From: Oculina patagonica
Lineage: Eukaryota
Direction of reading: 5' to 3'
Assembly (NCBI RefSeq): GCF_052425735.1
Contig: NC_135761.1
Span: 24,118,001 to 24,182,000, forward strand
Length of the DNA stretch: 64,000 nucleotides
The notes under the pieces were generated by a model. That model was not told the DNA's origin and searched no databases. It saw only the letters and a program-made list of their open reading frames with translations. How positions within the stretch are numbered: the first letter of the stretch is position 1; the number at the start of each line of letters is the position of its first letter. Below, piece by piece: positions 1 to 64,000 of this stretch. The position numbers were made by a program, and so were the translations under genes.

Positions 1-3000
1 ATACTAAGGCTAAAGATCAGATTGCTGATTGGACAGATTTCTAAAGTATTTTTTGGTCAAATCGCAAAAAATAAGTCACACGAAATATGGCGTCGATTTT
101 ACGAATCAATAGAAAATGAAGAAAATAATGTGAACGGCTTTCCTTGCAATCTTCAACCAAAATATCCGGCTCAAGGTTTAATTAAGTGCAAATTTTCTTC
201 GCCTTTCATGCGATCGTGCATTCCTCATCGAAAGATTTGTATTCATAAACATTAGCGACCTTCAGATTGGACTACGAGTACGAGATTGAGTACAAGTACG
301 TTTTTAAACCAAATTTTTTGTCTTTTTTTTTTTCCTTTTTTTTCTTTTTTTTTTTTTTTTTTTTAGGGGAAGTTTTTTTTTGGGGGTATATTTTTTGTAA
401 AAATTTTCTTTTTTTGGGATTATCACAAACACTCTGACACGAAACCGAGCATGTCTTAACATAATTCTTGTATGTCTACAGGAAAATGAGATCGAGAAGC
501 GCAGAATGGCGAAGAAGCTACAGATCAACAAAATCTACCAAGGATAGAAGGACAACTTTAAGCCTGGCGTTTTTTTTTTTGCGAGGTTAGTAGATTAGCT
601 TCTACAAATTAAGCCGTAAATTTTCTTTAACGAAGGTCGCATCTACTCTGTATAAAAGGAATTGTTTTGAAGTTTTGTCGCACCAGGAATTATTTATTAT
701 TTATTTTGGGCGGTATCAAAGTGGCAATAATTATCTATGATTTTTTTTTATTTGTTAAGAATTTCTCAGTTAAAAAGAACAAGAGCAAGATGCCACAACT
801 AAAATTGTGAGAAGACTGTCACAGTGACTACATTTTGTAAAGAAATTAGTAAACGCAAACAGTCGACCGATAAATTAAAACCTTGGAAGCTTACGCTACA
901 ATCAGTTTAAGTGCTTGTTAATTTTTCCAATATAATTACTTGCTGGTGGCGACCGCTTAAAATGTTTAATTTGGATTAATTTTGACTATTTAACTTGTTG
1001 TAGGGCAAACATATTCAATCTTGGTTTGTTTGCAATTTTGAGAAATTTCGATTCTTGTAGCGGAGTAAAGCGCCTATAAAACCAACGTTGATATGGTCTT
1101 TTGCAAAAGTCTTCTCTATGATTGTCTATTGATTTGTCGTTTTGGTTTACTTTTATACAGGTTCCTGGATGCCACGACGCTTCATTCGTTTCAGACAAGA
1201 ATCTAGCAAGAATAACATCATTCAAGAAGAAGACAAGCTCAGTTAACTTGAGGTAGAAAACGAACTTAATAAGCAAGAATTTCAACTTCAAGATCATTTG
1301 GAGACGAGAACGCAGCTAAGATTTATTTTCATTGAAGATCACTCGCTGAGAATTTTCAAGTTAAGGATTTTGATCTTTAGTGCTATTTATAGTTTGTTAG
1401 TAAGAAAACAGTCAACAATTTTTTGCGCAAGATTTTTTCGTGTAGACATCTGTTTAAATTGTTTTAATTTTCCCGCCAAAAAACTTAGAAAAAATACGGG
1501 CGCTCAAAATACGCATGCGCCAACTTTTTTAAAAAAAAAAAGTGTATTGTGCACTCTGCTAGTCTATTATATTGTCAATAAAAATATAGTTCAATTTGTT
1601 TGCCCTCTTCATTAATGTATTTTACATTGTATCATTAAAAAAGTCAATAAAGTGATCAGGTTTCCTTGTAATCTTTATTAACGTCAATAAAATATTTAAA
1701 AATAAGTACAAACAAGTGTTTTAATTGACTTTATTTACTTCAAACATCCTTTAATTATAGCGTAATTAGTTAAGTAAAATAAATTAATTAATAAAAAAGG
1801 TGTCAAGAAAAAAACCTTCCTTCTATATACTAAGACTTTTGGCGGGAAAATTTGAAAAAAATTGCACAGCGTTTCCCCTGGCAACATTCTCGGCAAAAAA
1901 ATTCAAAATGGCTTCCCTAAGAGATTTTCCGCCAAAAATATGCAAACACTATATCGTGCAAAAAAAAAAATTCAAAATGAAACGCAAAGTTCGTCCCAGA
2001 TTTTTAAAAACTGATACTCTATTTTAGTTAAGAGTCTTTTCCAAAATCAAAGTTTGAAATGAAACTATTTTTTCCCGAACGATTAAGTTTTTTAAGGCTT
2101 TTGCACGACATGGTGTATACATCTTAACTATAAAGATAGCAACATGACAAGCTATTCAGTACTATAAAAAATCGATTCCTGTTTTTGCTTTGCCTTGTTT
2201 AATAGCAATAACCTGAGAAAACAGACAACGTTTTACAGCGCCACTACCAGTTCCACCGAAATGAAATCGGTAGTGATGCCGCGAAACTTAATCTGTTTAA
2301 TCAGGTTCATTTCCAAAACTTTAAAGTGCTTATAACTTGCCATGTTGTCTCGGATAAAAGACCTTTACCAGCCGTCAATATTCGTTTATAACACAGGAAA
2401 AATTACACAACAAAAAAGGTATAAATTTCGAGGCATAAGCAAAAGCTAGGTTTGTAAAGCAAATTCAACTTTTGTTTTGGCCGCAGAATTAAACAAATTA
2501 ATTGTGTTTGGCTCCATATAACAAACAAGATTGAAACATTAACGAGAAAACAAAAATAAAAATCAATCCGATATTAAAAATACGTAACTTTAGCAAAGAC
2601 TACGTCAGTTAAAATATTTCATGGAGCAAATTCAAACGCTGTTTTAGCCGCAGATTATCACAGTTTAATTGCTCAACTCCATGTTCTTAATTTCTTTTGC
2701 TAAAATTCCGCCTTCAAGCCAAGTTCGGGTTTTATAGTGTTAGAAATGTATTCTACAATTGGAAACTTGGCTTAACGTATTTTTTTTTTTTCTTGTCCTG
2801 TGTTACATCGAGTGCCGGCAGAAAAAGCTCTTTATCCAATGTAGAAATATTAAACAAAACCCAGTGTCTGGTCCAAGGAATTAACAGAAGCGTTGTTCTA
2901 AGATCAATCCCCCTTTTACACGAATGTTTGCTTATCACTCGATAAATAAAAAATAGATAAATAGCGGTTATACAGACCACAATAAAGATTATGAGACCAA

Positions 3001-4059
3001 AATGAAATAGTTCCTTTCGATGTGTATAAATTTACGTCAACAAGAATAACATCTTCTCCAAACATTCAAACAAATTTTCTCGTTACCAACACCAAGCAAC
3101 TTGTGTACATCTTGTGTACTGCAACGGAAGTTAATAACTTTTAACAAGTCAGTATGTCAAGACAATTGAACAAAAATGTGTTTGTTAGACAAAGCTTGCG
3201 AAAATTGATCACGGGTTAGCTCGCAAAAAATAAATGGAGTCGTTTTTCGTTATCACGCACAAAATAAACAAGAAAAAGAAGTAATGAAAAAGTTCTTTGC
3301 ATTGACTTGTGTATGGCGCAGCAGAAATTGATAACAATTTCAGAAGAATGAGCAAGACAATTAAAGGAGATGAGGGTTTTTGGCAGATAAAATTATGAAT
3401 ACTTAAAATGAAAGACTGTTACAATGGAATTCAGGCAAAAATAATTTGAACAAATTACTCACACAACAAAATTTCTAAAGATTGTCAGTTCACAAAAATA
3501 AATTTGAACAAAGCTGTTCTTTATCGCTAAAAATAACGAGTTCGTTGTAATGGCTCAGTGTTCGAAAGGTAAAAACGATTTAACAACAGCGTGCGAGATA
3601 TAATTTTGGATGAGCAAGACAATTAGAGCAAAAAAAACTGTCGCCGGATTTAAACATGGGATTTTGTTATTAATAACATGAAAGTAAACAAGAAAAAATA
3701 AATAAATGTTCTAAAACAGTTTGATTTTGTGGTCTGTATAACAGTAAATCCCAACTTAATCGAGACTGCATCGTAACATGCTCCGAACCAGACATAAGGG
3801 TTTTGCATACTTAGCTTACAAAATGACAAGAGAACATAGGAACATGCGATTTCCGTACGCTTCGTTAAACAAAGTAAGCCAAAATTAAAAAACCAAAAAC
3901 CAAAAAAAGGAAATAACTTGTTGTGAAATGGTGCAAACGCAAAACGATTTTATGTTCAATGATTTGCTGGAAGGAATTTGTCCCGCTTTACATTTGAAAG
4001 TCCCGTGTTCTCTTGTCCACTACAACTGTTAAATTCGTTGATGAAGCAAACTTTTATTT

Positions 4060-4367
4060 TTAAGGTGGCACTTTCTGTATACTTTAAAATAAAAATAGAT
4101 TTCCAAATACATTTGGTATTAAAATCAGCAACTAAGCAATAATTGTATTCCGCGAAAGTCGTGTTTTTAGTTGATGACTGTTTGTGTTTCGCTTACAAAA
4201 TTAAATAGAAATTCCTGTACGACAGAACGAGTAAAATTATCATGCTGAAAAATGGAACGTTTTGGAAATTAACTGCAAACAATTGTGGAATTTAAACTAG
4301 TTTTTTCTTTGTTCGTGTTACTTCAAGAGTTGTCTATACTCTCGTTCGTTTTGCAGTGCCACCTTAA
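4060..4367. mobile_element. Non-autonomous DNA transposon (MITE), TTAA target, Kolobok/piggyBac-like
   Basis: Perfect inverted ends TTAAGGTGGCACT (4060-4072) and AGTGCCACCTTAA (4355-4367); no ORF inside. Confidence 0.75.
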
Positions 4368-4740
4368 CAAATCACCTCGCTGCGACATCAAATAAATTAA
4401 GTTGTGAATGGTGGCTGATGTTCAACAAACTCAACTCAGTTCAATTGATTCATATTAAATCACTAATAATATGATGAATATTGTATTAATTTCCATTATG
4501 AGTCTTTTTCATTACTTGATGCAAACAATTTTCCTTTTCTTTTGATACAGACGATAAGTATTACAGATCTTATACCACCGAGAGTGAAGCTCTCCTTAAA
4601 ACCTAGACGTTTGTTCAGCCACCATTTTCACTAAGATTATTTAACAATTTAAAGTTCTTATCTTTGCAGTATTTCCTTCCGATTGAGTGATCTCAGTTTG
4701 TCCTTTTGGCCAGGTCCTTCTTTCCTTTCAGTCTTTTCCT

Positions 4741-4989
4741 CTACTTTTCCTGAAAATGAATAATCAATCCAATGATTAGCAAACGCTTAAATTTAAAGCC
4801 TTTTCACAGCAACAAACACTCTGGAATGGGTTCTTAAGCGGGCCAAAGCAATATCCATTTTACAGTTGCCTTCCAAGTCGGGAGGGGAGGTGGAGGTGAC
4901 CGGATACAAACCTCCCTGCTTTATTATGTAAATGCAAACTAGTTAGCATAAGAACAACATGATTTACACAACAAAAGCAGTGAGGTATG

Positions 4990-5020
<31 letters not shown>

Positions 5021-5702
5021 CCATTCAAAGGCCAGGTCATGAGCAGATAACTGTAAAATGGTCTATTGCAAAAGTGGCTACGCCCGTACAGGCCAAAGAA
5101 ACGCACAGTAAAAAAAATAAGGCCATACTTGAAAGACATCCAAAATAAAGTTCCTTCGGTGAGCGAAAAGTAAAACTTGGCAAATTGTCTTGCCATAAAA
5201 AGCCCTCTGCGCTTAAGAAATGATCGCGTTGCAATTGATAATTTAACACACCTTATCGGCTTTCAACTCATAAACCAGATGTCTTTCTCGGCGAAGTATT
5301 TTTGCGAGGTTTATTAGGTTTTTTTTCTTTAAATTCGTAACTTTTCTTATATTGCGCTGCATCAGTTGATGCTCGAGCGTAAATTTCGTAAACTAAACAA
5401 AACATTCTGCTTTCTTAGTCGAATTTCAACTTGAAGCTACGCTCAAAACGAGCAGTAAGCGCACGTGTCGACTCGGTTCAGCAACATTATGTAGCTTTCG
5501 ACTTTCTGGGCAAAAATTTAAGTAATATGTTTCAAAAGCAATTACTCACCTGTCGTTTGATAAGCGTGAAGACTTCTTTCCTAGCTTTAAGCTCTTCTTC
5601 AAGTAACTTCTTCTTACAAAAGTACAAACTCGTCTTCATAAGCAAAGCGTCTTCGCACATCAACGGACAGCATGGTTTGATGCAGATTCTACAATTTGTC
5701 AT
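4741..5702 (-). CDS. Possible 53-aa orphan peptide (Cys-rich N-terminus, helical C-terminus), 2 exons
   Basis: Exon 5550-5702 reads MTNCRICIKPCCPLMCEDALLMKTSLYFCKKKLLEEELKARKEVFTLIKRQ and ends at a strong CAG|GTGAGT donor. Acceptor ttcattttcag at 4750 gives EK-stop. No recognisable homology. Confidence 0.3.
4850..5067. mobile_element. Short MITE-like repeat
   Basis: Imperfect inverted ends aatatccattttacagtt and aactgtaaaatggtctatt. Confidence 0.55.
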
Positions 5703-7960
5703 GAATATGGATTAGAAACTCAAGCCAATCGCTGACAAATACGTCAGAGATTTGGCGCGCACGGACATTGCTTGCACGCTACACGCTTTTGAAGTCAGCG
5801 AATCACGAAAAGGGGAAACGAAAGAAACAGAACATCGTGAATGTATTTTCTTTACCTGAGTAATTACGGTAGTTTACATTTTGAAAGATTCGCAGAAGAA
5901 ATAGGAAACTGAAATGAATGATGCAAAGGAATGCATTTCGACAATAAAATGTGTCTGACAGTGGAAAGAAAACATTTTGCGAGGATTTAAATTGAAAGTT
6001 GACTTCTTGTTCTGATAATCATCATTTGGAAATAGGTCTTATGCATGATAACGTCGACAGATGCTCAAAATTCACCACCAAGCCTCGTTTACGCAAATTA
6101 TTCTCAACCCTCTGCCACCTTCATGCAGTTTTCACGTGGGTATTCTTTTCATCTTTGCTGCTTTGGGAATTCGTTCATGATAAAATTTACGGCAAGTTTG
6201 CACTTCGAAAGCGAGGCTTGGTGGTGAAAATAGCCAGTGTGACGTAAACAGACATAAGGGCTATTGCACATACAAAAGCAAAGCCATTCCCAAGGAGCAG
6301 AAAATCGTGCGAAATTTGAAATTAACAACACTCGTCCAACAACACAAATATCAAAGGCGCGGCATATGCATCGACCAAAATCTTTCAAGCGAACGCAGCG
6401 CAAGTACTCCGAAATACATCATTCCACAGTGTTCAGTGTTTCTGCAATCACCTTCAACGTGTAAATACGCTTAACAACAAGAAGACGCACTTTAAAAGTG
6501 GCTTGGCACCTTCGACACCATCTAATTTACATTTTTGGTTTTGCACGTGAAGGAAATTCATAGAAACACGTGACCTGAAAGCCACAAAGCTTTACTTACA
6601 GTTCTCGAAATATCACAAGCTCCACCCTTCACTGCAATGTCATTCTCGTTCTTCATTCATCGGCACAGCTGAAATGGAGCCACCATCACACTGAAATAAC
6701 AAAGAGAAAAGAGAAAAATATGTCATATTCCTGAGTAGTCAATAAACACATTTATAATAGCACTACATTGAAACATGGTTGCCAGAGACATTAGTTTTCA
6801 AAATTGCCTGACTTTTCCCTAATAAAAATCAAATTTCCCCTTTCTTCTCATTGGCTAAGAGCCTACAGTTAATTCTGAGAATCAGCGCAACCTACAGATT
6901 AGTGAATAATCTGCTAGCAGATTATTCGTTTATCTGTAGGTTGGGCGCGCAATGCATGATTTCCGAGAGCAATGTGGGAGACATCTGACAGCGAAGGAAA
7001 TTCATAGTTTGTCGATTCGCTTCTTCAACCGAGTTGAAAATTGACCTAAATCTGCTAAATTGAAAAATTGTTGGACAATAAATTCTCGGAAAATACAAAA
7101 TTACCGACAAAGATTGCGAAGGAACTATTCCACGAATACTTTGAGAGAAAAGCATTCAGAAGCAAGACGACAAAAAGGAATTAGTAGAACGATTGGAATC
7201 GTTTTGTCCTATTTTTTTTTTTTTCAGAAAAACAATTTATAATAAAACAATTTTTAAATTCGGTTTTTGTGATATCCGCAATAATCAAGATCTCAGTAAG
7301 TGTTATCAGCCTAAACCTTTAGCTAAGGTAGGCATTTGCACGGAGATTCTATAGTGAATACCTTCACTATAGAAAAAAGAATAGATAAAAGAAATACTGA
7401 TTTTATTTTCGCTAAAACGCTACCTTGCGCGAGCAGGCGAGCGCGCGTGCTATCACAGTCGACGAACGCCGTAAAACCTACACTCAGATCACAGGTTGCT
7501 CTTATCTTCACAAAGACATGAAAACAGTGTTAACATTTAAAGGTAGTTCTTTTTTCCAGCTGATTAATCAGCAACAAGAAAGGTCCAATTTTGTTTTCAA
7601 CAATTTCCCTGACTTTTGTCCACAAACACCAATCGCCTTCACGCGCGCGAGCACGAGTGCGCGCGTGTCGTGTTACAAACATCACAATAGTCACTCAACG
7701 TACGTAGGCACATTCAGTTGAGAAACACTGTGCAAGGTGCGCGTTAATTTTTCTGCTGATATTTTGCTCTTAAATTTGCCAGTATGGGTGTTTTACGATT
7801 TTTCAGGCGTTTAAACTGTTTTGGTTCCAGTCAAAGAAAAGTCAAGTCCAGGTTAGAATCGTAAAAGACGCGTGTTAAGTTGTTGTTGTTTTTTTTTTAA
7901 GTTTTTTACTGCTGTTGTTTTTACTGATCAGATAGTTCTTGTTTCATCCTCAGAAGAAAA

Positions 7961-9768
7961 ATGGAAAATGAACTTTGCATTATGCAAGAAGCGATCAGAA
8001 TAATTGAAGAAGATATTCAAAATACAAGGTAAGAATTGTGATTAAACTTGTTTTACTCACAAACAACACACATTTCCTTTACAATATTCCCGTTCAGTTT
8101 TACAGTCTGTCCCATAGAAGTGGTGAATTGGCATATTTTTTCTGCGTGAACACCACTAAGAAACACAAAACCTTTGCCGCTGGGCTATCTTCGCTGAGAA
8201 AACTAAGAGAAAACATCGAACTATTTTCCCAAACTATCTTAACTAGTAGGATTTACAAAATTTACATTGACCTACTTTATTACAGGAAACTAAGGCTTGT
8301 TTTAATTAAGGTATTTGAAATTAACTCGACTTAAATTAACGCGAACTGAAGGAAACGTTACTTCCCAAAAAAGGACGTTAACGCGAAAAAAGGGGGTGAT
8401 ATTTCAAAATGAAGGAAATTAACTCGACGAACAAAAAAAAATTGTTGAGACAACAGGAACAAGTTTATTTCAACACAAGGCGTATAATCCTAAACGTAGG
8501 AATCTGACCGCCTCGAACGTTCTTCACAGTTTCAGTGATACCGGCAGATTTCTACCCTGATGAAATAATGCCTTTTCCTAGGAGTCAAGAACGTCTGGAC
8601 TGTATCTAGAAATTGAGGCCAAAATACTGGAAATTAAGGTCATGGAAATTAACGCTCCACTTAATTTACGGCGCAGAAATTAACGTTAACAAAAATTAAC
8701 GCGACTTAAATTAGCGCGAACTTTTGAAATTTGCGTTAATTTCCTATAATAAGGTATCTAAACTAGTAAAAATTACAAAACACAGTATGTCGGAAACGGT
8801 ATTCACAAGTTTTGCGCACGCATACAAGTCTTGCAAAAATGGTGTTGAAAAACACCTTCATAGAATGTCATGCTAAGCGGTTTTTATGTTTCTACACAGG
8901 AGCACTGTAGAGGAATACAAGCAGCGACAAAGAGCTGCAGAAGAAAAAGAAGAGATGACGAGAAACACCAGAAGTCATCTGATGGCTCAAGTACAACTCA
9001 CTGAGAGTAGACTGGGGCGAGCCTTAGAAAAGCGTCAAATGCTCATGTCTGAGATCATGTGAGTACTTAAAAGAAAGGCCGTGAAAACTGGAAGAACTTT
9101 TAAATAAAAGTTCGGATTTTAACATTAGAGAAATAAACCGTGTTTTGCCGTTACTCTTAAGGCATGCATTACAAATCTTAAAGAGATTTTTGGTCTTTAT
9201 AAGTCTGCAAAGAAGAACTTATTAATGGCACACAGAAAGGAAACGAGACAATGCTTTTAAATTTTAACTTGCAACTGTCAGGAAACTTTCGTAACTAATT
9301 ATTTTGGTATCATCGTAAGATGAACAGATAAATAGCTCCTAAGACACAAGCCTAGAGTCTAGATAAATTTTAAGTCCTGATTAAATATTTTTCAGTGCAA
9401 AGTACATAGACAACTTTTCTTAATAACAAGTCCTTTCTCTTCACAGTGAATGTGGCATTCGTAAAATGGCGCTAGAAGAAAAACTGCAAGCCATGGAAAG
9501 GAAGGCATATTTCTTTTGGAATGATATGCAGCGCGGCGATCCAAAGGAAAACGCCAAAAAAAGGCGGGAAAATCTGCGTCGAGTGCGCTCACAGAATGAC
9601 ATGAACAAGGCGGTGCCCCAGCCGCCCCTGTTTCCCATCCGGGACTTTGATGATAATGAGTTGAAAGTATGGGCAGACTGGGCCTCTCAAGAACTTAGCT
9701 GTGACAATGTCATCCCTGAGACAGAAAATTGGGAAGAAAGTGCTGCAATCACGGAAACTTTCCTTTGA
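7961..9768 (+). CDS. Uncharacterised 182-aa coiled-coil protein, 3 coding exons
   Basis: Exons 7961-8028, 8900-9058 and 9447-9768 join in frame through GT-AG sites (AG|GTAAG, AT|GTGAGT): MENELCIMQEAIRIIEEDIQNTRSTVEEYKQRQRAAEEKEEM...SEIIECGIRKMALEEKLQAMERK...TETFL. This absorbs ORF 9466-9768. AATAAA near 10033. Confidence 0.65.
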
Positions 9769-10395
9769 AAAGAAGCGTTTATGTCATGTCTGTTGTTTAG
9801 CGCAAAAAGTGAATTGGGTGTTGGTTTTGTAATGTATTTGATAGTGTACTGTACTTGGAGTTTCTTATACTAAAATCTCTATGACGCCAAAATATTTAAT
9901 GGATTGACTAATTACTTTCAATTAATGATGCACATGGACATCCCGTTATTTAGCATTTCTTCCATTTCTGAGCAAGGCCGTAACATTTTTTAATGGAAAA
10001 AAACGTTTTTTGACTTTTAAGAAATGTAATTCAATAAAAAAAATCATAGAATTCAATGTTTGAGTTTTGTTTTTCTTAATCAAAAGCTGAAAGACAGAGG
10101 AAACTGTTGTCACCTGCTAAAAGCAGCTCAATAGCTGAGTCTAAAGTTCTCAAAATTACACTGAAAAATAGTCAATACGTCCCCCTCCCCCATGGAAGGC
10201 TGTTTGGTTTGAGCACCACACCCGTTTCAGAAATTCCAGTTCAGTTTCAAACTTCCCTGGAAAAAAGTTTGGGTTTTGAGACCTAACACCTCCCACCCCC
10301 TCGGAACTTCTGCTGAACTATTATGGGGTGGATATGGATGTTTTTGGAAATGCACAATATAAAACTGAACCAGGGGGAAGAAAGTTGGCAGGGCC

Positions 10396-10492
10396 TAGCC
10401 TCCCACGCAGTCGTTCTTAGGGGCGATCGTGTTTCACTCCTCCCCACGAAGTGAAACACGATCGCGCCTAAGAACGACTGCGTGGGAGGCTA
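10396..10492. mobile_element. Palindromic mini-MITE (TAGCC...GGCTA family)
   Basis: Near-perfect hairpin tagcctcccacgcagtcgttcttagg...cctaagaacgactgcgtgggaggcta; related copies near 20875-20969 and at 36736-36940. Confidence 0.75.
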
Positions 10493-11284
10493 AGCAGGAG
10501 CAGGAAACAATGCAAGTCTCTATCAGTCAAGCCATTGCTAAGAAATATGTCACCCAAAGTTTTGCTTTCTCAGAAAAATTTAAATATCAATGACTGCATG
10601 CGTGTGAAATTTTGAATAGTGGCGGTTTTTGCATTTGATGTTTCACGCTGCTGAGATGTTTTTTGCATTTTTAGCCAGATTTCTTACCTGATGTTTCACA
10701 TCACTGAGAATGTTTTAGCACTGTGGAATAACAAGCGAAAAATTTGTCACAGTTGACATTTAACAACCAAAAATGGTAAATAATTTCAGAATCATTGGAG
10801 TTGTTATTTTAATTAGTATAATTGGCAAGCCTTACTTTTGCCAGATTGGTCACCGTTTAATATCACTGTTTGTTGTTTTGATGTCTGGCAACCTTCAAAA
10901 AAGCAAACAAAATGCAAATAGCTATTGTGTTTTGTGCATGGTCAAGACCAAACAAGTGAACTAAACAATGAACTTTGTCAAGTTATCCACTATGCCCTTA
11001 GCAAGCATTCGATAGCTGCTGCTCACACTCGTTTGCCCGGCCCTGCTAGACACTGCTATGCCGCATTTTTGAGACGTGTAATATGAAGGAAGTTTCTCCC
11101 CCCCCCCCCTTTTGGACTGAACTCAGCTTCAGATTTTGAACCAAAGTTGCTTTGCAACACATCATGCCATGATGGTGTGACAACTTATGGGGTACTCTCT
11201 AAGTGCTTATGAATGATAAAATAGATTGATGTCAGATGACGATTTGCCAGAAACAGCATTAAATGTATTTTCCCTGGACTAGGA

Positions 11285-11830
11285 ACTTCAGAGCCGGCTG
11301 AACAAAGCCAGAAACACCTTCAGGATGCTGAGCAATGTGTGGCGGTCATCACAGTACAGTACACATACCAACCTCAAGATCTATCAAAGCTGTGTCCTGT
11401 CTACCCTTGTATGGGTCAGAATGTTGGCGAATGTTAGAAAGTGATCTAGAGAAGCTGTCAACCTTTCATACCAAAAGTCTGCGAAAAAACTTCGCATCTC
11501 TGCCTCAAACAATTTCCAACAAGGACTACTTGCGGTGCAAACAGGAGGACATGGGTACTATTTTATGCAACGGCGCTGGAGGTGGATTGGCCATGTCATC
11601 CGAAAGGAAAGCGAATCCATCACAAAGACAGCACTATACTGGACACCCGAAGGAAAGCGCAAGCGTGGCAGGCCCAAGAATACATGGCGACGTACAGTAG
11701 AGACAGTTGAGGGGCTTAAACCAAAGTTGGAACACCATCCAACAGCTGGCCAAAGACAGACAGCAGTGGAGGACTTTGTTGCTGCCCTACGTGCCAGTGG
11801 GCACAATGGGCAGTGAGTGAGAGAGTGAGG
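11285..11830 (+). mobile_element. RTE-clade LINE, 5'-truncated, frameshifted 3' fragment
   Basis: Frameshifted ORF2 C-terminal motifs LYGSECW and [12 protein letters not shown]...[24 protein letters not shown], followed by a (GTGA)-like tail. Confidence 0.85.
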
Positions 11831-12589
11831 AACTTCATTTTACCAGTGCCGACTACATCAGTGAGCAGAAATTGAAGCTATTTCCCTGATAATTACTATT
11901 TTAATAATTGCTCCCAGACTGAAAGGTTTGTTTAAATGGCTTTTTCGTCAGGCTGGTTCCGCATGCACCCTTGGTTTCAGTTGCAGAATAAAATAAATTG
12001 ATTGTGTGATGAATTTAATGTTTGTGTCGTGATCATTGAAAACTCAAGAATTTGCCTGGATTTGCCTCAAGAGGGATTCCTACAAGCCAATTTGTGTGGG
12101 AGAAAATGCTTCACAGTACTTATGCAAAGCTGATGAATTTTTCTGCAGTTATCTCCATGCTTACAGCTATAATTCAAATTTTGCAGAGCAAAGAATTCTA
12201 TCACTGCAAAATCATCCCATTTAACAGATGTCTTCAGGACCAATAATTAATTTGAACGAGAAAAAGACCAAGAAAAAGCTTCACTTACAGTTGGTGATGA
12301 CCATACACTCCGTGACACATTACTTCCAACATCAGTGTGGCATTTGTGGCAGCTCTCCAATTCACCATAATGGCTTATCGTATTATTCGCACAACTGGAT
12401 AGCATGCCATGTAAACATCTCTAAAGGCAAGAGAAAATATAGGTTCATATTTCGAGCAGCAAATACATACCTTATTAACACTACTTACAGTACTTACAGT
12501 CTTGGGGTTGTGCTCAAAATGCCTGCGAACAGACGTTTTTTTGTTTATGTTAGTTAGCCAAGAGTGGCACGAGGTGTGAGATAATAATT

Positions 12590-13085
12590 ATAAAGCCCTG
12601 GCCAAACGGACACAACATTTCAACCAAACATAGCATGCATCATTGTTGAGCACAGCATGTTGCACATGTCTGCCCACCCTGTTGTAATATGTTGTTGAAT
12701 GACGCTTTTAAATAGCAAATAGAACTAGTGGACACGCTCTGGTGCAACAATGTTGCAGGAACATGGCCAAACAAGTACAACATCATGCAACATCCAAAAA
12801 TGTTGCGAGGGAAAATTTGACCATTATTTTTCAAACTTGATCCAACATCATCTAACATGTTGCAACAGGGCGGCCAAACGTGTCCAACATGTTGTGCACA
12901 ACAACGTTGCGATATGATGTTTTGAAATACTATCATCATCATCATCATCACTTTGTTTACCCTCGGATTTGAAGAGTAGCTTATACAGCTAATATCTACG
13001 AGCATTTCACAGTAAGCACAGTACAACAAGCAAAGACCAGACCACAACACCGGGAACTCCATGCCCTACTGCATCCATTTAGTGG
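12590..13085. repeat. Interspersed repeat rich in CAACATGTTG motifs, with a short inserted fragment
   Basis: Repeated caacatgttg/ggccaaac motifs; (ATC)n-bounded unrelated segment at about 12930-13070. Confidence 0.5.
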
Positions 13086-13468
13086 GGCTTTAGGCATTGC
13101 TGTTCCTGAAATCCAGTGTAATAGTGTAATAGCTCACTTAAAAAAGAGTGGTGGCTTGGGTTGAGAGTTTCAGCACAAGTGCTTATGGGATTTTTTTCGG
13201 GTGGGAGGGGGGCAAACGAGTATGACAGAAAGGAACCTGCGATCATGCCCGCCCTTCAGCTCCCTATGTCTCATTCAAAAGAAAGCACCTTATGCAATGG
13301 TGATTTCAGGGATTATCAAGTCAAACAGGGTGTTCACGTGTAGGATGTTCTCTTCTATGTTGCAGCACGATTCAAATATGATAATTATATTTGCTCTAGC
13401 AACTAAACTGCAAATTCAATTCAAATTTGTTCGAGCAAGTTGGCAAGTTTTGTTTGAGTTTTGACAAG

Positions 13469-13620
13469 NNNNNNNNNNNNNNNNNNNNNNNNNNNNNNNN
13501 NNNNNNNNNNNNNNNNNNNNNNNNNNNNNNNNNNNNNNNNNNNNNNNNNNNNNNNNNNNNNNNNNNNNNNNNNNNNNNNNNNNNNNNNNNNNNNNNNNNN
13601 NNNNNNNNNNNNNNNNNNNN
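13469..13620. other. Assembly gap
   Basis: Run of N. Confidence 1.
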
Positions 13621-14333
13621 CGAGGGGGAGAAATTTAGTGTTTATCAGCAGACCACTAGATGAAAGTGCAGATCAAGTTCACATTGCCAAACTGGATAAT
13701 CCTATGAGTGTTTGTGCAGATATTCTCGGCCCAACCTCATACCCAGGGTCTTCATTCCCCTTCTTGACCAGCAGCTGGGAAACGAGCGACCCTGGAAAGT
13801 CCTGATTGCAAGTCCAAAAATATTGGACTTCCAGTTGAATTGTGTATGCCTAGCTTTCAAGGACCTGACTCAATGAACTTCTTGGCATTGTGCAGTTCTA
13901 GAAAATATCCACACCCACCCCATGGAAGGTCACTGGAGATTCTGAAGGGGTGGGGGATGGGGGGTTCTCAAAAGCCAAAATGTTTATAAGGAAAGTAGGT
14001 ATGGGGCTTCACAGGAAATTCCAGAGGGGTGGGGGGGGGGAACGATTCGACTTTGACTCTCCCCCCCCCCACCACAACTCCATCTTCAAATGGCTCTCAT
14101 AGCCCCAATTCCCCCACCCTCCTCCCTCCAATAACTGCAACTAATAAGTGTAACATTTATCAAGACCCTCCTTAGTAATTATTTCTACTTTAAATACATT
14201 TTGGAAAGGCAAAAATGAATTATTTTAAAGAATTTTTTATCTTTGAATGTTATTAAGAAAAACGACTAAATATGAAAGCTTAAAGAGGGAAAGTTCTGAA
14301 AGTTTGCGGGATTTCATAACCAGTCCCCTAAAC

Positions 14334-15220
14334 CAGGACGTAACAAATCGATCGAAATCGATCATCGGAAAACTAATCGATAAATCAATATTATTCGATA
14401 TTTTTCGATAAATGATTAACTAATTAGTATCGAAAATCGATAAAAATTGATAATCACCTGATTTGGGAGTGGATTATCGATTTTGATTGTGAAAGACTGT
14501 TGTTTTGTGTTTTAAAAAGGTTCCGTGCAATTCTCGGCGTTCTACTCTCCACGATAAGTTTTTTCAGTTTCATATGAAGTTACTGTTATTGAGACATAAA
14601 CTACAATGAAGATAGTAATTAATGTCAAGTCTGAAAGTGATCTGATCAGTTCCTGTGACCTGATCATATAAATAAAAGATTGTTCAAACAAACGTAATTA
14701 ATATGAAGAGTAAAATGGAATCCTTTGCGGGTATTAAACCGGTTGTTTCGTCTACAAATTGTGTCGCTGACGAACGTCTTTGGTTACGTCGCGTATACAT
14801 ATTCTGATATTCTTTGTTTTATAGGATTGCATTGACCATGTTTTATTCTTCGTTCGAAAATAAACGTTGCCGAACTGACCTGACTGGCCATTAGCAAAAC
14901 AACTTGAAGGTGAAGCGACTGCATTTCTTTCAACGTCACACTTCAGGATTGATTGGACACACACACAAAAAAACAGTAGCTTTTCTTCTCCGATCGAAAT
15001 TGATACAAATCGTTTGAAATCAATACTAATCGAACGTGATTGATACTTTTCGAATGCAATCGACACTAATCGAACTTTAATTAGTAAAATCGATCAAAAT
15101 CGAAAATCACAAAGAATTGGGTCATCGATTTTGATCGATTTTCGATACTAATTAGTTAATTACTTATCGATTTTTATTGATTTTTATCGAGTATCGGAAT
15201 TATCGATTTGTTACGTCCTG
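14334..15220. mobile_element. Non-autonomous DNA transposon (hAT-like) with ATCGAT-rich subterminal repeats
   Basis: 19-bp TIRs CAGGACGTAACAAATCGAT and ATCGATTTGTTACGTCCTG, flanked by direct repeat CCTAAAC. Confidence 0.85.
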
Positions 15221-16321
15221 CCTAAACTATGATTGTAGACGTGTTCGGGCTTTCTCCAGAACAACCGAGTTTTCTTCTTCTTTTACATTTAAGGTACATC
15301 CAATTCGAAAATTAATTAAAATAAAATAAATATTTCTTACCTAGAGAGAATACTGAATATCCCTGAACATCATTTTGCAGAGATTTATAAAGAAAGTCAG
15401 ATCGAGAAGGCCAAATCTAATCTTGCTTTCCGCCATGTTTTCAAATACAAACTAGGTACCATTCTCTCCGAGCATATACTCACTTGAAACGCCTGTTTGT
15501 TTTTGTTTCTCTCCATCGATATTTCAGTCCAAATATTGTAAGCTGACAATTTATCTCTATTTTGCGTTCGCATTGCCGTTTCAAGACTGTCCAGCTACAA
15601 AGGTGAGTGAGTATTTTTCAGACAGGGCTTTGTGCAATGTTATACTATTAAAAACGTGAAACGTACGTGAACTGTTGGAAACAGATCACGGCGAGGGGAT
15701 GTTTTTCGCCGTGGCAGATTGTTTTTTGTTTGTTTAGCAAACCATGAAACGTCGACACCTGCTATCACCACTTCACCTCAGTAATAAGTAAGTGTTTTTC
15801 TTGAACTTGACAGGAAGAGAAAATTATTGGTTTAAGTACAGCAGTGAGTTAAATATGCCTTTCAGCATCATACATTTTGTATCAGTCAGTTGGGTTGGGG
15901 GCTAAACAAGATCATATTTCTTCACCACCCCCCCCCCCCCCTTTACTCCTGTCGTCGGCAGATTGCATGGTTGAATGCATCATCTGTTTGAGCACTACAG
16001 AATGACACATGCACCCACTTTTTAAATGAGGAGTTTGCCAGTTTTTATGCTTTGAACTTTCATTCAAGTGCTTGACTTCAGTTTAACATGGATTTTGGTC
16101 ATAGGAGGTCAGATACATGGAAAGAAAAGCTAGTAAATCTAGCAAGACTAGTAAACCCACTTGTTATTTTGACCACTTGTCCATCATGTTATTTCTTGCA
16201 AATTTCATTTTGGCTCTTTGGACCATGGTCAATCAGTGTCTTCCCTCTGTTAACCATTTTCAAATCACTTTTTACTCAAGTTTATTTTTGTCCATATAAC
16301 ACAGCCTGGATAGGGAAGACC

Positions 16322-18568
16322 ATGGCTAAACGATATGTTCCTCCAGGAGCCAGGCATAAGGAAACAGCAGCTGCCACCACAAAAAACGCTGAAGATTCAC
16401 AAAGATCACTTGACGATATTGTCCAAGATGCAGGGGGTGATGTTTTTGAAGTAAACTTGAGGTCAAAAAACAAACACAGTAAGTGTAGCATGTGAATTAT
16501 TTTTTAATTTAATGTCTTAGTTTATGACAAGTACCGTTGCTTGAAACTAAGCGAGAACACATGATATTGAAACATGATCTGTAGTAGGGTGGGGGGGTCA
16601 TGCCTTTTTTGGCATCACATGTTCATGCTTAGATGCAAGTGATGGTTATTGCTAGATAACTATATTTCATGTCTTTTGCCAAGATGGCTCAGCTGAGGAG
16701 GGGGTGGGGGGGGGGGGGGAGGAGGACAAGAAGGAAAACAGTTCCAGTTTCTCCACATACATGTAAACAGGCCCTAATTCAGCCTTAAGAAACAGCTTTC
16801 TAAATATTAATTACACTGATACATGGCAAATGTTTTTGTAGATCTTCCATTCGCTGAGGTATCTGATAAGGAGAACAGTGACTCAAGCATTCAGAAGTTT
16901 GAATTTCAGTTTAACTATAAAGAGTTGAGGACACTTATGTCGGTAAGTTGACAAAGGAAAGTTTTTCTAGAAAGCTGTTAATTTTAGCCTAGTAAGTAAA
17001 CACATCTCTCGTCTTTGAGAAAGACCTCTAAGATTTGCTCTGGAAAATTCCATTTTCGATTAATAATGCAGCTCTATGAAGCTCCACGTATTGCCGTTGA
17101 TCTGTTGTTGCTTTCACAGAGATGTAAAAACCAATCAAGATCTGCGATGGACTCTTAGAAATACGCAGATTTAGTTATATTAGCCCACAAACAGTGCAAT
17201 ACTCGTTGATTCCAGAAAATAAGTGACCACCTAGAAAAGCCTGCCACAGTGATTGTAAATAAAAAAAATTAATGAGGCTTACAACTCTTGGAACTATAGG
17301 GTAGTTAATTTTTTGCAGATCTAATGATCATAATTTTACTTCCTAGTGATCAGTTTTTATGTTTTTATGACTTGCATACCATGAATTAGTATTTAACTGC
17401 TATGAGACTGTTGGTCATGAGTTAATTGAGGTAACAAATGAATGTTTCTTTTTGCAGAAATTTCGTGAAATAGGTTGGAAGGATCAGGATGCTGTACTAC
17501 AGTTTCCTGCAACTCTTGAAAAAACACAGCGAAAACAAGTCCATGAAATTGCACAAAGCTTTGGCTTGGGAACTTCTAGTTCAGGCTTTGGAGAAACCGT
17601 ATGTCATGACCGTTCTCTTTGAATACTGTATTTACCTGTTATAAAACTCACTTGTTTGCGTAAAATACCGTATTTACTCAAATTAGCGCCGCACCGAATA
17701 AGCCCTGCCCTCAGACAAGCGCCACATTTGGGAAAAAAAAGTTAATAAGCACTGCCCCCAAATAAGTGCTACAGTCCAGATGCGGCGCTTATTGAAGGAA
17801 TTCTGTTTAACTAAAAACAGCACTACAAAGCAACACTAAAACAAACTTGTACATTTCTTACCATCAAAAGTGATGGTTTGCAGTTCAAAGTGATTGTTTT
17901 ACCCCTTGCCCATTAATTTTTCTATCCAACAGTCAAAATTTCTTACAATACTTCTTTTTCAGCAAGAGACGAAAACTGACAATCAAAAGACTGCAAAATC
18001 ACTGTAAGAGATCGGATTCTTTGTGGTGTCCAAATTTCAAATAAGCGCCACCCTCAAATAAGCAACGCACTTAAGGCGAAGGAAATTTAAAAAGGGCATA
18101 CGCTTGACCTTTCAAATAATCAACTTTAACATCATGAGCAAATTGTCTGCAAAAGATCAAGTAATAAAAAAACCGGCTAGAATTCACATAAAATTGTTCT
18201 CAGGTCAATCTTTTGAACAAAACCTATATCACCATGCATATCTCCCCATTAATACACGACTATGTCAAGATTATTAATAATCTCAACTTCTTTTCCAGCG
18301 TTATATCAGTGTATATTCAGTGGAAAAGGCTACACTTGGTGTTGGAAAAGTGAACTTAACCAAACAGGAACGAGATAAAGCCAATGTTATATGGAGACTT
18401 GTTAAACAACAAGTTGAAGATGAAAAGTACAAAAAGTTCAGCCACAATGAAATCGAGGAGATGGTTCTCGCCAATAAACTTGATCCATTACTTCAAGAAT
18501 TGTGGGAGAAAAGAGAATCGCTATTGGTAGATGACTTTGCAGAAAAGTGTAAAGTTTCTGAGAAATGA
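16322..18568 (+). CDS. R3H-domain (single-stranded nucleic-acid binding) protein, 222 aa, 4 coding exons
   Basis: Exons 16322-16478, 16842-16942, 17458-17598 and 18299-18568 splice in frame. Exon 3 encodes LQFPATLEKTQRKQVHEIAQSFGLGTSSSGFGET, the R-x3-H signature. Upstream non-coding exon with donor AG|GTGAGT at about 15602. Confidence 0.8.
17664..18085. mobile_element. MITE-like repeat in intron 3 of the R3H gene
   Basis: Starts taccgtatttactc; repeated (a)ataagcgcc/tagcgcc motifs at both ends. Confidence 0.5.
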
Positions 18569-18898
18569 AAGACATAGTGGTCTAAAAAAAGGAAAATTTA
18601 AAAATAATTACTGTAGTCAGACTTCATGGTTATGGTTTGTTGGTTACTTTTGATACTTCATGAGACCCAAGCCTTTCTCAGAGGAGTAAACTCTGAAGAT
18701 TTGTGTGGTGATACAAATTCTACAACATGGCCATGGAAGCTTAATCAAGTGTCACTCTTTTGCAAGAAACCAAGATTGCAAAAAATATTGGAAGAGACTG
18801 ACAAAGACTTAAGAAACAATCTCTAATGTATCTGCTGATGAAAATTTGAATTGCATTAGGAATGATAAGGACTGCTTTACAATATTTAATTACCAGTA

Positions 18899-19125
18899 CA
18901 GTCGGGGAACAAGTGCCAGTTGATGGCGACATCACTTTTCCGAGAAGTGACTGAGCCTGCGGTTTTCGTCCCAGAAGTTGCTAAGCAACATGACGTATTT
19001 GTACTCGCGATTGCTTTCGGCGTACTCGTGAGTGCTCGCGCTAGTTTTTGATTGGATGAAAGATTCGGAAGTTCTTTGAGTACTTCAACAAAGACTTGCC
19101 AAGACCGGCGCTTATTCCCCCGACT
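18899..19125. mobile_element. MITE with CAGTCGGGG(G)AA termini, copy 1
   Basis: Ends cagtcggggaacaagtgcc and ggcgcttattcccccgactg; homologous inverted copy at 21514-21735. Confidence 0.7.
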
Positions 19126-20150
19126 GAGTAATACAATTTGTCAACCTTGCGCAGTAATGAGTGAAGACTCAAGGTGAGATTGATTTACAAAACTTAATGT
19201 ATTAATTTAATGAATTTTGCTAATGTTATTAGTTTCACATCATTATAGAATTGTTATAATCTTACTGAAGGATTAAATCATGCTTTCTTTTAATCCAGAA
19301 TTCGTCATCTTTTGAACAATACACATATCCAGTGATTTTCAGCACTTAGCTACGTACCATTTTATTGTAGATTGAGTAGAAAATAATGTAAACAAAAATG
19401 AAAATAATAAATACTTTATTGGATAGTTTTTTTACAATAAATAAATCTGTATTACATTGTTTATCCACCTGAGTGGTTTATTTGAAAAAAATGTTCTGCC
19501 ACCATGCTAGTGCATTTTATTATTATTAAACAAATTGTGCAGTAAAGACTGCTCTGCACCATAAAAATTTCAAATACATGTACTACATAGGATTCATCTC
19601 TGTATAAAAACATTATACCTGCATTTTAAGCTTGACTCTTGATACCTTTTTCTAAGTACCAACAAATTATTGTTGCCTAGGGCAACCTTGCTGATTATTA
19701 TGCTGTTCCTGAAAATATTCATACCTCCCCCCTTTATGGGAGGTTACAATCTTGTTCCCAGGGTCTCTCTCTGCCTGCCCTTCTCTCGCTCTGGGGGATG
19801 GGGAGAGGAAGAGGCCATGGGAACAAGGTTGGGAAGGTTATTTTGATTGAACCCCTTCACCCCTCCAGAAATTCCAGTTTTATAGCTTCATTATTTCCTT
19901 TAAAAATTTTGGCTTTTGAGACCCCAACCCCCTGGAATTGCCATTAACCTTCCACGGGGTGGGTGACAATATTTTTCTGCGCATTTCATTTTATGCTGAG
20001 GTGTAACATATGGTGGACTAGCATCCTATCTGGTGGGAGTACCAATACAGCCAATGCCAACTGCCACCAATTACTTGTAACATTTTCTTGCCCATAAAAG
20101 CAAGTCAGAGAACTGAACATTAGCCATTACTCAAGGCTGTTAACTATCAG

Positions 20151-23100
20151 TCATAGTTCTACAACTTGGTCTTCATTTAACGTAATCTGCCTGACAAGTC
20201 GCTCACTCAATTTCCAAAGCTTAGCAGCAGTTTCTGGATTCTTTGCTTCCTCTGATGGCTTACACACACAACAGTTGTTAAAATAATGTCCTCCCACATT
20301 ATCAAGCTCTTTTGCTGTAGCACAGTATACAACAGTGGCTGCACCTTGTTCCTGGGAAAAGAAATGTTTGGTTACCATACACCTTTGGGGTTATCTGCTG
20401 GTTAAAAAATGTTCTTATAGTGCATTTGACTATGTTACATTTACAAAGAAACCAGTGTAATCTTTACACTCTATATCGAATAAAAGCTTATTAACTCGGC
20501 TACATACAATGTACCGGAACTCGTAGCACCCAAAAATCATTAAACTGGCTGTTGGCAAACACTTAGCTAACAGTCTACCACAGGCAGAGATGTGAAAATA
20601 ATATTTTGCTGAAATTTTTAAGTACAGTGGAACCTCGATTTAACAAACTTCTATATAGCAAAGTTCTTGATATAACGAACGATATTCTTAGCCCCAGGAA
20701 TAGTAAAACATATGGAAAAGAACCTTGATATAACGAACCTTGTTATAGCGAACATATTTTGCCAGTCCCTTGGCCCTTCGTTATATCGAGGTTCCACTGT
20801 AATCAACAATGCATACATGCAGGCTGGGATTAAAGCTGTACAGTAAGCCAACAGTTGAATGACACTTGGCAGACTAGCCTCCTATGCAGCCCTTTTTACA
20901 GGGAGCATATTTTACTACTTCCAACAAGTAAAAAATATGATGCCCCTGAAAACGACTGCATGGGAGGCAAATGACAGACATACTACCCACAGTTTCTTTT
21001 GTGAGCTTTTTTTCCACTTAAATTTACCATTAAATGGTTTACTACAGATAACAGTATGATGTTTGGGTTTGGGTTCCGGGGGAGGGGGAGGGGTACTGGG
21101 GATTTCAAGTGACTGGGATGATCAAATGGGGGCAAAATCAAGACCCCAAAACCCCCTATGGCTTGCACTAAAAGTTTACCCCAAATAAATCCCATGCAAA
21201 TTTCCGACCCTTACATTTCCAGAAAGGGGCAATGGTATAATACTATGAACGCGTCGAGATTGTTTTTAATACCCCAAAAAGGAATCCCTACTTAAATGAA
21301 GCCACCAAAACAAAATTTTTGCCAAATTTTCTGACCCAAAAATTCCCAGAATCGGAAATTTCAAAGCCAAGAAAATCCTTTGATCATCAGGCCTGTTTTT
21401 TGAAATTCCAAGTAAATGTACCCCCCCCCCCCCTACCGGGTTTGGGTTACACACTTCATTTCCATAAGTTTTCTTCATTAAGTGAAGCTCTTCATACTGT
21501 GACAGTAAAATTTAGTCGGGGGAATAAGTGCCAGTTTTATCACAATTATCTTTGTTGAAGAATTTCTTAATTATTATTTTCAATCAAAAACTAGCGCGAG
21601 CGCTCACTAGTTTTCCAACAGCCGTCGCATATATAAATACATCATGTTGCTTAGCAACTTCTGGGACGAAAACTGCAGGCTCAATCAATTCTTGGAGAAG
21701 TTATGTCACCATCAACTGGCACTTGTTCCCTAGACTGAATCAATCATAATAATAATTATTGTGTATAGAAAAAAAAAAAAACAGCAAAAACTAGCTTGAC
21801 TCACTGATGTCTTGGTAAAAGGCCTTGCCATAAGAAAGAACAGCCAATAGAACCAAGAGTTCTTTGATAAAGATGTGTAGATCAGATTTCCAGGGTGTAC
21901 AGCATTGCATGTCACTCCCTTTGGTTTTAGACGACCATTTAGCTCCATAGAGAATAACAGGTTACAAAGTTTGGATTGATTGTAAGCCACGATGGACCAG
22001 TATTTAGCTTTAGTAAGCGGGATCTCAGATAGAGGTAACTTCTTGGAATAGTTCAAGTCAGGAAATCTAATGGGTGAGAAAGAAACATCACTACAGTTGT
22101 TAGAAATTGCAGAGACAAATAAAGGTTATTGGTAATGATTAGGTATTAACTGTCAGCTCCCACATTGTACTGTAGCTTGAGCTTGAACCAAAAGCTTGCT
22201 GTTTCTCCTAAATTTGTTTCACTTTGTATCCTAGCCTTCTCTCCCCTCCAATATCTCAAACTTCCCATTTCTCAAGGTTCATGGAATTGAGATTCCACTT
22301 ACTGTGTTTTTGAACATAATTTTGTTCTCTTGTTTAAACTACTAAAAAATTGCGAGGAACAGCTTCAGCTTGGTCAACTGCCGTTTGACAGGTTACCAAC
22401 AGGCCAGGCCACTGACAGTTTACCGACAGGCTAGTGACTTTCGGCCAACTGTTGGTTGAAAGTTGTCTGTGCTTCAGCCAAAGCCTGTCAGCCAACAAAT
22501 GGCCGACTGTCGGCCAACAAAAGGCCAACAGTCAGCTAACTGATGGCCAACAGACAGCAGACAGTCGACAGTTGGTTAAGGAAAGCGCTGTTCTTCACAA
22601 CTACAGCTACATCTCATCATTCCGTTTGTAAAGATACAATGTACCAGTTGACTGTGTTACTAACTCAGTCAACACATTTTAATTTCCATATTTTGATAGA
22701 GTTATAGCCATCATGCAAAGTGCCCAACTTTTGCTTCTGAAGGAATACTGTATTGAAGAAGGAATGCTCATTGATGATGATGATGATGATGATGATGAAG
22801 GAAGGCTCATTGCATTAATTGCACCAGATTTGAAAGTTTAGGGAAGCTAAATCAGAATTGTTGAACAAACATCAGAATTATTGTAAACACTAACCTGTGA
22901 GATTCAGAAGACAAAACTACAACTCTGGCAGGAGATGACGAGCGGAGAATATCCTCCAACAACTGTACCAGGTAGAAATGGCCAAGATGATTGACACCAA
23001 AGGTGCGCTCAATTCCATCCTCTGTCTTTGACCAGGCTGAACCAAATACTGCAGCATTACAGATCAGGATATGAAGGGGCCTGTTACAACAAGAATTCAA

Positions 23101-26100
23101 ACAATGACTCCAATTTATATAGCCTGTGATAGGTGGTCTACATAAGTGTTGAGTATATCATTGTGATAAGCTGAGGAAAACAATTAAAATTGACCTTGGC
23201 TATAAATTTTGCTTTGATTGGTTGCATGTTCCACTAATATTATGAAAAACCACACATTCAGTCTTTTCTAGAAGTCTGTACATGCAAAAACACAGTTCTA
23301 AGGGAAAATGTTTTTTTTTTTTTTCATATTGTCAAGACTACATGACTGTATGATTAATTAATACTTACAGCTTTCTCCTTCTGTACTCTTCTGCAAAGCT
23401 TCTGATACTTGCAAATGATGCCAAGTCCAGCAACATGGTTTCAACAAAAGCCTCAGGAGTCTTCAGGATCAAGTATTGATGGAAAGACACATCATTTCAA
23501 ATTTTTTTTTTTAAATTTAGTAAAACATTCATTATTTTATGACCAACAACAACATATCGGTAAACACAGTTGTTAGAGCGGTTTTCACTTGAGTGTCGAA
23601 AGTAAATTGCGTTTGCTTTGGTTTTGCATTACTACGCTTAGTTTTACTTACTTACTGCCCATCATGCCTGTGTGGCACATAGGGCAGCTTACTACGCTTA
23701 GTGATTGGCTTAAAAATCTCGCGCCACTTTCTCAGCCAATCAGGAGTAAAACCAAAACCAATCGTGACTAGCTCACGCACGTTTTCCCGCGCTTCGTGCC
23801 AGCTACATGTATTTGCTTCGAATTTTGATTGGTTCACTGGATTGTCTGTGTCCTTTGTGATTGGCCAGAGTAATTACTTTGGTTTTGGTTTTACGACACT
23901 CAATTGAAAACTGCTCTAGTAACTTGGTTTACTAAGCACATTAGATAGCTGAAGTGAGACTTGTTTTGGATTTCATTGTGAATGATATATCATTTTCATA
24001 CAAACCTGTGTTGCCCTGATGGTAGCAGCTGCTTTATTTGCTTTGTTGATGTCCCTGCAAGCTAGGATCACATGCGCTCCATGCAGTGCAAGGGCTTTAG
24101 CAGTCTCAAAACCTAGAAAAAAATATTGTAACTAAATTCTTATAATCAAAATAATAAATAGTACAGTTGCGAAAAACTTGTGATGGGTTAAATGTTCCTA
24201 CCAATAATGAACTAGTTATCCATGTCATTCTGATTTCAAACCTGTTCTCTTCAAATGAAAGGTTTGATGTTCAAAATAAGACCAAATCACTTTTCTTTCT
24301 TGAATTCATGTAATGTCCAGGGTTTTTAAAACAAGCCAGCAACTGCCGGAGATCCACCAGCTACTTGATTATATATTATCAGTTACTCTGGTCATAGCAA
24401 TAAGCTCATGACAAACAAGCTTGGCATTGTCACAGGCACCTACTCTTCCAGGTGCTGATGGCTTCTTCCAAACATTTTGAAACCCCTGAATGTCAGGCAT
24501 GTAAGAATTTGGATACATAATTTTGGTGGAAAATATTATAATTTATGCTTAACTGTCACACAATAATTAAAATAAAAATGAACATATGGTAATACAAAGG
24601 AACTTACTGACCTATACCACTGTTTGATCCTGTTACCACGACAACCTTCCCAGTAAGGTCCTCTCCATTCAACACGTGCATGGCAGTAGAGTGACTGTCT
24701 AGCCTCTTTGCATGTTCTTTGTTTTTGGTGAAGTTAAGAGCCAGTCTCGGGTCAACATAAGTGGTATGTCTGTTCACAGAACTGTCAACAAATCACAAGT
24801 CCTGAGGTAAGCAGAAACTCTTACAGCAACCTTCAATCTTAATATATGTAAAAAAAGGTAAAGTCTGTGTCCGAGCCAAGTGGCCCATACAGCCGGAGGT
24901 TATCACGGTTTCCGTAGCATTAAGCGACTGAGAGTATTGCTACTCCCCCCTGGATGGGATGCCAGTCCATCGCAGGGATTACCCCCCAGCAGTAAATTCA
25001 CCGGTACCCATTTATACACCTGGGTGGAGAGAGGCACTGTGAGAGTTAAGTGTCTTGCCTAAGAACACAACACAGCGCCCCGGCCAGGGCTCGAACCCGG
25101 GCCGTTCGACTCGGAGTTGAGCGCGCTAACCATTAGGCCACCGCGCCTCCCACTTAATATATGTACATGTAGTTCATTCTTAATTCTTGGAAAAATCAAT
25201 CAAAAGGGGATCAGAGTGATCTGTACTTACTCAAAAAAGAAAACATTCCCCTTGCTATCATACAGCTTTTGCCAGCCATGTGGAAGTTCTAAAAAAAATG
25301 TTATACAGTCAGACATTATAATAAAAGGAGAAGCCACGAGCCATGCAGCCAATATTGCAGGAGCTTATCCTGGTTTCTGTAGCATTAAGTGGCTAGGAAT
25401 ATTTATACTCCCCCCTGAATGGGATGCTTGTACATTGCAGGGTACCCTCCTAACATTATTCTACTGGTACCCATTTTATTTTATACAGCTGGGTGGAGAG
25501 AGGCACTATGAAAGTATGTTGGCCAGGGCTCAAAACCTGACAGCTTGATCCAGAGTCTGGCATGCAACCATTTGGCCACTGCGCCTCCCTGATACCAGTA
25601 ATACCAAGCTGCAGGTTTACGTTCAAATATGATTTTGGAAGAGCCTTAGAGAAGGGATCTATACTAACTACACCAGATTATTAGGGAGTCTTGCAGATAC
25701 AAAAAAAATTCAGGACCCTGAACAGGTCACCCGGGGGGGGGGGAGTACTCCCATATGTGGCCTATATAGGTATGTGCCGCCCGATGGGGTATGGTTTTTG
25801 AGGCTCCCGGTCCTTAAATAAGGTATCATTTTTGCTCCTTTTGGCAATCTGTTCCCGGTGTGATCCTTAGATAGGGTACCTAAACTCTATTAGCTAAAAA
25901 AAAAAACCGCCCAGCTAAACAAAAAAAGATATCTTAAAACTGAATTTTCTCTTCAAGTATTAGAAAAGCGATTTTTTAAAGATTTGTGTCTTGCCATGCG
26001 CGGTTAGCCGTTATTAGAGTTGAATTGGGTGTCATTTTTCGGTTTTGGGCCTTAAAAAGGGAATCAATTTTTGCTTTCTTTATCCTTAAATAGGGTCAGG

Positions 26101-26866
26101 GTTTAAGAACCTTAACGGCACACCCCTATCGGAAATCCCCCCCGGGACAGGTCATCATAGTTATTCATAGTTATTTTGGTCAATTTTGGGGGTAACATTT
26201 TCACTCTGTTTGTGGGATCTGGGGAGGAGGGAAGGGGAAGGAAAATGTTTTTAATGTCCCAGTATGGAATATTTACCTCCACACACTTTATATCTTTTGC
26301 CTGAGTTTGGATGTTCCCACTGGGTGGATTTTGTCAAATGGCTGTTAAGTGGTTAAATGTAAAAGAAAAAATAAAATTACGTGAATAACTAGGTAAAAAA
26401 AAAAACAGATGCAGAAATTCATTAATTTCAAATTCAAAATGACGAGAATCAATTTGAATCAAATAAATCTGTCTAACAATGCAACAGGTTTCAAGGGCAT
26501 ATTTTCACGCAAATGTTTAAACAACCTCGAACAAAACAATTAGCAAAACTATTCGGGATTTACTTATACTCGAATTTGGTGCAGAAATAACACTCTTACT
26601 TAATGAACCCTTGAAACTTTCAACAACCTGAACAAAATACAGCGCAAAATAACTTCGCGCGCTCCAGAACAAAACGTCCTTTAGAATCCCCCTTTAGAAC
26701 TAAACGTTAACCATAAATTAGGAGATAGTAAAATTTCTTACTTGGCATAGTAAATTCTTCCATCATCCATAGTTCTAATCTCCCAACCTGGCGGTAAAAA
26801 ATGCTCCTCTGCATTTGTAAACTCGCTTGTTTCTTCAAACACCATTCCGTCATCGTCCGCCGCCAT
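20151..26866 (-). CDS. WWOX: WW domain-containing oxidoreductase, 421 aa, 9 exons
   Basis: Exons 26742-26866, 26277-26341, 25231-25288, 24612-24781, 24006-24112, 23369-23460, 22895-23080, 21805-22066 and 20151-20351. Motifs: WW1 [30 protein letters not shown]; WW2 LPHGWQ...TTYVDPR; [28 protein letters not shown]; C-terminal [10 protein letters not shown]...YFNNCC...LWKLSERL. Confidence 0.97.
20625..20799. mobile_element. Tc1/mariner-pogo-type MITE in WWOX intron 8
   Basis: TA|CAGTGGAACCTCGAT...ATCGAGGTTCCACTG|TA, with internal ataacgaa repeats. Confidence 0.85.
21514..21735. mobile_element. MITE with CAGTCGGGG(G)AA termini, copy 2 (inverted relative to 18899)
   Basis: agtcgggggaataagtgcc...ggcacttgttccctagactg; about 100 bp align in reverse with 18900-19000. 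Confidence 0.7.
23575..23918. mobile_element. TAGAGC...GCTCTA MITE family (copies near 32960-33245, 38080-38323, 54200-54355)
   Basis: Inverted ends tagagcggttttca and tgaaaactgctcta; shared internal blocks (tttgattggttcactgg, tactttggttttggttttacgacactc). Confidence 0.75.
23643..23688 (-). mobile_element. 46-bp RTE LINE 3' tip inserted into the MITE
   Basis: Flanked by 14-bp TSD TTACTACGCTTAGT (23629-23642 and 23689-23702). Reverse complement gctgccctatgtgcca...atgggcagtaagt matches the RTE end at 11781-11818. Confidence 0.8.
24851..25152 (-). mobile_element. tRNA-derived SINE, full length, in WWOX intron 3
   Basis: Pol III A box (tggcctaatggttag) and B box (ggttcgagccc); tttacc tail; 13-bp TSD CTTAATATATGTA at 24838-24850 and 25153-25165. 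Confidence 0.9.
25330..25590 (-). mobile_element. Older copy of the same tRNA-SINE family
   Basis: Degenerate match to 24851-25152 (gtagcattaag, ggtggagagaggcact, ggccactgcgcctcc). Confidence 0.7.
25730..26146. mobile_element. CCCGGGGG...CCCCCGGG MITE family (related pieces at 27300-27650, 38470-38640, 60320-60400)
   Basis: Ends cccgggggggg...gagtactccc and cccccccggg; flanked by acaggtca on both sides. Confidence 0.65.
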
Positions 26867-27204
26867 GTTTTTTTTTTATTTTACCGAGAAGAGACTGGGG
26901 CAAGAAAAAATACCAATGGGAGTGGGGTGGTGGTGCGGCGAACGAGGAGGAAAACCACCTATCCTGGTGAGGAATTATTTGAATTTGCAAAACAAAATGT
27001 AGCCAACAAAGCTTCGAGCGTAATTAAAACAAAACAAACAAATAGATTGAGGAGTTAAAATTAATATAGCCTGTGTACAGCCGTAAAAACCAGACGCACA
27101 GTGTAGCAGAAAATTTATATGGGACCAGACAGTAACCCAACAAGCATTTAAATTTTACGTGCAACATTTTCACAATCTTCTCATATAACACACAGGATCA
27201 TAAT

Positions 27205-27750
27205 TTGCTGGCTCTTAGCATACTGGACTCCAGATTAGGCGGTCCAGATTTGAGCCCTGGCCGGGGTAACTGTGTTGTGTTCTTGGGCAAGACACTTTTG
27301 TACGGGGAGGCTCTAACCCGAGCTCTTACCCCTTACCCTTTTCTATACCATTTTGACAGAAATTGTACCCCTTTCGTATACTTTTTAATGAAAAAAGGTA
27401 CCCCTTTCATATACCTAACAGACACGGTATGGACTTAGAACATGACGTTTTCTTGTCATTTACATGTAGCGCTTAATTAATTGAAATAATACAGCCATAA
27501 ATTGCATCTGTTCGAAATATTTTAATTTAAGGCCCTTCGAAAAACCTAAATGACAGATTTCCATACCCTTTCCTATACCTAAACTTGTGAAATCCCTACC
27601 CCTTTTGGGCGGAGCCTCCCCGTATAGGCCATTATAGGGAGTACCCCCAGGGGGCTCTCACGGTACCTCTCTCAATCTTGGTGTACAAATAAGCACCAAT
27701 GAATTAGATGCCGATGGGTATCCCTGTGATGGACTAGCATCCAAGAAAGG
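27205..27750 (+). mobile_element. tRNA-SINE remnant interrupted by a MITE
   Basis: SINE head (gagccctggccgggg...gtgttgtgttcttgggcaagacact) at 27205-27298 and SINE body at 27655-27750, separated by a gggagtacccc-family MITE. Confidence 0.6.
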
Positions 27751-30409
27751 GTAGAAATAGAGAATAGAGTGGAAGGGAGGGAGGTAGCGAGGAAGGTATG
27801 AAGAGAGTGAGTTAGGAATGGGAGGAGAGAAGGCAGGAGGATGAAAGAAAGGCAAGCAGACAGGCAGGCAGTGGGGGAGACAAGGGAAAAAGAAATGAAT
27901 ATTTCAAACATACACAAGGCAGCTTCAGACTTAAACTAATTCTCTACATTGTAATTATTATAAATCTCAAGTCCAGCTTTTAATCAGTTTTATTCTTGTT
28001 AATACCAAAAGAGAATATTGTTATAAGGTACAACTAAAAATTTGTAAACATACAATATAAACCAACAAGAAGTATGCAAGTAACCGGCTTTTGAACTAAC
28101 CCAGTTTCAACTGTATATGAAAGCATTACATCATGCATACAAAGAATGTAGCCTGCATAGCTGGAAGGACCTCATACTCATTTTTTGGCGGCAGAGCCAC
28201 AATCATGTGCAGTGAATTTTTGTGGGCAGCACAACCAGAGAGTAAAAAATGATCTCAACAAGATTGAGACAAGTGCTATCCTCTAGTGACTTTGCACTCT
28301 CATTAGAGGTTCCACTGCTTAAACAGAGACAAAATCCTGACAGCTATGCAGGGTAGCAATAAATTTTCACAACTTAATATTGCATTGTAAAAATTTTTTT
28401 CTTATAGCAACATTTAACATGGTAGTTCTAAGGCCTCTTGATTTCACCACGGCGAGTCCCTTTTGGGTCATGTGGTGTGAAAACAGACTTTCTTTTTAAG
28501 ACCTCAGAAAAAGCCATAATGGAATAAGAGAATAAAATAGAAAAACCTAGGCACTTGTGACCCAGGAATACTTTTGTACGCATAAAATAATAAAACTTTT
28601 AAAATCGCTAAAATAACCTTAAAAATGAACTGAAGCATGAAATGTAAATGTTTACCTAAGTGAAAAATAAAATTAAATGTGTTCCCACTTAGGTTATATA
28701 ACTGGTTGAAATACTTTAAAATTAACAACTTACAGAACTTTTAAAACTCTATCTTACATTTACTGCACCTTTTAATAACCGGCAAACTCTAAAGTTCTAA
28801 ACCCAACAAATCCGTTTTTTGCTGCTGTCAATCATAATTATGATGACAGCCAACAAACCTTGAAAACAGAGAATAACAAAATGGCTTGAAATCTACCAAT
28901 CACAAATGACAGATACGCTGTTTTGAACTTGTTAGAGCAAAACTTCTGTTTCCCCGAGTCAGCTGAATAGATGATTGAAGAAGGCCAAAAACATAACTGC
29001 TGATTTAGCAGATTTCACATATAAGTGTTATTATAAAGGTGCAGTAATGTTATATGCTTTCCCATTATTACAATATTAATGTAAATCCATCCACCTCATA
29101 AGAAAAAGACTGTTACAGATGATTTATGTAACTTGCCTTCATAACCTTTTTAGAGTCAAAGTTTTGTGTACTGCTCTTAAGGCAACCTAGCTTTGACTAT
29201 TTTGTACAGTAGCTATACTACTAGGATGATCTAGTCTGTCCACATGTAATTCTTTCTATCCTCATTGGTAGGGAGCAAACAAGGAGTAGAATAAGGGTAG
29301 GCAAAAATCACAAAACAACTGTGGACTTCTAACCAGCGAATGCAGACTACAGTAATTTCCGCTTTGTTTTTTCTTGCTTCTTTTAGCTTGTGTTCACGCT
29401 CATTTTAATTCCCTGCAGTTTTCATTTTGTGAAGAAATGACTTCAGAGATCAAAACAGTGGGTAATGGTGCTTGAACTTTGGGTTGTCTTTTTCAGTTCA
29501 CAGCATCGTCAGATGGTAATGTATAATATCAAACTTTCTGAGATGCAAAGATTCTTATATTAGCCTCATAGGCTCTAAGGGAAACAATAATAATAGTTTG
29601 CTTTGAGCCTTCTTTCCCTTTTGAGCATGCTTGAGACTGAACACAATTATTGTTAAAACTATTTATATTCTTCGGAACAAGTCTTTATACTTGTAAGTGA
29701 ACCCCAATGTAGCTTCTAACAAATCTATAAATGTAAAGCTGAGACTTATAATGCTATTTTCAGACTACTTCTGACATTCACATTGCCAACATGAACATGA
29801 AGCATCCATCATCTCAAATCACGGCAGAGTAAAAATTATTGATGTCATTGCGTGTATGCCTGTTGCATTAAGTAGCAACAAGACATTTAACAGAATAGCA
29901 TTCTTTAGTTAACAATTAGTTAAACATAAATACTAGTTATTCACTGAGCTGTTATCACTAGAATGTTAGATACCTCTCATTTTACTCTGCACACAAGCAT
30001 GACATTCTTCTCTAACTGCAAATAGCATGTATGCCCTTCTGTACCTGAACTTTCGGTCAACAGAAAGCTAAAAGTGTCATGCAACTCACTACTATTATGC
30101 CAACAGTTAGCATGTTTTAAAGCAACAATACCTTTCGCATCTGATGTTAAATTTCTCTCTGTTTGGGGATTACTAAATATTAAACTGGAATAAATTGTTT
30201 GTCTGAAAAGGTATCCCCAAAAAATATTTCTGATAACTTATATCACAGCAAATTTGGCATAATGATACACAGAAAAAATAATTAAAATGTAACTTGTGTT
30301 TTTCAACACAAAGCTGGTTTTTAGCATGCTTGTTACATTTTCAATTTCACCACTCTGGTCAACCACTTTTAAATTTATATTGTGACCTAGTTACTTGTCA
30401 AATAATTAC

Positions 30410-30629
30410 CAGGGCTGCAAATAACAGTCGGTCATCGGACATTGGCCGACCAAAATTTGTTCAGGTCTGACGAAATCCCAAGTATGGTCGGACATAATGA
30501 CCGGACAATTTTTTAATCATAAATCATTTAATGGCAACAATGAATAAAAATCTGTCTGACCACAATTTCAAGATGGTGTCTAAGTAGGACATATGTCCTT
30601 TCAAACGGAAAAAATTATTTGCAGCCCTG
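30410..30629. mobile_element. hAT-like MITE
   Basis: 15-bp TIRs CAGGGCTGCAAATAA and TTATTTGCAGCCCTG; aattac on both flanks. Confidence 0.8.
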
Positions 30630-31280
30630 AATTACGGTATGCAAGTAACGCAATAAGCCATAAAGAATGTTTTGTTGGTAAGCATTACATTTACAAAATT
30701 GGTAAAATAAATGTATGGTAACGTAAGTATACAAGTATGCTACTAAAAAAGGTGAATTGACAGAACAGCTGGAAAGATCAGCATCTTTCTATCCCCTTCA
30801 CAAACATATGTACAAATAGTTACATGTAAACTATAGTGTAGGTACAAACTCAGTTTTCAGGCTACAGTGGTCATACATTGTAGCCAGTGACCAGTGTCAT
30901 CTAAGAAATGAGTATTGGAGAATTCCTAGTAGACAAAAGAAAGAAACAAACCAGTTTTTAGTAATAGCAATACGTGTTGAATACAACATGTGTGTTATAC
31001 ACATTATACTGCTGCACAAATAAGATACAAATAAGATACAAATATCTTGTTCCAGCAGGATAAAAGGCCTTGTAATATTGAGATTGACATTCATGAATGG
31101 TCTGGTGCACTGGAATAAGGATCCTTCTTGACCAAGTCAGAAATTTACACCAGCGCATGATATTTTATCCCTTGTTTAGAATAAAAAAATATTTATAACA
31201 AGAATATTTTTTTTTTGTAAACACATCCCTTAAATGATATTAAAATGTGAACAATTAATACCACTTCACACAAAATGTAA

Positions 31281-34200
31281 TTACCTGCTAGTGGAGAACT
31301 CCTCGAATGTCGTATCCATTGGCTCCATTTCAAACTGCTCATCTTCATCAGACTGGTATTGTGCACTTGACGTAATTAAAGAGAAGATAATTAGCATGTG
31401 TTAATGTGTTGTTAACGCACTACCAACCCCCAAGAACCCTCCGATCATCACACTCTTCACGCCAGCCTTAACCCTGTCAAATTCCACCTTAAGTCGTATG
31501 GGTCTCGAGCTTTTGCTGTTTCGTCGCCTGAACTCTGGAACAGTCTACCTTTTTTTATCCGCTCATGTGACAATTTAAGTTCTTTTAAATCAAAACTCAA
31601 AACTTATCTTTTTAAAAAAAGTTATTACTCTTAGCGATTTTTACTTTTTATTACTTTTAATGTACATTAATTTTTAAGATTTATTCAGCTAATTTTAACG
31701 AATTTTTATAGATTTGTAAAGCGCCTAGAGCAGGCCTGGATAGGCGCTATAAAAATGTTTATTATTATTATTTATTATTATGTGGACTCAGATTAGGTTC
31801 ACTGTTGCGTTACACACAGAAAGTACTGTCAAATGTAGCATGGGGCTAGTGGACTTTCCTGTTGGGCAAGTAGTTTTTATCCATCTCTTGCCCTATCACA
31901 AGTAACTTTTTTGAACATTTTTGTTGACAGAGAAAGGCCTTAGGTCTAGCATACAATGTACAATGACTCAAACTTGTACTAAGGCAACCATAATCTCTAC
32001 CATGTTTTTGGTCAAATAAAAGTGCTCACCTTGTTGCCCTACACGTGAAGAACAAGATTCTTTTCATCTTCTTATTGTAGAAGAAATAGTTGAAGGACCA
32101 AAGACTTCCTTCTTCGCCATATGGGTCTGAGTCAAGATCAGGGTTATAACTGAGTAAAACAAAAAGAAAACATTTCCCAAAGTGAATAAAAACTCTACTA
32201 AGTGCATGTACAAAGTCACAAATCTGTTTTCATTATATAAACATCAGTGAAATACCAGGAAATCTTTTGCACGAAAAAATCATATCTTCACACGTGAAAA
32301 TAACATGTTATTTTCACATGTGAAGATATGGATTTCGGAACATTTTCTGACAAGTCTGCCCTGTTTCAATGCTGAATAAGCCAAAGAAAGTCGATATTAA
32401 GTCGAAACATCATCGGATTTTCCTTGGCAATCTTTGGTAATCTTTGGATATCTTCGGAAATTTTCGGAAAAGTTCGAAAATGTTCAGAAACATTCGTACG
32501 ACCTTCGGACAACATTTTGAAAATCTTCGGAAATTTTCCAAAAATGGTCGGAAATCTTCGAAAAATCGTCAAAAACATCGTAATTAGTAGGTTTAAATAA
32601 TAAACAGAATATTACATGGTTGCTTGGAGATATGAAATTTATCTTCTCGTGTTCAAATCGATATTTTCACTCGTTCACTGCGCTCACTCGTGAGATATCG
32701 ATTTGTACACTCGAAGATAAATTTCATATCTCCGCGCAACCATGTAATATCCTCTATGTACATACTGTGTAAATGTTTACTAGATGTACATGTAGTTACA
32801 TGGTTTGAATGTAGTCATCATTCTTCAGATTGGATACTGTGTTAATGGCAAACTGCGTACATGTATACAGCATTACACAAGCATGGACATTTTGTATTAA
32901 ACCTTAAAATTAATAGAAAGAATTTTTCAAAAAACAACAACAACAAAGAAAACTTATAACTAGAGTGATTTTTGATTGAGTGTTGTAAAACTAAAACCAA
33001 AGTAATTGCTCTGGCGTGTCACAAAGGACATAGGCAATCTAGTGAACCAATTAAAAGTCAAAGCAAATACACGTAGGTGATGTGAAGTACTGGAAAATGT
33101 ATGCGGGTGAGTCATGGTTGGTTTAAGTTCTGATGTTGAAAAAGTAATTAAAAGCAAATATTTCTAACCCATTACTATTTGCATAATAATGCAAAACCAA
33201 ACCAAACATGAAATGCTTTCGACATTCAAGTGTAATCGCTCTATTGCAATGCATAACAAAAATTAAATATGGACCTTACCTGAATATGTCACATTCTGCC
33301 AGATTGATCTCCTCATCAATAGCAGCCCACAATCCAGATTTGAGAGCAACAAATGACTCACCACTAATTGCCAACAAATTCCCATTGATTGCATCAACAA
33401 CCACTTGAAGGCTCGGTTCACGAGAAAATTCATGCGACTTGACATTACTGAAGTCATAGTCTGGGTTAAATGATGCATTAAGGGTGGAAATCAAGTAAAA
33501 TAACATCTTGCGACTGATTGTGTCGCACAGAACTGCTTCATCTTGACTTCCTGTACTTAAGCTTCTCTGCCGAGCATTTGCAAGGATTCCTGGGTAGCTA
33601 CTGTTGGTAGGTGATATACTTCCAGGGATTGTGGTTTGAGGAGGCGACAATGCCTGAAGTTCATTGGGTGCACTGCCTTCATTTAAGGTTTTGTATAGCT
33701 TCTTGTCACTGCCAGCCATCTTGCAAGAGTAACTTTCAATTCTAAAAGTTTAAAAATAATAGTTTTTCAGTTAAAGTGATTAATGACTGTTTTACCATTG
33801 ATTTTAATTAGTACTTTTTCAGTTTGGACTGTTTTTGGACAAGGGAAAGCTTTTCAAACAACGATCGCAAAGCTTATCGGTTGAATGTGGGCCTTTAAGA
33901 ACATCAAATTTTCATGGGACAACTATCAACTGATTATAGTGTGTATTGGGGACAACATACAGTCAAAGCTAGTTGTTTCTGTTGTCTAGAAAACCATTTT
34001 TGGTTGGATTGAGTTTTCACCTGGCATCGGCAAACTTGGTTGAAGCTTACTGATAGCAAGAACAATTTCGTAAACCATTATCAGTTGAAAAAAATAATAA
34101 ATATGATATTCAATATTCTTACAGCCAAAACAACAGAAAATGTTTGTCCTCAGTGGAAAAGATGTGGTTTGAACACAACAGAAAACCACACAGGAAACCA

Positions 34201-34675
34201 AAGTCCTGACAGAAGTCAATTTTAATAAAACACAAACTTTTCTCTCAAAATCCTTAACAGATCAGCTGAAAGTCCCGTGATTTAACAAACACAACATCAA
34301 CATTTTCACATAAAAAATATTGCAGGCCTGTATAATTACTTTGACAGTTCAGGGGAAAAACATATTTGATATGCAGTCGAGTCGAAATACACAAAAATAA
34401 AAAAGCAAGATCATAAGTTCCAGTTGAGGTAACTTCTACTTTTACCAGACAGATTTAGTTTTCATCTCTTGGGCTTAGTCACAACAAGAAAATTTACACC
34501 CTTACAAATTTTGACGTGCAGTGAAACACGATCAAAGGGACGTAAATAAACAATATTGTATTCAACTATTTAGTACATGATGAAGGGCTTACCTTCCATC
34601 GATTTGACTGTCTCCTTTGTCAGTGGAAATGGCCGCACTAAGCGTATCCAACCGAGCGTTTTCCAAAAGCTTCAT
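31281..34675 (-). CDS. MAF1: Repressor of RNA polymerase III transcription MAF1
   Basis: Exons 34593-34675 ([10 protein letters not shown]...IDGR), 33280-33741 ([17 protein letters not shown]...[19 protein letters not shown]), 32030-32149 ([34 protein letters not shown]) and 31281/31285-31365 (acidic tail). A possible alternative last exon lies at 29529-29574. Confidence 0.95.
31405..31780 (+). mobile_element. L2/CR1-type LINE 3' end
   Basis: Translates to [39 protein letters not shown], then tgtaaagcgcctagagc...ggcgctata and a (TAT)n tail. Confidence 0.75.
32230..32757. repeat. Interspersed repeat with TTCGGAA-rich core and hairpin end
   Basis: Repeated ttcggaa/ttcgaaaa motifs; hairpin attacatggttgc...gcaaccatgtaat at 32611-32748. 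Confidence 0.55.
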
Positions 34676-35678
34676 ACTTGTTCTTTCAACTTGGACTTTG
34701 CGCCTAAAATATTGTATTCGCTTCTGTCACGAAAGGCCTTTCTCGTTGCCTGTTCACCGAGCTTCGCTTCTTGTCAGCTTAACAGAGTCGTTGTCGATGT
34801 AATACTTGCTTGCTACACGAACTAATAATCGGCTTTTGGTTAATCGAGTGATGTCGGGGCTTTCTTCCACTCTGGGCGCCAAATTTTTCCACAAAGAAAC
34901 TGAGGAAGGGTGTCCTCTCGCTCGGATGCATGTAGAAGTTTTCCTTCTTTGCGTAGAAACTCGATAACTTAACCCACAAAATAGTGAGTCAATTCTTAGA
35001 CACTAAGTTAAAACACAGCTGGGGTGACTTTCGCGATTGAAATGCTTCGAAATGAAGAGAAAACTTGTTGTCAACGACGGACAAAATGGCGCATAAACAC
35101 TTTTGTTTGCAAACTGAAATTGAAAGATGACGTCATTAAGTTTGTGAACTTGAACCGAAAGAAAGGAATAGGATGAAAAAAAGAGCAACGAAACGAAAAT
35201 GGGATAAAGAGCAAATTTGCCATGTCGATGGGAAGAAACAGGTTTGGATTCAATAGAACTTTCAATGGTAAGATTTTTTCCAAAATCATCAAACCAACTG
35301 GAAGAGATAGCGCTAACCATTTGTAATTCGGTTTCCTATTATTGTTTTTCGTTGATGGAAGACTGGAATTGGGAAACCAGGTAAATGATACCGAGGTATA
35401 TTCCAGTCGGTTCGTTCGTTCCAACCAGAATCGCAGGACAGCCAACCGGAATTCACGGAAATTAATTCGCATTTCAACCGAAAATTCCGGTTTTCGTAAG
35501 CGTAGGGAAAGGGCGGAAACTGTCCTAGTCTGCTGAAAATTATTAAGATATGACGTTTAATTACGAGTGCGCCAATTACATGTAATGAATAATAATTAGA
35601 GTTAAATTAATTGTGAAGGTTTTTTGGTTGTTTATTCCAAAAGCTGACCACATCCAGGAGTGTGAATTAATTTATCAA

Positions 35679-35894
35679 ATGGATGAGCAGAAAAAAGCGA
35701 AACAGGGTTCTCCCCGAGATCCTCGAGGGTTTTTGGATGAATCGAAGCTTTCGAAGGAAGAAAGAGCCCAGCTGATAAGAGAAGTCGTGGAGCGTCTTAC
35801 AAGCGATGGTTCGGATAAAGTGCCGGACTCAAACAGAACTGGAGCTGCTAAAGAAATGGGAATTATGAACAGCTTTGCTTGGAGGGGATGGTAG
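35679..35894 (+). CDS. Putative 71-aa intronless small protein divergent from MAF1
   Basis: MDEQKKAKQGSPRDPRGFLDESKLSKEERAQLIREVVERLTSDGSDKVPDSNRTGAAKEMGIMNSFAWRGW; good start context (caaATGG), coding-like composition, AATAAA near 36293 and 36353. Confidence 0.45.
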   Translation: MDEQKKAKQGSPRDPRGFLDESKLSKEERAQLIREVVERLTSDGSDKVPDSNRTGAAKEMGIMNSFAWRGW

Positions 35895-36601
35895 CCATTG
35901 TGCACGAGTGGAACCTCTAAAAAGATTGCTTCGCGGAGGTCTGGTAACAGTCATTGGTTTGGAGCGCATTTTCAAATCGCCGCTAGAGTGCTCTAGAAGA
36001 CAAAGTGAATGATACAGGAACATAGAGATCAAGAATTGATGGAAAAATCTCTTGCTTTCTTTTTGTCGTATCCGTTTGAACGTAAGATAGTGTAGCCACA
36101 TATTTTGGTGTGTAATTGTATTTTTTTTTTACTACTGACAGTACTGACCAGGGAAAGATGATTTATGACAAACCATGCTTAGCAACAGAGCATGCAGTTT
36201 ATTTTACGATTTTCACTTATTGAATGTACAGTGTTGTTAACACTCCCCGTTTCTGGCCTTCATACCGTATTCTCCAGCTTTATAAAAGCTCAATAAGTTC
36301 TTTACGGCTCATAAAGAAAGATTTAAGTTATTTTTTGATAAGTTTTATGTTGAATAAATGAAGACTAAAATACAAATACGTTTAGTCGAATAGTGGCGAT
36401 AGTAAGCGAGGTAGTAAAGAATTAACAATGTGATAACAATTTTTCTTCCATGAGTTGTATGTACTTGACAAGTATAAGATATCTACTGGGATTAAGCCCC
36501 GTATTTATTTAATATTTTGAATCACAGACCGAGTCTAAATTGATTAACACGAGAGTATTCTCAGGGAATCTTAAGTCCATATTTCTGTTGGTTGGTAAAC
36601 T

Positions 36602-39600
36602 TTATATGTGGATGTGGAAATTGCTGCAAGTAAAAAGAAACAAAAATCTGTTTTAGTTTTTGTTTACTATAAGTAGATACCCTTCGTGGTCTATTGCAAA
36701 TTTGTAAATCTAATTGGTTCTATTTAACAATTAGATAGCCTGCAGAACAGGCGGTTTATTTTTTGCGGGGTTATTACGAGGTCGCGCGAAGCGCGACCCC
36801 ACGAGCGCGAAGTGCGAGGGAAAAATAAACCGCGGTTTATTTTTCCTTCGCGCTTCGCGTTCGCCCTCACGCGACCCGCAAAATAAAAACTCGCACTTCG
36901 CGCTTCGACCCGCAAAATAAACCGCCTGTTCTGCAGGCTACAATTAGACCGCTCGATTACGGTTTCTATTGACTTTGATAGATGGCTCGGAGATCCGATC
37001 AGATTGCAAGGTCTCCATCAGTTGGTCACTGGGTTATGCTAATCGCTGGTAGAACACGGTCGTGCACGAGTTGCCTTTTTTCTCAGCCCGGCTGCGCCTC
37101 ATTCGGACTCTGAGTAGTTGCAATTGTTTGACGGCCCTGTAATTCGTCTTGTGCCGCGTCCCATTTTCTCTGCGTTCCAGAGAAAAGATGGGACACGCTT
37201 TTGGAACACTCAACAGAGAATTTTATTTCTATTGAAAATTTTTACGGAAGTGAATTTAATTAAAGGCGGGTTAAATAAGATCTAAAAATATTACTTCATG
37301 GAATCAGCCCTGTGTATATAAAGAAGACTGAACTCATGACTTAACACCGACTAATGCTCACTTTGACTTACTTCATAAATTCAGGCGATCTTGCAATGAC
37401 GTTTTCAAACTCTGCGTAGGATAACAAGCCATCTTCGTCCAAGTCTGCTTCCTCTAGTAGCTTCAGAAACAAAATTAAACGAAAGCATTTATTTTATATA
37501 CTAATTATGAGATATCAAACAGAATCAGGTTTGTTAACTTTCACAAGCTAGCTTTCGGAGTCATCACAGCGCGATGCGCCCCCAAGTTCACGTGACAGAT
37601 AACTCATTACATTACTGTAATTATCAGGCGCCGTGAAGGCTCCGAAAGCTTGTGAAAGCTAAAAAACTTGATCATACCTGTTTGGTATCTCAGATCATTT
37701 CTGTTCTGTTGTTAATGTTTGACGAGATCACTTTTTTATTTCCTTAAATAGCCTACAAATCATTCGGGCATGATAAATGCAATTTTTGCAAGTTGCTCCC
37801 GCAAAACAAGTCGAGAAGAAAAGCTGTACTTAAAGAAATGTTTATGAGTATACCTTGTCAGAGACAAACTCCATTTCGTCATCTGTGAGTTCATTAGCTG
37901 TGATGGCTCGCAAGGTTTGTTTGAGATCTTCCTTGCCGAGGTACTCGTCCTGATCAAAGTCTTGATACAAGTTAAGAGAAGAATAATGATAATGAATGTT
38001 TAGAAATAAGTATGAAAATGAGTGAATGTGGGTGGGCTCGTCAGTTAAGACTGGAACACATGGTGCAGCATTATCATTTAAGTGTCGCAAGTAATTCACG
38101 TTTACCTTGGTTTTGCATTTCTACGCTCAGTGATTGCTTTAAACAGTCTTTAACAAACTCGCGCCTCCTTCTCAGCCAATCACAACCCGCGCCTTACGCT
38201 GGCTACATGTACTTGTTTCGAGTTTTGATTGGCTCACTGGACTGCCAGTGTCTGTGTTTTTTTAGAACGGCGTCAGTAATTACTTTGGGTCTGGTTTTAC
38301 GACACTCAATCGAAAATCGCTCTAAAGCGCGCACCCAAATCAAATTGCAGCGTATGTTCTTCACACAACACTACGTGTAATGTTGTTGCGTGTTGTTCTT
38401 CTTGACTATTTCATCCTTGCAATTTTGCCAATGCGATATGTAAACTACCGCGTCAGTATTTTGCGCGCCCAGGGAAAGGGTATTCCCTATAGTGAACTAT
38501 ACGGGGAGGCGTTGCCCGAAAGGGGTATCTTTTTCAAGGTTGTTGGTAAGCCTATATTAAACGGAGGATTTTCACGAGCTGGATTATACAGAAGGGTAGG
38601 GAAAACTGTCATTTAGGTATTTACAAGGATGAATCGACCGAACTGTCGATTCATTTAAGTATTTTAATAAAGAATTAAGTAGAAATGCTGGGTGTTGCGC
38701 TAAACGGTCACTATCAATGCTTGCAGTCCGGTCATAACAGTTCATCGCGGAAGAACATGTTGGGTATGATTAATGCACAACCTACATTCATTAATGCGTA
38801 ACAATCCGCAAATTCGCGAAATACCCATTAGGTCATGCCCTTTAAAGTAAGTGTTAATCAAATGCGCAACAACAGATCAACAGATCAGACTAAGTAACTT
38901 TACCAAATATCTTGAATGCGTACTTTGCTTTGAGTTCTCTGGGAGCCTGTATAAAGTTGAAAAAATTTTAAGCACTCTTTACGTTTGCGGAATAGACTCT
39001 ACAAGTTACGAGCAGTAAAATTTTCCCTTCTTTGTCCATCAACGCGTGCGGAAAAAGACGGAATCTCTAACTTCTGGAAAGAAATGCCAATATTTCAGAG
39101 CTGAAAAAGAACTCATGGCGGAAGAGATCGCCAGCAATACATAACAATAGGGCTATCTTTACAAGGAAAATAACCCCGAACGCCTGGAACAGGTTTGCCT
39201 CGCGACTAAAATCAGGTTGCACTTGGTTGCAACAATAGTGGTGGCTCAGCCTAGTACCCAAGCGTTCCCTTCCCGCTTATCGATTTGGCGCGAAATTTCG
39301 TGACGTCACCGAATGACACTGAAAACCCGTTCCCAGGTTCTTACGTGGGCCTCGCGCTCGCCCGAGAGAGGAGGAGAATGCCTAGGGACTAGGCAGGTGG
39401 TGGCTTATTTGGACCAGGGTTTTGAGCTGGTCTTCTCAAGGTTCGTCTTAATTTAGGCTTAAAATATGCGTTTAAGCGCGTATTTCAAGAGCGATAAGTG
39501 TTCATCCTTTTTTCTTACTATACAGTCAATTTATATCTACAGTTGTTATTAAACTTACAGACTCGCTGAGGACTGACATCATATTTAGGAAATCGTCAAA

Positions 39601-41233
39601 TGTTAAGCTGCCATCTCCGTCAGGTGAAAATACTTCACAGATTCGCCGTCTGAAGGGATTTTCCTATAAAAGAAATTACAAAAGAACACAATTATGTAAT
39701 GAATACAGAATACAGATTATATTTGCTTCGATGAACGCTGCAGCGCTTTTCTGTAACTATGCTAAACCGAATTCATAGTAATAAAATTTAGCCGATAATA
39801 TAACACTCAATGCCTTAAAGCCAGTGCAGTGTACTAGTTTGGTAGAGCCTGTTGACCAGACGTTATGCTCGGTGAGGCTTACAGTTGGTAGTGAGACAAG
39901 GTATTTTTTTTTTTTAATCATTCCTTGAGAATAAAACCTCGTGTACTGAAAGCTCTTCTTTGACGCCTCCTTCAGTATTTCTCCGAAAAGATGCGTTCCT
40001 GCAACCCTAACGCAGCTGTAGGCCAATTTCGTGAAACCTGTGCCAAGCGCAGAAAAAGTCGCAAACCCAAGCCAACGAATAGCTTTAGCTTTATATCAAA
40101 ATGGTCATAGTAGAATAGATGAGTATTATTTAGGCAGTACTGGTTTTCCTTACTTTTAGCTCTGGAAGTTGTTGGAGGAACTTATACTTCAACTTTGGCT
40201 GAACTTCAAGTTCCGTGAAGTCATCGGGTATAAGTACTGTGTTTAAGTCTCTATATCTCTGATGAATCCTAAGGAAAAATAAATCAAACAGCTTCATTTT
40301 TAAAAAAAAGAAATTGAGTACACTTTGCCGACTTTGGTGTACGATAGCCCGCTGCAAACAAGAGAACGTAAACAAGGCGAGAATTTTTATGACTTTAGTT
40401 CATCTAGGACTATAATGGATATAAAATTATTGCTAATCTTGTGAAATTCAGTGCGATACCTCTCAAAATATACTGCTGAGGAAATTCAGTATTATACTTT
40501 TAAGCGTCGCCTTTAAAAGTTAACCCAATAGAAAGTACTGTCACTGTGGCTATTTAGAAAAAAAATAAGAAATAATCACTTATTAAAAGGAGAGTTTTGT
40601 TAAACCATAGTTAGTAACCTTGCAAAATAATGGCCAGAAATCTTAAACGATTTAAATGTGACTATTTCAAAGTAATTTTGTCGCTTCCTTTAGTAACAAA
40701 GTGTAGCTAACGGATCGTCGAAGAATAGACTAGTACCGCTCTACAAATTAAAATCATTGTTATTGTTTGTATTTCCAAATGATCTAGCTGTTGAGTACTT
40801 CTCAAAACTAACATTTCCTAAGATAGGTGAACGCGTCTTTAAAATTCATCTTTAAAGCTATACGTTTCTGCTGTTATATTTTGGCGTTTTACGTAATTGA
40901 AATGCACTGGACTGATACACGAAGAATGCTACACCACACTTTATAACGTGTTGCAAAAATTGTGTTTTTTTTTTATAAAAAATAATGTCGGTATCAAAAT
41001 TAAAATATAATGACAAGATAAATATACCGTAATATAGAGTTTAAATACCCACCTTAAAATATCAGCTCGATTAAAGTAAGTACAGTCCTGAACAGAAAAA
41101 CAGTAAACATCGATCAGTTATTAAAAATAACGGTAAAAGAAAATGTTTATATTTGAATGATACCAACGGTTTATGGAAAAACCTGATAGTCTTCGAGCTG
41201 ATCTTCCGTGAAAGCTGCTTGTTTGTTCCCCAT
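36602..41233 (-). CDS. CIB2: Calcium- and integrin-binding protein, CIB2/CIB3-like, 188 aa, 8 exons
   Basis: Exons 41183-41233 ([17 protein letters not shown]), 41053-41087, 40154-40268, 39559-39663 ([26 protein letters not shown]), 38904-38946 ([14 protein letters not shown]), 37854-37960 ([13 protein letters not shown]), 37372-37460 ([16 protein letters not shown]) and 36602-36623 (NFHIHI*). MG myristoylation motif and EF-hands present. CIB2 versus CIB3 orthology cannot be resolved. Confidence 0.93.
36736..36940. mobile_element. Young hAT-like MITE
   Basis: TIRs TAGCCTGCAGAACAGGCGGTTTATTTT and AAAATAAACCGCCTGTTCTGCAGGCTA; perfect 8-bp TSD CAATTAGA (36728-36735, 36941-36948). Confidence 0.9.
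39248..39394. mobile_element. Short palindromic repeat
   Basis: Inverted ends gcctagtacccaagcgttc and gaatgcctagggactaggc. Confidence 0.5.
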
Positions 41234-43149
41234 AGCAAAAAAGCCAAGTTTTTTGGGGAAAAGCAGTGAGATATTCTTGGTTTGCTTGAAAGATTGGCAA
41301 GATAGTTTTAGTTTTAAGAGCGGGTTTTCTTCGCCGAAGTGGATCGTAATGATTTAGTTTAAATCTGTGGCACCTGTTCTCCACCATTAAATAGAATGAA
41401 AACAAAACAAGCGACTGCATTGGTACTTCTATTAAAAAGAACATGTTTGCATTTGTTTTCTTGTTTTGAATACCCTTTATGCTTACAGCTTATAACGAGC
41501 CCTGATTTTACATGTATTCCTGCTGTTACAGACCTCATTTGTTAATAATTAATAACTGTTTAAAGAATTATTCCAATCCGTCATTGTTGAGATTAAATAT
41601 GTCTTGGAATAATTTGCACGCTACCGCTGTGAAAAGATATTTCTCCAGTTGGCCTAGTGGATTTTGTCTTAGTGAGTGCATGGTTGATGATTGCGTGACC
41701 TCTGGCGTGACATTTATATTTAATCGTGCGTCACGTAAAAGGAATCATGTAGGCAAAAAACCCCCATGGTACCATGGGTATGGGTGAGTTGACGGCGATT
41801 ACAGCAAAGGTCTGATAAAGTAGTGAGATCACAGCCCGCAAAAAACCGTAAAACGTCCGTTATCCTCACATCATTTTACGACTTACAAAAGAATCGGAAG
41901 AATCAAATGTCACTCTTATGACCCCTTGAAAGTTCCCTGCTTATTTCGTGTATACTACAGTAAACATGGAAAAGGTTTCTGTTTTACATACAGCGGAAAA
42001 GATAAAGTTCTTTCAGAAATATTTTTTAGTGGAAATGCGACTTCTGAAACGTCTCGTTTCCATTTTTCTCTCCGTTCGACGAATTTTCGTTGGTAGCAGC
42101 AGGGAGGGGTGCGTAGGAACCAAAGCTGTCACGTGGACCGGCTGAAGTATTAAAACGAAACAGAAATCTTTCGAAACCTTGATCAACCATGTTTCTTCTG
42201 GTGAGATCCTGATCGGCGGAGCTGGGGTAAGGATTTTCGGTTGAATTTAGCAATTGACTTCTATTAAGTGATTGATTTTAATAATGCTTACGTCTAAAAC
42301 AAAGTTTGTGTGCGACATTGCGGTTTGACTAGAAATTCAGACATGCACGCGGCTCAGGCATGACAGATTTCAGTGCTTTTTGCGCCCAATATATGGATAA
42401 ATTATTTAGATTTCTAACACGCTAATGCATAGGTTTAGTAGCGCTAAAAAGAAGCCTAATATCCAGTACTGGTAGCTCGTGACATTAGAAGATTGATTAA
42501 TCGTAGTTTGTGTGTAAATGAATGAACCCCAGAGGGGTGGTGTGGGGTATCGGACTGGGGAGCACTCTGTCCAGCATCCCCACTGGTCTCAGTGCTCGTC
42601 AGTGGGCAGAAACTTGTAAGGCGGATAAAGTGTGTGTCCAGGCAGAATGTCCTTTACTGCTGGAACTATCCTTGTTTCCATCAGTAGAAGTATCTCTACT
42701 CCCCCTCCCCCTGGATGGGATGCTAGTTCCTTGCAGGGTTACCACCCAGCATTAAATTTTCTGAAAAATTCCCCCGTTATGGTTCTGATAAAATACCGTA
42801 CATTATAACAATGGCTTAAATTCTTGTGTCTTGTCTATGTGAATGTAAAGTAATTATAATAGGTAAATGCCCCGTTAAATACTACTGAAAAATCAAAGAG
42901 TTCAAATACCATAAAAGCTTTGTTACCCCCCCTCTAATAAGCCAAGCCTCCCGTTTGGAAGTAAAATTCCCCCCCCCCCACCTCTCTCTATAATGTAGAT
43001 GGTAAATCATGACAATTTATGAACAAGAAAACAAAGCAACTTTTCGCTTATAAACCTTTAGTTTAGCGAAAATGTTTGTGAAAATATGTCAACAAACAGC
43101 ACTAATATATCATTTGAAATAAGCCCCCACACTACTTTCTACTTTCTTT

Positions 43150-43758
43150 CACTACTTGACTCCTGAACCGGCCTAAACCGGCCGCAAAGGACGGGGCATT
43201 TGTCCCGCTTGTGACGTCATCACCTTTCACCCAGAAAGGCCACATCTATGCTCAAATTCTGAAGCAGAAGAAGACCTTTACAATGATACCTAAACCAGCG
43301 CGATTAGATTAATGGAGCTTGAAATATGCACTACAACGAAAAAATCAGAGGAAAATTGCCTCTTTCCACCCCTTTGCTTGTCCACGGTAAGTAGTTCTTG
43401 CCTCGTTTGCGCTTTCGCGGAAATTCTTCTACTAAAAAGAAGCCTGCTAGAAGGCCAAACACTGCAGCAAAAAGAAAGGAAGAAGATAAAAAGGAAAAGC
43501 GAAAAAAAAAACAAAAAACGAAAAGCCTAAAGTGGTAGGATGGTTTATCGTCCAAAAACTGTCAAAATTTTGATTTGTGCGCGTGCACGAGCTAAAAAGT
43601 TGTGAAACGTGATTCTGGTGAGAAATAAGGATGCATTTTTGTGTTTCGAGGGCCGTTTTGAGGGTTTTGGAGCTATTTTAGCTTATAATAGACCTTAAAA
43701 GGTCAAAACGTCTAAAAAATGCGTTATTTTGGAAAATCTCCAGGAGCCAAAGGGTTAA
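43150..43758. mobile_element. piggyBac-like MITE remnant
   Basis: Right end caggagccaaaggg|TTAA; left end degenerate cttgactcctga. Confidence 0.5.
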
Positions 43759-44403
43759 TAAGCCCCCCTCTCTAATTAATTAAGCCCCTCTTCAAAAGGG
43801 CTTTAAAAAAAAGAAATACCTCCTCCCCTCTGGGAGGGAAACTTATGGTAAATGTAACAAATAGTGAAGTTCAAGTAGTCTCTAAAGTACAGTATATATA
43901 TATATTACCCATAGACTGTGATTGCTTTCGTTTAAAATGTAGCATTGAGATAGAGGATTCAAGGGCAGCACTTAGTTCATTCTTTAGTTGATAATTATTA
44001 TCTAGAGATGTAGGAAAACTGCAATCTGTTTGAGTTAGCAAGGAGTTTGAGATAACCACGGTCAAGATATCAATAGTGAAGTTATTTTTATAGTAACTGA
44101 GAGAAAGAATACAACCAAATCTGAGGTAAAAATTTGACTTTTTGTCTGAGATAGCAAGAAGTTTGAGATACGCAAGAGATATCAGGGTTCTACTCTAACA
44201 TAAACAATTAAACTCTGTGTCTAAAAATTAAATTGATTTGAACCCACCTAGAGCTGGAACAGCAAATTTATGGTACAAGTTGTTACAAGATATGGAAATA
44301 ATTCTGGCACTTATAACCTTAGTTGTGCTTCTTATTTCTAATGTTTGAAAAGATTTTTCTTATGGACATTTGGCAAGATGCTAAAACTTTTATATGTATA
44401 ATA

Positions 44404-44722
44404 TACTGTAAAATTCTGGTTATAACCTGCCCCGCTTATAAGCCCCCTTGGGTATGGGCCCATCTACATGTACCTGGAAACATAAAAAGTACATCCGGTT
44501 ATAAGCCCCCAGATATAAACCCCCGCTCTGTGGATGACAGTACTTAATGGGCTAAATGAAATGCTTAATATTATGGTTTTTTTTTTACTTTTTAACCTAA
44601 CTTATTTAAGCCCCCCCCCCCCCCCCCCCCTCGGATATCAGCCCATTTGTTTATAAGCCCACCCTAACCCCCTTACAAAGTTGTATAAGCCCAGGGCTTA
44701 TAACCAGAAATGTATATATGGT
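44404..44722. mobile_element. MITE with ATAAGCCC subterminal repeats
   Basis: ttctggttataa...ttataaccagaa inverted ends and many ataagccc motifs. Confidence 0.6.
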
Positions 44723-46431
44723 AATCATTTTAGTACCTGGCTTGATTATAGTGAAAACCATTTTAAATTTCATTCCTGTTTTGTAGGAATGCTCAGACTA
44801 CAAATGTGGCTGATCATGGACTGACATCAGCTTCACTTGAAGAATTTAAACACATTACTGATGAAAAAGCAATTTCAGGTAATTCGTATGTACAAGAAAT
44901 CAGAACTACCAGTATGTAAAAATTTCTACTGAAGGAATAGTTTTTATCAAAATTTGGACATGTAATTTTTTCTATTATATTCTTTAATCATATGTTGATG
45001 CGAATCATATTAGAACTAAAGACAAATGTTGGGTGGTGACTATTTATATATGTAGCTGCATGAAGCATAATTGCAAGAAAAGCTCCCTCCTCCAATTTCA
45101 AGACTTTTCAGTTTGTAACTTTCATTTATTTTCCCAGTGCAACATTTGAAGCAGGGTATGGGACACTTGCAGTATTTTAAGAAACAGCTTGTTTACCATC
45201 ATCATCATTATCATTTGTTGTTATTGCACCATGGGTCGAATAAGGCCTTAAACAGCATGTCTAAAGTCCCTCACAGATATAATGCTTATGGCTGTTAATG
45301 ACAAACCTCCCCCCCCCCTCCTCTGCTGCCAATTTCAAAGAAGGTTTTGATAAACTTGGAGAACTTTTTTAACTAATGGGGTGAGAAAGCAGGACTGATA
45401 TATTTTCATCGATTAAATTGGGGTCCTATGTTCTTCAAGAGATTACTGAGATAAGAACTCAGGAAGAAATATAATGATAACAACACCGTATTACGATAAC
45501 TATAACAACAGTGCTTTTATTTTAACATACAAATTTTTATACAATATATATCGACACAAATACCAATGAATCCCAGTAATGTTTCTTCACTACAATGTAA
45601 TGAAGGAACCAAAATCTGACTGTCAATATATAGCAGCCTTTTGATTTTGTTGAGACATTTTCCTAACATATTTACAGTTTGTTATATTTAACACTATTAC
45701 TAACAAAAACTGCCACGTGGGTCAGGGTACTGCAAAAAACTTCCCCTATATTCTCCCAATAATTTACATTGGCATAAGGTTTTTACCGTAACAAAGTTTT
45801 TTTGGGGTTGAATTGCACAATTTTACATTTTTGTTTGTTTGTTTTTAATTTTTTTTTTGTTTTTGAGAAAAAAATATTTTGATTTTTTTCAATAATTGTG
45901 TTTTGTTGTTTTTCTTTGAATTTCCTTTTTTTTCCTGTTTTTGGTTTTTGTATTTCCATCGTTAAAATACGCGGTGTAACCGAAACGGATTGTACAAAAA
46001 AGAATTGTTTACATGTAGGAGCAGGTCGTAGGAGCATATTGAATGGTCCTTTACAAACATGTGATTGAAATTTCGCCCGCTTTGTCAGCGGTTTACCACA
46101 ACATAAACAAGAATAACTCATTACGTCACGCAACGTACCGAAACGTTTCGCGACGTCGGCAGTTTGAGCCGGAGAGCAAAAACACCTGTAAAACGACGAG
46201 CTAAAATGCCGATAATGGCTAGTAAAATCTCCAAAACAACAACTAGCATGTTACTTACACTAAGTTACTCATTCTGAGCTAAAGATCGCGATGGCGAGGC
46301 CAAGTTCGTCGCGTGTGAGCGAAGTTACAACTTGTCGATTTCACGTCGAGCACTTGTACATGTACAATGTAGTTTTTTCATTCTAGTTTTTCGAAGAGCA
46401 AATCCTTTCCTCGCGGAAAGATAAGTCTAGT

Positions 46432-47100
46432 TCACTTCTCCAAGGGGCTGATCTTCAGAACTCTCCCTGGCAGCTTGGACACTTGGGATAACAGGCTAAC
46501 GTACTTTCCCTTGAAGAAATCTCGTTCCCGCGAGGTGGCAGCCAGCTGTCGTTGCAGTTGTTCCAGCTCTTTCACTAAATTATCCCTTGTAACTTCAAGA
46601 CTGTTCTTATTTTCGATTCTTCGCATTCTGGAATGCTGTGCATAGCCTCTATTTTTCAATGTTCTTCGTCGTTGCTTCACTCGTGCGATCTCTTCTTTTG
46701 ACAGCCCTCTGAGTTTTAGGAGGCTGTTGATCTCTTTAACACCGAGCTCTCGCAGCTCTTTGTCGGTAAACAGAGCTTCTTTGGCACTCATTTCTTGGGG
46801 GAAAAAGTATCCGGTGCTTGTGGAGCTGCTTTCGGAAGGAGATGGGCTCGTGTTTGATCGCTCTGAAGCTTTATCGTCTTCATAGAGTTGTTGCGGCGGG
46901 AAAGTCTCGCTGAGCCATGCGGGCATTCCGTTGAGGTCCAGGGTTGATTCTGGAACACTTTGCGCGCTTTCTTCTTTTTCCTCTGAGGGAAACCAGAGAT
47001 TAGGGACAGGTCTGTCATATATCAATGTTAGCGACGAAGGGATCGTGATCACTAAAGGTGGATTAGAGGTCTCGTTGTTGCTAATGTTTGTGGGCATCAT
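46432..47100 (-). CDS. MAF: Maf-family bZIP transcription factor (large-Maf-like), intronless, 222 aa
   Basis: Extended homology region [43 protein letters not shown] followed by a leucine zipper; S/P/E-rich N-terminus. Confidence 0.92.
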
Positions 47101-47328
47101 CTTGAAGATATTTTTACTATCAACTAGTGATGAGCGACTCCAAATGAAAAATCACAGTACAAATCAGCTCCTCTGGCGTGGTGAAGACACACAGAACTTG
47201 AATCGGCTTGGAAGCTTTCAAATAAGACTTTGAGATTAAGCAGCGAAGATGCTTTTCACAAATGACAATCGAAGACTCGATCACAACACGTGTATTCAGT
47301 TCGATGGATGGCGAGAAATGGGGAGCTC

Positions 47329-47732
47329 TTTTTATATGTGACCGGTTTAAACCAGCGCAAGAGCCAACAAGGATTGCACCACGAAAGCACCAAATTTTAT
47401 TTATGGTATGATGTAATGTTGCTAAAAACGATCCTATTGTTATTCGACCAATCACACGAGAGAACGTCGGGCATGTCCGGGCAGTCACCAAGCAACGTCT
47501 GACTTCGATGACGAACGGGGAATCCCCTAGCACGGCGTTTCGTGACAGGTTTTTGACAAGCCGGCAAAGCGCTTTAAAAACGTTTGAATTATGCGGAATT
47601 TTCTTCAATCGTTTCGTCTGTATGATCCAGAAATTTAGCATTACTTCTGGGCCGAAAATAGCTATGCAGGCCCTTGAATTCTTGTTTCTTCGGCAGCGTT
47701 TGAAACGCGCTATTACGTTCAAGTGATGCAAC
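47329..47732 (-). promoter_or_regulatory. Maf proximal promoter: TATA, CCAAT, NF-kB and C/EBP-ATF-like sites
   Basis: TATAAAAA on minus strand (47329-47336); TGATGTAAT (47409); CCAAT (47448); GGGGAATCCC (47517-47526); TGATGCAAC (47724). Confidence 0.55.
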
Positions 47733-49844
47733 CTGCATTAATTTTATTCAATGAAGTTTATTCAACAAATTTGCCCGCTCGGAAATAAGCCCATCAACAA
47801 CGACGTAATAGTTATAAGAAAGCCCTGTAAATTATGTTAATTTAAAGCGAAGGAGATACGGTATTTTTTGAAATTCTTGCCGATCAGCGCGTTCGATTTA
47901 ATAATTCAAAGCAAAGTCGTGTAATTTGTTTTTGTGATCAATCGAGCGTATAAAGTTGACACGTCACCATAAATGTCGTGTAGCATTACAACTCCTCGGT
48001 TAAAAACATTGCTATACCCTCTAATTGATTTTTCAATTGTCAATCTTCTCTGTTCTTTGACGAAAAGTTTAAATATAGACATGACTTGTTATTACCATAT
48101 AAATTCATTTAACAGAAAATCCATTAGGGGTATGCAAATGTAAAGCGCTCTGTTAGCGATCAAACTCCGTTATAAAACATGTACCAAAAGCAAAATATAC
48201 GAAACAACCGTTTTCTATTTTTTTGTCCTTCAGTATTTTTTTAATTTAAATCTGCGCGTTCTAAAAACTGATTACTGTAAACGAGAGACTTAGTTCACCT
48301 GTATGCTAATGTAATTTCAATTTCATGACACTGTTAATGAAATTATTTCGTCACTTCCCGATTTAGTAAATCGAATTTGTGATTTACCAGGAGCATGGAA
48401 AAATTAAGGTTTTTCAAAGGAGAAAATATTTAGGACGGGAACTTACTTATTCGTTTTCTTTTCAGTTTAATGCTACGACCATTGCCTTTAATATTGTTTT
48501 CCACTGGTAGTATTTACAAAGCATTTGTAACGCTTTGACTGTCAAGAACAATTGAATGATGACATGACAAAATTTAGAAAATAACTGTGGATTCAGTTTT
48601 TACCCAAAAAGGATACGATTTAAGCCCGTTTGTGTAGAAGGGGAGAAAACAATGCGGCTAACGCTATGCGTACACAGACCGCGTGGCGAGTGAGAAGGGT
48701 AGAGGGGTCAAAGAACCGGTTTACATCGATTATCAACTTATCTCGGAGCCAAAACCATGTTGAATGAAAGTCAATATATATAAATGAGGGGCTGGAGTTT
48801 CCAAATACACTCAAAAAAGAATTGAAGTAAGGTTACACAGCATTTGATTACGATGAAAAGCTGAGTTGTATCGCTCTAAAAGGTCTCTAAAGTCACGCTC
48901 GTAAACGCCGGCACGCGACGCTTATAACGTAAAAGACAGGAGAAGTCAATATAAGTTGAATGCAGTATTTTTGGAAGGCGAATCGGCGAAAAAAGAATTC
49001 TCGCGTCTTGGGAAAAACCTCCCTGGGCTGTGATCGTAATGAACTCGTAAAATTGACGGCAAAAATGCGCCCACCGAGGTGGTCATGAATCATGAATATG
49101 AGTGCTGTGATCTTTGAATGAACATTTTCCACGTGGGTTCGTGATGTCGATTTGTCGTCCCATTATTCAGCCGAAAGGCGCGCGAAAAGCCTCAAGTGGA
49201 GGCCGCTCATGGTTTTCATTAAGACTAGTGTATCCTTAATTAAAATGCTTCAAGATACAAGAGAGAATATCATCGATCTTGACTGATATCAAGGCTATGA
49301 ATTTATTTAGTGCAAAAACATTATTTTTGAATTGAGTTTATTCAAAATTTGCCCAGCTTTGCCCGATGCTGCCTGTTTTGTTTATTCTGCGTCATCGTGT
49401 TATTTAAGCACCAGTCTCCTTGCAACACGGTACCCTGGTAACGAGGCTGAACTTGAGCAATTAGAAATATCACATAACGCCGTTTTGCGTCAGTGATCTA
49501 AATTTGGACTCAATGCTGTGTGAATTCAGTGAGCCTATATAAGTAGTTATATATATTAAAAAAATTCTGCCTTGGCTCCGAGGCTAATGGGAATAGAACA
49601 ACACCAAAAATGTTTATTTAAATATCTCTCAACCGCAATGTTATTTGTTTATTTTATTCTCTTAGTTTCAGAGCCAAGTTAGATTTGTATAGTAGTCTAT
49701 CGTAATTATATAGGGCATGTAAGCTGTCAATTGGATGGATTATGTTCAGATATTCCATTTTTTAAGGGGCACTGCCATGATTTGGGGAAGCTTAAAAAAC
49801 ATACCTGCGTTCGAGGGGTGGGGGGGGGGGGGGGGGGGGGGCAT

Positions 49845-50130
49845 CAAGCCGGCGCATTTTCCGGTTTCCCAAGCACTCAGTGACGAGGAGTATTTCTACT
49901 TCTCCCTACATGGGAATGTCCATTGAAGGATTACTTCCAGCATTAAATTCACCCATAGTCCTCTACTAACTATGATTCGCCGGTGCTCATTTATACTGTT
50001 ACACCTGGGTGGAGAGAGGCACTATGCGAGTTAAGTGTCTTGCCCAAAACAGAAAGCAGTGACCCCCGACCTGGGCTCAAACCAGGACCGCTCGATCTGG
50101 AGTTCAGCGCGCTAACCACAAGGCCACTGC
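49845..50130 (-). mobile_element. tRNA-derived SINE copy
   Basis: cacctgggtggagagaggcact...gagttaagtgtcttgccc...gcgcgctaacca, matching 24851-25152. Confidence 0.8.
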
Positions 50131-50616
50131 AGCTTATATGCGTTATACATGTATGGCCCTGAAAAAACTTTTCGATTTTGTGCAAAAAAATTCAACGAGG
50201 ACAGACACTCGTTAGAAAGTGAGGATGTCTGAAGATGGCTAGCATAAAAAAGATTACAATATGGACAAATCTTTAAAATATTGTGACCAACTTAAAAATT
50301 CACTTTTTAAAGCCGTGTTTGGTTCTGTTCTTTTGAACATTTGCAAAAGTGACTTGTTGAATTGTCATTTTTGTTTTTTATTTCCCTAAAAAACCTTTCA
50401 GACGTTCAATGATCTGAAACGTGATCGAGCTACACACGATAGATATTGCTTCAGGTTTTTCAACAGCAAAGTAAAATATCCCTTTTGTGTTGGCAATAAA
50501 CAGGCCTGTTGTATTGGATTAGCTTACAATGCACTCAGGAAACGATATTGCCCGAGTTCTTATAGATGTGAGAAAATTTCGCGTGAATTAAAGTGTTTTT
50601 GACGCCCGTGAAGGTC

Positions 50617-51666
50617 ATGTCTTCGAACACTGTTCCTTCATTTCCAATCGGCCAGGTTATCGTCGTTGAAGGAATCGAGCTCGAGATACAAAGACAACTT
50701 GGTAGTGGTGCTTTTGGCGTTGTATTCAAGGCAAGAGACCTGCTCGCTAGCGACAACGTTTTTTACGCTTTGAAAGATGTTGTGTGTCTGAATTCGTCGT
50801 CCATTGGCAAGGCAATCAGCGAAGTTGAAACTCTTCGTCGGGTGAATCACGACTTTATAGTTAAAATCATCGCGGCTGATCAGTTTGAAGACTCACGTGG
50901 GGGATTTCACGTGCTGATTTTGACTGAATACTGCTCGGGTGGTACACTGAACGATAGGTTATCGCAACCGAGTAGCGAGGAGAAAACCCTTAAATGGTTG
51001 AGCCAAATGGCAAGTGCTTTGAGCTATCTACACTCGCGCCAAATCGTTCACCGTGATTTAAAACCAGACAACGTCTTGCTCAGCGATTCCACGAGCGAGG
51101 ACTTGAAGCTTGGCGATTTTGGCTTGGCAAGAGAGTTTATGGCGTTGAAAAGGGTGGATTCAAACTGTTCAAGAATCGGTTTAGCTCAGTACTACATGCG
51201 TTCGGGGACAGGCCCTGCTCATTGGATGGCCCCAGAGGTCTTCACTTGCCGCTATACAGAAAAAGCCGACGTTTTTTCTTTGGGGGTGTTATTCAACGCG
51301 ATTCTTGTACGAGACTTTGCTTTCTCTGGCAACGAGAAGCGATGGTATGGCGCATTTGTGAAAGTCTCAGGGCAGGTTAAAATTGGCCTTGGTTACGCCA
51401 TGGCGGTACTCGGCCCTGCTGCCATGACGGAGTTTACTCACGATTATCTGCTGAACGAGGAGAATGGATTCCGAAGTTTGATCTTAGATACTTTGAATTA
51501 TGTCCCACACGAAAGGCCAAGAGCGGAGGAAATCTACTACAGATTAGAGGAGATTGCTACTAGTATTCGCCTTCAATGGTCAGGCGAAGAAAATCTTCAC
51601 GCTAGGCGCACAAAGAGGGAAAAAAAGCGCCGGTCAAGAATTAGAAACAAGTGTTCTATTGCCTAG
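50617..51666 (+). CDS. Protein kinase K1, PDIK1L/STK35-like, intronless, 349 aa, with polybasic + CaaX tail
   Basis: GSGAFG, ALK, HRDLKPDN, DFG, WMAPE, YTEKADVFSLG; ends RRTKREKKRRSRIRNKCSIA*. First ATG at 50617. Confidence 0.92.
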   Translation: MSSNTVPSFPIGQVIVVEGIELEIQRQLGSGAFGVVFKARDLLASDNVFYALKDVVCLNSSSIGKAISEVETLRRVNHDFIVKIIAADQFEDSRGGFHVLILTEYCSGGTLNDRLSQPSSEEKTLKWLSQMASALSYLHSRQIVHRDLKPDNVLLSDSTSEDLKLGDFGLAREFMALKRVDSNCSRIGLAQYYMRSGTGPAHWMAPEVFTCRYTEKADVFSLGVLFNAILVRDFAFSGNEKRWYGAFVKVSGQVKIGLGYAMAVLGPAAMTEFTHDYLLNEENGFRSLILDTLNYVPHERPRAEEIYYRLEEIATSIRLQWSGEENLHARRTKREKKRRSRIRNKCSIA

Positions 51667-52528
51667 ACAGTTTGAAGTTTTTAAATCAAATGAACCGCAG
51701 ATTAAAGGGCGAGCCAATATAACCAATTGCAAACACAGTCGCCTGCATGTATATAATTTTTTATCTGCGGTTATTGCCAACAATACTAAGATTTACTGTT
51801 GTATAGCTTTTTATTATCAATTATAATTGTACAATTCCCGTCTAAGTTCTAATATACTTGATTACACATGCCGAATTGTTTTCAAATCAAAGGAAATGTA
51901 AAAAATATTGGTTTAAAATTTTCTATAACCGGAAGAGTAATATTGAAAGCTTTATAGCAAGCGTGGATATCTGTATCTTTTGAGGAAGATTTTAAAAACA
52001 AATTGCAAAGTAAACCCCGAGCTTGATTTCATTGGAGAGGACAGAGTATTTGAAAGAACGGTGACAGTTCTTGGGTAAAGGTATGGCGTAGTATTCCCCG
52101 TTTGGCGTTAGTCGGCGGCAAGCATTGTCGGTTTGTGGGAAGGCCAGAGACAATATGTCGGGTGGGTGTATGTAAGGCTAAACTGGGAGAACATTAGTAT
52201 GAGAGTGCAACAGTGAAAACGCAACTATATTGCCATTTAGTTTCGTGAGGGTTTGTTTAATCGTTACTTTCGAGTCGTTACTTAAAGATGTACGCAAATT
52301 TAAGGTCGGATACTTCCTTAGAATGAAAAAGTACTAAATACATACAGGTAGTTTAGCACAATACAAATGTATTGTAGAGTCATTATATATTGCATGTGGT
52401 AAAAATATTCGCAGTTAAATTTTAACCAGTCTTTCCTACAAGTTTTTCGGTTGGTACAATCAAAACTTTGTGTGTGGTTTATGGACATTTTTTGAATTTA
52501 TGGTGATTATTCTGCTACTTACAACCAT

Positions 52529-53658
52529 TTAAAGGTCAAATGAACAGAAATTTTGTTTTTTGTTATTTTTTGCCCATGTGTTTATTAAGAGCCAAATAAA
52601 CATATCCCAAAGTTTCAAAGCAATCGGCCATTACATCGAAGAGATATTGCAAGTTGAAAAATGCTTTTTTTAGGCTGTCATAATCGTAGAGTGCTCGGAA
52701 AAGTTGTCGGAAAATTGTCGGAAATAAAAACTTGTGACGTCATAATTGGTGTTTTTGAAGACGACCGCAGACCGATTCCGCAGACGGCACCTTAAATCTA
52801 AATAATTGTGTTTAGTAACATTTCAAGCAGTTATTTCGTTCTGTTCGGCCGTTTTTCAGTGGATTGATTGTTGGTTGTTGTTAAGAGAGGCTCATTTTTT
52901 TTAATAGAATAGCTAAAGCACAAAAATAGCTTAAAGTTTTGTTTGCTGTCGTTTTGCATGTCATGTGAGACAAAGGTTGAATGCACGCTGGTATGAAAAC
53001 AAATCAGGAATCTCTATTGTTCTTTCTCATTAGCATTTAACGTTAATGAGCAGAATTATCTGCACGCCCGTTAACTATGCACGTGCGTTTTGAATTTTGG
53101 TACAGTTCAAAGTTCTGCACGCGCGTTAACTATGCACGTGCGTTTTGAATTTTGGTACACTTCAAAGCCGTTCTCTGCCGAACAACAACGTGAAATGACG
53201 AAATTCTGCGTATTTTGGACAACGTCAGCCACGACGGCTAATTTTTGGTTTCTCTAATTTTTGCTTTCTTTAAATATTCAGCGGGAGCTTGTTCTTAAAG
53301 CGATAAATAAGCAGAATGCGTCCGGAAAGCTGCGAGATTCTCAAGTAAAATATAAATTCATTTTGCACCAGACGTTGTCATTGACAATGGCGTCGGTGCG
53401 GTCTGCGGAATCGGTCTGCGGTCGTCTTCAAAAACACCAATTATGTCGTCACAAACTCGTTCCATTCCTTCCATTTCAGTGCGCAGTCATTCAAAAACGT
53501 TTTCGTGAAGCCTTCGGAAATCTTCGTATTTTTTGCTGTAATTCACGCTTTAAGGCTCGGAAAGCAAAAATTGTTCTTAATTTTACTCAATAATGGATAG
53601 TTTTAGCGTTTGATTGGTTAAAATGGCATTTTGAAATTTCTGTTCATTTGACCTTCAA
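52529..53658. mobile_element. Kolobok-like non-autonomous transposon with nested inverted repeat
   Basis: TTAA|AGGTCAAATGAACAGAAATT...AATTTCTGTTCATTTGACCT|TCAA; inner IR of about 54 bp at 52732-52785 and 53401-53454; tandem duplication at 53059-53168. Confidence 0.8.
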
Positions 53659-54389
53659 CTAATGTGGAATAACCCTTATAATAACATATAATTACATCGC
53701 GCAAATTCAACATGCGTTTTCAAATGCGCGTTACAAACATATTGAAATAAACTTACAGTAATTATGAAGATTACATTGCATAGTTTCTTAATTTTAGGAC
53801 CATACTTGCCAGTGTTATATTGGAGGAAGGTTTTTCGATTGACTGTCAAAAGTAATACCGGGTATTGCGGTAGTTTTGGAAAAACCCTCGACATGTCCTA
53901 ACTAAGGGACCGGTTATTATTTAGAAGGGGTAGGGCATGTGCAAATAGGGAAGGCTATGTTCAAATTCTCCTGACCCTCCTCTTTTATGAAGCATTTTTT
54001 TTCTGCTGCCCCCCCCCCCCCCCCCCCTTACCCACTCACTCCCTTAAACCTCCCTACTATGCGTGCATAAATTTATTTATTTACCCACTTTTTCTCAGCA
54101 TAAAAATTATTGTCTCTGCCCCTATTTTCACCAGCCTCAATGACAGGTCCCTAATCGGGGGTACGCCACCTATTTCGAACTAATCAGGAACAAGAATAAA
54201 AAAACGCGATTTGGTTAACACTCGTTTCTACGCGCTTGACACCAGTTACATTTTATTACTTCGAATTTTGATTGGTCCGTTATGTTACTAGTTTGTTTTG
54301 TTTGGCCAGATTTGGTCACTTTGGTTCTGGTATTACGATTGTCAGAAAAACGCTCATACTTAGTCGTAGCTTAGCTAATAAGAGGCGTT

Positions 54390-55400
54390 CATTTTGTTTT
54401 TACCCCATAACCTTTAACTGAGCCAACCAAGTCATCAACTCAAGCAGATGCTTGATTATTTTTGTCGTACTCCTGCCACGAGGGCTATACCTTCACTGAG
54501 TGTTAGACCCATGAAGATGGCTGTGATTTTCTGAATTATATAACTTACTGTAAACCGGAGACTTGTAAACATTTTCTACAACAGGAATATCTATATAAAG
54601 GCATGGTAAATTGCTTTTTCAGCAAAACACGATAAAAGCACACTCCAGCATTATACAAAACAGCGAACCAAGAGAAATAAACTTCGGCTTTCTTCTTGTA
54701 AATAGGTTCTTATTTTTGTATCTATTGTAATGTTTGTAATGCGCATTTGATTATTTTATAGAAAATGCGCAATATAAATATTAAATATTATTATTATTAT
54801 TATTATTATTCTTGAAATCTCCAGAAAAAAAAATTAGTGGCCACGAGTTATATCGGGCCAATCCGAAGGTTCATGTATTAAACTGATATTCAACGATCCA
54901 CCGTTTCGATGAGCGTCGATTCGTTCAAGTGTGATCGATGTGCTCGCGAATCAGTCTAGAATAAGCTATTTTTTCGTCCTCTTCTGCTTTCGAGGGAACA
55001 TTTTCCGGCTTAATCGCATCGATCCATCCCGCGTAAGTGAAGGTGGCAAGAACTGTGGCAGTTTGACTCATTTAGTTCCAAATTATTTCTGAGTGTTAGG
55101 TCGAGCATAAAGCTCGCTTAACTATTTCTTTCATCGCTGCACTGACTCAAAAGCGATACCTGTATAATATGGCAGTATCCTTTGAAGAGCAATTGGTCTA
55201 CTTCTGTGGTGGTAAACGCGTTTTAGTTATAGATGTTGTTCAGTATTTTAGCCTAGCACATAGCATTTCGAAGAGCCGAAATATTCATACAAAGAACGTC
55301 TTTTGACGTGAAGTTCAAGGTATGGAAGTTGCCTTGTCTACTACCCTACAAGGAACAGCAATAGCACCCTTACCAGGTCGAAAACGATTTACCCCAACTG
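54390..55400 (-). pseudogene. Decayed kinase copy psiA
   Basis: Reverse strand shows relics of the paralogues: catalytic-loop-like attaagccggaaaatgtt, the GPI/APE region and the KAEV..SLGSLF..MLECAFI region, broken by frameshifts. It is split by a LINE-tail insertion at about 54700-54810. Confidence 0.7.
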
Positions 55401-55573
55401 CAACTTCTTTTGAAAGATTTTAAGAAAATTAATGAATTGAATTGATGATTTTTTTTACTTCGACCTTTTCCCACTGTTTACGACTGAGAACATTAGGCAA
55501 GCATCGCGGCTTCGAAACCGAAGGTCAATTTCTTGTCAAACCCTGTTGTTTGCTCAGCCGCGTGACGTTTGCA

Positions 55574-57031
55574 TTAATAATAATAATGATATAATAATAA
55601 TAATGATAATGATAGTAACGATAATGACGATGATGATGATGTTGATACTACTACTAATAATGATAATAATGATAATGATAATTCAAAAAAATAATAATAA
55701 CAATGATATAATAATAAGAATAATGATAAGGATAATGATAATAATGATAAAAATAATGATGCTAATAATAATACTATTGACAATCCAAGAAAAAATAGGG
55801 ATAATAATACCAATAAATAATAATAAAGATAATTATAATGATAATAAAAGAAAATAATAACAAAAACACAATGTAAAAAACAATGCTGCTGCTCTTGTTG
55901 TTCGGGCAAGTGCTGCTGCGGTTGTCGAGGAAAGAAAAGTCGAGAAAAGTGGTGCTGCAGTTGTTGAGGAAGGATCTCCCGCTGTTGCCGGGGAAGGATT
56001 TGCTGCGGTTGTTGAGGAGCGATCTCCTCCTGTTGTCGAGGGACGGAATGTCGAGGAAAGGTCTGCTGTTGTTGGAGCAAGTGTTGTTGTTGTCGAATCG
56101 GACGAACTCTCTTGACTTTGTCATAAATTTCTTGAGCGCTTGGTCGATTATTTGGGTTGTGCTGCAAGGCCTCAAGAACGACGCTTCGCAGAGCGTTGGA
56201 CACTTGTGCATAGCTCGAGAATGCAATTCTGATACCACTATCGAAGTTTGCCATTGCAAGCCCAAAGCCAACTTTGCCTACACCAGGAATATCTGCAAAG
56301 GCACCGTAAATTGCTTTACCATCAATGATGATGAAATCCCGCTCAAGGATTGTATAAAACAGCGCACCAAGGGAAAACACGTCGGCTTTTTCTGTGTAAT
56401 GGTAAGTGTAAAATTCAGGTGCCACCCAGTGTATCGCGCCAACTCCTGAGCTCATGTAGTATTGCGAGTAACTGGTCAGCCATGAATCGTTGTACGGTTG
56501 AGCGTAGGATCGTTTGAGTGCGGTGTACTCTCGAGCCAGACCAAAGTCAGCCAATTTCACGTCCTCCGTTGCAGTCAGAAGCACATTATCCGCCTTCAAA
56601 TCGCGGTGTACTACACTGCGGGAATGGAGATAGCCAAGAGCTCCGGCTGTTTGAGTTATCCACTTCAAATTCATTTCTTCAGTACTCGGTCGAGCAAGAC
56701 GCTCGTTTAAACTTCCGCCGGAGCAGTACTCAGTCAAAAGCAACATGTGTAAAAGGCCTTGTGTATCACGGAACTGATCTGCTGCTATCATGGCGATCAC
56801 ATTCTCATGGGAGATGCTGTTCAGTGTTGTAGCCTCGCGGACAGCATTACGAAGCGCCGAGGCATTCAAACAAAGGACATCTTTTAATGCGTAGGCTGTG
56901 GACCAAAAAAAACCTGCCTCTTTTACTTTGTAGACGACACCAAAGGCGCCGTTGCCAAGTCGTTGTTGGATTCGAACTGTTTTGTTTCCAACTGAAACTC
57001 TTGATGGAAGAGTTACTGCGGCCTGATGCAT
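55574..57031 (-). CDS. Protein kinase K2, PDIK1L/STK35-like, with Q/P repeats and a microsatellite-encoded hydrophobic tail
   Basis: GNGAFG, ALK, HRDLKADN, DFG, HWVAPE. First ATG at 57031. The ORF stays open through the (ATT)n tract to 55574; the true C-terminus is uncertain. Confidence 0.88.
   Translation of the reverse strand: MHQAAVTLPSRVSVGNKTVRIQQRLGNGAFGVVYKVKEAGFFWSTAYALKDVLCLNASALRNAVREATTLNSISHENVIAMIAADQFRDTQGLLHMLLLTEYCSGGSLNERLARPSTEEMNLKWITQTAGALGYLHSRSVVHRDLKADNVLLTATEDVKLADFGLAREYTALKRSYAQPYNDSWLTSYSQYYMSSGVGAIHWVAPEFYTYHYTEKADVFSLGALFYTILERDFIIIDGKAIYGAFADIPGVGKVGFGLAMANFDSGIRIAFSSYAQVSNALRSVVLEALQHNPNNRPSAQEIYDKVKRVRPIRQQQHLLQQQQTFPRHSVPRQQEEIAPQQPQQILPRQQREILPQQLQHHFSRLFFPRQPQQHLPEQQEQQHCFLHCVFVIIFFYYHYNYLYYYLLVLLSLFFLGLSIVLLLASLFLSLLSLSLSLFLLLYHCYYYFFELSLSLLSLLVVVSTSSSSSLSLLSLSLLLLYHYYY
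55575..55862. repeat. Imperfect (AAT/GAT)n microsatellite
   Basis: About 290 bp of aat/gat triplets. Confidence 0.95.
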
Positions 57032-57590
57032 TGTATAAACTATTTTTCTCTCGTCGTAAAAAAGCAAAACGCGACAAGGCTTCGAAGCGGAGGATGGTTT
57101 CTCGGAAAAACCCTGTTTACCTGCTATGCCTGTATATGGTCAGAACGGCATTGTTATTATAGACATACTGTCAAGTTTGACGATCCCGCAGCTGCCATGA
57201 CAATAGCAAAACGGCTGTTTTCCTAGAAGTGGAAACCCCGTTTCGTTTAATCAGAAAGCAGCTGTCAAAAAAACCCGTGGAAGCTTCGCCTCTCGAAAAT
57301 TCTTGCTCCCGGATTTCAGCTTTTTTGCAATACATTGCTAGACAAAAACAGAGCTTAAAACGTGCTAAAAACAACTATGTTTGAATGTTTTGGCAGTGGG
57401 TTCAAACCTGTGAAAAAACATTCTGCCGAAGAAAAACAAACACAGAAAAGTTGAAGAAATTCAATCAAAAGGGCTCAGCAGGTATGTTAGTAAATTTATC
57501 GTAAGTGTGACAAAAACAGATGTCTAAGACTACAAACCATCAAGCCTTCGAGAGTTGTTTTCAAGGTTTCAGCAGGGATTGATAAGAACG
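57032..57590. promoter_or_regulatory. K2 upstream region, duplicate of the K3 upstream region (62220-62770), with GAS-type sites
   Basis: Colinear similarity to 62220-62770; TTCTCGGAA (57099), TTCCTAGAA (57220), TGTTTAC (57114). Confidence 0.7.
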
Positions 57591-57878
57591 CAAATACTCA
57601 GCGAATATTATCGAAAACATTGTGTTTGATCAAGCATATCGTGAATGAAAAGTATACGCAAGTATCTTATACCTACATCACCTTTATGTTACCTCGGATT
57701 TACAAGAGAATCTACAGAAGCTAGTTTATTCGAGAAAGAGAAAAAGAAAAAATAAATAAAATAATAATATATATATTTTTTAATATTATGATGTTTCGCT
57801 GAACGACGTATTTTCTTTCCAGAATTGCAAAAAAGATCACACACCCGCCTTTTTAGTGTAGATTAATAGCCGCTGAAA

Positions 57879-58180
57879 GGCGCGGGGCCTAACGGTTAGC
57901 GCGCTCGACTCCGAGTCGAACGGCCCGGGTTCGAGGCCTGGCAGGGGTGCTGCATTGTGTTCTTGGGCAAGACACTTTACACTCAAAGTGCCTCTCTCCA
58001 CCCCGGTGTATAAATGGGTACCGGCGAATTTACTGCTGGTGGGTAACTCTGCGATGGACAAGCATCCCATTCAGGGGGGAGTAGCAATACTCCTAGTCGC
58101 TTTAAAATGCTATGGAAACCGGGATAAGCTTCCGGCTGTATGGGCCACTTTGCTCGGACACAGACTTTACCTTACCTTTT
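57879..58180 (+). mobile_element. tRNA-derived SINE, full length
   Basis: A and B boxes; highly similar to 24851-25152; tttacc tail. Confidence 0.9.
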
Positions 58181-58189
58181 AATGGCCGC

Positions 58190-58700
58190 TGAACACCTCA
58201 GGAGCATTTCAGAATAGTGTGCCAGCCAATGTGCCCATGTACTGCTCGTTCGCGAGATCTGCGTTCTTGAGTGTCTTGAGTTCGACACTCGTGCCAGACC
58301 AAAGTTTGCCAACTTTGCATCTTCTGTGTTTGTGAGCAAAACATTTCTAGTTTTAAGTCACGGTGGACGATGCCTTTCTTGTGGGGTACCTCAAAGCATC
58401 TGCAATTTGTCTCATCCTCTTCAGGCTCATTTTGTAACAGTTTTACTGCTCTTCGTGTTAAGTGCTCGTTTAGACTTTCACTGACACACAACTCAGTTAA
58501 AATTAAAAAGTGTTTTGGCCAGATTTTTCTCTAAACGTGCAACGCCCAGGATGGCGATAACGTTGTTGTGGCTGACTACTTTGCGGAGGGTCTCGGCCTC
58601 ACTAAGTGCGTTATTAAGACCGCTTTCGTTTTCACAATGAATTTTCTTTAGGGCGATCACTTCCGAGCTAGCTTGGTCGTTGAGTTTGCACACGACAATA
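58190..58700 (-). pseudogene. Decayed kinase copy psiB
   Basis: Frameshifted pieces IALKKIHCENESGLNNALSEAETLRKV, SLNEHL, GIVHRDLK, ANFGLA. Confidence 0.75.
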
Positions 58701-58769
58701 TTCTCAAAGCAAAAGAGAAAATATTTAGCTACGAACCACAGAGCTATAAGAAGCGAGTTTTGAAGTTTC

Positions 58770-59730
58770 ATTTTGTTCCTGCCCTGTATTGGCAGACATG
58801 AAGAGGTAAAAGAACTATTTTTACTTACCTTTCCTCATAACCTTCAACTGAGGGCACCAATTCCTCAAGTTTAATTAGCTCTTGGTTGATTAATTTTGTC
58901 TTACTCCAGGTCACGAGGGCTATATCTTCGCCGAGCGTTGGACCCATGTAGATGGTTTGTGAATTTCTGGATCATATTTACCATTGTAAACCGGAAGCTT
59001 ACGTTTCCTAAAACAGGAATACATATGAAGGCATAGTAAATTGCTTTTTCATCAAATCATGATAAAGTCGCACTCTAGCATTGTACAAAACAGCACGCCA
59101 AGGGAAAACCTGCCACCAAGTATCGGGCCAGTCCCTGAGTTCATGCAGTATTGTGTGTAAACTGATATTCAACGAACGTTTGTTACGTGTGATGTACTCA
59201 CGAATCCGTCCAGTTGGCACAAACTGAGGCAACTTGACTCGTCCACTACCAGATTCAGTAATTCTCGAGTACGGAACTGTCTCAAAAACGATACTTGTAT
59301 AAAACGACCTCGAGTATCGACGAATTCGTCTGAACCTATGACGGTTATCACGTTTTAGGTACAGAGTTTTTTCCGTGTTTTATCCTTTGTAGCACATGCA
59401 CAACATTAGAAAGAGGCGAAGCATTCAAACAAAGATCATTGTTTGACGTGTAGACCTGCCTCGTCTATTACTTTGTAAGCAACATCAAACGAGTACTAGT
59501 CACCAAGTCGCTAACGTTTTTACCTCAATAACTGCATATCCTTTAGGAGTATTCACAAAGGCTTGCTGAATTGTATCAATGTTTTTCTGTTGCCTTCTCG
59601 CGCTGTTTACGAGCTGTTTACGGGCCAGTCCCTGAGTTCGTGCAGTATTGTGTGTAAACTGATATTCAACGAACCCTCGTTTTGCTGAGCGTCTGTTACG
59701 TGTGATGTACTCACGAATTAGTCCAGTTGC
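58770..59730 (-). pseudogene. Decayed kinase copy psiC with internal duplication
   Basis: Aligns to psiA and to K2/K3 (ttccccttggcgtgctgttttgtacaatgctagagtgcgactttatc-like, gatctttgtttgaatgcttcg). 59617-59730 duplicates 59124-59215. Confidence 0.7.
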
Positions 59731-60434
59731 TGAATTGTATCGATGTTTTTCTGTTGCCTTCCCGCGCTGTTTACGACAAGATATTAGGCAAGCGCGCACT
59801 GATAAAATCGCAAGTCAACCGTCACGGCTTCGAAACCGAAGGTCAATTTCTTGGAAAATCCTTCTGTTTGTTGAGTCGCGTGACTTTTAATCGGACGCGA
59901 ATACCGTATCGGACTTGTGAAATGAATATGTTTTTTTTTTGTTTTCAATTTTCAAAACAGTATATTGTTGTAATCAATCGCTCCTTTATTCTGTATCCTT
60001 TACAAAATGCCTATTCTGTGTTGGGATTTACAGCGCATTCATGTGACCTAAATAGTGTCTTTCTGTTAAATTTGGAATTATTACTGAATGAAGTTTACAA
60101 TAAGCGTTACAAAATTTGTTTCCAAGAAGTTTGAAATGCTCAATTCCACATTCTAAGAAACGGTTCTAAAATATTATCAAACATTGCTCAGTTTTAAAAT
60201 AGTCACGACACGAGTGAAATGCATTCTTATAATTGGGGGAAATGTCTGAGACAACTTTTCCCAAACTTGTTACTTCAAACTTCTTTCTACTTCTTCTTTC
60301 TACTTTGAAAAATTATATACCTGAAGCCTGAAAAAGGTACCCCTTTCGGGCGGAGCCTCCCCGTATAGGCCATTATAGGGAGTACTCCCCCCCCCGGGGG
60401 GTTTATTTACTCATTTACGAAACACAACAAGAAT

Positions 60435-60566
60435 NNNNNNNNNNNNNNNNNNNNNNNNNNNNNNNNNNNNNNNNNNNNNNNNNNNNNNNNNNNNNNNNNN
60501 NNNNNNNNNNNNNNNNNNNNNNNNNNNNNNNNNNNNNNNNNNNNNNNNNNNNNNNNNNNNNNNNNN
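60435..60566. other. Assembly gap
   Basis: Run of N. Confidence 1.
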
Positions 60567-61235
60567 CACCTTCAGATTAATGAAAAAACTCAACCACTTT
60601 TTCACAAGTATTCACAAGATGAATATTGCTGTATCAATATAATAAGCTCATCAGTAACACTTCTATTTAAGTATACATGTAAAGCATTCGACCACAACTA
60701 ATTCAATACAAAGTCGTATATAGTGTAAAATTAAAATGTTATATCAATGATAAAGTTTCATTTTGTTTCTGCCTTGTTGGCACACATTAGAAGCTTATTC
60801 GTGGTTTTCACTTGATGTCTTCAAAATTGTAAAATCCAAAATTGCAAGACCCCTGAATTTCTATCCTTCACTGGCTGTTAGACATCCTTAATAAATATAT
60901 TGTTAGCTCGATAGCACCAGCCGTACCCTCATCCTGTAATTTTAAACAATCTGAACAGTCGAGGTTTGGCGAGAAGTGGAACATTCTGAAGAATAGCTCG
61001 AGTACGGAGTACCGTACAGACTTGAAACAAGGACAAGTAGATTATCTAGTACTTGTCTACGACCTGTTGTATCCTTTATTGTTTTGGTCCAATAGTTTTG
61101 CATTAATTTTTCGCGGCATGACAGTTGTGTGACAATGAAAACCACCCATTACTGAAAATATTTTATACACATGAATTACGTCTCACTTTCCTAGAAACCT
61201 TTAAACGATCCGGTGCCCTGTTACCAATAGTGGGT

Positions 61236-62219
61236 TTAACAACACTCACCGGTACTTGACGAATCCCGCTGGCCATGTTGGAGCCTTATAGCTCGGCGAA
61301 TGTTCATCACCTTGTCATACACCTTTTGAGCACTTGGTCGGTCATCTGGGTCGTACTGCAAAGCCTTGAGAGCGACTCTTTGCAGAGCGTTGGACCCTTG
61401 TGCATAGCTTGAGAATGCAATTCGGATACGACGACCAACCTCCTTCATTGCAAGCCCAAGGCCAACCTTTCCTACCCCATGAATTTTTACAAAGGCGCCG
61501 TACATTGCTTTTCCGTCAACCACGATGAAATCCCGCTCAAGGATTGCGTAAAACAGCGTGCCAAGTGAAAATACATCGGCCTTTTCTGTGTAATGGCCAG
61601 TGAAAAATTCAGGTGCCACCCAGTGTATGGGGCCAATTCCTGAGCTCATGTAATATTGCGTGTAACTGGTAAGCCATGAACCGTCATCTTCTTGAGCGTA
61701 GGTTCGTTTGAGTGCGGTGTACTCTCGAGCCAGGCCAAAATCAGCCAACTTCACATCCAACGTTGCAGTCAGAAGCACATTATCCGCCTTTAAATCGCGA
61801 TGAACCACTCCGCGTGAGTGGAGATGGGCAAGAGCTGCGGATATTTGACTTATCCATTTCAAATTCATTTCTTCAGTACTCGGTCGATCAAGACGCTCGT
61901 TTAAACTTCCGCCTGAGCAGTACTCAGTCAAAAGCAACATGTGTAAAAGACCTTTCGAATCAAGGTACTTATCTGCTGCTATGATTTCGATCACATTCTT
62001 GTGAGAAATTTTGCTGAGTGTTCTAGCCTCGCGGACAGCATTATAAAGCTGCGAGTCATACAAACAAGGAACATCTTTTAATGCATAGATTGTGGAACTT
62101 GCCTTGTCTTTTACTTTGTAGACGACACCAAAAGCACCATTGCCAAGTCGCTGTTGGATTCTAACTGTTTTGTTGTTAACTGAAACTCTCGGTGGAAGAT
62201 TCAGAGCGGCCTGCTGCAT
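61236..62219 (-). CDS. Protein kinase K3, PDIK1L/STK35-like, intronless, 327 aa, ends in CC
   Basis: GNGAFG, ALK, HRDLKADN, DFG, GPIHWVAPE, YTEKADVFSLG..ILERDF; close paralogue of K2. First ATG at 62219. Confidence 0.92.
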   Translation of the reverse strand: MQQAALNLPPRVSVNNKTVRIQQRLGNGAFGVVYKVKDKASSTIYALKDVPCLYDSQLYNAVREARTLSKISHKNVIEIIAADKYLDSKGLLHMLLLTEYCSGGSLNERLDRPSTEEMNLKWISQISAALAHLHSRGVVHRDLKADNVLLTATLDVKLADFGLAREYTALKRTYAQEDDGSWLTSYTQYYMSSGIGPIHWVAPEFFTGHYTEKADVFSLGTLFYAILERDFIVVDGKAMYGAFVKIHGVGKVGLGLAMKEVGRRIRIAFSSYAQGSNALQRVALKALQYDPDDRPSAQKVYDKVMNIRRAIRLQHGQRDSSSTGECC

Positions 62220-62880
62220 TTTATTTGCTATTCTTCTCTCGTCGTAAAAAACAAAATGCAACAGAGCTTCAAAGTGGAGGACGGGTTCTCGGAAAAATCC
62301 TGTTTACCTGCTATTAAATTCGCACCATGCCCGTATATGGTCAGAAAGTCATTGTCATTTCAGACATACTATAAAGTTTTACGGTCCCAATACTAAAAAC
62401 AACTTTCCCAGAAGTGGAAAACCCGTTTCGTCCAATCAGAAAGCGGCTGTCAAAACAAATCAGTATTTTCAAACATGGTAGCTTTGTCGATGGCGCCAGC
62501 TTCTCGCTCTCCGGGGTTTTGGCTTTTTCGCAGTACATTTTTAGACAAATACGAGGTTAAAACGTGCTAAAGTAGGTTCAAACCTTTACATAAACCTACT
62601 TAAATAAACTACTTACCGCATTTCTGCTGAAGAAAACGAAAACAGAAAAACTGAGGAAATTCAACCAGAAGAGCTCAGCAGGTACGTTGGTGAATTTTTT
62701 CTTAGAGATGGCCAAGAATACGAACCATCAAGCCTTCAAGATTTGTTTTCACGGTTTCAATGGGTACGATTAAGGACATTAGCTAAGCGCGCATAAAATC
62801 GCAAGTCAAGCGTCACGGCTTTGAAACCGAAGGTCAATTTCTTAGAAAACCTGTTGTTTGCTCAGTCGCGTGACTTGTGC
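62220..62880. promoter_or_regulatory. Divergent promoter between K3 and the LicD-family gene
   Basis: TTCTCGGAA (62286), TTCCCAGAA (62405), CCAAT (62432), TTCTTAGAA (62839); plus-strand donor CAG|GTACGT at about 62681. Confidence 0.6.
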
Positions 62881-63513
62881 ATAGCAATGTCCTCGTTTCC
62901 GATTTCGTCTGTGGACGAAAAAGCCGCCGAGTCATATCATCGAAAGCGTCTCGCTGTTCTTATATTTGTTGAATTGTAGTTATTTATCGTTTCCAAGAGA
63001 AACATTTAACCTTGACAGAAGATGATATAAGTTCAGTTTCATTAGCATGCCCTACCGCCTCCCCCGCCGGAAGTATTGCAACCGAATTTAGAGAAGGGAA
63101 AGCACTATCAGACATTTCCCCCAAATATAAGAATGCATTTCACTCCTGTCATGACTATTTTAGAGAAGATAGCTGTCTTTCTTCATGTCCTTTAATCAGA
63201 TTACAAAGTGAACATGCCAGCCATTCCGCCCCCTTTCATAGAACTACTTCGCTTAGGTTAAACTGAAATCCCCCAATCTTTTAACAATAAACAAATTCTA
63301 TGACAAAAACTGTCAGACAAGCATTTGCTAAAACAATAATTTCATTCGCCCTCGATGGACATGTCAATGAGATGATCATAATCAACTCGCACTTCATGCT
63401 TTTTGATTATTTTGTCGCCTGATTTCCAACTCATGCTCATGGAATAATTGTAACATAATATGAAACAATTACGATATAATAATTGTCTGTATTATCATAC
63501 ATTCCACAGAGAT

Positions 63514-64000
63514 ATGGCGACTTGTGATGATGATTTCTTATGCATTTTGCAAGATGACAGCCAAGAAGGAGAGCAAGAAATTCCAGATATTGGTCATTCT
63601 CCAGCCGAAGCTACAACATCAAAGTCTATCAGTTTTGACATGTGGAATGGTTGTACCCTAGGAAACTTTAGGGCCAAACTGGGTCAAAACAGGACATTCA
63701 AACCTATTTGTATTTATCTGCTTAAAGAAGTTACAGAGTTTCTGAGTAGGTTCAACATTCAGTACCTGGTTTGTGGTGGCACAGCTCTGTCAGTGTACAG
63801 GGAAGGTGGGAAAATGATATGTCATGATGGGGATGTTGATATTGCCATATTTGAGTCTGACTTTTCAAGTGTTATGCAGAATCTTTCTGCCTTAACTTCC
63901 AAGCAAGATGGTTACATAAGCCTGTCAGACAAATGCCCTGTGAATGGAACAAGTTGGTTTAATGTAGATGGAAGCGAAATCTTGTACAACGGATGTGGTG
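63514..64000 (+). CDS. LicD/fukutin-family nucleotidyltransferase-fold protein (5' part, runs off window)
   Basis: Open frame from ATG 63514, just after acceptor ccacag: MATCDDDFL...LLKEVTEFLSRFNIQYLVCGGTALSVYREGGKMICHDGDVDIAIF, matching the LicD pattern GGT-LG--R-G---PWD-D-D. Confidence 0.8.
   Translation, partial: MATCDDDFLCILQDDSQEGEQEIPDIGHSPAEATTSKSISFDMWNGCTLGNFRAKLGQNRTFKPICIYLLKEVTEFLSRFNIQYLVCGGTALSVYREGGKMICHDGDVDIAIFESDFSSVMQNLSALTSKQDGYISLSDKCPVNGTSWFNVDGSEILYNGCG

Follow-up and report, generated by a model that had tools for sequence, protein, structure and literature searches.

Kinases of one family can carry different C-terminal devices for binding to membranes. Among the GRKs, GRK1 is farnesylated, GRK7 is geranylgeranylated, GRK4 and GRK6 are palmitoylated, GRK5 uses a basic amphipathic helix and GRK2/3 a PH domain. 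K-Ras4B and the Rho proteins have a second membrane signal, a basic run adjacent to the cysteine of the CaaX box. Rab-type prenylation of a terminal Cys-Cys needs a Rab fold that is recognised by the Rab escort protein. In the yeast kinases Yck1/2, the C-terminal Cys-Cys is dually palmitoylated by the DHHC enzyme Akr1 (PMC3145546, PMC2173492). The vertebrate kinases STK35 and PDIK1L are nuclear, and apart from Ciona they were described as having no genuine invertebrate homologues (PMC2737284). Here we analyse a kinase array of the coral Oculina patagonica in a stretch of 64,000 nucleotides (the window), which by analogy is comparable to the GRKs, to Yck1/2 and to the Ras hypervariable regions, and appears to be a new instance of a known theme. 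Like the GRKs, the coral paralogues combine one catalytic core with differing C-terminal devices that are predicted to anchor them to membranes. They differ in that they belong to another kinase family and lie in one tandem array, and their tails turn over fast, in part because repeats expand and exons are gained. We found no paper on this cnidarian kinase family in the literature.

The three complete kinase ORFs K1, K2 and K3 (Table 1) contain full-length Pkinase domains (E 1e-43 to 1e-46) with the invariant residues K53, E69, HRD, N152, DFG, APE and R300; judged by these residues, all three are catalytically intact. Domain identity is 74% between K2 and K3 and 50% between K1 and K3, while C-terminal to the domain the proteins diverge completely. 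Indeed, the DNA homology of K2 and K3 (82% over 1175 nt) ends where the kinase domain ends. The first-pass annotation was therefore right about three intact paralogues that share a catalytic domain and differ afterwards. Its words "tandem" and "intronless" hold only in part. K2 and K3 stand head-to-tail, but K1 and K2 are convergent and three decayed kinase relics lie between and beside K2 and K3, so that the array is more complex than a plain tandem. In the public annotation K1 is intronless, whereas the models of K2 and K3 both contain a 3′ intron, which takes out exactly the tail described at first pass. Copies of a unit-upstream element mark the head-to-tail repeat units of K3, relic A and relic C. 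The N run is located 670 nt 3′ of the K3 stop and 3.4 kb 5′ of the K2 ATG; hence none of the three ORFs crosses or touches it. The locus would represent one section of an array in which members of a cnidarian kinase family evolve by birth and death.

Table 1. Features of the kinase locus; positions refer to the window and splice junctions are marked by a slash.
Feature	Position	Strand	Remarks
K1	50617-51666	+	complete intronless ORF, 349 aa; Pkinase E 1.2e-46
K1 tail	51592-51663	+	polybasic stretch and CaaX box CSIA (51652-51663)
Kinase relic C	54568-55333	-	pseudogene directly downstream of K2; tblastn alignments with in-frame stops
Inferred K2 terminal mini-exon	55341-55345	-	GG + TAG, giving ...QQHW-stop; only fitting acceptor ttccttgtag/GG
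K2	55574-57031	-	complete ORF, 485 aa as read through; full Pkinase domain
(TTA)n microsatellite, 102 hydrophobic residues and stop in frame	55574-55882	-	inside intron of public K2 models
K2 residues 1-383 (kinase domain and Q/P tail)	55883-57031	-	100% identical to public 384-aa KAL9976184.1 / XP_078364000.1
K2 Q/P/R-rich tail, 78 aa	55883-56116	-	24/48-nt minisatellite; TRF 55953-56047; Q25 P10 R9
Kinase relic B	58182-58696	-	pseudogene; tblastn 33% identity over 190 aa, E 3e-11; stop in APE region
Kinase relic A	59004-59510	-	pseudogene, APE region deleted; tblastn; DNA similarity to relic C and K2
Readable end of alternative K3 terminal exon (SCCVS-stop)	60415-60434	-	six-frame scan; matches XP_078367875.1 end
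N run	60435-60566	.	between K2 and K3
K3	61236-62219	-	complete 327-aa ORF ending GECC-stop; full Pkinase domain
5′ splice site G/GTGAGT	61244-61250	-	consensus, inside G-E-C codons; exit point of public models
Unit-upstream element	62793-62882, 59802-59888, 55495-55574	.	self-blastn, 83-91% identity

The proposal that the family diversifies by swapping localisation tails had come with the suggestion to tabulate the C-termini of relatives. We did so and placed the tails on a tree of 137 rows built from the kinase domain alone; many of the database proteins are automatic ORF or gene calls, and some tabulated ends may be wrong. Tail types cluster on this tree, which needs 42 changes where shuffled tails would lead one to expect 77 (none of 200 shuffles was as low); this supports the proposal. 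The -CC ending occurs in 52 of the 137 rows, is itself clustered (0/500 shuffles as low) and is the commonest ending in the larger sister clade, while the K1 signal is found in every row of the K1 clade. The family is large in stony corals and extends to Hydrozoa (Clytia), and its members differ mainly in their short C-terminal tails. RefSeq ends in other corals include ..TCC in Montipora foliosa, ..CCG in Acropora millepora, and ..CCIT and ..CAIM in Montipora capricornis. Taken at the level of sequence, these data support diversification of the family through C-terminal targeting tails. The paralogues would be told apart by short disordered tails with membrane-targeting signals, and by way of these signals they may be lipidated and localised. 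The K2 and K3 mRNA isoforms discussed below are ones that we infer.

For K1, the public NCBI model of the Oculina patagonica genome gives the identical intronless 349-aa protein, and on the public gene models no further exon follows, so that the motif is the true protein end. The 20 residues before the cysteine hold 11 K/R and one acidic residue, and the Lys/Arg cluster leads directly into CSIA, with the Cys four from the end, an aliphatic a2 and an X that selects farnesyltransferase (A/S/T/C/M/Q). Residues 326–349 have an AF2 pLDDT below 50, in a model with a mean pLDDT of 81.7; in this otherwise confident model the tail is disordered. The K1 clade comprises 17 tree rows (SH-aLRT 99), from Oculina and, as named members, from Orbicella, Pocillopora and Montipora. 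The Cys at -4, an a2 of I or L and the basic run are kept in 17/17 rows, although the run is weaker in one of them (P0013, 5 K/R). The ends are CSIA, CTIS, CSIT, CLIS, CCIA, CSIS, CCIT, CSIC, CCIS and CVLA, and the RefSeq models of the Orbicella, Pocillopora and Montipora orthologues share the K1-type ending. A polybasic tail with a CaaX box, which the first pass reported for K1 as CSIA, is thus a feature of the whole clade, and K1 would belong to an old orthologue group spanning both the robust and the complex stony corals. The K1 tail looks like a signal of the K-Ras4B type, with a farnesyl-type CaaX box (X = A/S/T/C, a2 = I/L) after a strongly basic, disordered stretch; unlike in K-Ras4B, the predicted signal sits on a protein kinase and not on a small GTPase. 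The expected fate of K1 is farnesylation, followed by aaX cleavage and methylation, after which it should bind electrostatically to the plasma membrane, whose inner leaflet is acidic.

In the K3 ORF a disordered linker leads to a terminal Cys-Cys. This is the GECC end noted at first pass, and it agrees with the commonest ending of the sister clade, where Cys-Cys is probably also ancestral. Its residues 1–323 are identical to the public models XP_078367875.1 and KAL9976186.1. Both models, however, splice at G/GTGAGT to an acidic exon that ends in the CaaX box CCVS, and so remove the -CC; a 3′ end spliced elsewhere had been named in advance as a finding against the first reading, and for K3 this is what the models contain. 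In Oculina, the -CC form could accordingly be a minor product or be missing altogether. Most of the second coding exon lies under the N run, which would cover about 114 coding nt (the acidic run) and the acceptor; only the last five codons and the stop (60432-60415) are legible. The two models differ from each other in what comes after the acidic exon, and among the RNA-assembly protein fragments no near-identical one covers the K3 end. The nearest K3 orthologues end in GSCC. The orthologue codons GGC TGG TGT TGT TAA (L001) and GGT TCG TGT TGT TGA (L003) both lack GTGAGT. The consensus 5′ splice site would have arisen inside the last codons of Oculina K3, from where the public models join it to an exon that appears to be lineage-specific.

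By analogy with yeast Yck1/2, the K3-type Cys-Cys most probably serves for dual S-palmitoylation. The K3 ORF and dozens of its relatives share with Yck1/Yck2 and CK1-gamma the kinase domain, a poorly conserved disordered linker and the terminal Cys-Cys. They differ in that the family is unrelated to CK1, that a linker of only about 20 residues makes K3 much more compact in this part and that, in Oculina, a splice donor overlaps the codons for CC. Among solved and reviewed proteins, GCN2, CDPK, STK35/PDIK1L and NEK match best and not CK1, so that K3 is an analogue of Yck1/2 rather than a member. The alternative that had been offered for a terminal CC, a Rab-type double geranylgeranylation, is unlikely for a protein with a kinase fold: the domain search gave kinase domains only and no Rab GTPase fold. 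Palmitoylation has the better precedent.

K2 appears to be a duplicate within the K3 subclade that lost the -CC and carries a minisatellite tail instead; the Q/P repeats noted at first pass are present in the ORF and in the public models. The roughly 100 hydrophobic residues behind them, which had been taken for a third anchor design, fare differently. They are encoded by an imperfect repeat (TRF 55575-55860, period 3, 96 copies; the coding strand is 56% T) that is intronic in both public models. They exist because (TTA)n has no stops in that frame, and probably reflect an accidental microsatellite read-through instead of an evolved anchor. As evidence for a membrane anchor the stretch is not credible. 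K2 also does not fit a tail-anchored protein, which would have, near its C-terminus, a single hydrophobic segment of about 20 residues that relatives share.

That this microsatellite-coded tail is nevertheless translated, as a newly born membrane anchor, we regard as very unlikely. No stop interrupts the frame over 102 codons, and three other family members (P0303, P0323, P0333) do end in a single tail-anchor-like hydrophobic segment. In addition, the model donor T/GTTTTT (55882/55881) came out as weak in a minus-strand pattern search, so that the K2 intron could have been introduced by the predictor to jump over a masked repeat. Yet the repeat seldom yields stops on the minus strand. Its three frames contain 0, 5 and 2, and with so few stops in the other two a frame should stay open in about one case out of five. 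The product is of low complexity, mostly L, S, Y, F and V, over its entire length; the tail was found in no relative and in neither public model, and the 485-aa protein is absent from the annotations and assemblies of the protein collection searched. Alternatively, K2 might be turning into a pseudogene, weakly expressed and with its lipid signal lost, like the three relics around it. Sampled words were found in RNA runs at 5–6% for K2 versus up to 20% for K3, and the -CC missing in K2 is kept in 7 of the 11 rows of its subclade. The kinase domain is wholly intact, however, with every catalytic motif present, and Q/P-rich tails recur independently in the family, with four separate origins on the tree, which suggests that such tails are tolerated or useful. 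We find decay of K2 improbable. A nuclear K1 is similarly doubtful. Here, the basic run and the CaaX box would combine an NLS with a farnesyl group and direct the kinase to the nucleus or to its envelope, a fate for which the lamins and LKB1, nuclear and farnesylated, are precedents. The stretch KREKKRRSR is NLS-like, and the nearest reviewed relatives by fold match, STK35/PDIK1L, are nuclear (PMC2737284). Against this, the basic run directly adjoins the CaaX cysteine, as it does in K-Ras4B and in the Rho proteins, STK35/PDIK1L are no more than 22–24% identical, and vertebrate PDIK1L has no comparable tail: its alignment reaches within five residues of its own end.

A stronger competitor concerns K3, where the spliced acidic CaaX form could be the sole mature product in Oculina, with the GECC codons an intronic remnant that has not yet decayed. 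This we consider a serious option, although we lean against it. The donor is perfect, the intron is common to two public annotations, and the exon ends in a CaaX box, improbable by chance, with an AATAAA (60407-60402) 8 nt past its stop. On the other hand, the ORF retains the conserved -CC of the family, an intact stop and an AATAAA 156 nt downstream. The acidic exon is absent within 2.4 kb downstream of the stop at the closest orthologue locus and is therefore young, and the two models disagree past it. Both ends might also be used. K3 would then be a splice-controlled anchor switch, in an array whose tails are renewed by exonisation of microsatellites and minisatellites. Unspliced mRNA would give the palmitoylatable, reversible -GECC end, while splicing inside these codons would add a repeat-derived acidic stretch and the farnesyl CaaX box CCVS, a tail that should be repelled by the acidic plasma membrane and so favour endomembranes. 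A single gene would in that case give rise to two kinases that share the catalytic domain and differ in the lipid anchor. We think that such a switch is unlikely.

The account that we favour and consider reasonably probable is a birth-and-death array in which K1 bears a K-Ras4B-type signal, K3 comes from a Cys-Cys clade and K2 is a repeat-tailed duplicate without -CC. Should the tails function as predicted, corals would possess a large, rapidly evolving repertoire of active kinases that differ mainly in membrane position, and this uncharacterised family would likely act in membrane-proximal signalling. It would amount to a natural experiment in how one catalytic module is re-addressed, much more prolific than the GRKs or the Ras hypervariable regions, with tail turnover still under way inside one gene array, and it would offer cnidarian cell biologists short portable targeting tags to try. 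K2 and K3 also teach caution, as a 3′ intron or a repeat can overturn the reading of a C-terminal motif from an ORF in eukaryotic DNA.

Finally, the first-pass annotation had contrasted these kinases with the mainly nuclear STK35/PDIK1L. These may be the closest reviewed relatives: they take ranks 1–3, 5 and 6 in a fold search of afdb_swissprot, and the names STK35-like and PDIK1L-like that the NCBI annotation gives to the family derive from them. The kinship is remote, with a narrow lead over the NEK kinases (E 3e-19 versus 5e-18), and at such low identity the contrast carries little weight. The vertebrate NKF4 proteins (STK35/STK35L1, PDIK1L) further differ from the coral kinases by their N-terminal extensions and by having no C-terminal tail. 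Among the named clusters of the Atlas, those of cnidarian and chordate PDIK1L lie nearest.

The three paralogous kinases with divergent ends that the first-pass annotation described are real. K1, K2 and K3 each form a complete ORF with a full protein-kinase domain (Pfam Pkinase, E-values of 1e-43 to 1e-46), and they look like active kinases: a 48-sequence family alignment including all three keeps the catalytic Lys and Glu, HRD, Asn, DFG, APE and the subdomain-XI Arg without exception. Identity between K2 and K3 is 74% across some 317 residues; K1 and K3 share 50%. In a self-comparison of the array, K2 and K3 are 82% identical at the DNA level; the homology begins about 540 nt ahead of the ATG and stops where the kinase domain ends. 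An A-rich simple repeat (57746-57790), located between relic B and K2, was masked in this comparison and kept out of later searches. Three decayed kinase copies, the relics A, B and C, carry in-frame stops or deletions, in one case of the APE region. Along the minus strand the order K3, relic A, relic B, K2, relic C gives a head-to-tail series. K1 is convergent with K2 and is the older paralogue. We conclude that the array is undergoing birth-and-death turnover. A second element is common to the upstream region of K1 and the K2 unit, in inverted orientation (50000-50117 versus 57894-58010).

Kinase ORFs, decayed copies and repeated elements of the array (window positions)
Feature	Position	Strand	Description
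K1	50617-51666	+	complete ORF, 349 aa, full protein-kinase domain
K2	55574-57031	-	complete ORF, 485 aa counted from first ATG, full protein-kinase domain
K3	61236-62219	-	complete ORF, 327 aa, full protein-kinase domain
Relic A	59004-59510	-	decayed kinase copy
Relic B	58182-58696	-	decayed kinase copy
Relic C	54568-55333	-	decayed kinase copy
K2/K3 homologous DNA blocks	56115-57273 vs 61309-62459; 57300-57571 vs 62501-62759		self-comparison
Short upstream element	62793-62882, 59802-59888, 55495-55574		83-91% identity, recurs upstream of repeat units

The proposed polybasic CaaX signal of K1 is well supported. Of the 20 residues before the cysteine, 11 are Lys/Arg and one is acidic; CSIA and the stop come next. 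NCBI has a model of precisely this 349-aa protein on the window's own 64.4-Mb contig, so the public annotation agrees that K1 is intronless and ends at CSIA. In a maximum-likelihood tree calculated from kinase-domain columns only, K1 falls into a clade of 17 rows (SH-aLRT 99) that spans both major scleractinian lineages, with Orbicella faveolata, Pocillopora verrucosa, P. meandrina and Montipora capricornis among its members. All 17 rows end in a CaaX box with I/L at a2 and A/S/T/C at X, preceded by a basic run. The sequence of these tails drifts while their charge and the cysteine position stay constant, a pattern that bears the signature of a signal under selection. A confident AlphaFold model built with the 48-sequence alignment (mean pLDDT 81.7) places a long helix (303-327) after the kinase domain and predicts residues 326-349 to be disordered, as would suit a lipidation tail. 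Under the established CaaX-processing rules, farnesyltransferase would modify K1, whose polybasic stretch would be a second signal of the K-Ras4B type; the predicted destination of K1 would be the inner leaflet of the plasma membrane. The main alternative is that the basic run serves as a nuclear localisation signal, which would give K1 a nuclear-envelope or nuclear fate. The K1 tail also carries a serine in basic context (RRS, HRS; 51619-51651), about 10 residues before the CaaX cysteine, that is kept in most of the closer orthologues among P0001-P0010; by analogy to Ser181 of K-Ras4B, it could act as a phosphorylation-controlled electrostatic switch.

The K3 ORF terminates with ...SSSTGECC. 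In the sister clade of 117 rows, tails end most often in Cys-Cys or a near variant (such as CCG, CSC), and -CC itself is found in 52 of 137 tree rows, strongly clustered. The nearest K3 orthologues, from another coral (P0074, P0186, P0187), end with ...GSCC, and the RefSeq models of Montipora foliosa and Acropora millepora with ...TCC and ...CCG, respectively. From these endings we conclude that -CC is, at the sequence level, a genuine and conserved family feature. Rab-type double geranylgeranylation, one of the fates previously considered for such a terminus, requires a Rab fold presented by the escort protein. We therefore rejected it, since these proteins have no Rab fold but a kinase domain only. 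The direct precedent is rather yeast Yck1/Yck2, soluble kinases anchored at the plasma membrane: the DHHC enzyme Akr1 palmitoylates both cysteines of their C-terminal Cys-Cys, which a disordered linker joins to the kinase; CK1-gamma is probably similar (PMC3145546, PMC2173492). The resemblance of K3-type proteins to these kinases is one of analogy and not of kinship.

While the -CC signal thus stands for the family, it is uncertain for K3 itself, because both public models splice it out. A perfect 5' splice site, G/GTGAGT (61250/61249-61244), lies within the final K3 codons, ggt gag tgt tgt taa, and XP_078367875.1 (367 aa) and KAL9976186.1 (425 aa) both match the ORF for 323 residues and then leave it exactly at this site. 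The exact 327-aa ORF product was absent from the protein collection. Behind the junction the models have some 33 residues that are all Glu or Asp, and then a few others up to ...SCCVS. This SCCVS and its stop can be read directly after a run of Ns at 60435-60566 (at 60432-60415), with an AATAAA 8 nt later; the other 114 coding nucleotides and the acceptor of the acidic exon would, as predicted from the models, lie under the 132 Ns. A C6G9 run (60386-60401, minus strand) directly follows this AATAAA, just 3' of the CCVS stop and beside the N run. The GenBank model runs on via the donor TC/GTAAAT to an exon at 59691-59524 within a decayed repeat unit, an extension that looks spurious. The G/GTGAGT site is absent from both orthologous sequences that we read, which have ggc tgg tgt tgt taa (L001) and ggt tcg tgt tgt tga (L003). 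Since the 3' flank of L003 is homologous and the 2.4 kb that follow its stop contain no acidic run, the acidic exon of K3 is young. A second AATAAA lies 156 nt past the GECC stop (61080-61075), which makes an unspliced K3 mRNA plausible from the sequence. Either way, both candidate ends bear a cysteine lipidation motif, with CCVS being a farnesyl-type CaaX that adjoins an acidic and not a basic stretch. Only small RNA runs were found, containing at most 20% of the sampled words for K3 and at most 6% for K2. When the last 128 residues of K3 were used as a homology query for RNA-assembly fragments, the best match was 81% identical and uninformative on the junction. The N run lies 670 nt downstream of the K3 stop and 3.4 kb upstream of the K2 start; by its position it interrupts none of the three ORFs. 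Another stretch of Ns, 152 letters long, is found at 13469-13620.

K2 had been read as a membrane-anchor design with about 100 hydrophobic residues, and this reading is unconvincing. Over residues 1-383, K2 matches Oculina patagonica ACROYT_G013452 with 100% identity. After the kinase domain, a 24/48-nt minisatellite encodes a Q/P/R-rich stretch of 78 residues; 102 residues that are 35% L, 19% S, 15% Y and 10% F come next. The DNA of this hydrophobic part is a degenerate trinucleotide repeat (TRF 55575-55860, period 3, 96 copies) with 56% T on the coding strand, whose TTA, TAT and ATT units contain no stop codon on the K2 strand. The three frames of the repeat hold 0, 5 and 2 stops over about 108 codons, so that one open frame out of three is unremarkable, with a chance of roughly one in five. 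The read-through ORF ends exactly where the next repeat unit starts. Its exact 485-aa product is absent from every annotation and assembly in the protein collection, and a similar hydrophobic tail was found in none of the relatives. We also rejected K2 as a tail-anchored protein, given that the low-complexity stretch lacks the shape of a tail anchor and is shared by no relative. We therefore regard the supposed hydrophobic anchor of K2 as most likely artefactual, the product of reading on into a microsatellite. The two public annotations instead agree on a 384-aa protein (KAL9976184.1/XP_078364000.1), ending with ...QQHW. The sole minus-strand acceptor that yields W and a stop is ttccttgtag/GGTAG at 55346/55345, which sits in the next, dead repeat unit, so the intron (55881-55346) would remove the whole repeat. 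Its donor, T/GTTTTT, is weak. As the intron might be just the predictor's way around a masked repeat, we do not regard the QQHW end as proven. In the tree K2 belongs to the 11-row subclade of K3, in which 7 rows end with -CC, indicating that K2 lost this ending. At the point where the public model exits (55868-55885, minus strand), we noticed the codons TGT TTT TTA (C-F-L) in a T-rich context, two substitutions away from the usual family TGT TGT TAA (C-C-stop). K2 may have lost the stop and one cysteine by point mutation and now read its former 3' UTR, although this is only suggestive.

Across the 188 aligned rows that we tabulated, -CC is the tail of 67. CaaX without a basic run is seen in 31 rows, typically as ...FWMTE..YCTIS/CTII after an acidic amphipathic stretch, and polybasic CaaX in 30. 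Smaller classes have a single Cys at the very end (last 3 residues; 9 rows), a Ser-rich tail ending with ...RQLLGRGK (7 rows), a Q/P-rich tail (5 rows) or acidic plus CaaX (1 row); 38 rows are other or truncated. Mapped on the kinase-domain tree, the classes change 42 times versus 77 times in shuffles, with none of 200 shuffles being as low. The tail classes are consequently clade-linked, yet they change often; Q/P-rich tails alone have at least four separate origins in the tree. At the level of sequence and phylogeny, this supports the view of the first-pass annotation that the family diversifies by swapping C-terminal membrane signals, with one catalytic module apparently re-addressed by short tails. 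The principle is known from GRKs, Yck/CK1-gamma and the hypervariable regions of Ras and Rho; here it is encountered in a cnidarian family that is undescribed and turns over rapidly.

Searching 1.84 billion cluster representatives with a profile gave 2,734 proteins at E <= 1e-30. The single-domain matches include further -CC and CaaX endings and one polybasic ...RRRCIM, and a member from the hydrozoan Clytia hemisphaerica ends with CTIL. Several distant family members (P0303, P0323, P0333, P0260) have one terminal hydrophobic segment of about 20-25 residues and then a few basic residues, resembling a tail anchor. In view of such ends a transmembrane-tail design may exist in the wider family, but K2 is unconvincing as a case of it. 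Among relatives in other corals (P0011, P0136-P0139) and in the representative library (P0262, P0275, P0395 and others), we also saw some with two kinase domains in a single product of 590-627 aa, as well as giant ones in which up to 15 stretches matched a kinase; these are either gene calls fused across tandem arrays or true multi-kinase proteins.

Among PDB chains none belongs to this kinase subfamily, the best sequence matches being GCN2, CDPKs and RSK. A comparison with reviewed AlphaFold models gave ranks 1-3, 5 and 6 to STK35 and PDIK1L, at only 22-24% identity and with E-values barely better than those of NEKs. In the language-model atlas the nearest entries are a cnidarian 'PDIK1L-like' cluster and chordate PDIK1L. 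Goyal et al. placed STK35 and PDIK1L in New Kinase Family 4, found STK35L1 to be nuclear and nucleolar, and reported a genuine invertebrate homologue only in Ciona (PMC2737284). Given this report, the low identity and E-values close to those of NEKs, 'STK35/PDIK1L-like' is a label of nearest similarity and not demonstrated membership. Our full-text literature searches, including STK35/PDIK1L in corals and 'PDIK1L-like', returned no paper on the coral family. Two neighbouring minus-strand ORFs encode a bZIP_Maf-type transcription factor domain (46435-47100, E 3e-21) and a segment of the RNA polymerase III regulator Maf1 (33279-33719, E 1e-33).

What the first reader, a model, noticed from the sequence alone, without database searches (positions are those of the whole stretch)
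57099..62847. Nine canonical STAT/GAS sites (TTCYNRGAA) concentrated in the kinase array
Seen: TTCTCGGAA 57099, TTCCTAGAA 57220, TTCTTGGAA 59848, TTCCAAGAA 60120, TTCTAAGAA 60151, TTCCTAGAA 61188, TTCTCGGAA 62286, TTCCCAGAA 62405, TTCTTAGAA 62839. A rough base-composition estimate gives about one such site per 10+ kb. Three pairs are duplicates, so about six are independent. Between duplicates the variable middle bases changed (CTA/CCA, TTG/TTA) while TTC...GAA was kept. The copy upstream of dead psiA has lost the site (TTCTTGTCA at about 55530). A kB-like GGGGTTTCCA (minus strand, 57230-57239) adjoins one site. Inference: a STAT-inducible, interferon-stimulated-gene-like cluster in an animal without known interferons.
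Basis: partly seen in the sequence, partly recalled or inferred. Interest (0 to 1): 0.8.

Follow-up and report, generated by a model that had tools for sequence, protein, structure and literature searches.

The report
Conserved STAT-type palindrome in coral kinase promoters
Almost every gene of a coral-specific, tandemly duplicated kinase family carries the same short palindrome (TTCYNRGAA, the shape of a STAT docking site) about 100 bases before its start codon. It has been kept across many corals while the DNA around it changed, so it is very likely a real control element, but nothing here shows that STAT binds it or that infection switches it on.

Summary
The region holds 9 against about 0.6 expected; the rest of the window is at chance. 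By descent they reduce to about five.

The window is Oculina patagonica, a tandem array of single-exon STK35/PDIK1L-like kinases. The core signal is one palindrome 75-76 nt upstream of both intact kinase ATGs, plus a homologous ~100-nt module upstream of dead copies.

In related arrays and contigs from other coral-derived assemblies, 25 of 28 family members have a TTCYNRGAA 74-151 nt before the ATG (median 103). Far flanks are saturated with change. The centre shows 11 different triplets, all Y-N-R, and the TTC/GAA half-sites were lost at most 4 times. That points to selection for a dimeric DNA-binding factor; STAT is the best known candidate.

Not supported or untested:
- The kB-like site fails the consensus and is not conserved.
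- Site 61188 looks like chance.
- The "lost in dead psiA" argument fails, because other dead or orphan copies keep the site.
- STAT binding, inducibility and the interferon-like reading were not testable here.

The assembly gap is intergenic and its flanks are colinear with another coral. Earlier notes of this scan report similar STAT-type promoter motifs on other DNA of this genome.

The parts
57099..57107 (.). Proximal palindrome TTCTCGGAA, 76 nt upstream of the K1 ATG (57031, minus strand)
   Evidence: position and motif conserved family-wide
62286..62294 (.). Proximal palindrome TTCTCGGAA, 75 nt upstream of the K2 ATG (62219, minus strand)
57220..57228 (.). Distal palindrome TTCCTAGAA (-197 from the K1 ATG), next to the kB-like TGGAAACCCC at 57230-57239
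   Evidence: flanks do not align to L001/L002
62405..62413 (.). Distal palindrome TTCCCAGAA (-194 from the K2 ATG), paralogue of 57220. It lies in the K2/LicD intergenic promoter beside a CCAAT box (62432-62439)
59780..59896 (-). D9-type promoter module holding the intact palindrome TTCTTGGAA (59848-59856), upstream of the dead kinase copy psiB
   Evidence: 83-85% identical to copies in L001/L002
62775..62894 (-). D9-type module holding TTCTTAGAA (62839-62847). It is an orphan, with no kinase remnant between it and the K2 proximal module
55486..55574 (-). D9-type module upstream of psiA. It is decayed throughout, and its palindrome is broken (TTCTTGTCA at 55530-55538, two mismatches)
60006..60186 (-). 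Conserved ~180-nt intergenic module holding two palindromes 31 nt apart (60120-60128 TTCCAAGAA, 60151-60159 TTCTAAGAA)
   Evidence: five copies in window, L001 and L002, with 7 of 10 palindromes intact
61188..61196 (.). Single TTCCTAGAA just 3' of the K2 ORF; not conserved, probably chance
   Evidence: the aligned L001 stretch has no site
57059..57127 (-). D11-type ATG-proximal module of K1, homologous to the D9 module
62246..62314 (-). D11-type ATG-proximal module of K2
55577..57031 (-). K1, an intact single-exon STK35/PDIK1L-like kinase ORF whose tail runs into a microsatellite
61239..62219 (-). K2, an intact STK35/PDIK1L-like kinase ORF, 100% identical to an annotated Oculina patagonica protein
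58716..59612 (-). psiB, a dead kinase copy with an internal duplication; a second-type kinase fragment follows at 58172-58697
54453..55380 (-). psiA, a dead kinase copy
60435..60566 (.). Assembly gap. It is intergenic and its flanks are colinear with L001; it was left unfilled

Best explanation
The nine sites are mostly copies of a family-wide promoter element. Each gene of the coral STK35/PDIK1L-like tandem kinase family carries a near-palindrome T-TTC-Y-N-R-GAA-A about 75-150 nt upstream of its ATG, and tandem duplication copied it along with each gene.

Shown here: the element is under purifying selection on both TTC/GAA half-sites and on the pyrimidine/purine identity of positions 4 and 6, while the centre base and the flanks are free. 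That is the footprint of a symmetric dimer reading double-stranded DNA.

Inferred: The whole array, and the second-lineage modules upstream of dead copies, would then be switched together by a tyrosine-kinase-to-STAT signal.

Not shown: which signal this is, and whether the response is immune.
For: Enrichment: 9 sites against 0.58 expected in the region.

Other corals: related coral kinase arrays carry 0.24-1.08 sites per kb. Unrelated kinase loci carry 0.089 per kb, and the rest of this window 0.14 per kb.

Control patterns: 12 of 13 intact kinases in five genomic loci have a site within 200 nt of the ATG. 18 of 19 TTCN3GAA sites are of the Y-N-R type. Control patterns TTCRNYGAA, GAAYNRTTC, GAARNYTTC and TTCN2GAA score 0, 0, 1 and 0.

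Family-wide: with JGI/ENA coral contigs added, 25 of 28 family members have the site at -74 to -151 (median -103), down to 47% protein identity.

Change on the family tree: far-flank columns change 8-12 times each. The centre columns change 5, 8 and 4 times, giving 11 different triplets, all Y-N-R. The site is lost at most 4 times.

Alignments: the palindrome is an island in otherwise unalignable upstream DNA.

Plausibility: a single STAT gene exists in the sea anemone Nematostella (PMC8713801, PMC3670263), and STATs read TTCN3-4GAA (PMC3670263).
Against: There is no binding, expression or chromatin data.

Whether Oculina encodes STAT was not tested here.

Assembled contigs of four gene lineages begin 1-13 nt before a palindrome. 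If these are transcript 5' ends, the site lies at about +5 to +25, which is more like a core-promoter or 5'-UTR element than a classical upstream GAS.

Most sites are TTCT/AGAA-rich rather than the high-affinity TTCCNGGAA.

Earlier scan notes report the same motif in front of many unrelated gene families in this genome. That would also fit a general promoter factor.

Nematostella STAT knock-down had no effect on the cGAMP response (PMC8713801).
Confidence: 0.5

Rival explanations
1. The palindrome is a real, selected promoter element, but a non-STAT factor reads it or it acts as a start-site-proximal core-promoter or 5'-UTR element. It would then set basal or tissue-specific transcription of many lineage-specific coral gene families rather than mediate an inducible response.
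For: Contig 5' ends sit 1-13 nt upstream of a palindrome in four lineages: the L003-L009 group, L013, L020 and L023. The distance to the ATG is tightly constrained (median -103). A conserved non-palindromic 3' extension, ATCG, follows the site. An E-box (GGTCACGTGA) lies next to it in several species. Unchecked scan notes list many other gene families in this genome with the same motif at their promoter heads.
Against: No known core-promoter element has this sequence. The contig ends may instead be assembly breaks at a repeated module, because L020 also ends at a palindrome-like module at its 3' end. Other transcript-like contigs extend 62-135 nt further upstream. The two-fold symmetry, including Y4/R6, fits a dimeric transcription factor such as STAT.
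Confidence: 0.3
2. The array is an interferon-stimulated-gene-like, immune-inducible cluster driven by STAT, with NF-kB co-operating.
For: It shares the evidence given for the STAT reading. The family also shows rapid birth and death: two intact kinases beside two dead copies and a fragment in 10 kb. That pattern is common in immune gene families.
Against: The kB-like sequences fail GGGRNNYYCC and lie in non-conserved sequence. No literature links this kinase family to immune induction. STAT knock-down did not alter the cGAMP response in Nematostella (PMC8713801). There are no expression data.
Confidence: 0.12
3. The cluster is an accident of tandem duplication plus chance, and the palindromes have no function.
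For: Six of the nine sites are paralogous copies. Within this genome alone, keeping the half-sites in three pairs at about 85% identity is only about P 0.05. Site 61188 is not conserved, and the pair-module palindromes decay in two L001 units. The D9 module as a whole (85-87%) is not clearly more conserved than the neighbouring pseudogene (76-78%).
Against: The proximal palindrome survives in 25 of 28 family members across many coral assemblies, although the flanking columns are saturated with substitutions. Control patterns are absent, and unrelated kinase loci lack it.
Confidence: 0.05

Closest known systems
GAS elements (gamma-activated sites, TTCN3GAA; STAT5-type TTCYNRGAA) of bilaterian STAT target promoters
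   Same: Same palindrome, same 3-nt spacer and same Y/R preference at positions 4 and 6. The sites are promoter-proximal, and some promoters carry two.
   Different: The binding factor is unproven and the organism has no known interferon. The site may lie at or just downstream of the start site. Most copies are TTCT/AGAA-rich rather than TTCCNGGAA. A conserved asymmetric ATCG follows the site.
Heat-shock elements (inverted nGAAn units, TTCnnGAA)
   Same: Inverted TTC/GAA triplets in a stress-gene-like promoter position.
   Different: The spacing is 3 nt, not 2. TTCN2GAA occurs 0 times in 5.85 kb of family promoters, and there is no third pentamer in register.
STAT-type palindrome promoter modules noted elsewhere in this genome by this scan (s1-271028, s1-281559, s1-270987)
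   Same: The same motif sits in front of tandemly duplicated, coral-specific gene families, and those notes report it as conserved in other corals.
   Different: The gene family here is different (STK35/PDIK1L-like kinases). There is one dominant ATG-proximal site instead of a fixed tandem pair about two DNA turns apart. Those notes were not re-tested here.

Membership tests
GAS / STAT-binding element | Palindrome TTC-N3-GAA (STAT5-type TTCYNRGAA) | tested here: met
   25 of 28 family promoters have it, and 18 of 19 TTCN3GAA sites are Y-N-R
GAS / STAT-binding element | Half-sites under selection, spacer base free | tested here: met
   at most 4 losses, against 8-12 changes per far-flank column; the centre N changes 8 times; 11 centre triplets
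GAS / STAT-binding element | Located in the regulatory region of a gene | tested here: met
   -74 to -151 from the ATG. The exact position relative to the start site is unresolved
GAS / STAT-binding element | Organism encodes a STAT with a DNA-binding domain | not tested
   No tool-supplied STAT query was available. Literature: a single STAT in Nematostella (PMC8713801, PMC3670263)
GAS / STAT-binding element | Bound by a phosphorylated STAT dimer and confers ligand-inducible transcription | not testable with these tools
   Needs EMSA or DAP-seq, CUT&RUN and reporters
Interferon-stimulated-gene-like cluster | Induction by viral or immune stimuli through STAT/IRF | not testable with these tools
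   No expression data; no literature on these kinases in corals
NF-kB site | GGGRNNYYCC consensus, conserved | tested here: not met
   GGGGTTTCCA and GGGTTTTCCA fail the consensus scan, and their flanks do not align to other corals
Heat-shock element | Inverted nGAAn units with 2-nt spacing (TTCnnGAA) | tested here: not met
   0 TTCN2GAA in family promoters; 2 in the region
RNA hairpin in the 5' UTR | A stable self-paired stem formed by the palindrome | tested here: not met
   the isolated palindrome folds at 0 kcal/mol, and only 4 of 25 contexts pair TTC with GAA
Core-promoter (start-site) element | Fixed position relative to the mapped transcription start | tested here: inconclusive
   Contig 5' ends lie 1-13 nt upstream in four lineages, but they may be assembly breaks, and other contigs extend further upstream

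The most novel reading that the evidence does not exclude
TTCYNRGAA is the signature start-site-proximal promoter element of a large set of lineage-specific, tandemly expanding coral gene families: these kinases plus the membrane-protein, TRIM, protease and virus-like-element promoters noted elsewhere in this genome. That set would be either the first defined cnidarian STAT regulon or a previously undescribed palindromic core-promoter element. New gene copies would be born already wired into one common switch.
Probability: 0.25. Interest if true: 0.7.

Novelty: new member of a known kind. Interest (0 to 1): 0.45.

Why it matters
What STAT does in cnidarians, which have no interferon, is open, and no cnidarian STAT target site turned up in the searchable literature. 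This family offers a clean test bed. It provides dozens of natural promoter variants in which only the palindrome is conserved, natural knock-outs (the psiA module, and K0 and L014_5106 without a site), and natural centre-base variants. If STAT binds, the array becomes a ready reporter set for coral STAT signalling. If it does not, the element points to an unknown factor that controls many expanding coral gene families.

Tried and rejected
- Chance or duplication only: rejected by the cross-species presence of the site with saturated flanks.
- Heat-shock element: wrong spacing.
- NF-kB partner site: off-consensus and not conserved.
- RNA hairpin: no stable self-pairing.
- Known RNA or tRNA in 49-64 kb: none.
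- Transposon origin of the D9 and pair modules: a profile search found them only inside the kinase arrays of the window, L001 and L002. This gives no support, but it searched only the window and four loci.
- 'Site lost because psiA is dead': contradicted by dead psiB and the orphan module, which both keep it.
- TATA box 17-25 nt upstream of the palindrome: an A/T-rich patch is seen in several copies, but it is inconsistent with contigs that start upstream of the palindrome, so it is not claimed.
- Exact-sequence look-ups of the window's own and NCBI-annotated proteins returned nothing.
- Literature searches for coral STK35/PDIK1L, coral STAT sites, or TTCNNNGAA in cnidarians found nothing relevant.
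- The species of L001, L002, L010, L011 and the JGI/ENA contigs could not be named.
Full report
**Observation.** A pattern search finds TTCYNRGAA at exactly the nine stated positions. The window has 17 sites against 7.0 +/- 2.8 in dinucleotide-preserving shuffles, and none of 100 shuffles reaches 17. The eight sites outside the finding (6873-25192) share no flanks and lie at about the chance rate. No site lies between 25192 and 57099. For 57000-62900, a first-order Markov model of the region itself expects 0.58 sites against 9 observed. Neighbouring patterns are not enriched there: TTCN2GAA 2, GAAN3TTC 2, TTCN4GAA 4.

**The gap.** The gap at 60435-60566 was checked first, as requested. No ORF of 70 aa or more lies between 60134 and 61236. 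The left flank looks like repeat-element sequence. The two flanks align in the same order and orientation to single continuous stretches in two units of another coral's array. The flanks are therefore consistent with one continuous intergenic spacer, and no site depends on the gap. Its letters were neither inferred nor looked up.

**What the region is.** The best database match to the ORF at 61239-62219 (minus strand) is a 100%-identical protein annotated 'serine/threonine-protein kinase PDIK1L-like [Oculina patagonica]'. More than 2,600 relatives follow, the closest of them from coral-derived assemblies. Pfam confirms protein kinase domains in K1 (55577-57031, minus), K2 (61239-62219, minus) and K0 (50596-51666, plus). 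Between them lie:
- two dead kinase copies, psiA (about 54453-55380) and psiB (58716-59612);
- a fragment of a second kinase type (58172-58697);
- a SINE-like insertion (57860-58170).

**How the nine sites relate.**
- 57099 and 62286 lie in the 'D11' module directly upstream of the K1 and K2 start codons (-76 and -75).
- 57220 and 62405 lie 120 nt further upstream in the same 5.19-kb duplication.
- 59848 and 62839 lie in a ~100-nt 'D9' module. Its third copy, at 55486-55574, carries the broken TTCTTGTCA.
- Alignment A1 shows that D9 and D11 are themselves homologous. Four of the nine sites, plus the broken one, therefore descend from one ancestral promoter palindrome.
- 60120 and 60151 sit 31 nt apart in a separate conserved 180-nt module.
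- 61188 stands alone.

About five sites are independent. That is still unlikely by chance (P about 3e-4 before correcting for choice of region), but it is not compelling alone. Within this genome, keeping 18 half-site bases in three pairs at about 85% identity has P of only about 0.05.

**Evidence from other corals.** Loci encoding the closest relatives were fetched from five other genomic assemblies (L001, L002, L010, L011, L014). A further set came from JGI/ENA coral-associated contigs (L017-L034). All the long loci are tandem kinase arrays and are again rich in the motif, at 0.24-1.08 sites per kb. Fifty-five unrelated kinase loci fetched by the same scan have 0.089 per kb, and only 2 of the 55 have a site in the 300 nt before the match.

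Of 13 intact kinases in the five genomic sources first analysed (the window, L001, L002, L010 and L011), 12 have TTCYNRGAA within 200 nt of the ATG. In their 5.85 kb of upstream sequence, 18 of 19 TTCN3GAA sites are of the Y-N-R type. The controls TTCRNYGAA, GAAYNRTTC, GAARNYTTC and TTCN2GAA occur 0, 0, 1 and 0 times.

With the extra contigs, 25 of 28 family members carry the site between -74 and -151, with a median of -103. These members go down to 47% protein identity to K2. Left out of this count were duplicates of the same protein, ORFs lacking an N-terminus or with under 100 nt of upstream sequence, and one mis-called non-kinase ORF, L011_2670.

**Pattern of change.** Anchored alignments show the palindrome as an island. 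Flanks are essentially unalignable apart from T at -1/-2 and a weak ATCG at +2 to +4. On a maximum-likelihood tree of the proteins:
- far-flank columns need 8-12 changes each;
- the three centre columns need 5, 8 and 4 changes;
- the site as a whole is lost at most 4 times.

Eleven different centre triplets occur, and all are pyrimidine-N-purine. If the six half-site columns evolved like the flanks, some 60 disrupting changes would be expected. This is strong evidence for selection on TTC, GAA, Y4 and R6, which is the footprint of a two-fold symmetric protein dimer on duplex DNA. An RNA hairpin is not supported: the palindrome alone folds at 0 kcal/mol, and only 4 of 25 contexts pair it with itself.

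**The other sites.**
- D9 module: conserved as a whole at 85-87% over about 90 nt between Oculina and L001/L002, with six of seven copies intact. The adjoining pseudogene remnant is 76-78% identical, so the excess is modest.
- D9 and dead genes: D9 persists upstream of dead or deleted copies in both Oculina and L001. Only the psiA copy is decayed, and it is decayed throughout. D9 may serve as a distal promoter or enhancer for the next kinase (inference).
- Pair module: 7 of 10 palindromes are intact across five copies, and both are lost in two L001 units. There is no sign of special constraint.
- 57220/62405: they lie in sequence that does not align to other species. Other species do often have a second palindrome 50-290 nt upstream of the first.
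- 61188: it has no counterpart in the aligned L001 sequence.
- kB-like decamers: they fail GGGRNNYYCC and are not conserved.

**Position relative to transcription.** Contigs from four gene lineages begin 1-13 nt upstream of a palindrome. These are seven independent run assemblies of one protein (L003-L009) plus L013, L020 and L023. If these are transcript 5' ends, the palindrome lies at about +5 to +25. However, L020 also ends at a palindrome-like module at its 3' end, so the ends could be assembly breaks at a repeated module. L017 and L021 extend 135 and 62 nt further upstream. The position is unresolved.

**Who reads it.** Among factor families known to me, only STATs read TTC-N3-GAA (site definition also in PMC3670263). 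Heat-shock factor needs 2-nt spacing. ETS factors need GGAA, whereas AGAA is as common here. Cnidarians have a STAT: there is a single gene in Nematostella (PMC8713801, PMC3670263). STAT is therefore the best candidate. The presence of STAT in Oculina, binding, and any inducibility were not tested here. The only functional cnidarian result found is negative for the cGAMP response (PMC8713801). No paper in the library links TTCNNNGAA with cnidarians or these kinases with coral immunity.

**Relation to earlier scan notes.** First readers and some follow-up agents of this scan report STAT-type palindromes in front of several other tandemly duplicated gene families on other DNA of this same genome. 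These are unchecked leads. They fit either a broad STAT regulon or a general promoter factor.

**Verdict.** Its core, one ATG-proximal palindrome, is a genuinely conserved cis-element of a coral-specific kinase family. The STAT reading is the best available but is unproven (about 0.5). The interferon-like, NF-kB-assisted reading is speculative (about 0.12). It is a new member of a known kind of element and of moderate interest.

Noticed in passing
window 62432-62681 and 63508-63999; duplicate at 57433-57483: K2 and a LicD-family gene (ATG 63514, Pfam LicD) are head to head. On the plus strand there is a CCAAT box (62432), a conserved CAGCAG|GTAYGT splice donor (GT at 62682) and an acceptor (AG at 63508-63509). 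Together these suggest a non-coding first LicD exon with the D9 module inside its intron. The K1 duplication carried a copy of that exon and donor (GT at 57482), which is now orphaned.
   Followed up: partly
window 57860-58170 and 50000-50125: A SINE-like element with a tRNA-like head is inserted after the second-type kinase fragment, and an inverted partial copy lies upstream of K0 (74-90% complementary arms). ARAGORN and Rfam call nothing there.
   Followed up: partly
L001 890-925, 5560-5600, 9900-9935, 13275-13310; L010 9905-9925; L014 1195-1240: In several other corals an E-box (GGTCACGTGA or TCACGTGA, USF/MITF-like) lies directly against the palindrome (L010) or up to about 15 nt upstream of it. 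In Oculina the D9 module has GTCACGCGAC at that place, and the K1 and K2 modules have lost it.
   Followed up: no
window 55575-55860: An ATA/ATG-type microsatellite (about 290 nt) is read through by the K1 ORF as a long hydrophobic tail. The NCBI model for this gene instead ends earlier (384 aa).
   Followed up: no
window 60195-60261 and 63096-63162: A 67-nt inverted repeat (88%) flanks the K2 unit, one arm just left of the assembly gap. It may be transposon-derived.
   Followed up: no
window 52732-52791 / 53395-53454 and 53059-53167: A 60-nt inverted repeat at 97% complementarity, 603 nt apart, encloses a 55-nt tandem duplication. It looks like a small MITE-type element between K0 and psiA.
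   Followed up: no
window 46435-47100 (minus): An intact single-exon bZIP_Maf transcription factor gene (Pfam E 3e-21) lies 3.5 kb upstream of K0. It has no TTCYNRGAA in its upstream kilobase.
   Followed up: no
L001 6044-16494: The L001 array repeats the same unit three times: pair module, D9 module, dead kinase remnant, proximal module, intact kinase. The pseudogene-containing unit was therefore itself tandemly duplicated, or it predates the split from Oculina.
   Followed up: partly

Follow-up and report, generated by a model that had tools for sequence, protein, structure and literature searches.

Does a LicD-type gene that lies head to head with a protein kinase gene in the coral Oculina patagonica belong with it to an immune module, or is the kinase an incidental neighbour? 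The question arises at one end of a 64,000-nucleotide stretch of genomic DNA (the window), where K3, a single-exon Ser/Thr protein kinase gene, occupies positions 61236–62219 of the minus strand (ATG at 62219, stop codon at 61236–61238) and a LicD-type open reading frame (ORF) starts on the plus strand with an ATG at 63514–63516. The K3 ORF as a whole spans 61236–62261, scores 158.8 bits against Pfam Pkinase and is one of a tandem array of paralogues (50–80% identity by tblastn) that are spread across 102 kb. An earlier note on this DNA saw the two genes diverge over about 1.3 kb, and the distance between their start codons is indeed 1294 bp. From this layout it derived a cytosolic nucleotidyltransferase (NTase) sharing a GAS-containing promoter with the kinases, possibly in an undescribed NTase–kinase defence module. 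Our main result on that proposal is negative: it depends on an adjacency seen only in this genome, and the motifs it invokes sit in DNA that is repeated or duplicated. We consider it likely that the plus-strand ORF makes up the entire coding exon of a LicD/FKTN/FKRP-family enzyme, that this enzyme is soluble and probably cytosolic, and that the proximity of the gene to a kinase is incidental.

An intact member of the LicD family

Positions 63514–64000 of the plus strand hold LicD codons 1–162 of 301. Retrieval of the gene beyond the window, as the earlier note had proposed, yielded an uninterrupted ORF of 301 amino acids, encoded by a single exon of 301 codons whose end lies 419 bases outside the window (stop codon at window-equivalent 64417–64419; C4:24182419). 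The records for the same contig include a 301-aa product identical to it. The ORF matches Pfam PF04991 in two stretches; its score, 42.3 bits, exceeds the curated gathering threshold of 22.6, and all homologues of the protein carry this domain. In the AlphaFold2 model (pLDDT 85.7, pTM 0.83), disorder is predicted only at residues 1–31 and 296–301. Foldseek returned FKRP with CDP-ribitol or CMP bound as the top solved structure (3e-7), FKRP, FKTN, Haemophilus influenzae LicD and rickettsial RP688/689 as matches among Swiss-Prot models, and, among AFDB clusters, 30 listed matches that are all either LicD-, FKTN- or FKRP-named or unnamed. Pfam, structure prediction and structure-cluster matches thus agree on the LicD fold that had been read from the sequence.

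The unusual form of the LicD motif is also real, as the protein reads GGTALSVYREGGKMICHDGDVD in place of the canonical GTLLGAARHHGFIPWDxDxD of the other LicD paralogues in the genome. A profile search of the PDB aligned GGTAL..R..G..I.HDgDvD to FKRP, which sets G88-G89-T90 and D105, D107 and D109 (encoded at 63826–63840) against FKRP G344-G345-S346 and D360/362/364. In 26 sequences, D105, D107, D109 and D194 are invariant and G88-G89-T90 is invariant or nearly so; the equivalence of D194 with FKRP Asp416 is drawn from spacing and strand position rather than from a residue-level structural alignment. When LicD was compared with coding sequences from three loci in other corals, dN/dS came to 0.18–0.22, showing that it is under purifying selection. 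On the evidence of sequence and predicted structure, the coral gene is a genuine, intact member of the LicD/FKTN/FKRP family.

A soluble clade without membrane anchors

The earlier note had described an acidic N-terminus with no clear signal anchor, and charge and hydropathy bear this out. Because residues 1–40 have a net charge of −9 and the highest 19-residue Kyte–Doolittle mean in the protein is 0.96, no signal anchor is present. Across 26 clade members, no transmembrane (TM)-like segment (19-residue Kyte–Doolittle mean >1.6) occurs and the N-termini are likewise acidic, whereas each of the ten other LicD paralogues examined, from at least 41 LicD matches in the same genome, has an N-terminal membrane anchor. 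We consider it very improbable that the protein is a type-II membrane protein of the Golgi. It is probably soluble and, as far as its sequence predicts, cytosolic; membrane recruitment or non-classical secretion could be envisaged.

Phylogenetic analysis, which the earlier note had suggested, grouped coral subclades A and B with flatworms (SH-aLRT 95), apart from the TM-anchored LicD proteins of the genome. By sequence comparison this is a distinct anchor-less clade, made up of stony corals (sister subclades A and B) and parasitic flatworms, and feature matches in a protein atlas suggest that it also includes molluscs. Its members are marked by an N-terminal S-[FL]-D-M-W-G-x-C motif and a C-terminal EYGYLGRDA. 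A second LicD copy lies 27.5 kb downstream of the first and is frameshifted by a 5-nt insertion after codon 164; a protein encoded on another NCBI contig, 7.5 kb long, is truncated in the same way. On our reading, the clade-A gene was segmentally duplicated here together with its downstream kinases, and the second LicD copy was frameshifted afterwards.

A scan of bacterial and archaeal genomes revealed no close bacterial relative that would point to recent transfer. The sole match, with 76% identity, was a 4.9-kb ‘MAG: bacterium’ contig, which is almost certainly mis-binned coral DNA because it contains the coral-type acceptor. A search of the literature on LicD in corals found nothing relevant.

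Origin of the upstream interval

Four GAS-like TTCNNNGAA sites are present in the 1294-bp interval, at 62286, 62405, 62839 and 63235, where about 0.6 would be expected from the window-wide shuffle rate. Over the whole window there are 41 such sites against 28.9 ± 5.4 in shuffled sequence, a count reached in 5 of 100 shuffles. Each of the four lies in DNA with copies elsewhere. The site closest to K3 (62286–62294, TTCTCGGAA) is 67 nt 5′ of the K3 ATG in a flank that has been duplicated along with the kinases: this flank shares 85% identity with those of other kinases, and the same 9-mer recurs 68 nt 5′ of the K2 ATG at 57099. The 62405 site belongs to what is left of the 5′ end of a dispersed DUF3504-type element, a decayed fragment (62397–62767, plus strand) that has 75 matches over many contigs and also aligns to three fuller copies; in a fuller copy, the downstream ORF scores 57 bits as DUF3504. 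The site at 62839 is part of a local repeat (62775–62876) with 86% identity to window positions 59780–59886, and its counterpart there, at 59848, reads TTCTTGGAA. The last site, 63235, falls in a LicD-proximal segment (63214–63513, plus strand) that aligns to the second LicD copy, with the duplication boundary at L007 2214.

The DUF3504-type fragment also contains the donor-like CAG|GTACGT (62679–62687). Fuller copies of the element read CAGCCGTTACCTT at the donor position and TTCTCACAC at the GAS position, and alignment with these copies settles the element origin of the donor region; a 62-aa ORF fragment around the donor has no Pfam match. Repeats and duplicated segments make up much of the intergenic DNA, which weakens the idea of a shared promoter. 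The sites that the earlier note inferred are there, but the 1294 bp 5′ of LicD contain no GAS site at any of five loci from other corals. In O. patagonica itself, the proximity of K3 and the presence of four sites where about 0.6 would be expected would be compatible with some local co-regulation.

The 5′ end of the LicD transcript

Both splice signals that had been pointed out, the donor-like CAG|GTACGT and an acceptor 4 nt before the LicD ATG, exist in the sequence. With its GT at 62682, the donor ranks highest in the interval by a simple position-weight score. The acceptor, a pyrimidine-rich tract followed by an AG at 63508–63509, closes the LicD-proximal segment, and an exon that follows it would therefore start at 63510, 4 nt 5′ of the ATG. 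A YAG acceptor is located 4–7 nt 5′ of the LicD ATG in 9/9 loci examined from other corals, and the NCBI model of the second copy splices an upstream exon onto the corresponding acceptor; this annotated exon 1 has no homology to the region 5′ of the first copy. Seven orthologue contigs from Logan/ENA (L009, L010, L012, L027, L028, L042 and L043) were searched for a spliced 5′ exon and none showed it; all retain intron-like sequence upstream of the ATG and are thus genomic or unspliced. Two further contigs, from presumed-RNA runs over window-equivalent positions 61001–67000, break at the acceptor, leaving 116 and 144 unplaced upstream letters. Most likely, a non-coding 5′ exon would be spliced 4 nt before the ATG and the entire protein would be encoded in exon 2.

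Competing explanations

If a cytosolic NTase and the kinases answered to one bidirectional STAT/GAS-responsive promoter, as an undescribed immune module would predict, the head-to-head arrangement, the excess of GAS-like sites, the anchor-less protein and a fold within the Pol-beta NTase superfamily would all be accounted for. The linkage and the promoter are not conserved, however. At four loci from other corals that carry orthologues or relatives (L011, L013 from Stylophora, L014 and L029), tblastn with K3 detected no K3-like kinase within ±10 kb of LicD. The same holds for the two other soluble LicD loci in this genome, namely the clade-B paralogue at C4:64.02 Mb (within about 14–16 kb) and the trio of soluble paralogues at C10:0.51–0.54 Mb (within its 30 kb). 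Upstream of LicD at five loci from other corals, the GAS-like sites have no counterparts. In the O. patagonica interval, all four of them and the donor lie in duplicated segments, in a local repeat or in what remains of a transposon. The closest structural matches are phospho-alcohol transferases, and the second LicD copy of the array has been left to decay. On our reading, the position of LicD inside the kinase array is lineage-specific, the clade-A gene and its downstream kinases having been duplicated as a segment, and we therefore regard the head-to-head pair as an incidental neighbourhood rather than a functional module. We give the NTase–kinase module hardly any credence.

Two other explanations concern what lies upstream of the ATG. 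An overlooked exon encoding a membrane anchor would turn the protein into an ordinary Golgi type-II, fukutin-like enzyme: with an acceptor only 4 nt before the ATG, an in-phase upstream exon could in principle be coding, and anchors are the rule among the examined members of this large family in the genome. Against this, the annotated products of Stylophora and Montipora and the flatworm proteins begin at the same acidic N-terminus, the recorded product equals the ORF, and the sole annotated upstream coding exon, that of the second copy, is hydrophilic (maximum Kyte–Doolittle mean −0.19). The anchored paralogues branch apart from this clade in the tree, and phmmer gives no link between the two at E ≤ 10. 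A hidden anchor is very improbable. The 5′ end of the DUF3504-type element, which is aimed at LicD, might instead have been exapted as a transposon promoter that works independently of K3. Transcription from it would give a non-coding exon 1 whose 3′ end is the donor at 62682, itself created by mutation, and this exon would be spliced to 63510. In favour, the fragment retains in plus orientation the invariant 5′ block of the element, with its CCAAT; two substitutions that set the fragment apart from the fuller copies created the donor, which is the best in the interval; and the acceptor is real. But the two contigs that break at the acceptor were not placed on 62400–62800, where depth is 0–2 compared with 6–11 on the coding exon (these being assembled contigs, which cannot prove absence), and the orthologues in other corals lack the DUF3504 fragment. 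Such a promoter seems unlikely to us.

Predicted activity of the soluble LicD

As a soluble LicD-family enzyme beside a kinase by happenstance, the protein would by homology be a Mg2+/Mn2+-dependent phosphotransferase. We infer that it binds a CDP-linked alcohol such as CDP-choline, CDP-ethanolamine, CDP-glycerol or CDP-ribitol and passes the phospho-alcohol to a hydroxyl group of an acceptor, releasing CMP. D105, D107, D109 and D194 would take the roles of FKRP Asp360, Asp362, Asp364 and Asp416. We know of no member of the anchor-less animal LicD clade with a known substrate. The roles of the catalytic aspartates have been described for FKRP, and LicD-type enzymes move a phospho-alcohol from CDP donors (PMC6965139). 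In this chemistry CDP-X is cleaved at the bond that links its alpha and beta phosphates and phospho-X is transferred, with no polymerising or cyclising of NTPs (PMC6965139). Nucleotide signals are not a product of LicD enzymes.

A soluble LicD with intact catalytic residues, conserved in both corals and flatworms, makes a reasonable enzyme candidate. Phosphorylcholine transferases outside bacteria are still described as unidentified (PMC6149742), and LicD genes are expanded in a fluke genome with no function assigned (PMC11727788). One speculative and rather doubtful extension is that the anchor-less metazoan clade transfers phospho-alcohols in the cytosol to an acceptor inside the cell, be it a protein, a lipid or a glycan. 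It would then be a candidate for the eukaryotic enzyme that attaches phosphorylcholine or a similar zwitterionic group, and in this coral it might also be wired to the kinase array.

Comparison with known systems

The analogy with cGAS and OAS invoked in the earlier note holds at one level only: coral LicD and the cGAS/OAS-type CD-NTases have the Pol-beta-like core of the NTase superfamily in common, and the structural neighbours of the coral protein are FKRP, FKTN and bacterial LicD. Pfam detects no Mab21 or OAS domain in it. Nematostella cGAS matches the model at rank 15 (TM 0.28, probability 0.75), and the best cGAS or CdnE matches (TM 0.24–0.28, E 6e-3 to 4e-2) fall far below FKRP and LicD.

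Within its own Pfam family, coral LicD has structural matches in Caenorhabditis elegans T07A5.1/W02B3.4 and yeast Mnn4/Mnn14. The TM-anchored coral paralogues (for example L015–L026) are also single-exon ORFs of about 300 aa, but differ in their hydrophobic anchors (Kyte–Doolittle mean 2.0–3.0), their canonical motif and their separate long branch. FKRP, the best solved structural match, and FKTN are animal ribitol-5-phosphate transferases (PDB 6KAM; PMC6965139) that have the LicD-type NTase-fold catalytic domain in common with the coral protein, and all keep the hG[GS]-like GGT motif, the D-x-D-x-D triad and the third-strand Asp. Unlike them, coral LicD lacks a type-II signal anchor, a stem domain and a zinc-finger loop; it has 301 aa against 461–495 aa, and identity is 17–20% over about 200 residues.

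In architecture, the coral protein resembles H. influenzae LicD (P14184) and the NCBIfam protein Mf1 of Mycoplasma fermentans, which are small, anchor-less, single-domain proteins of about 250–300 aa. Bacterial LicD phosphocholine transferases match the coral model with TM 0.45–0.51, and NF045866 gives a weak N-terminal match. Prokaryote-type and metagenomic LicDs (60–97 bits) are closer to coral LicD than are the anchored LicDs of its own genome. Identity to bacterial LicD is nevertheless about 30% at best, and the coral gene is eukaryotic, with a predicted 5′ intron and the motifs of its own clade.

Gene structure of LicD and its second copy

The LicD gene diverges on the plus strand from K3, the minus-strand kinase paralogue of the tandem array (protein kinase ORF at 61236–62261, ATG at 62219; Pfam Pkinase, 158.8 bits), with 1294 bp between the two ATGs. 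Its reading frame runs off the window and, once completed with fetched adjoining DNA, is a single, uninterrupted ORF of 301 codons, from the ATG at 63514 to a stop codon at 64417–64419 (window numbering carried past the window's end, hereafter window-equivalent). The encoded protein has an acidic N terminus (net charge −9 across 40 residues), a glycine/aspartate motif reading GGTALSVYREGGKMICHDGDVD and, across its 301 residues, no hydrophobic segment (maximum 19-residue Kyte–Doolittle mean, 0.96). The best donor match within the K3–LicD interval is a plus-strand CAG/GTACGT with its GT at 62682; a plus-strand pyrimidine tract and acceptor AG (63508–63509) stand 4 nt before the LicD ATG, and the interval holds four GAS (STAT-type) sites, TTCNNNGAA, versus about 0.6 expected. 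All the sequence observations of the earlier note (ORFs, donor, acceptor, acidic N terminus, motif and GAS sites) are thus present. The window (C4:24,118,001–24,182,000 of a 529-Mb assembly) is, judging from homologues, stony coral DNA and contains a run of N at 60436–60566.

The same array holds a second LicD copy (copy 2; C4:24209024–24209931, full-coordinate 91024–91931) with 96% nucleotide identity to the window copy. Its codon 164 is followed by five extra nucleotides (TAAAT) that shift the frame and truncate the protein at 181 aa, before D194; because the same truncated protein is on record from a different, 7.5-kb NCBI contig, the frameshift is real and not an assembly error. Just beyond the window's end, 21 nt past the stop codon of the window gene, lies a 1317-bp high-copy element with terminal inverted repeats of about 230 bp (window-equivalent 64441–65757; positions 3441–4757 of fetched locus L007), which copy 2 does not carry. 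Contigs of all four public runs compared omit exactly these 1317 bases, which suggests that the element entered the 3′ untranslated region recently or is polymorphic there.

A YAG acceptor preceded by a pyrimidine tract is found 4–7 nt before the ATG in 9/9 loci fetched from other corals, among them the clade-B gene of Stylophora. The copy 2 product on record (226 aa) takes its first 44 residues from a hydrophilic exon 2.9 kb upstream, which ends at a CGG/GTAATG donor and joins exactly onto the pre-ATG acceptor; annotators therefore do use this acceptor. For the window copy, one product on record has 301 aa and is identical to the ORF and another, of 259 aa, begins at Met43, which argues against a hidden anchor exon. 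Its 5′ exon was not located in contigs of runs guessed to be RNA. Two such contigs break at the acceptor, leaving 116 and 144 upstream letters unplaced, and contig depth is 0–2 over 62400–62800 versus 6–11 on the coding exon, a pattern that counts mildly against the 62682 donor.

Origin of the intergenic DNA and linkage to kinases

The earlier note read the K3–LicD interval as one GAS-containing promoter of a cytosolic NTase co-regulated with the kinases, possibly forming an NTase–kinase defence module. This 'promoter' is largely repeat and duplicated DNA. The stretch 62397–62767 is the decayed remnant of the 5′ part of a dispersed DUF3504-type element (75 matches on many contigs in a search of the same genome); one fuller copy continues past this part into a DUF3504 ORF (57 bits). 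In this family, with fuller copies at L044, L045 and L046, a conserved 5′ block bearing CCAAT goes with an exon that has a KDGQxYEPSSL-type motif and, farther downstream, the DUF3504 ORF. The donor-like site is coding sequence, CAGCCGTTACCTT, in three aligned fuller copies, and two substitutions turned it into CAGCAGGTACGTT; the GAS site at 62405 reads TTCTCACAC in the fuller copies. The remaining GAS sites lie in a local repeat with a second occurrence at 59780–59886 (62839), in the kinase 5′ flank, which was duplicated along with the kinases (62286), and in a segment duplicated with LicD and retained in copy 2 (63235). Given these locations, the local GAS excess in large part reflects shared descent of repeated segments. 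The equivalent 1294 bp upstream of LicD contained no GAS site at any of five loci from other corals. If the excess is to be assigned at all, it goes with the kinase array rather than with LicD. An identical 9-mer, TTCTCGGAA, occurs at 57099 and 62286, 67–68 nt upstream of the ATGs of K2 (57031) and K3 (62219). As an element it is conserved between the kinase 5′ flanks, which may be no more than a trace of recent duplication.

K3-like kinases lie downstream of both LicD copies in the array, in which LicD and its downstream DNA were duplicated as a single segment with a boundary 300 bp upstream of the ATG. A tblastn search with K3 found no kinase in the fetched flanks (up to 10 kb each side) of four LicD loci, namely an 86%-identical orthologue, the Stylophora gene, a gene of a third coral and L029 (described below), where the genes nearby include pentraxin, aspartoacylase-like and CILP-like genes. 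The same search returned nothing within about 14–16 kb of the clade-B paralogue in this genome or across the 30 kb holding three LicD genes on C10. With neither linkage nor motifs conserved at the coral loci compared, and the motifs in repeat or duplicated DNA, the defence module is unsupported; duplication of the segment within the array, with one LicD copy truncated, is not the behaviour expected if selection maintained a module.

An anchor-less LicD clade

The genome contains at least 41 LicD matches, many of them tandemly clustered (for example, C11:6.32–6.35 Mb, C14:2.18 Mb, C8:25.86–25.91 Mb, C3:17.50–17.53 Mb and C4:59.49–59.56 Mb). All ten paralogues extracted are single-exon, intronless ORFs of about 300 aa with an N-terminal hydrophobic type-II anchor (Kyte–Doolittle mean 2.0–3.0) and the canonical GTLLGAARHHGFIPWDxDxD motif, so the anchored family is greatly expanded here. 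The window LicD belongs to a distinct, anchor-less clade. No TM-like segment occurs in any of the 26 sequences of this clade, and phmmer at E ≤ 10 does not connect the window LicD with the anchored paralogues; prokaryote-type and metagenomic LicDs match it at 60–97 bits. A quick maximum-likelihood tree grouped coral subclade A (this gene), coral subclade B (Stylophora and Montipora) and flatworm proteins (Schistosoma, Dicrocoelium, Dibothriocephalus, Schistocephalus and Sparganum) with an SH-aLRT of 95, and placed the anchored coral LicDs well outside. Neighbouring clusters in the protein atlas come from Cnidaria, Platyhelminthes and Mollusca.

Soluble-type LicDs in this genome comprise the window gene, the frameshifted copy 2, a clade-B paralogue (54% identity) at C4:64.02 Mb and the C10 trio. 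The trio (C10:523902–536906) consists of three tandem anchor-less genes of 257–276 aa, 33% identical to the window gene, and groups in the tree with a metagenomic LicD, apart from the coral/flatworm clade. Compared with the coding sequences of three loci from other corals, the window gene has a dN/dS of 0.18–0.22, which indicates purifying selection. L029 (CBDDTI010000572.1), a 4.9-kb contig labelled 'MAG: bacterium', encodes a coral-type LicD (76% identity) whose ATG is preceded by the same splice-acceptor context, and is probably coral host DNA misbinned into a MAG.

Fold and predicted chemistry

The protein matches Pfam LicD (PF04991) at 42.3 bits (cut-off 22.6). Its AlphaFold2 model, built with 26 homologues, has a mean pLDDT of 85.7 and a pTM of 0.83, with disorder limited to residues 1–31 and 296–301. 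The best solved structural matches are FKRP with CDP-ribitol or CMP bound (E = 3e-7); matches among reviewed proteins are FKRP, FKTN, Haemophilus LicD, three rickettsial LicD-like proteins, C. elegans T07A5.1/W02B3.4 and yeast Mnn4/Mnn14, and the AFDB cluster matches listed are all LicD/FKTN/FKRP by name or unnamed. Together with the absence of a TM-like segment across the clade, the Pfam match and FKRP-like fold support the cytosolic LicD-fold protein proposed earlier.

FKRP cleaves CDP-ribitol and transfers ribitol phosphate, and its Asp360, Asp362, Asp364 and Asp416 bind metal and are essential (PMC6965139). The clade profile aligns its GGTAL...R..G..I.HDgDvD stretch onto the FKRP segment, and the equivalents of these aspartates, D105, D107, D109 and D194, are invariant in 26/26 sequences; we infer the pairing of D194 with Asp416 from spacing and strand position. 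As all catalytic residues are in place, the motif described as altered is a clade-specific variant. The question that a soluble LicD raises, of modest importance, is that of its substrate: phosphorylcholine transferases outside bacteria are described as still unidentified (PMC6149742), and LicD genes are expanded in a fluke genome, with no function given (PMC11727788).

By homology, the enzyme would be expected to transfer a phospho-alcohol from a CDP donor, rather than to synthesize a nucleotide second messenger. The LicD model matches cGAS and CdnE only remotely, at superfamily level (TM 0.24–0.28). This is not the enzyme class of a signalling NTase, and the defence-module reading is unsupported on this count too. 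Catalytically intact by its residues, this conserved soluble LicD is best placed as a new member within the known LicD family.
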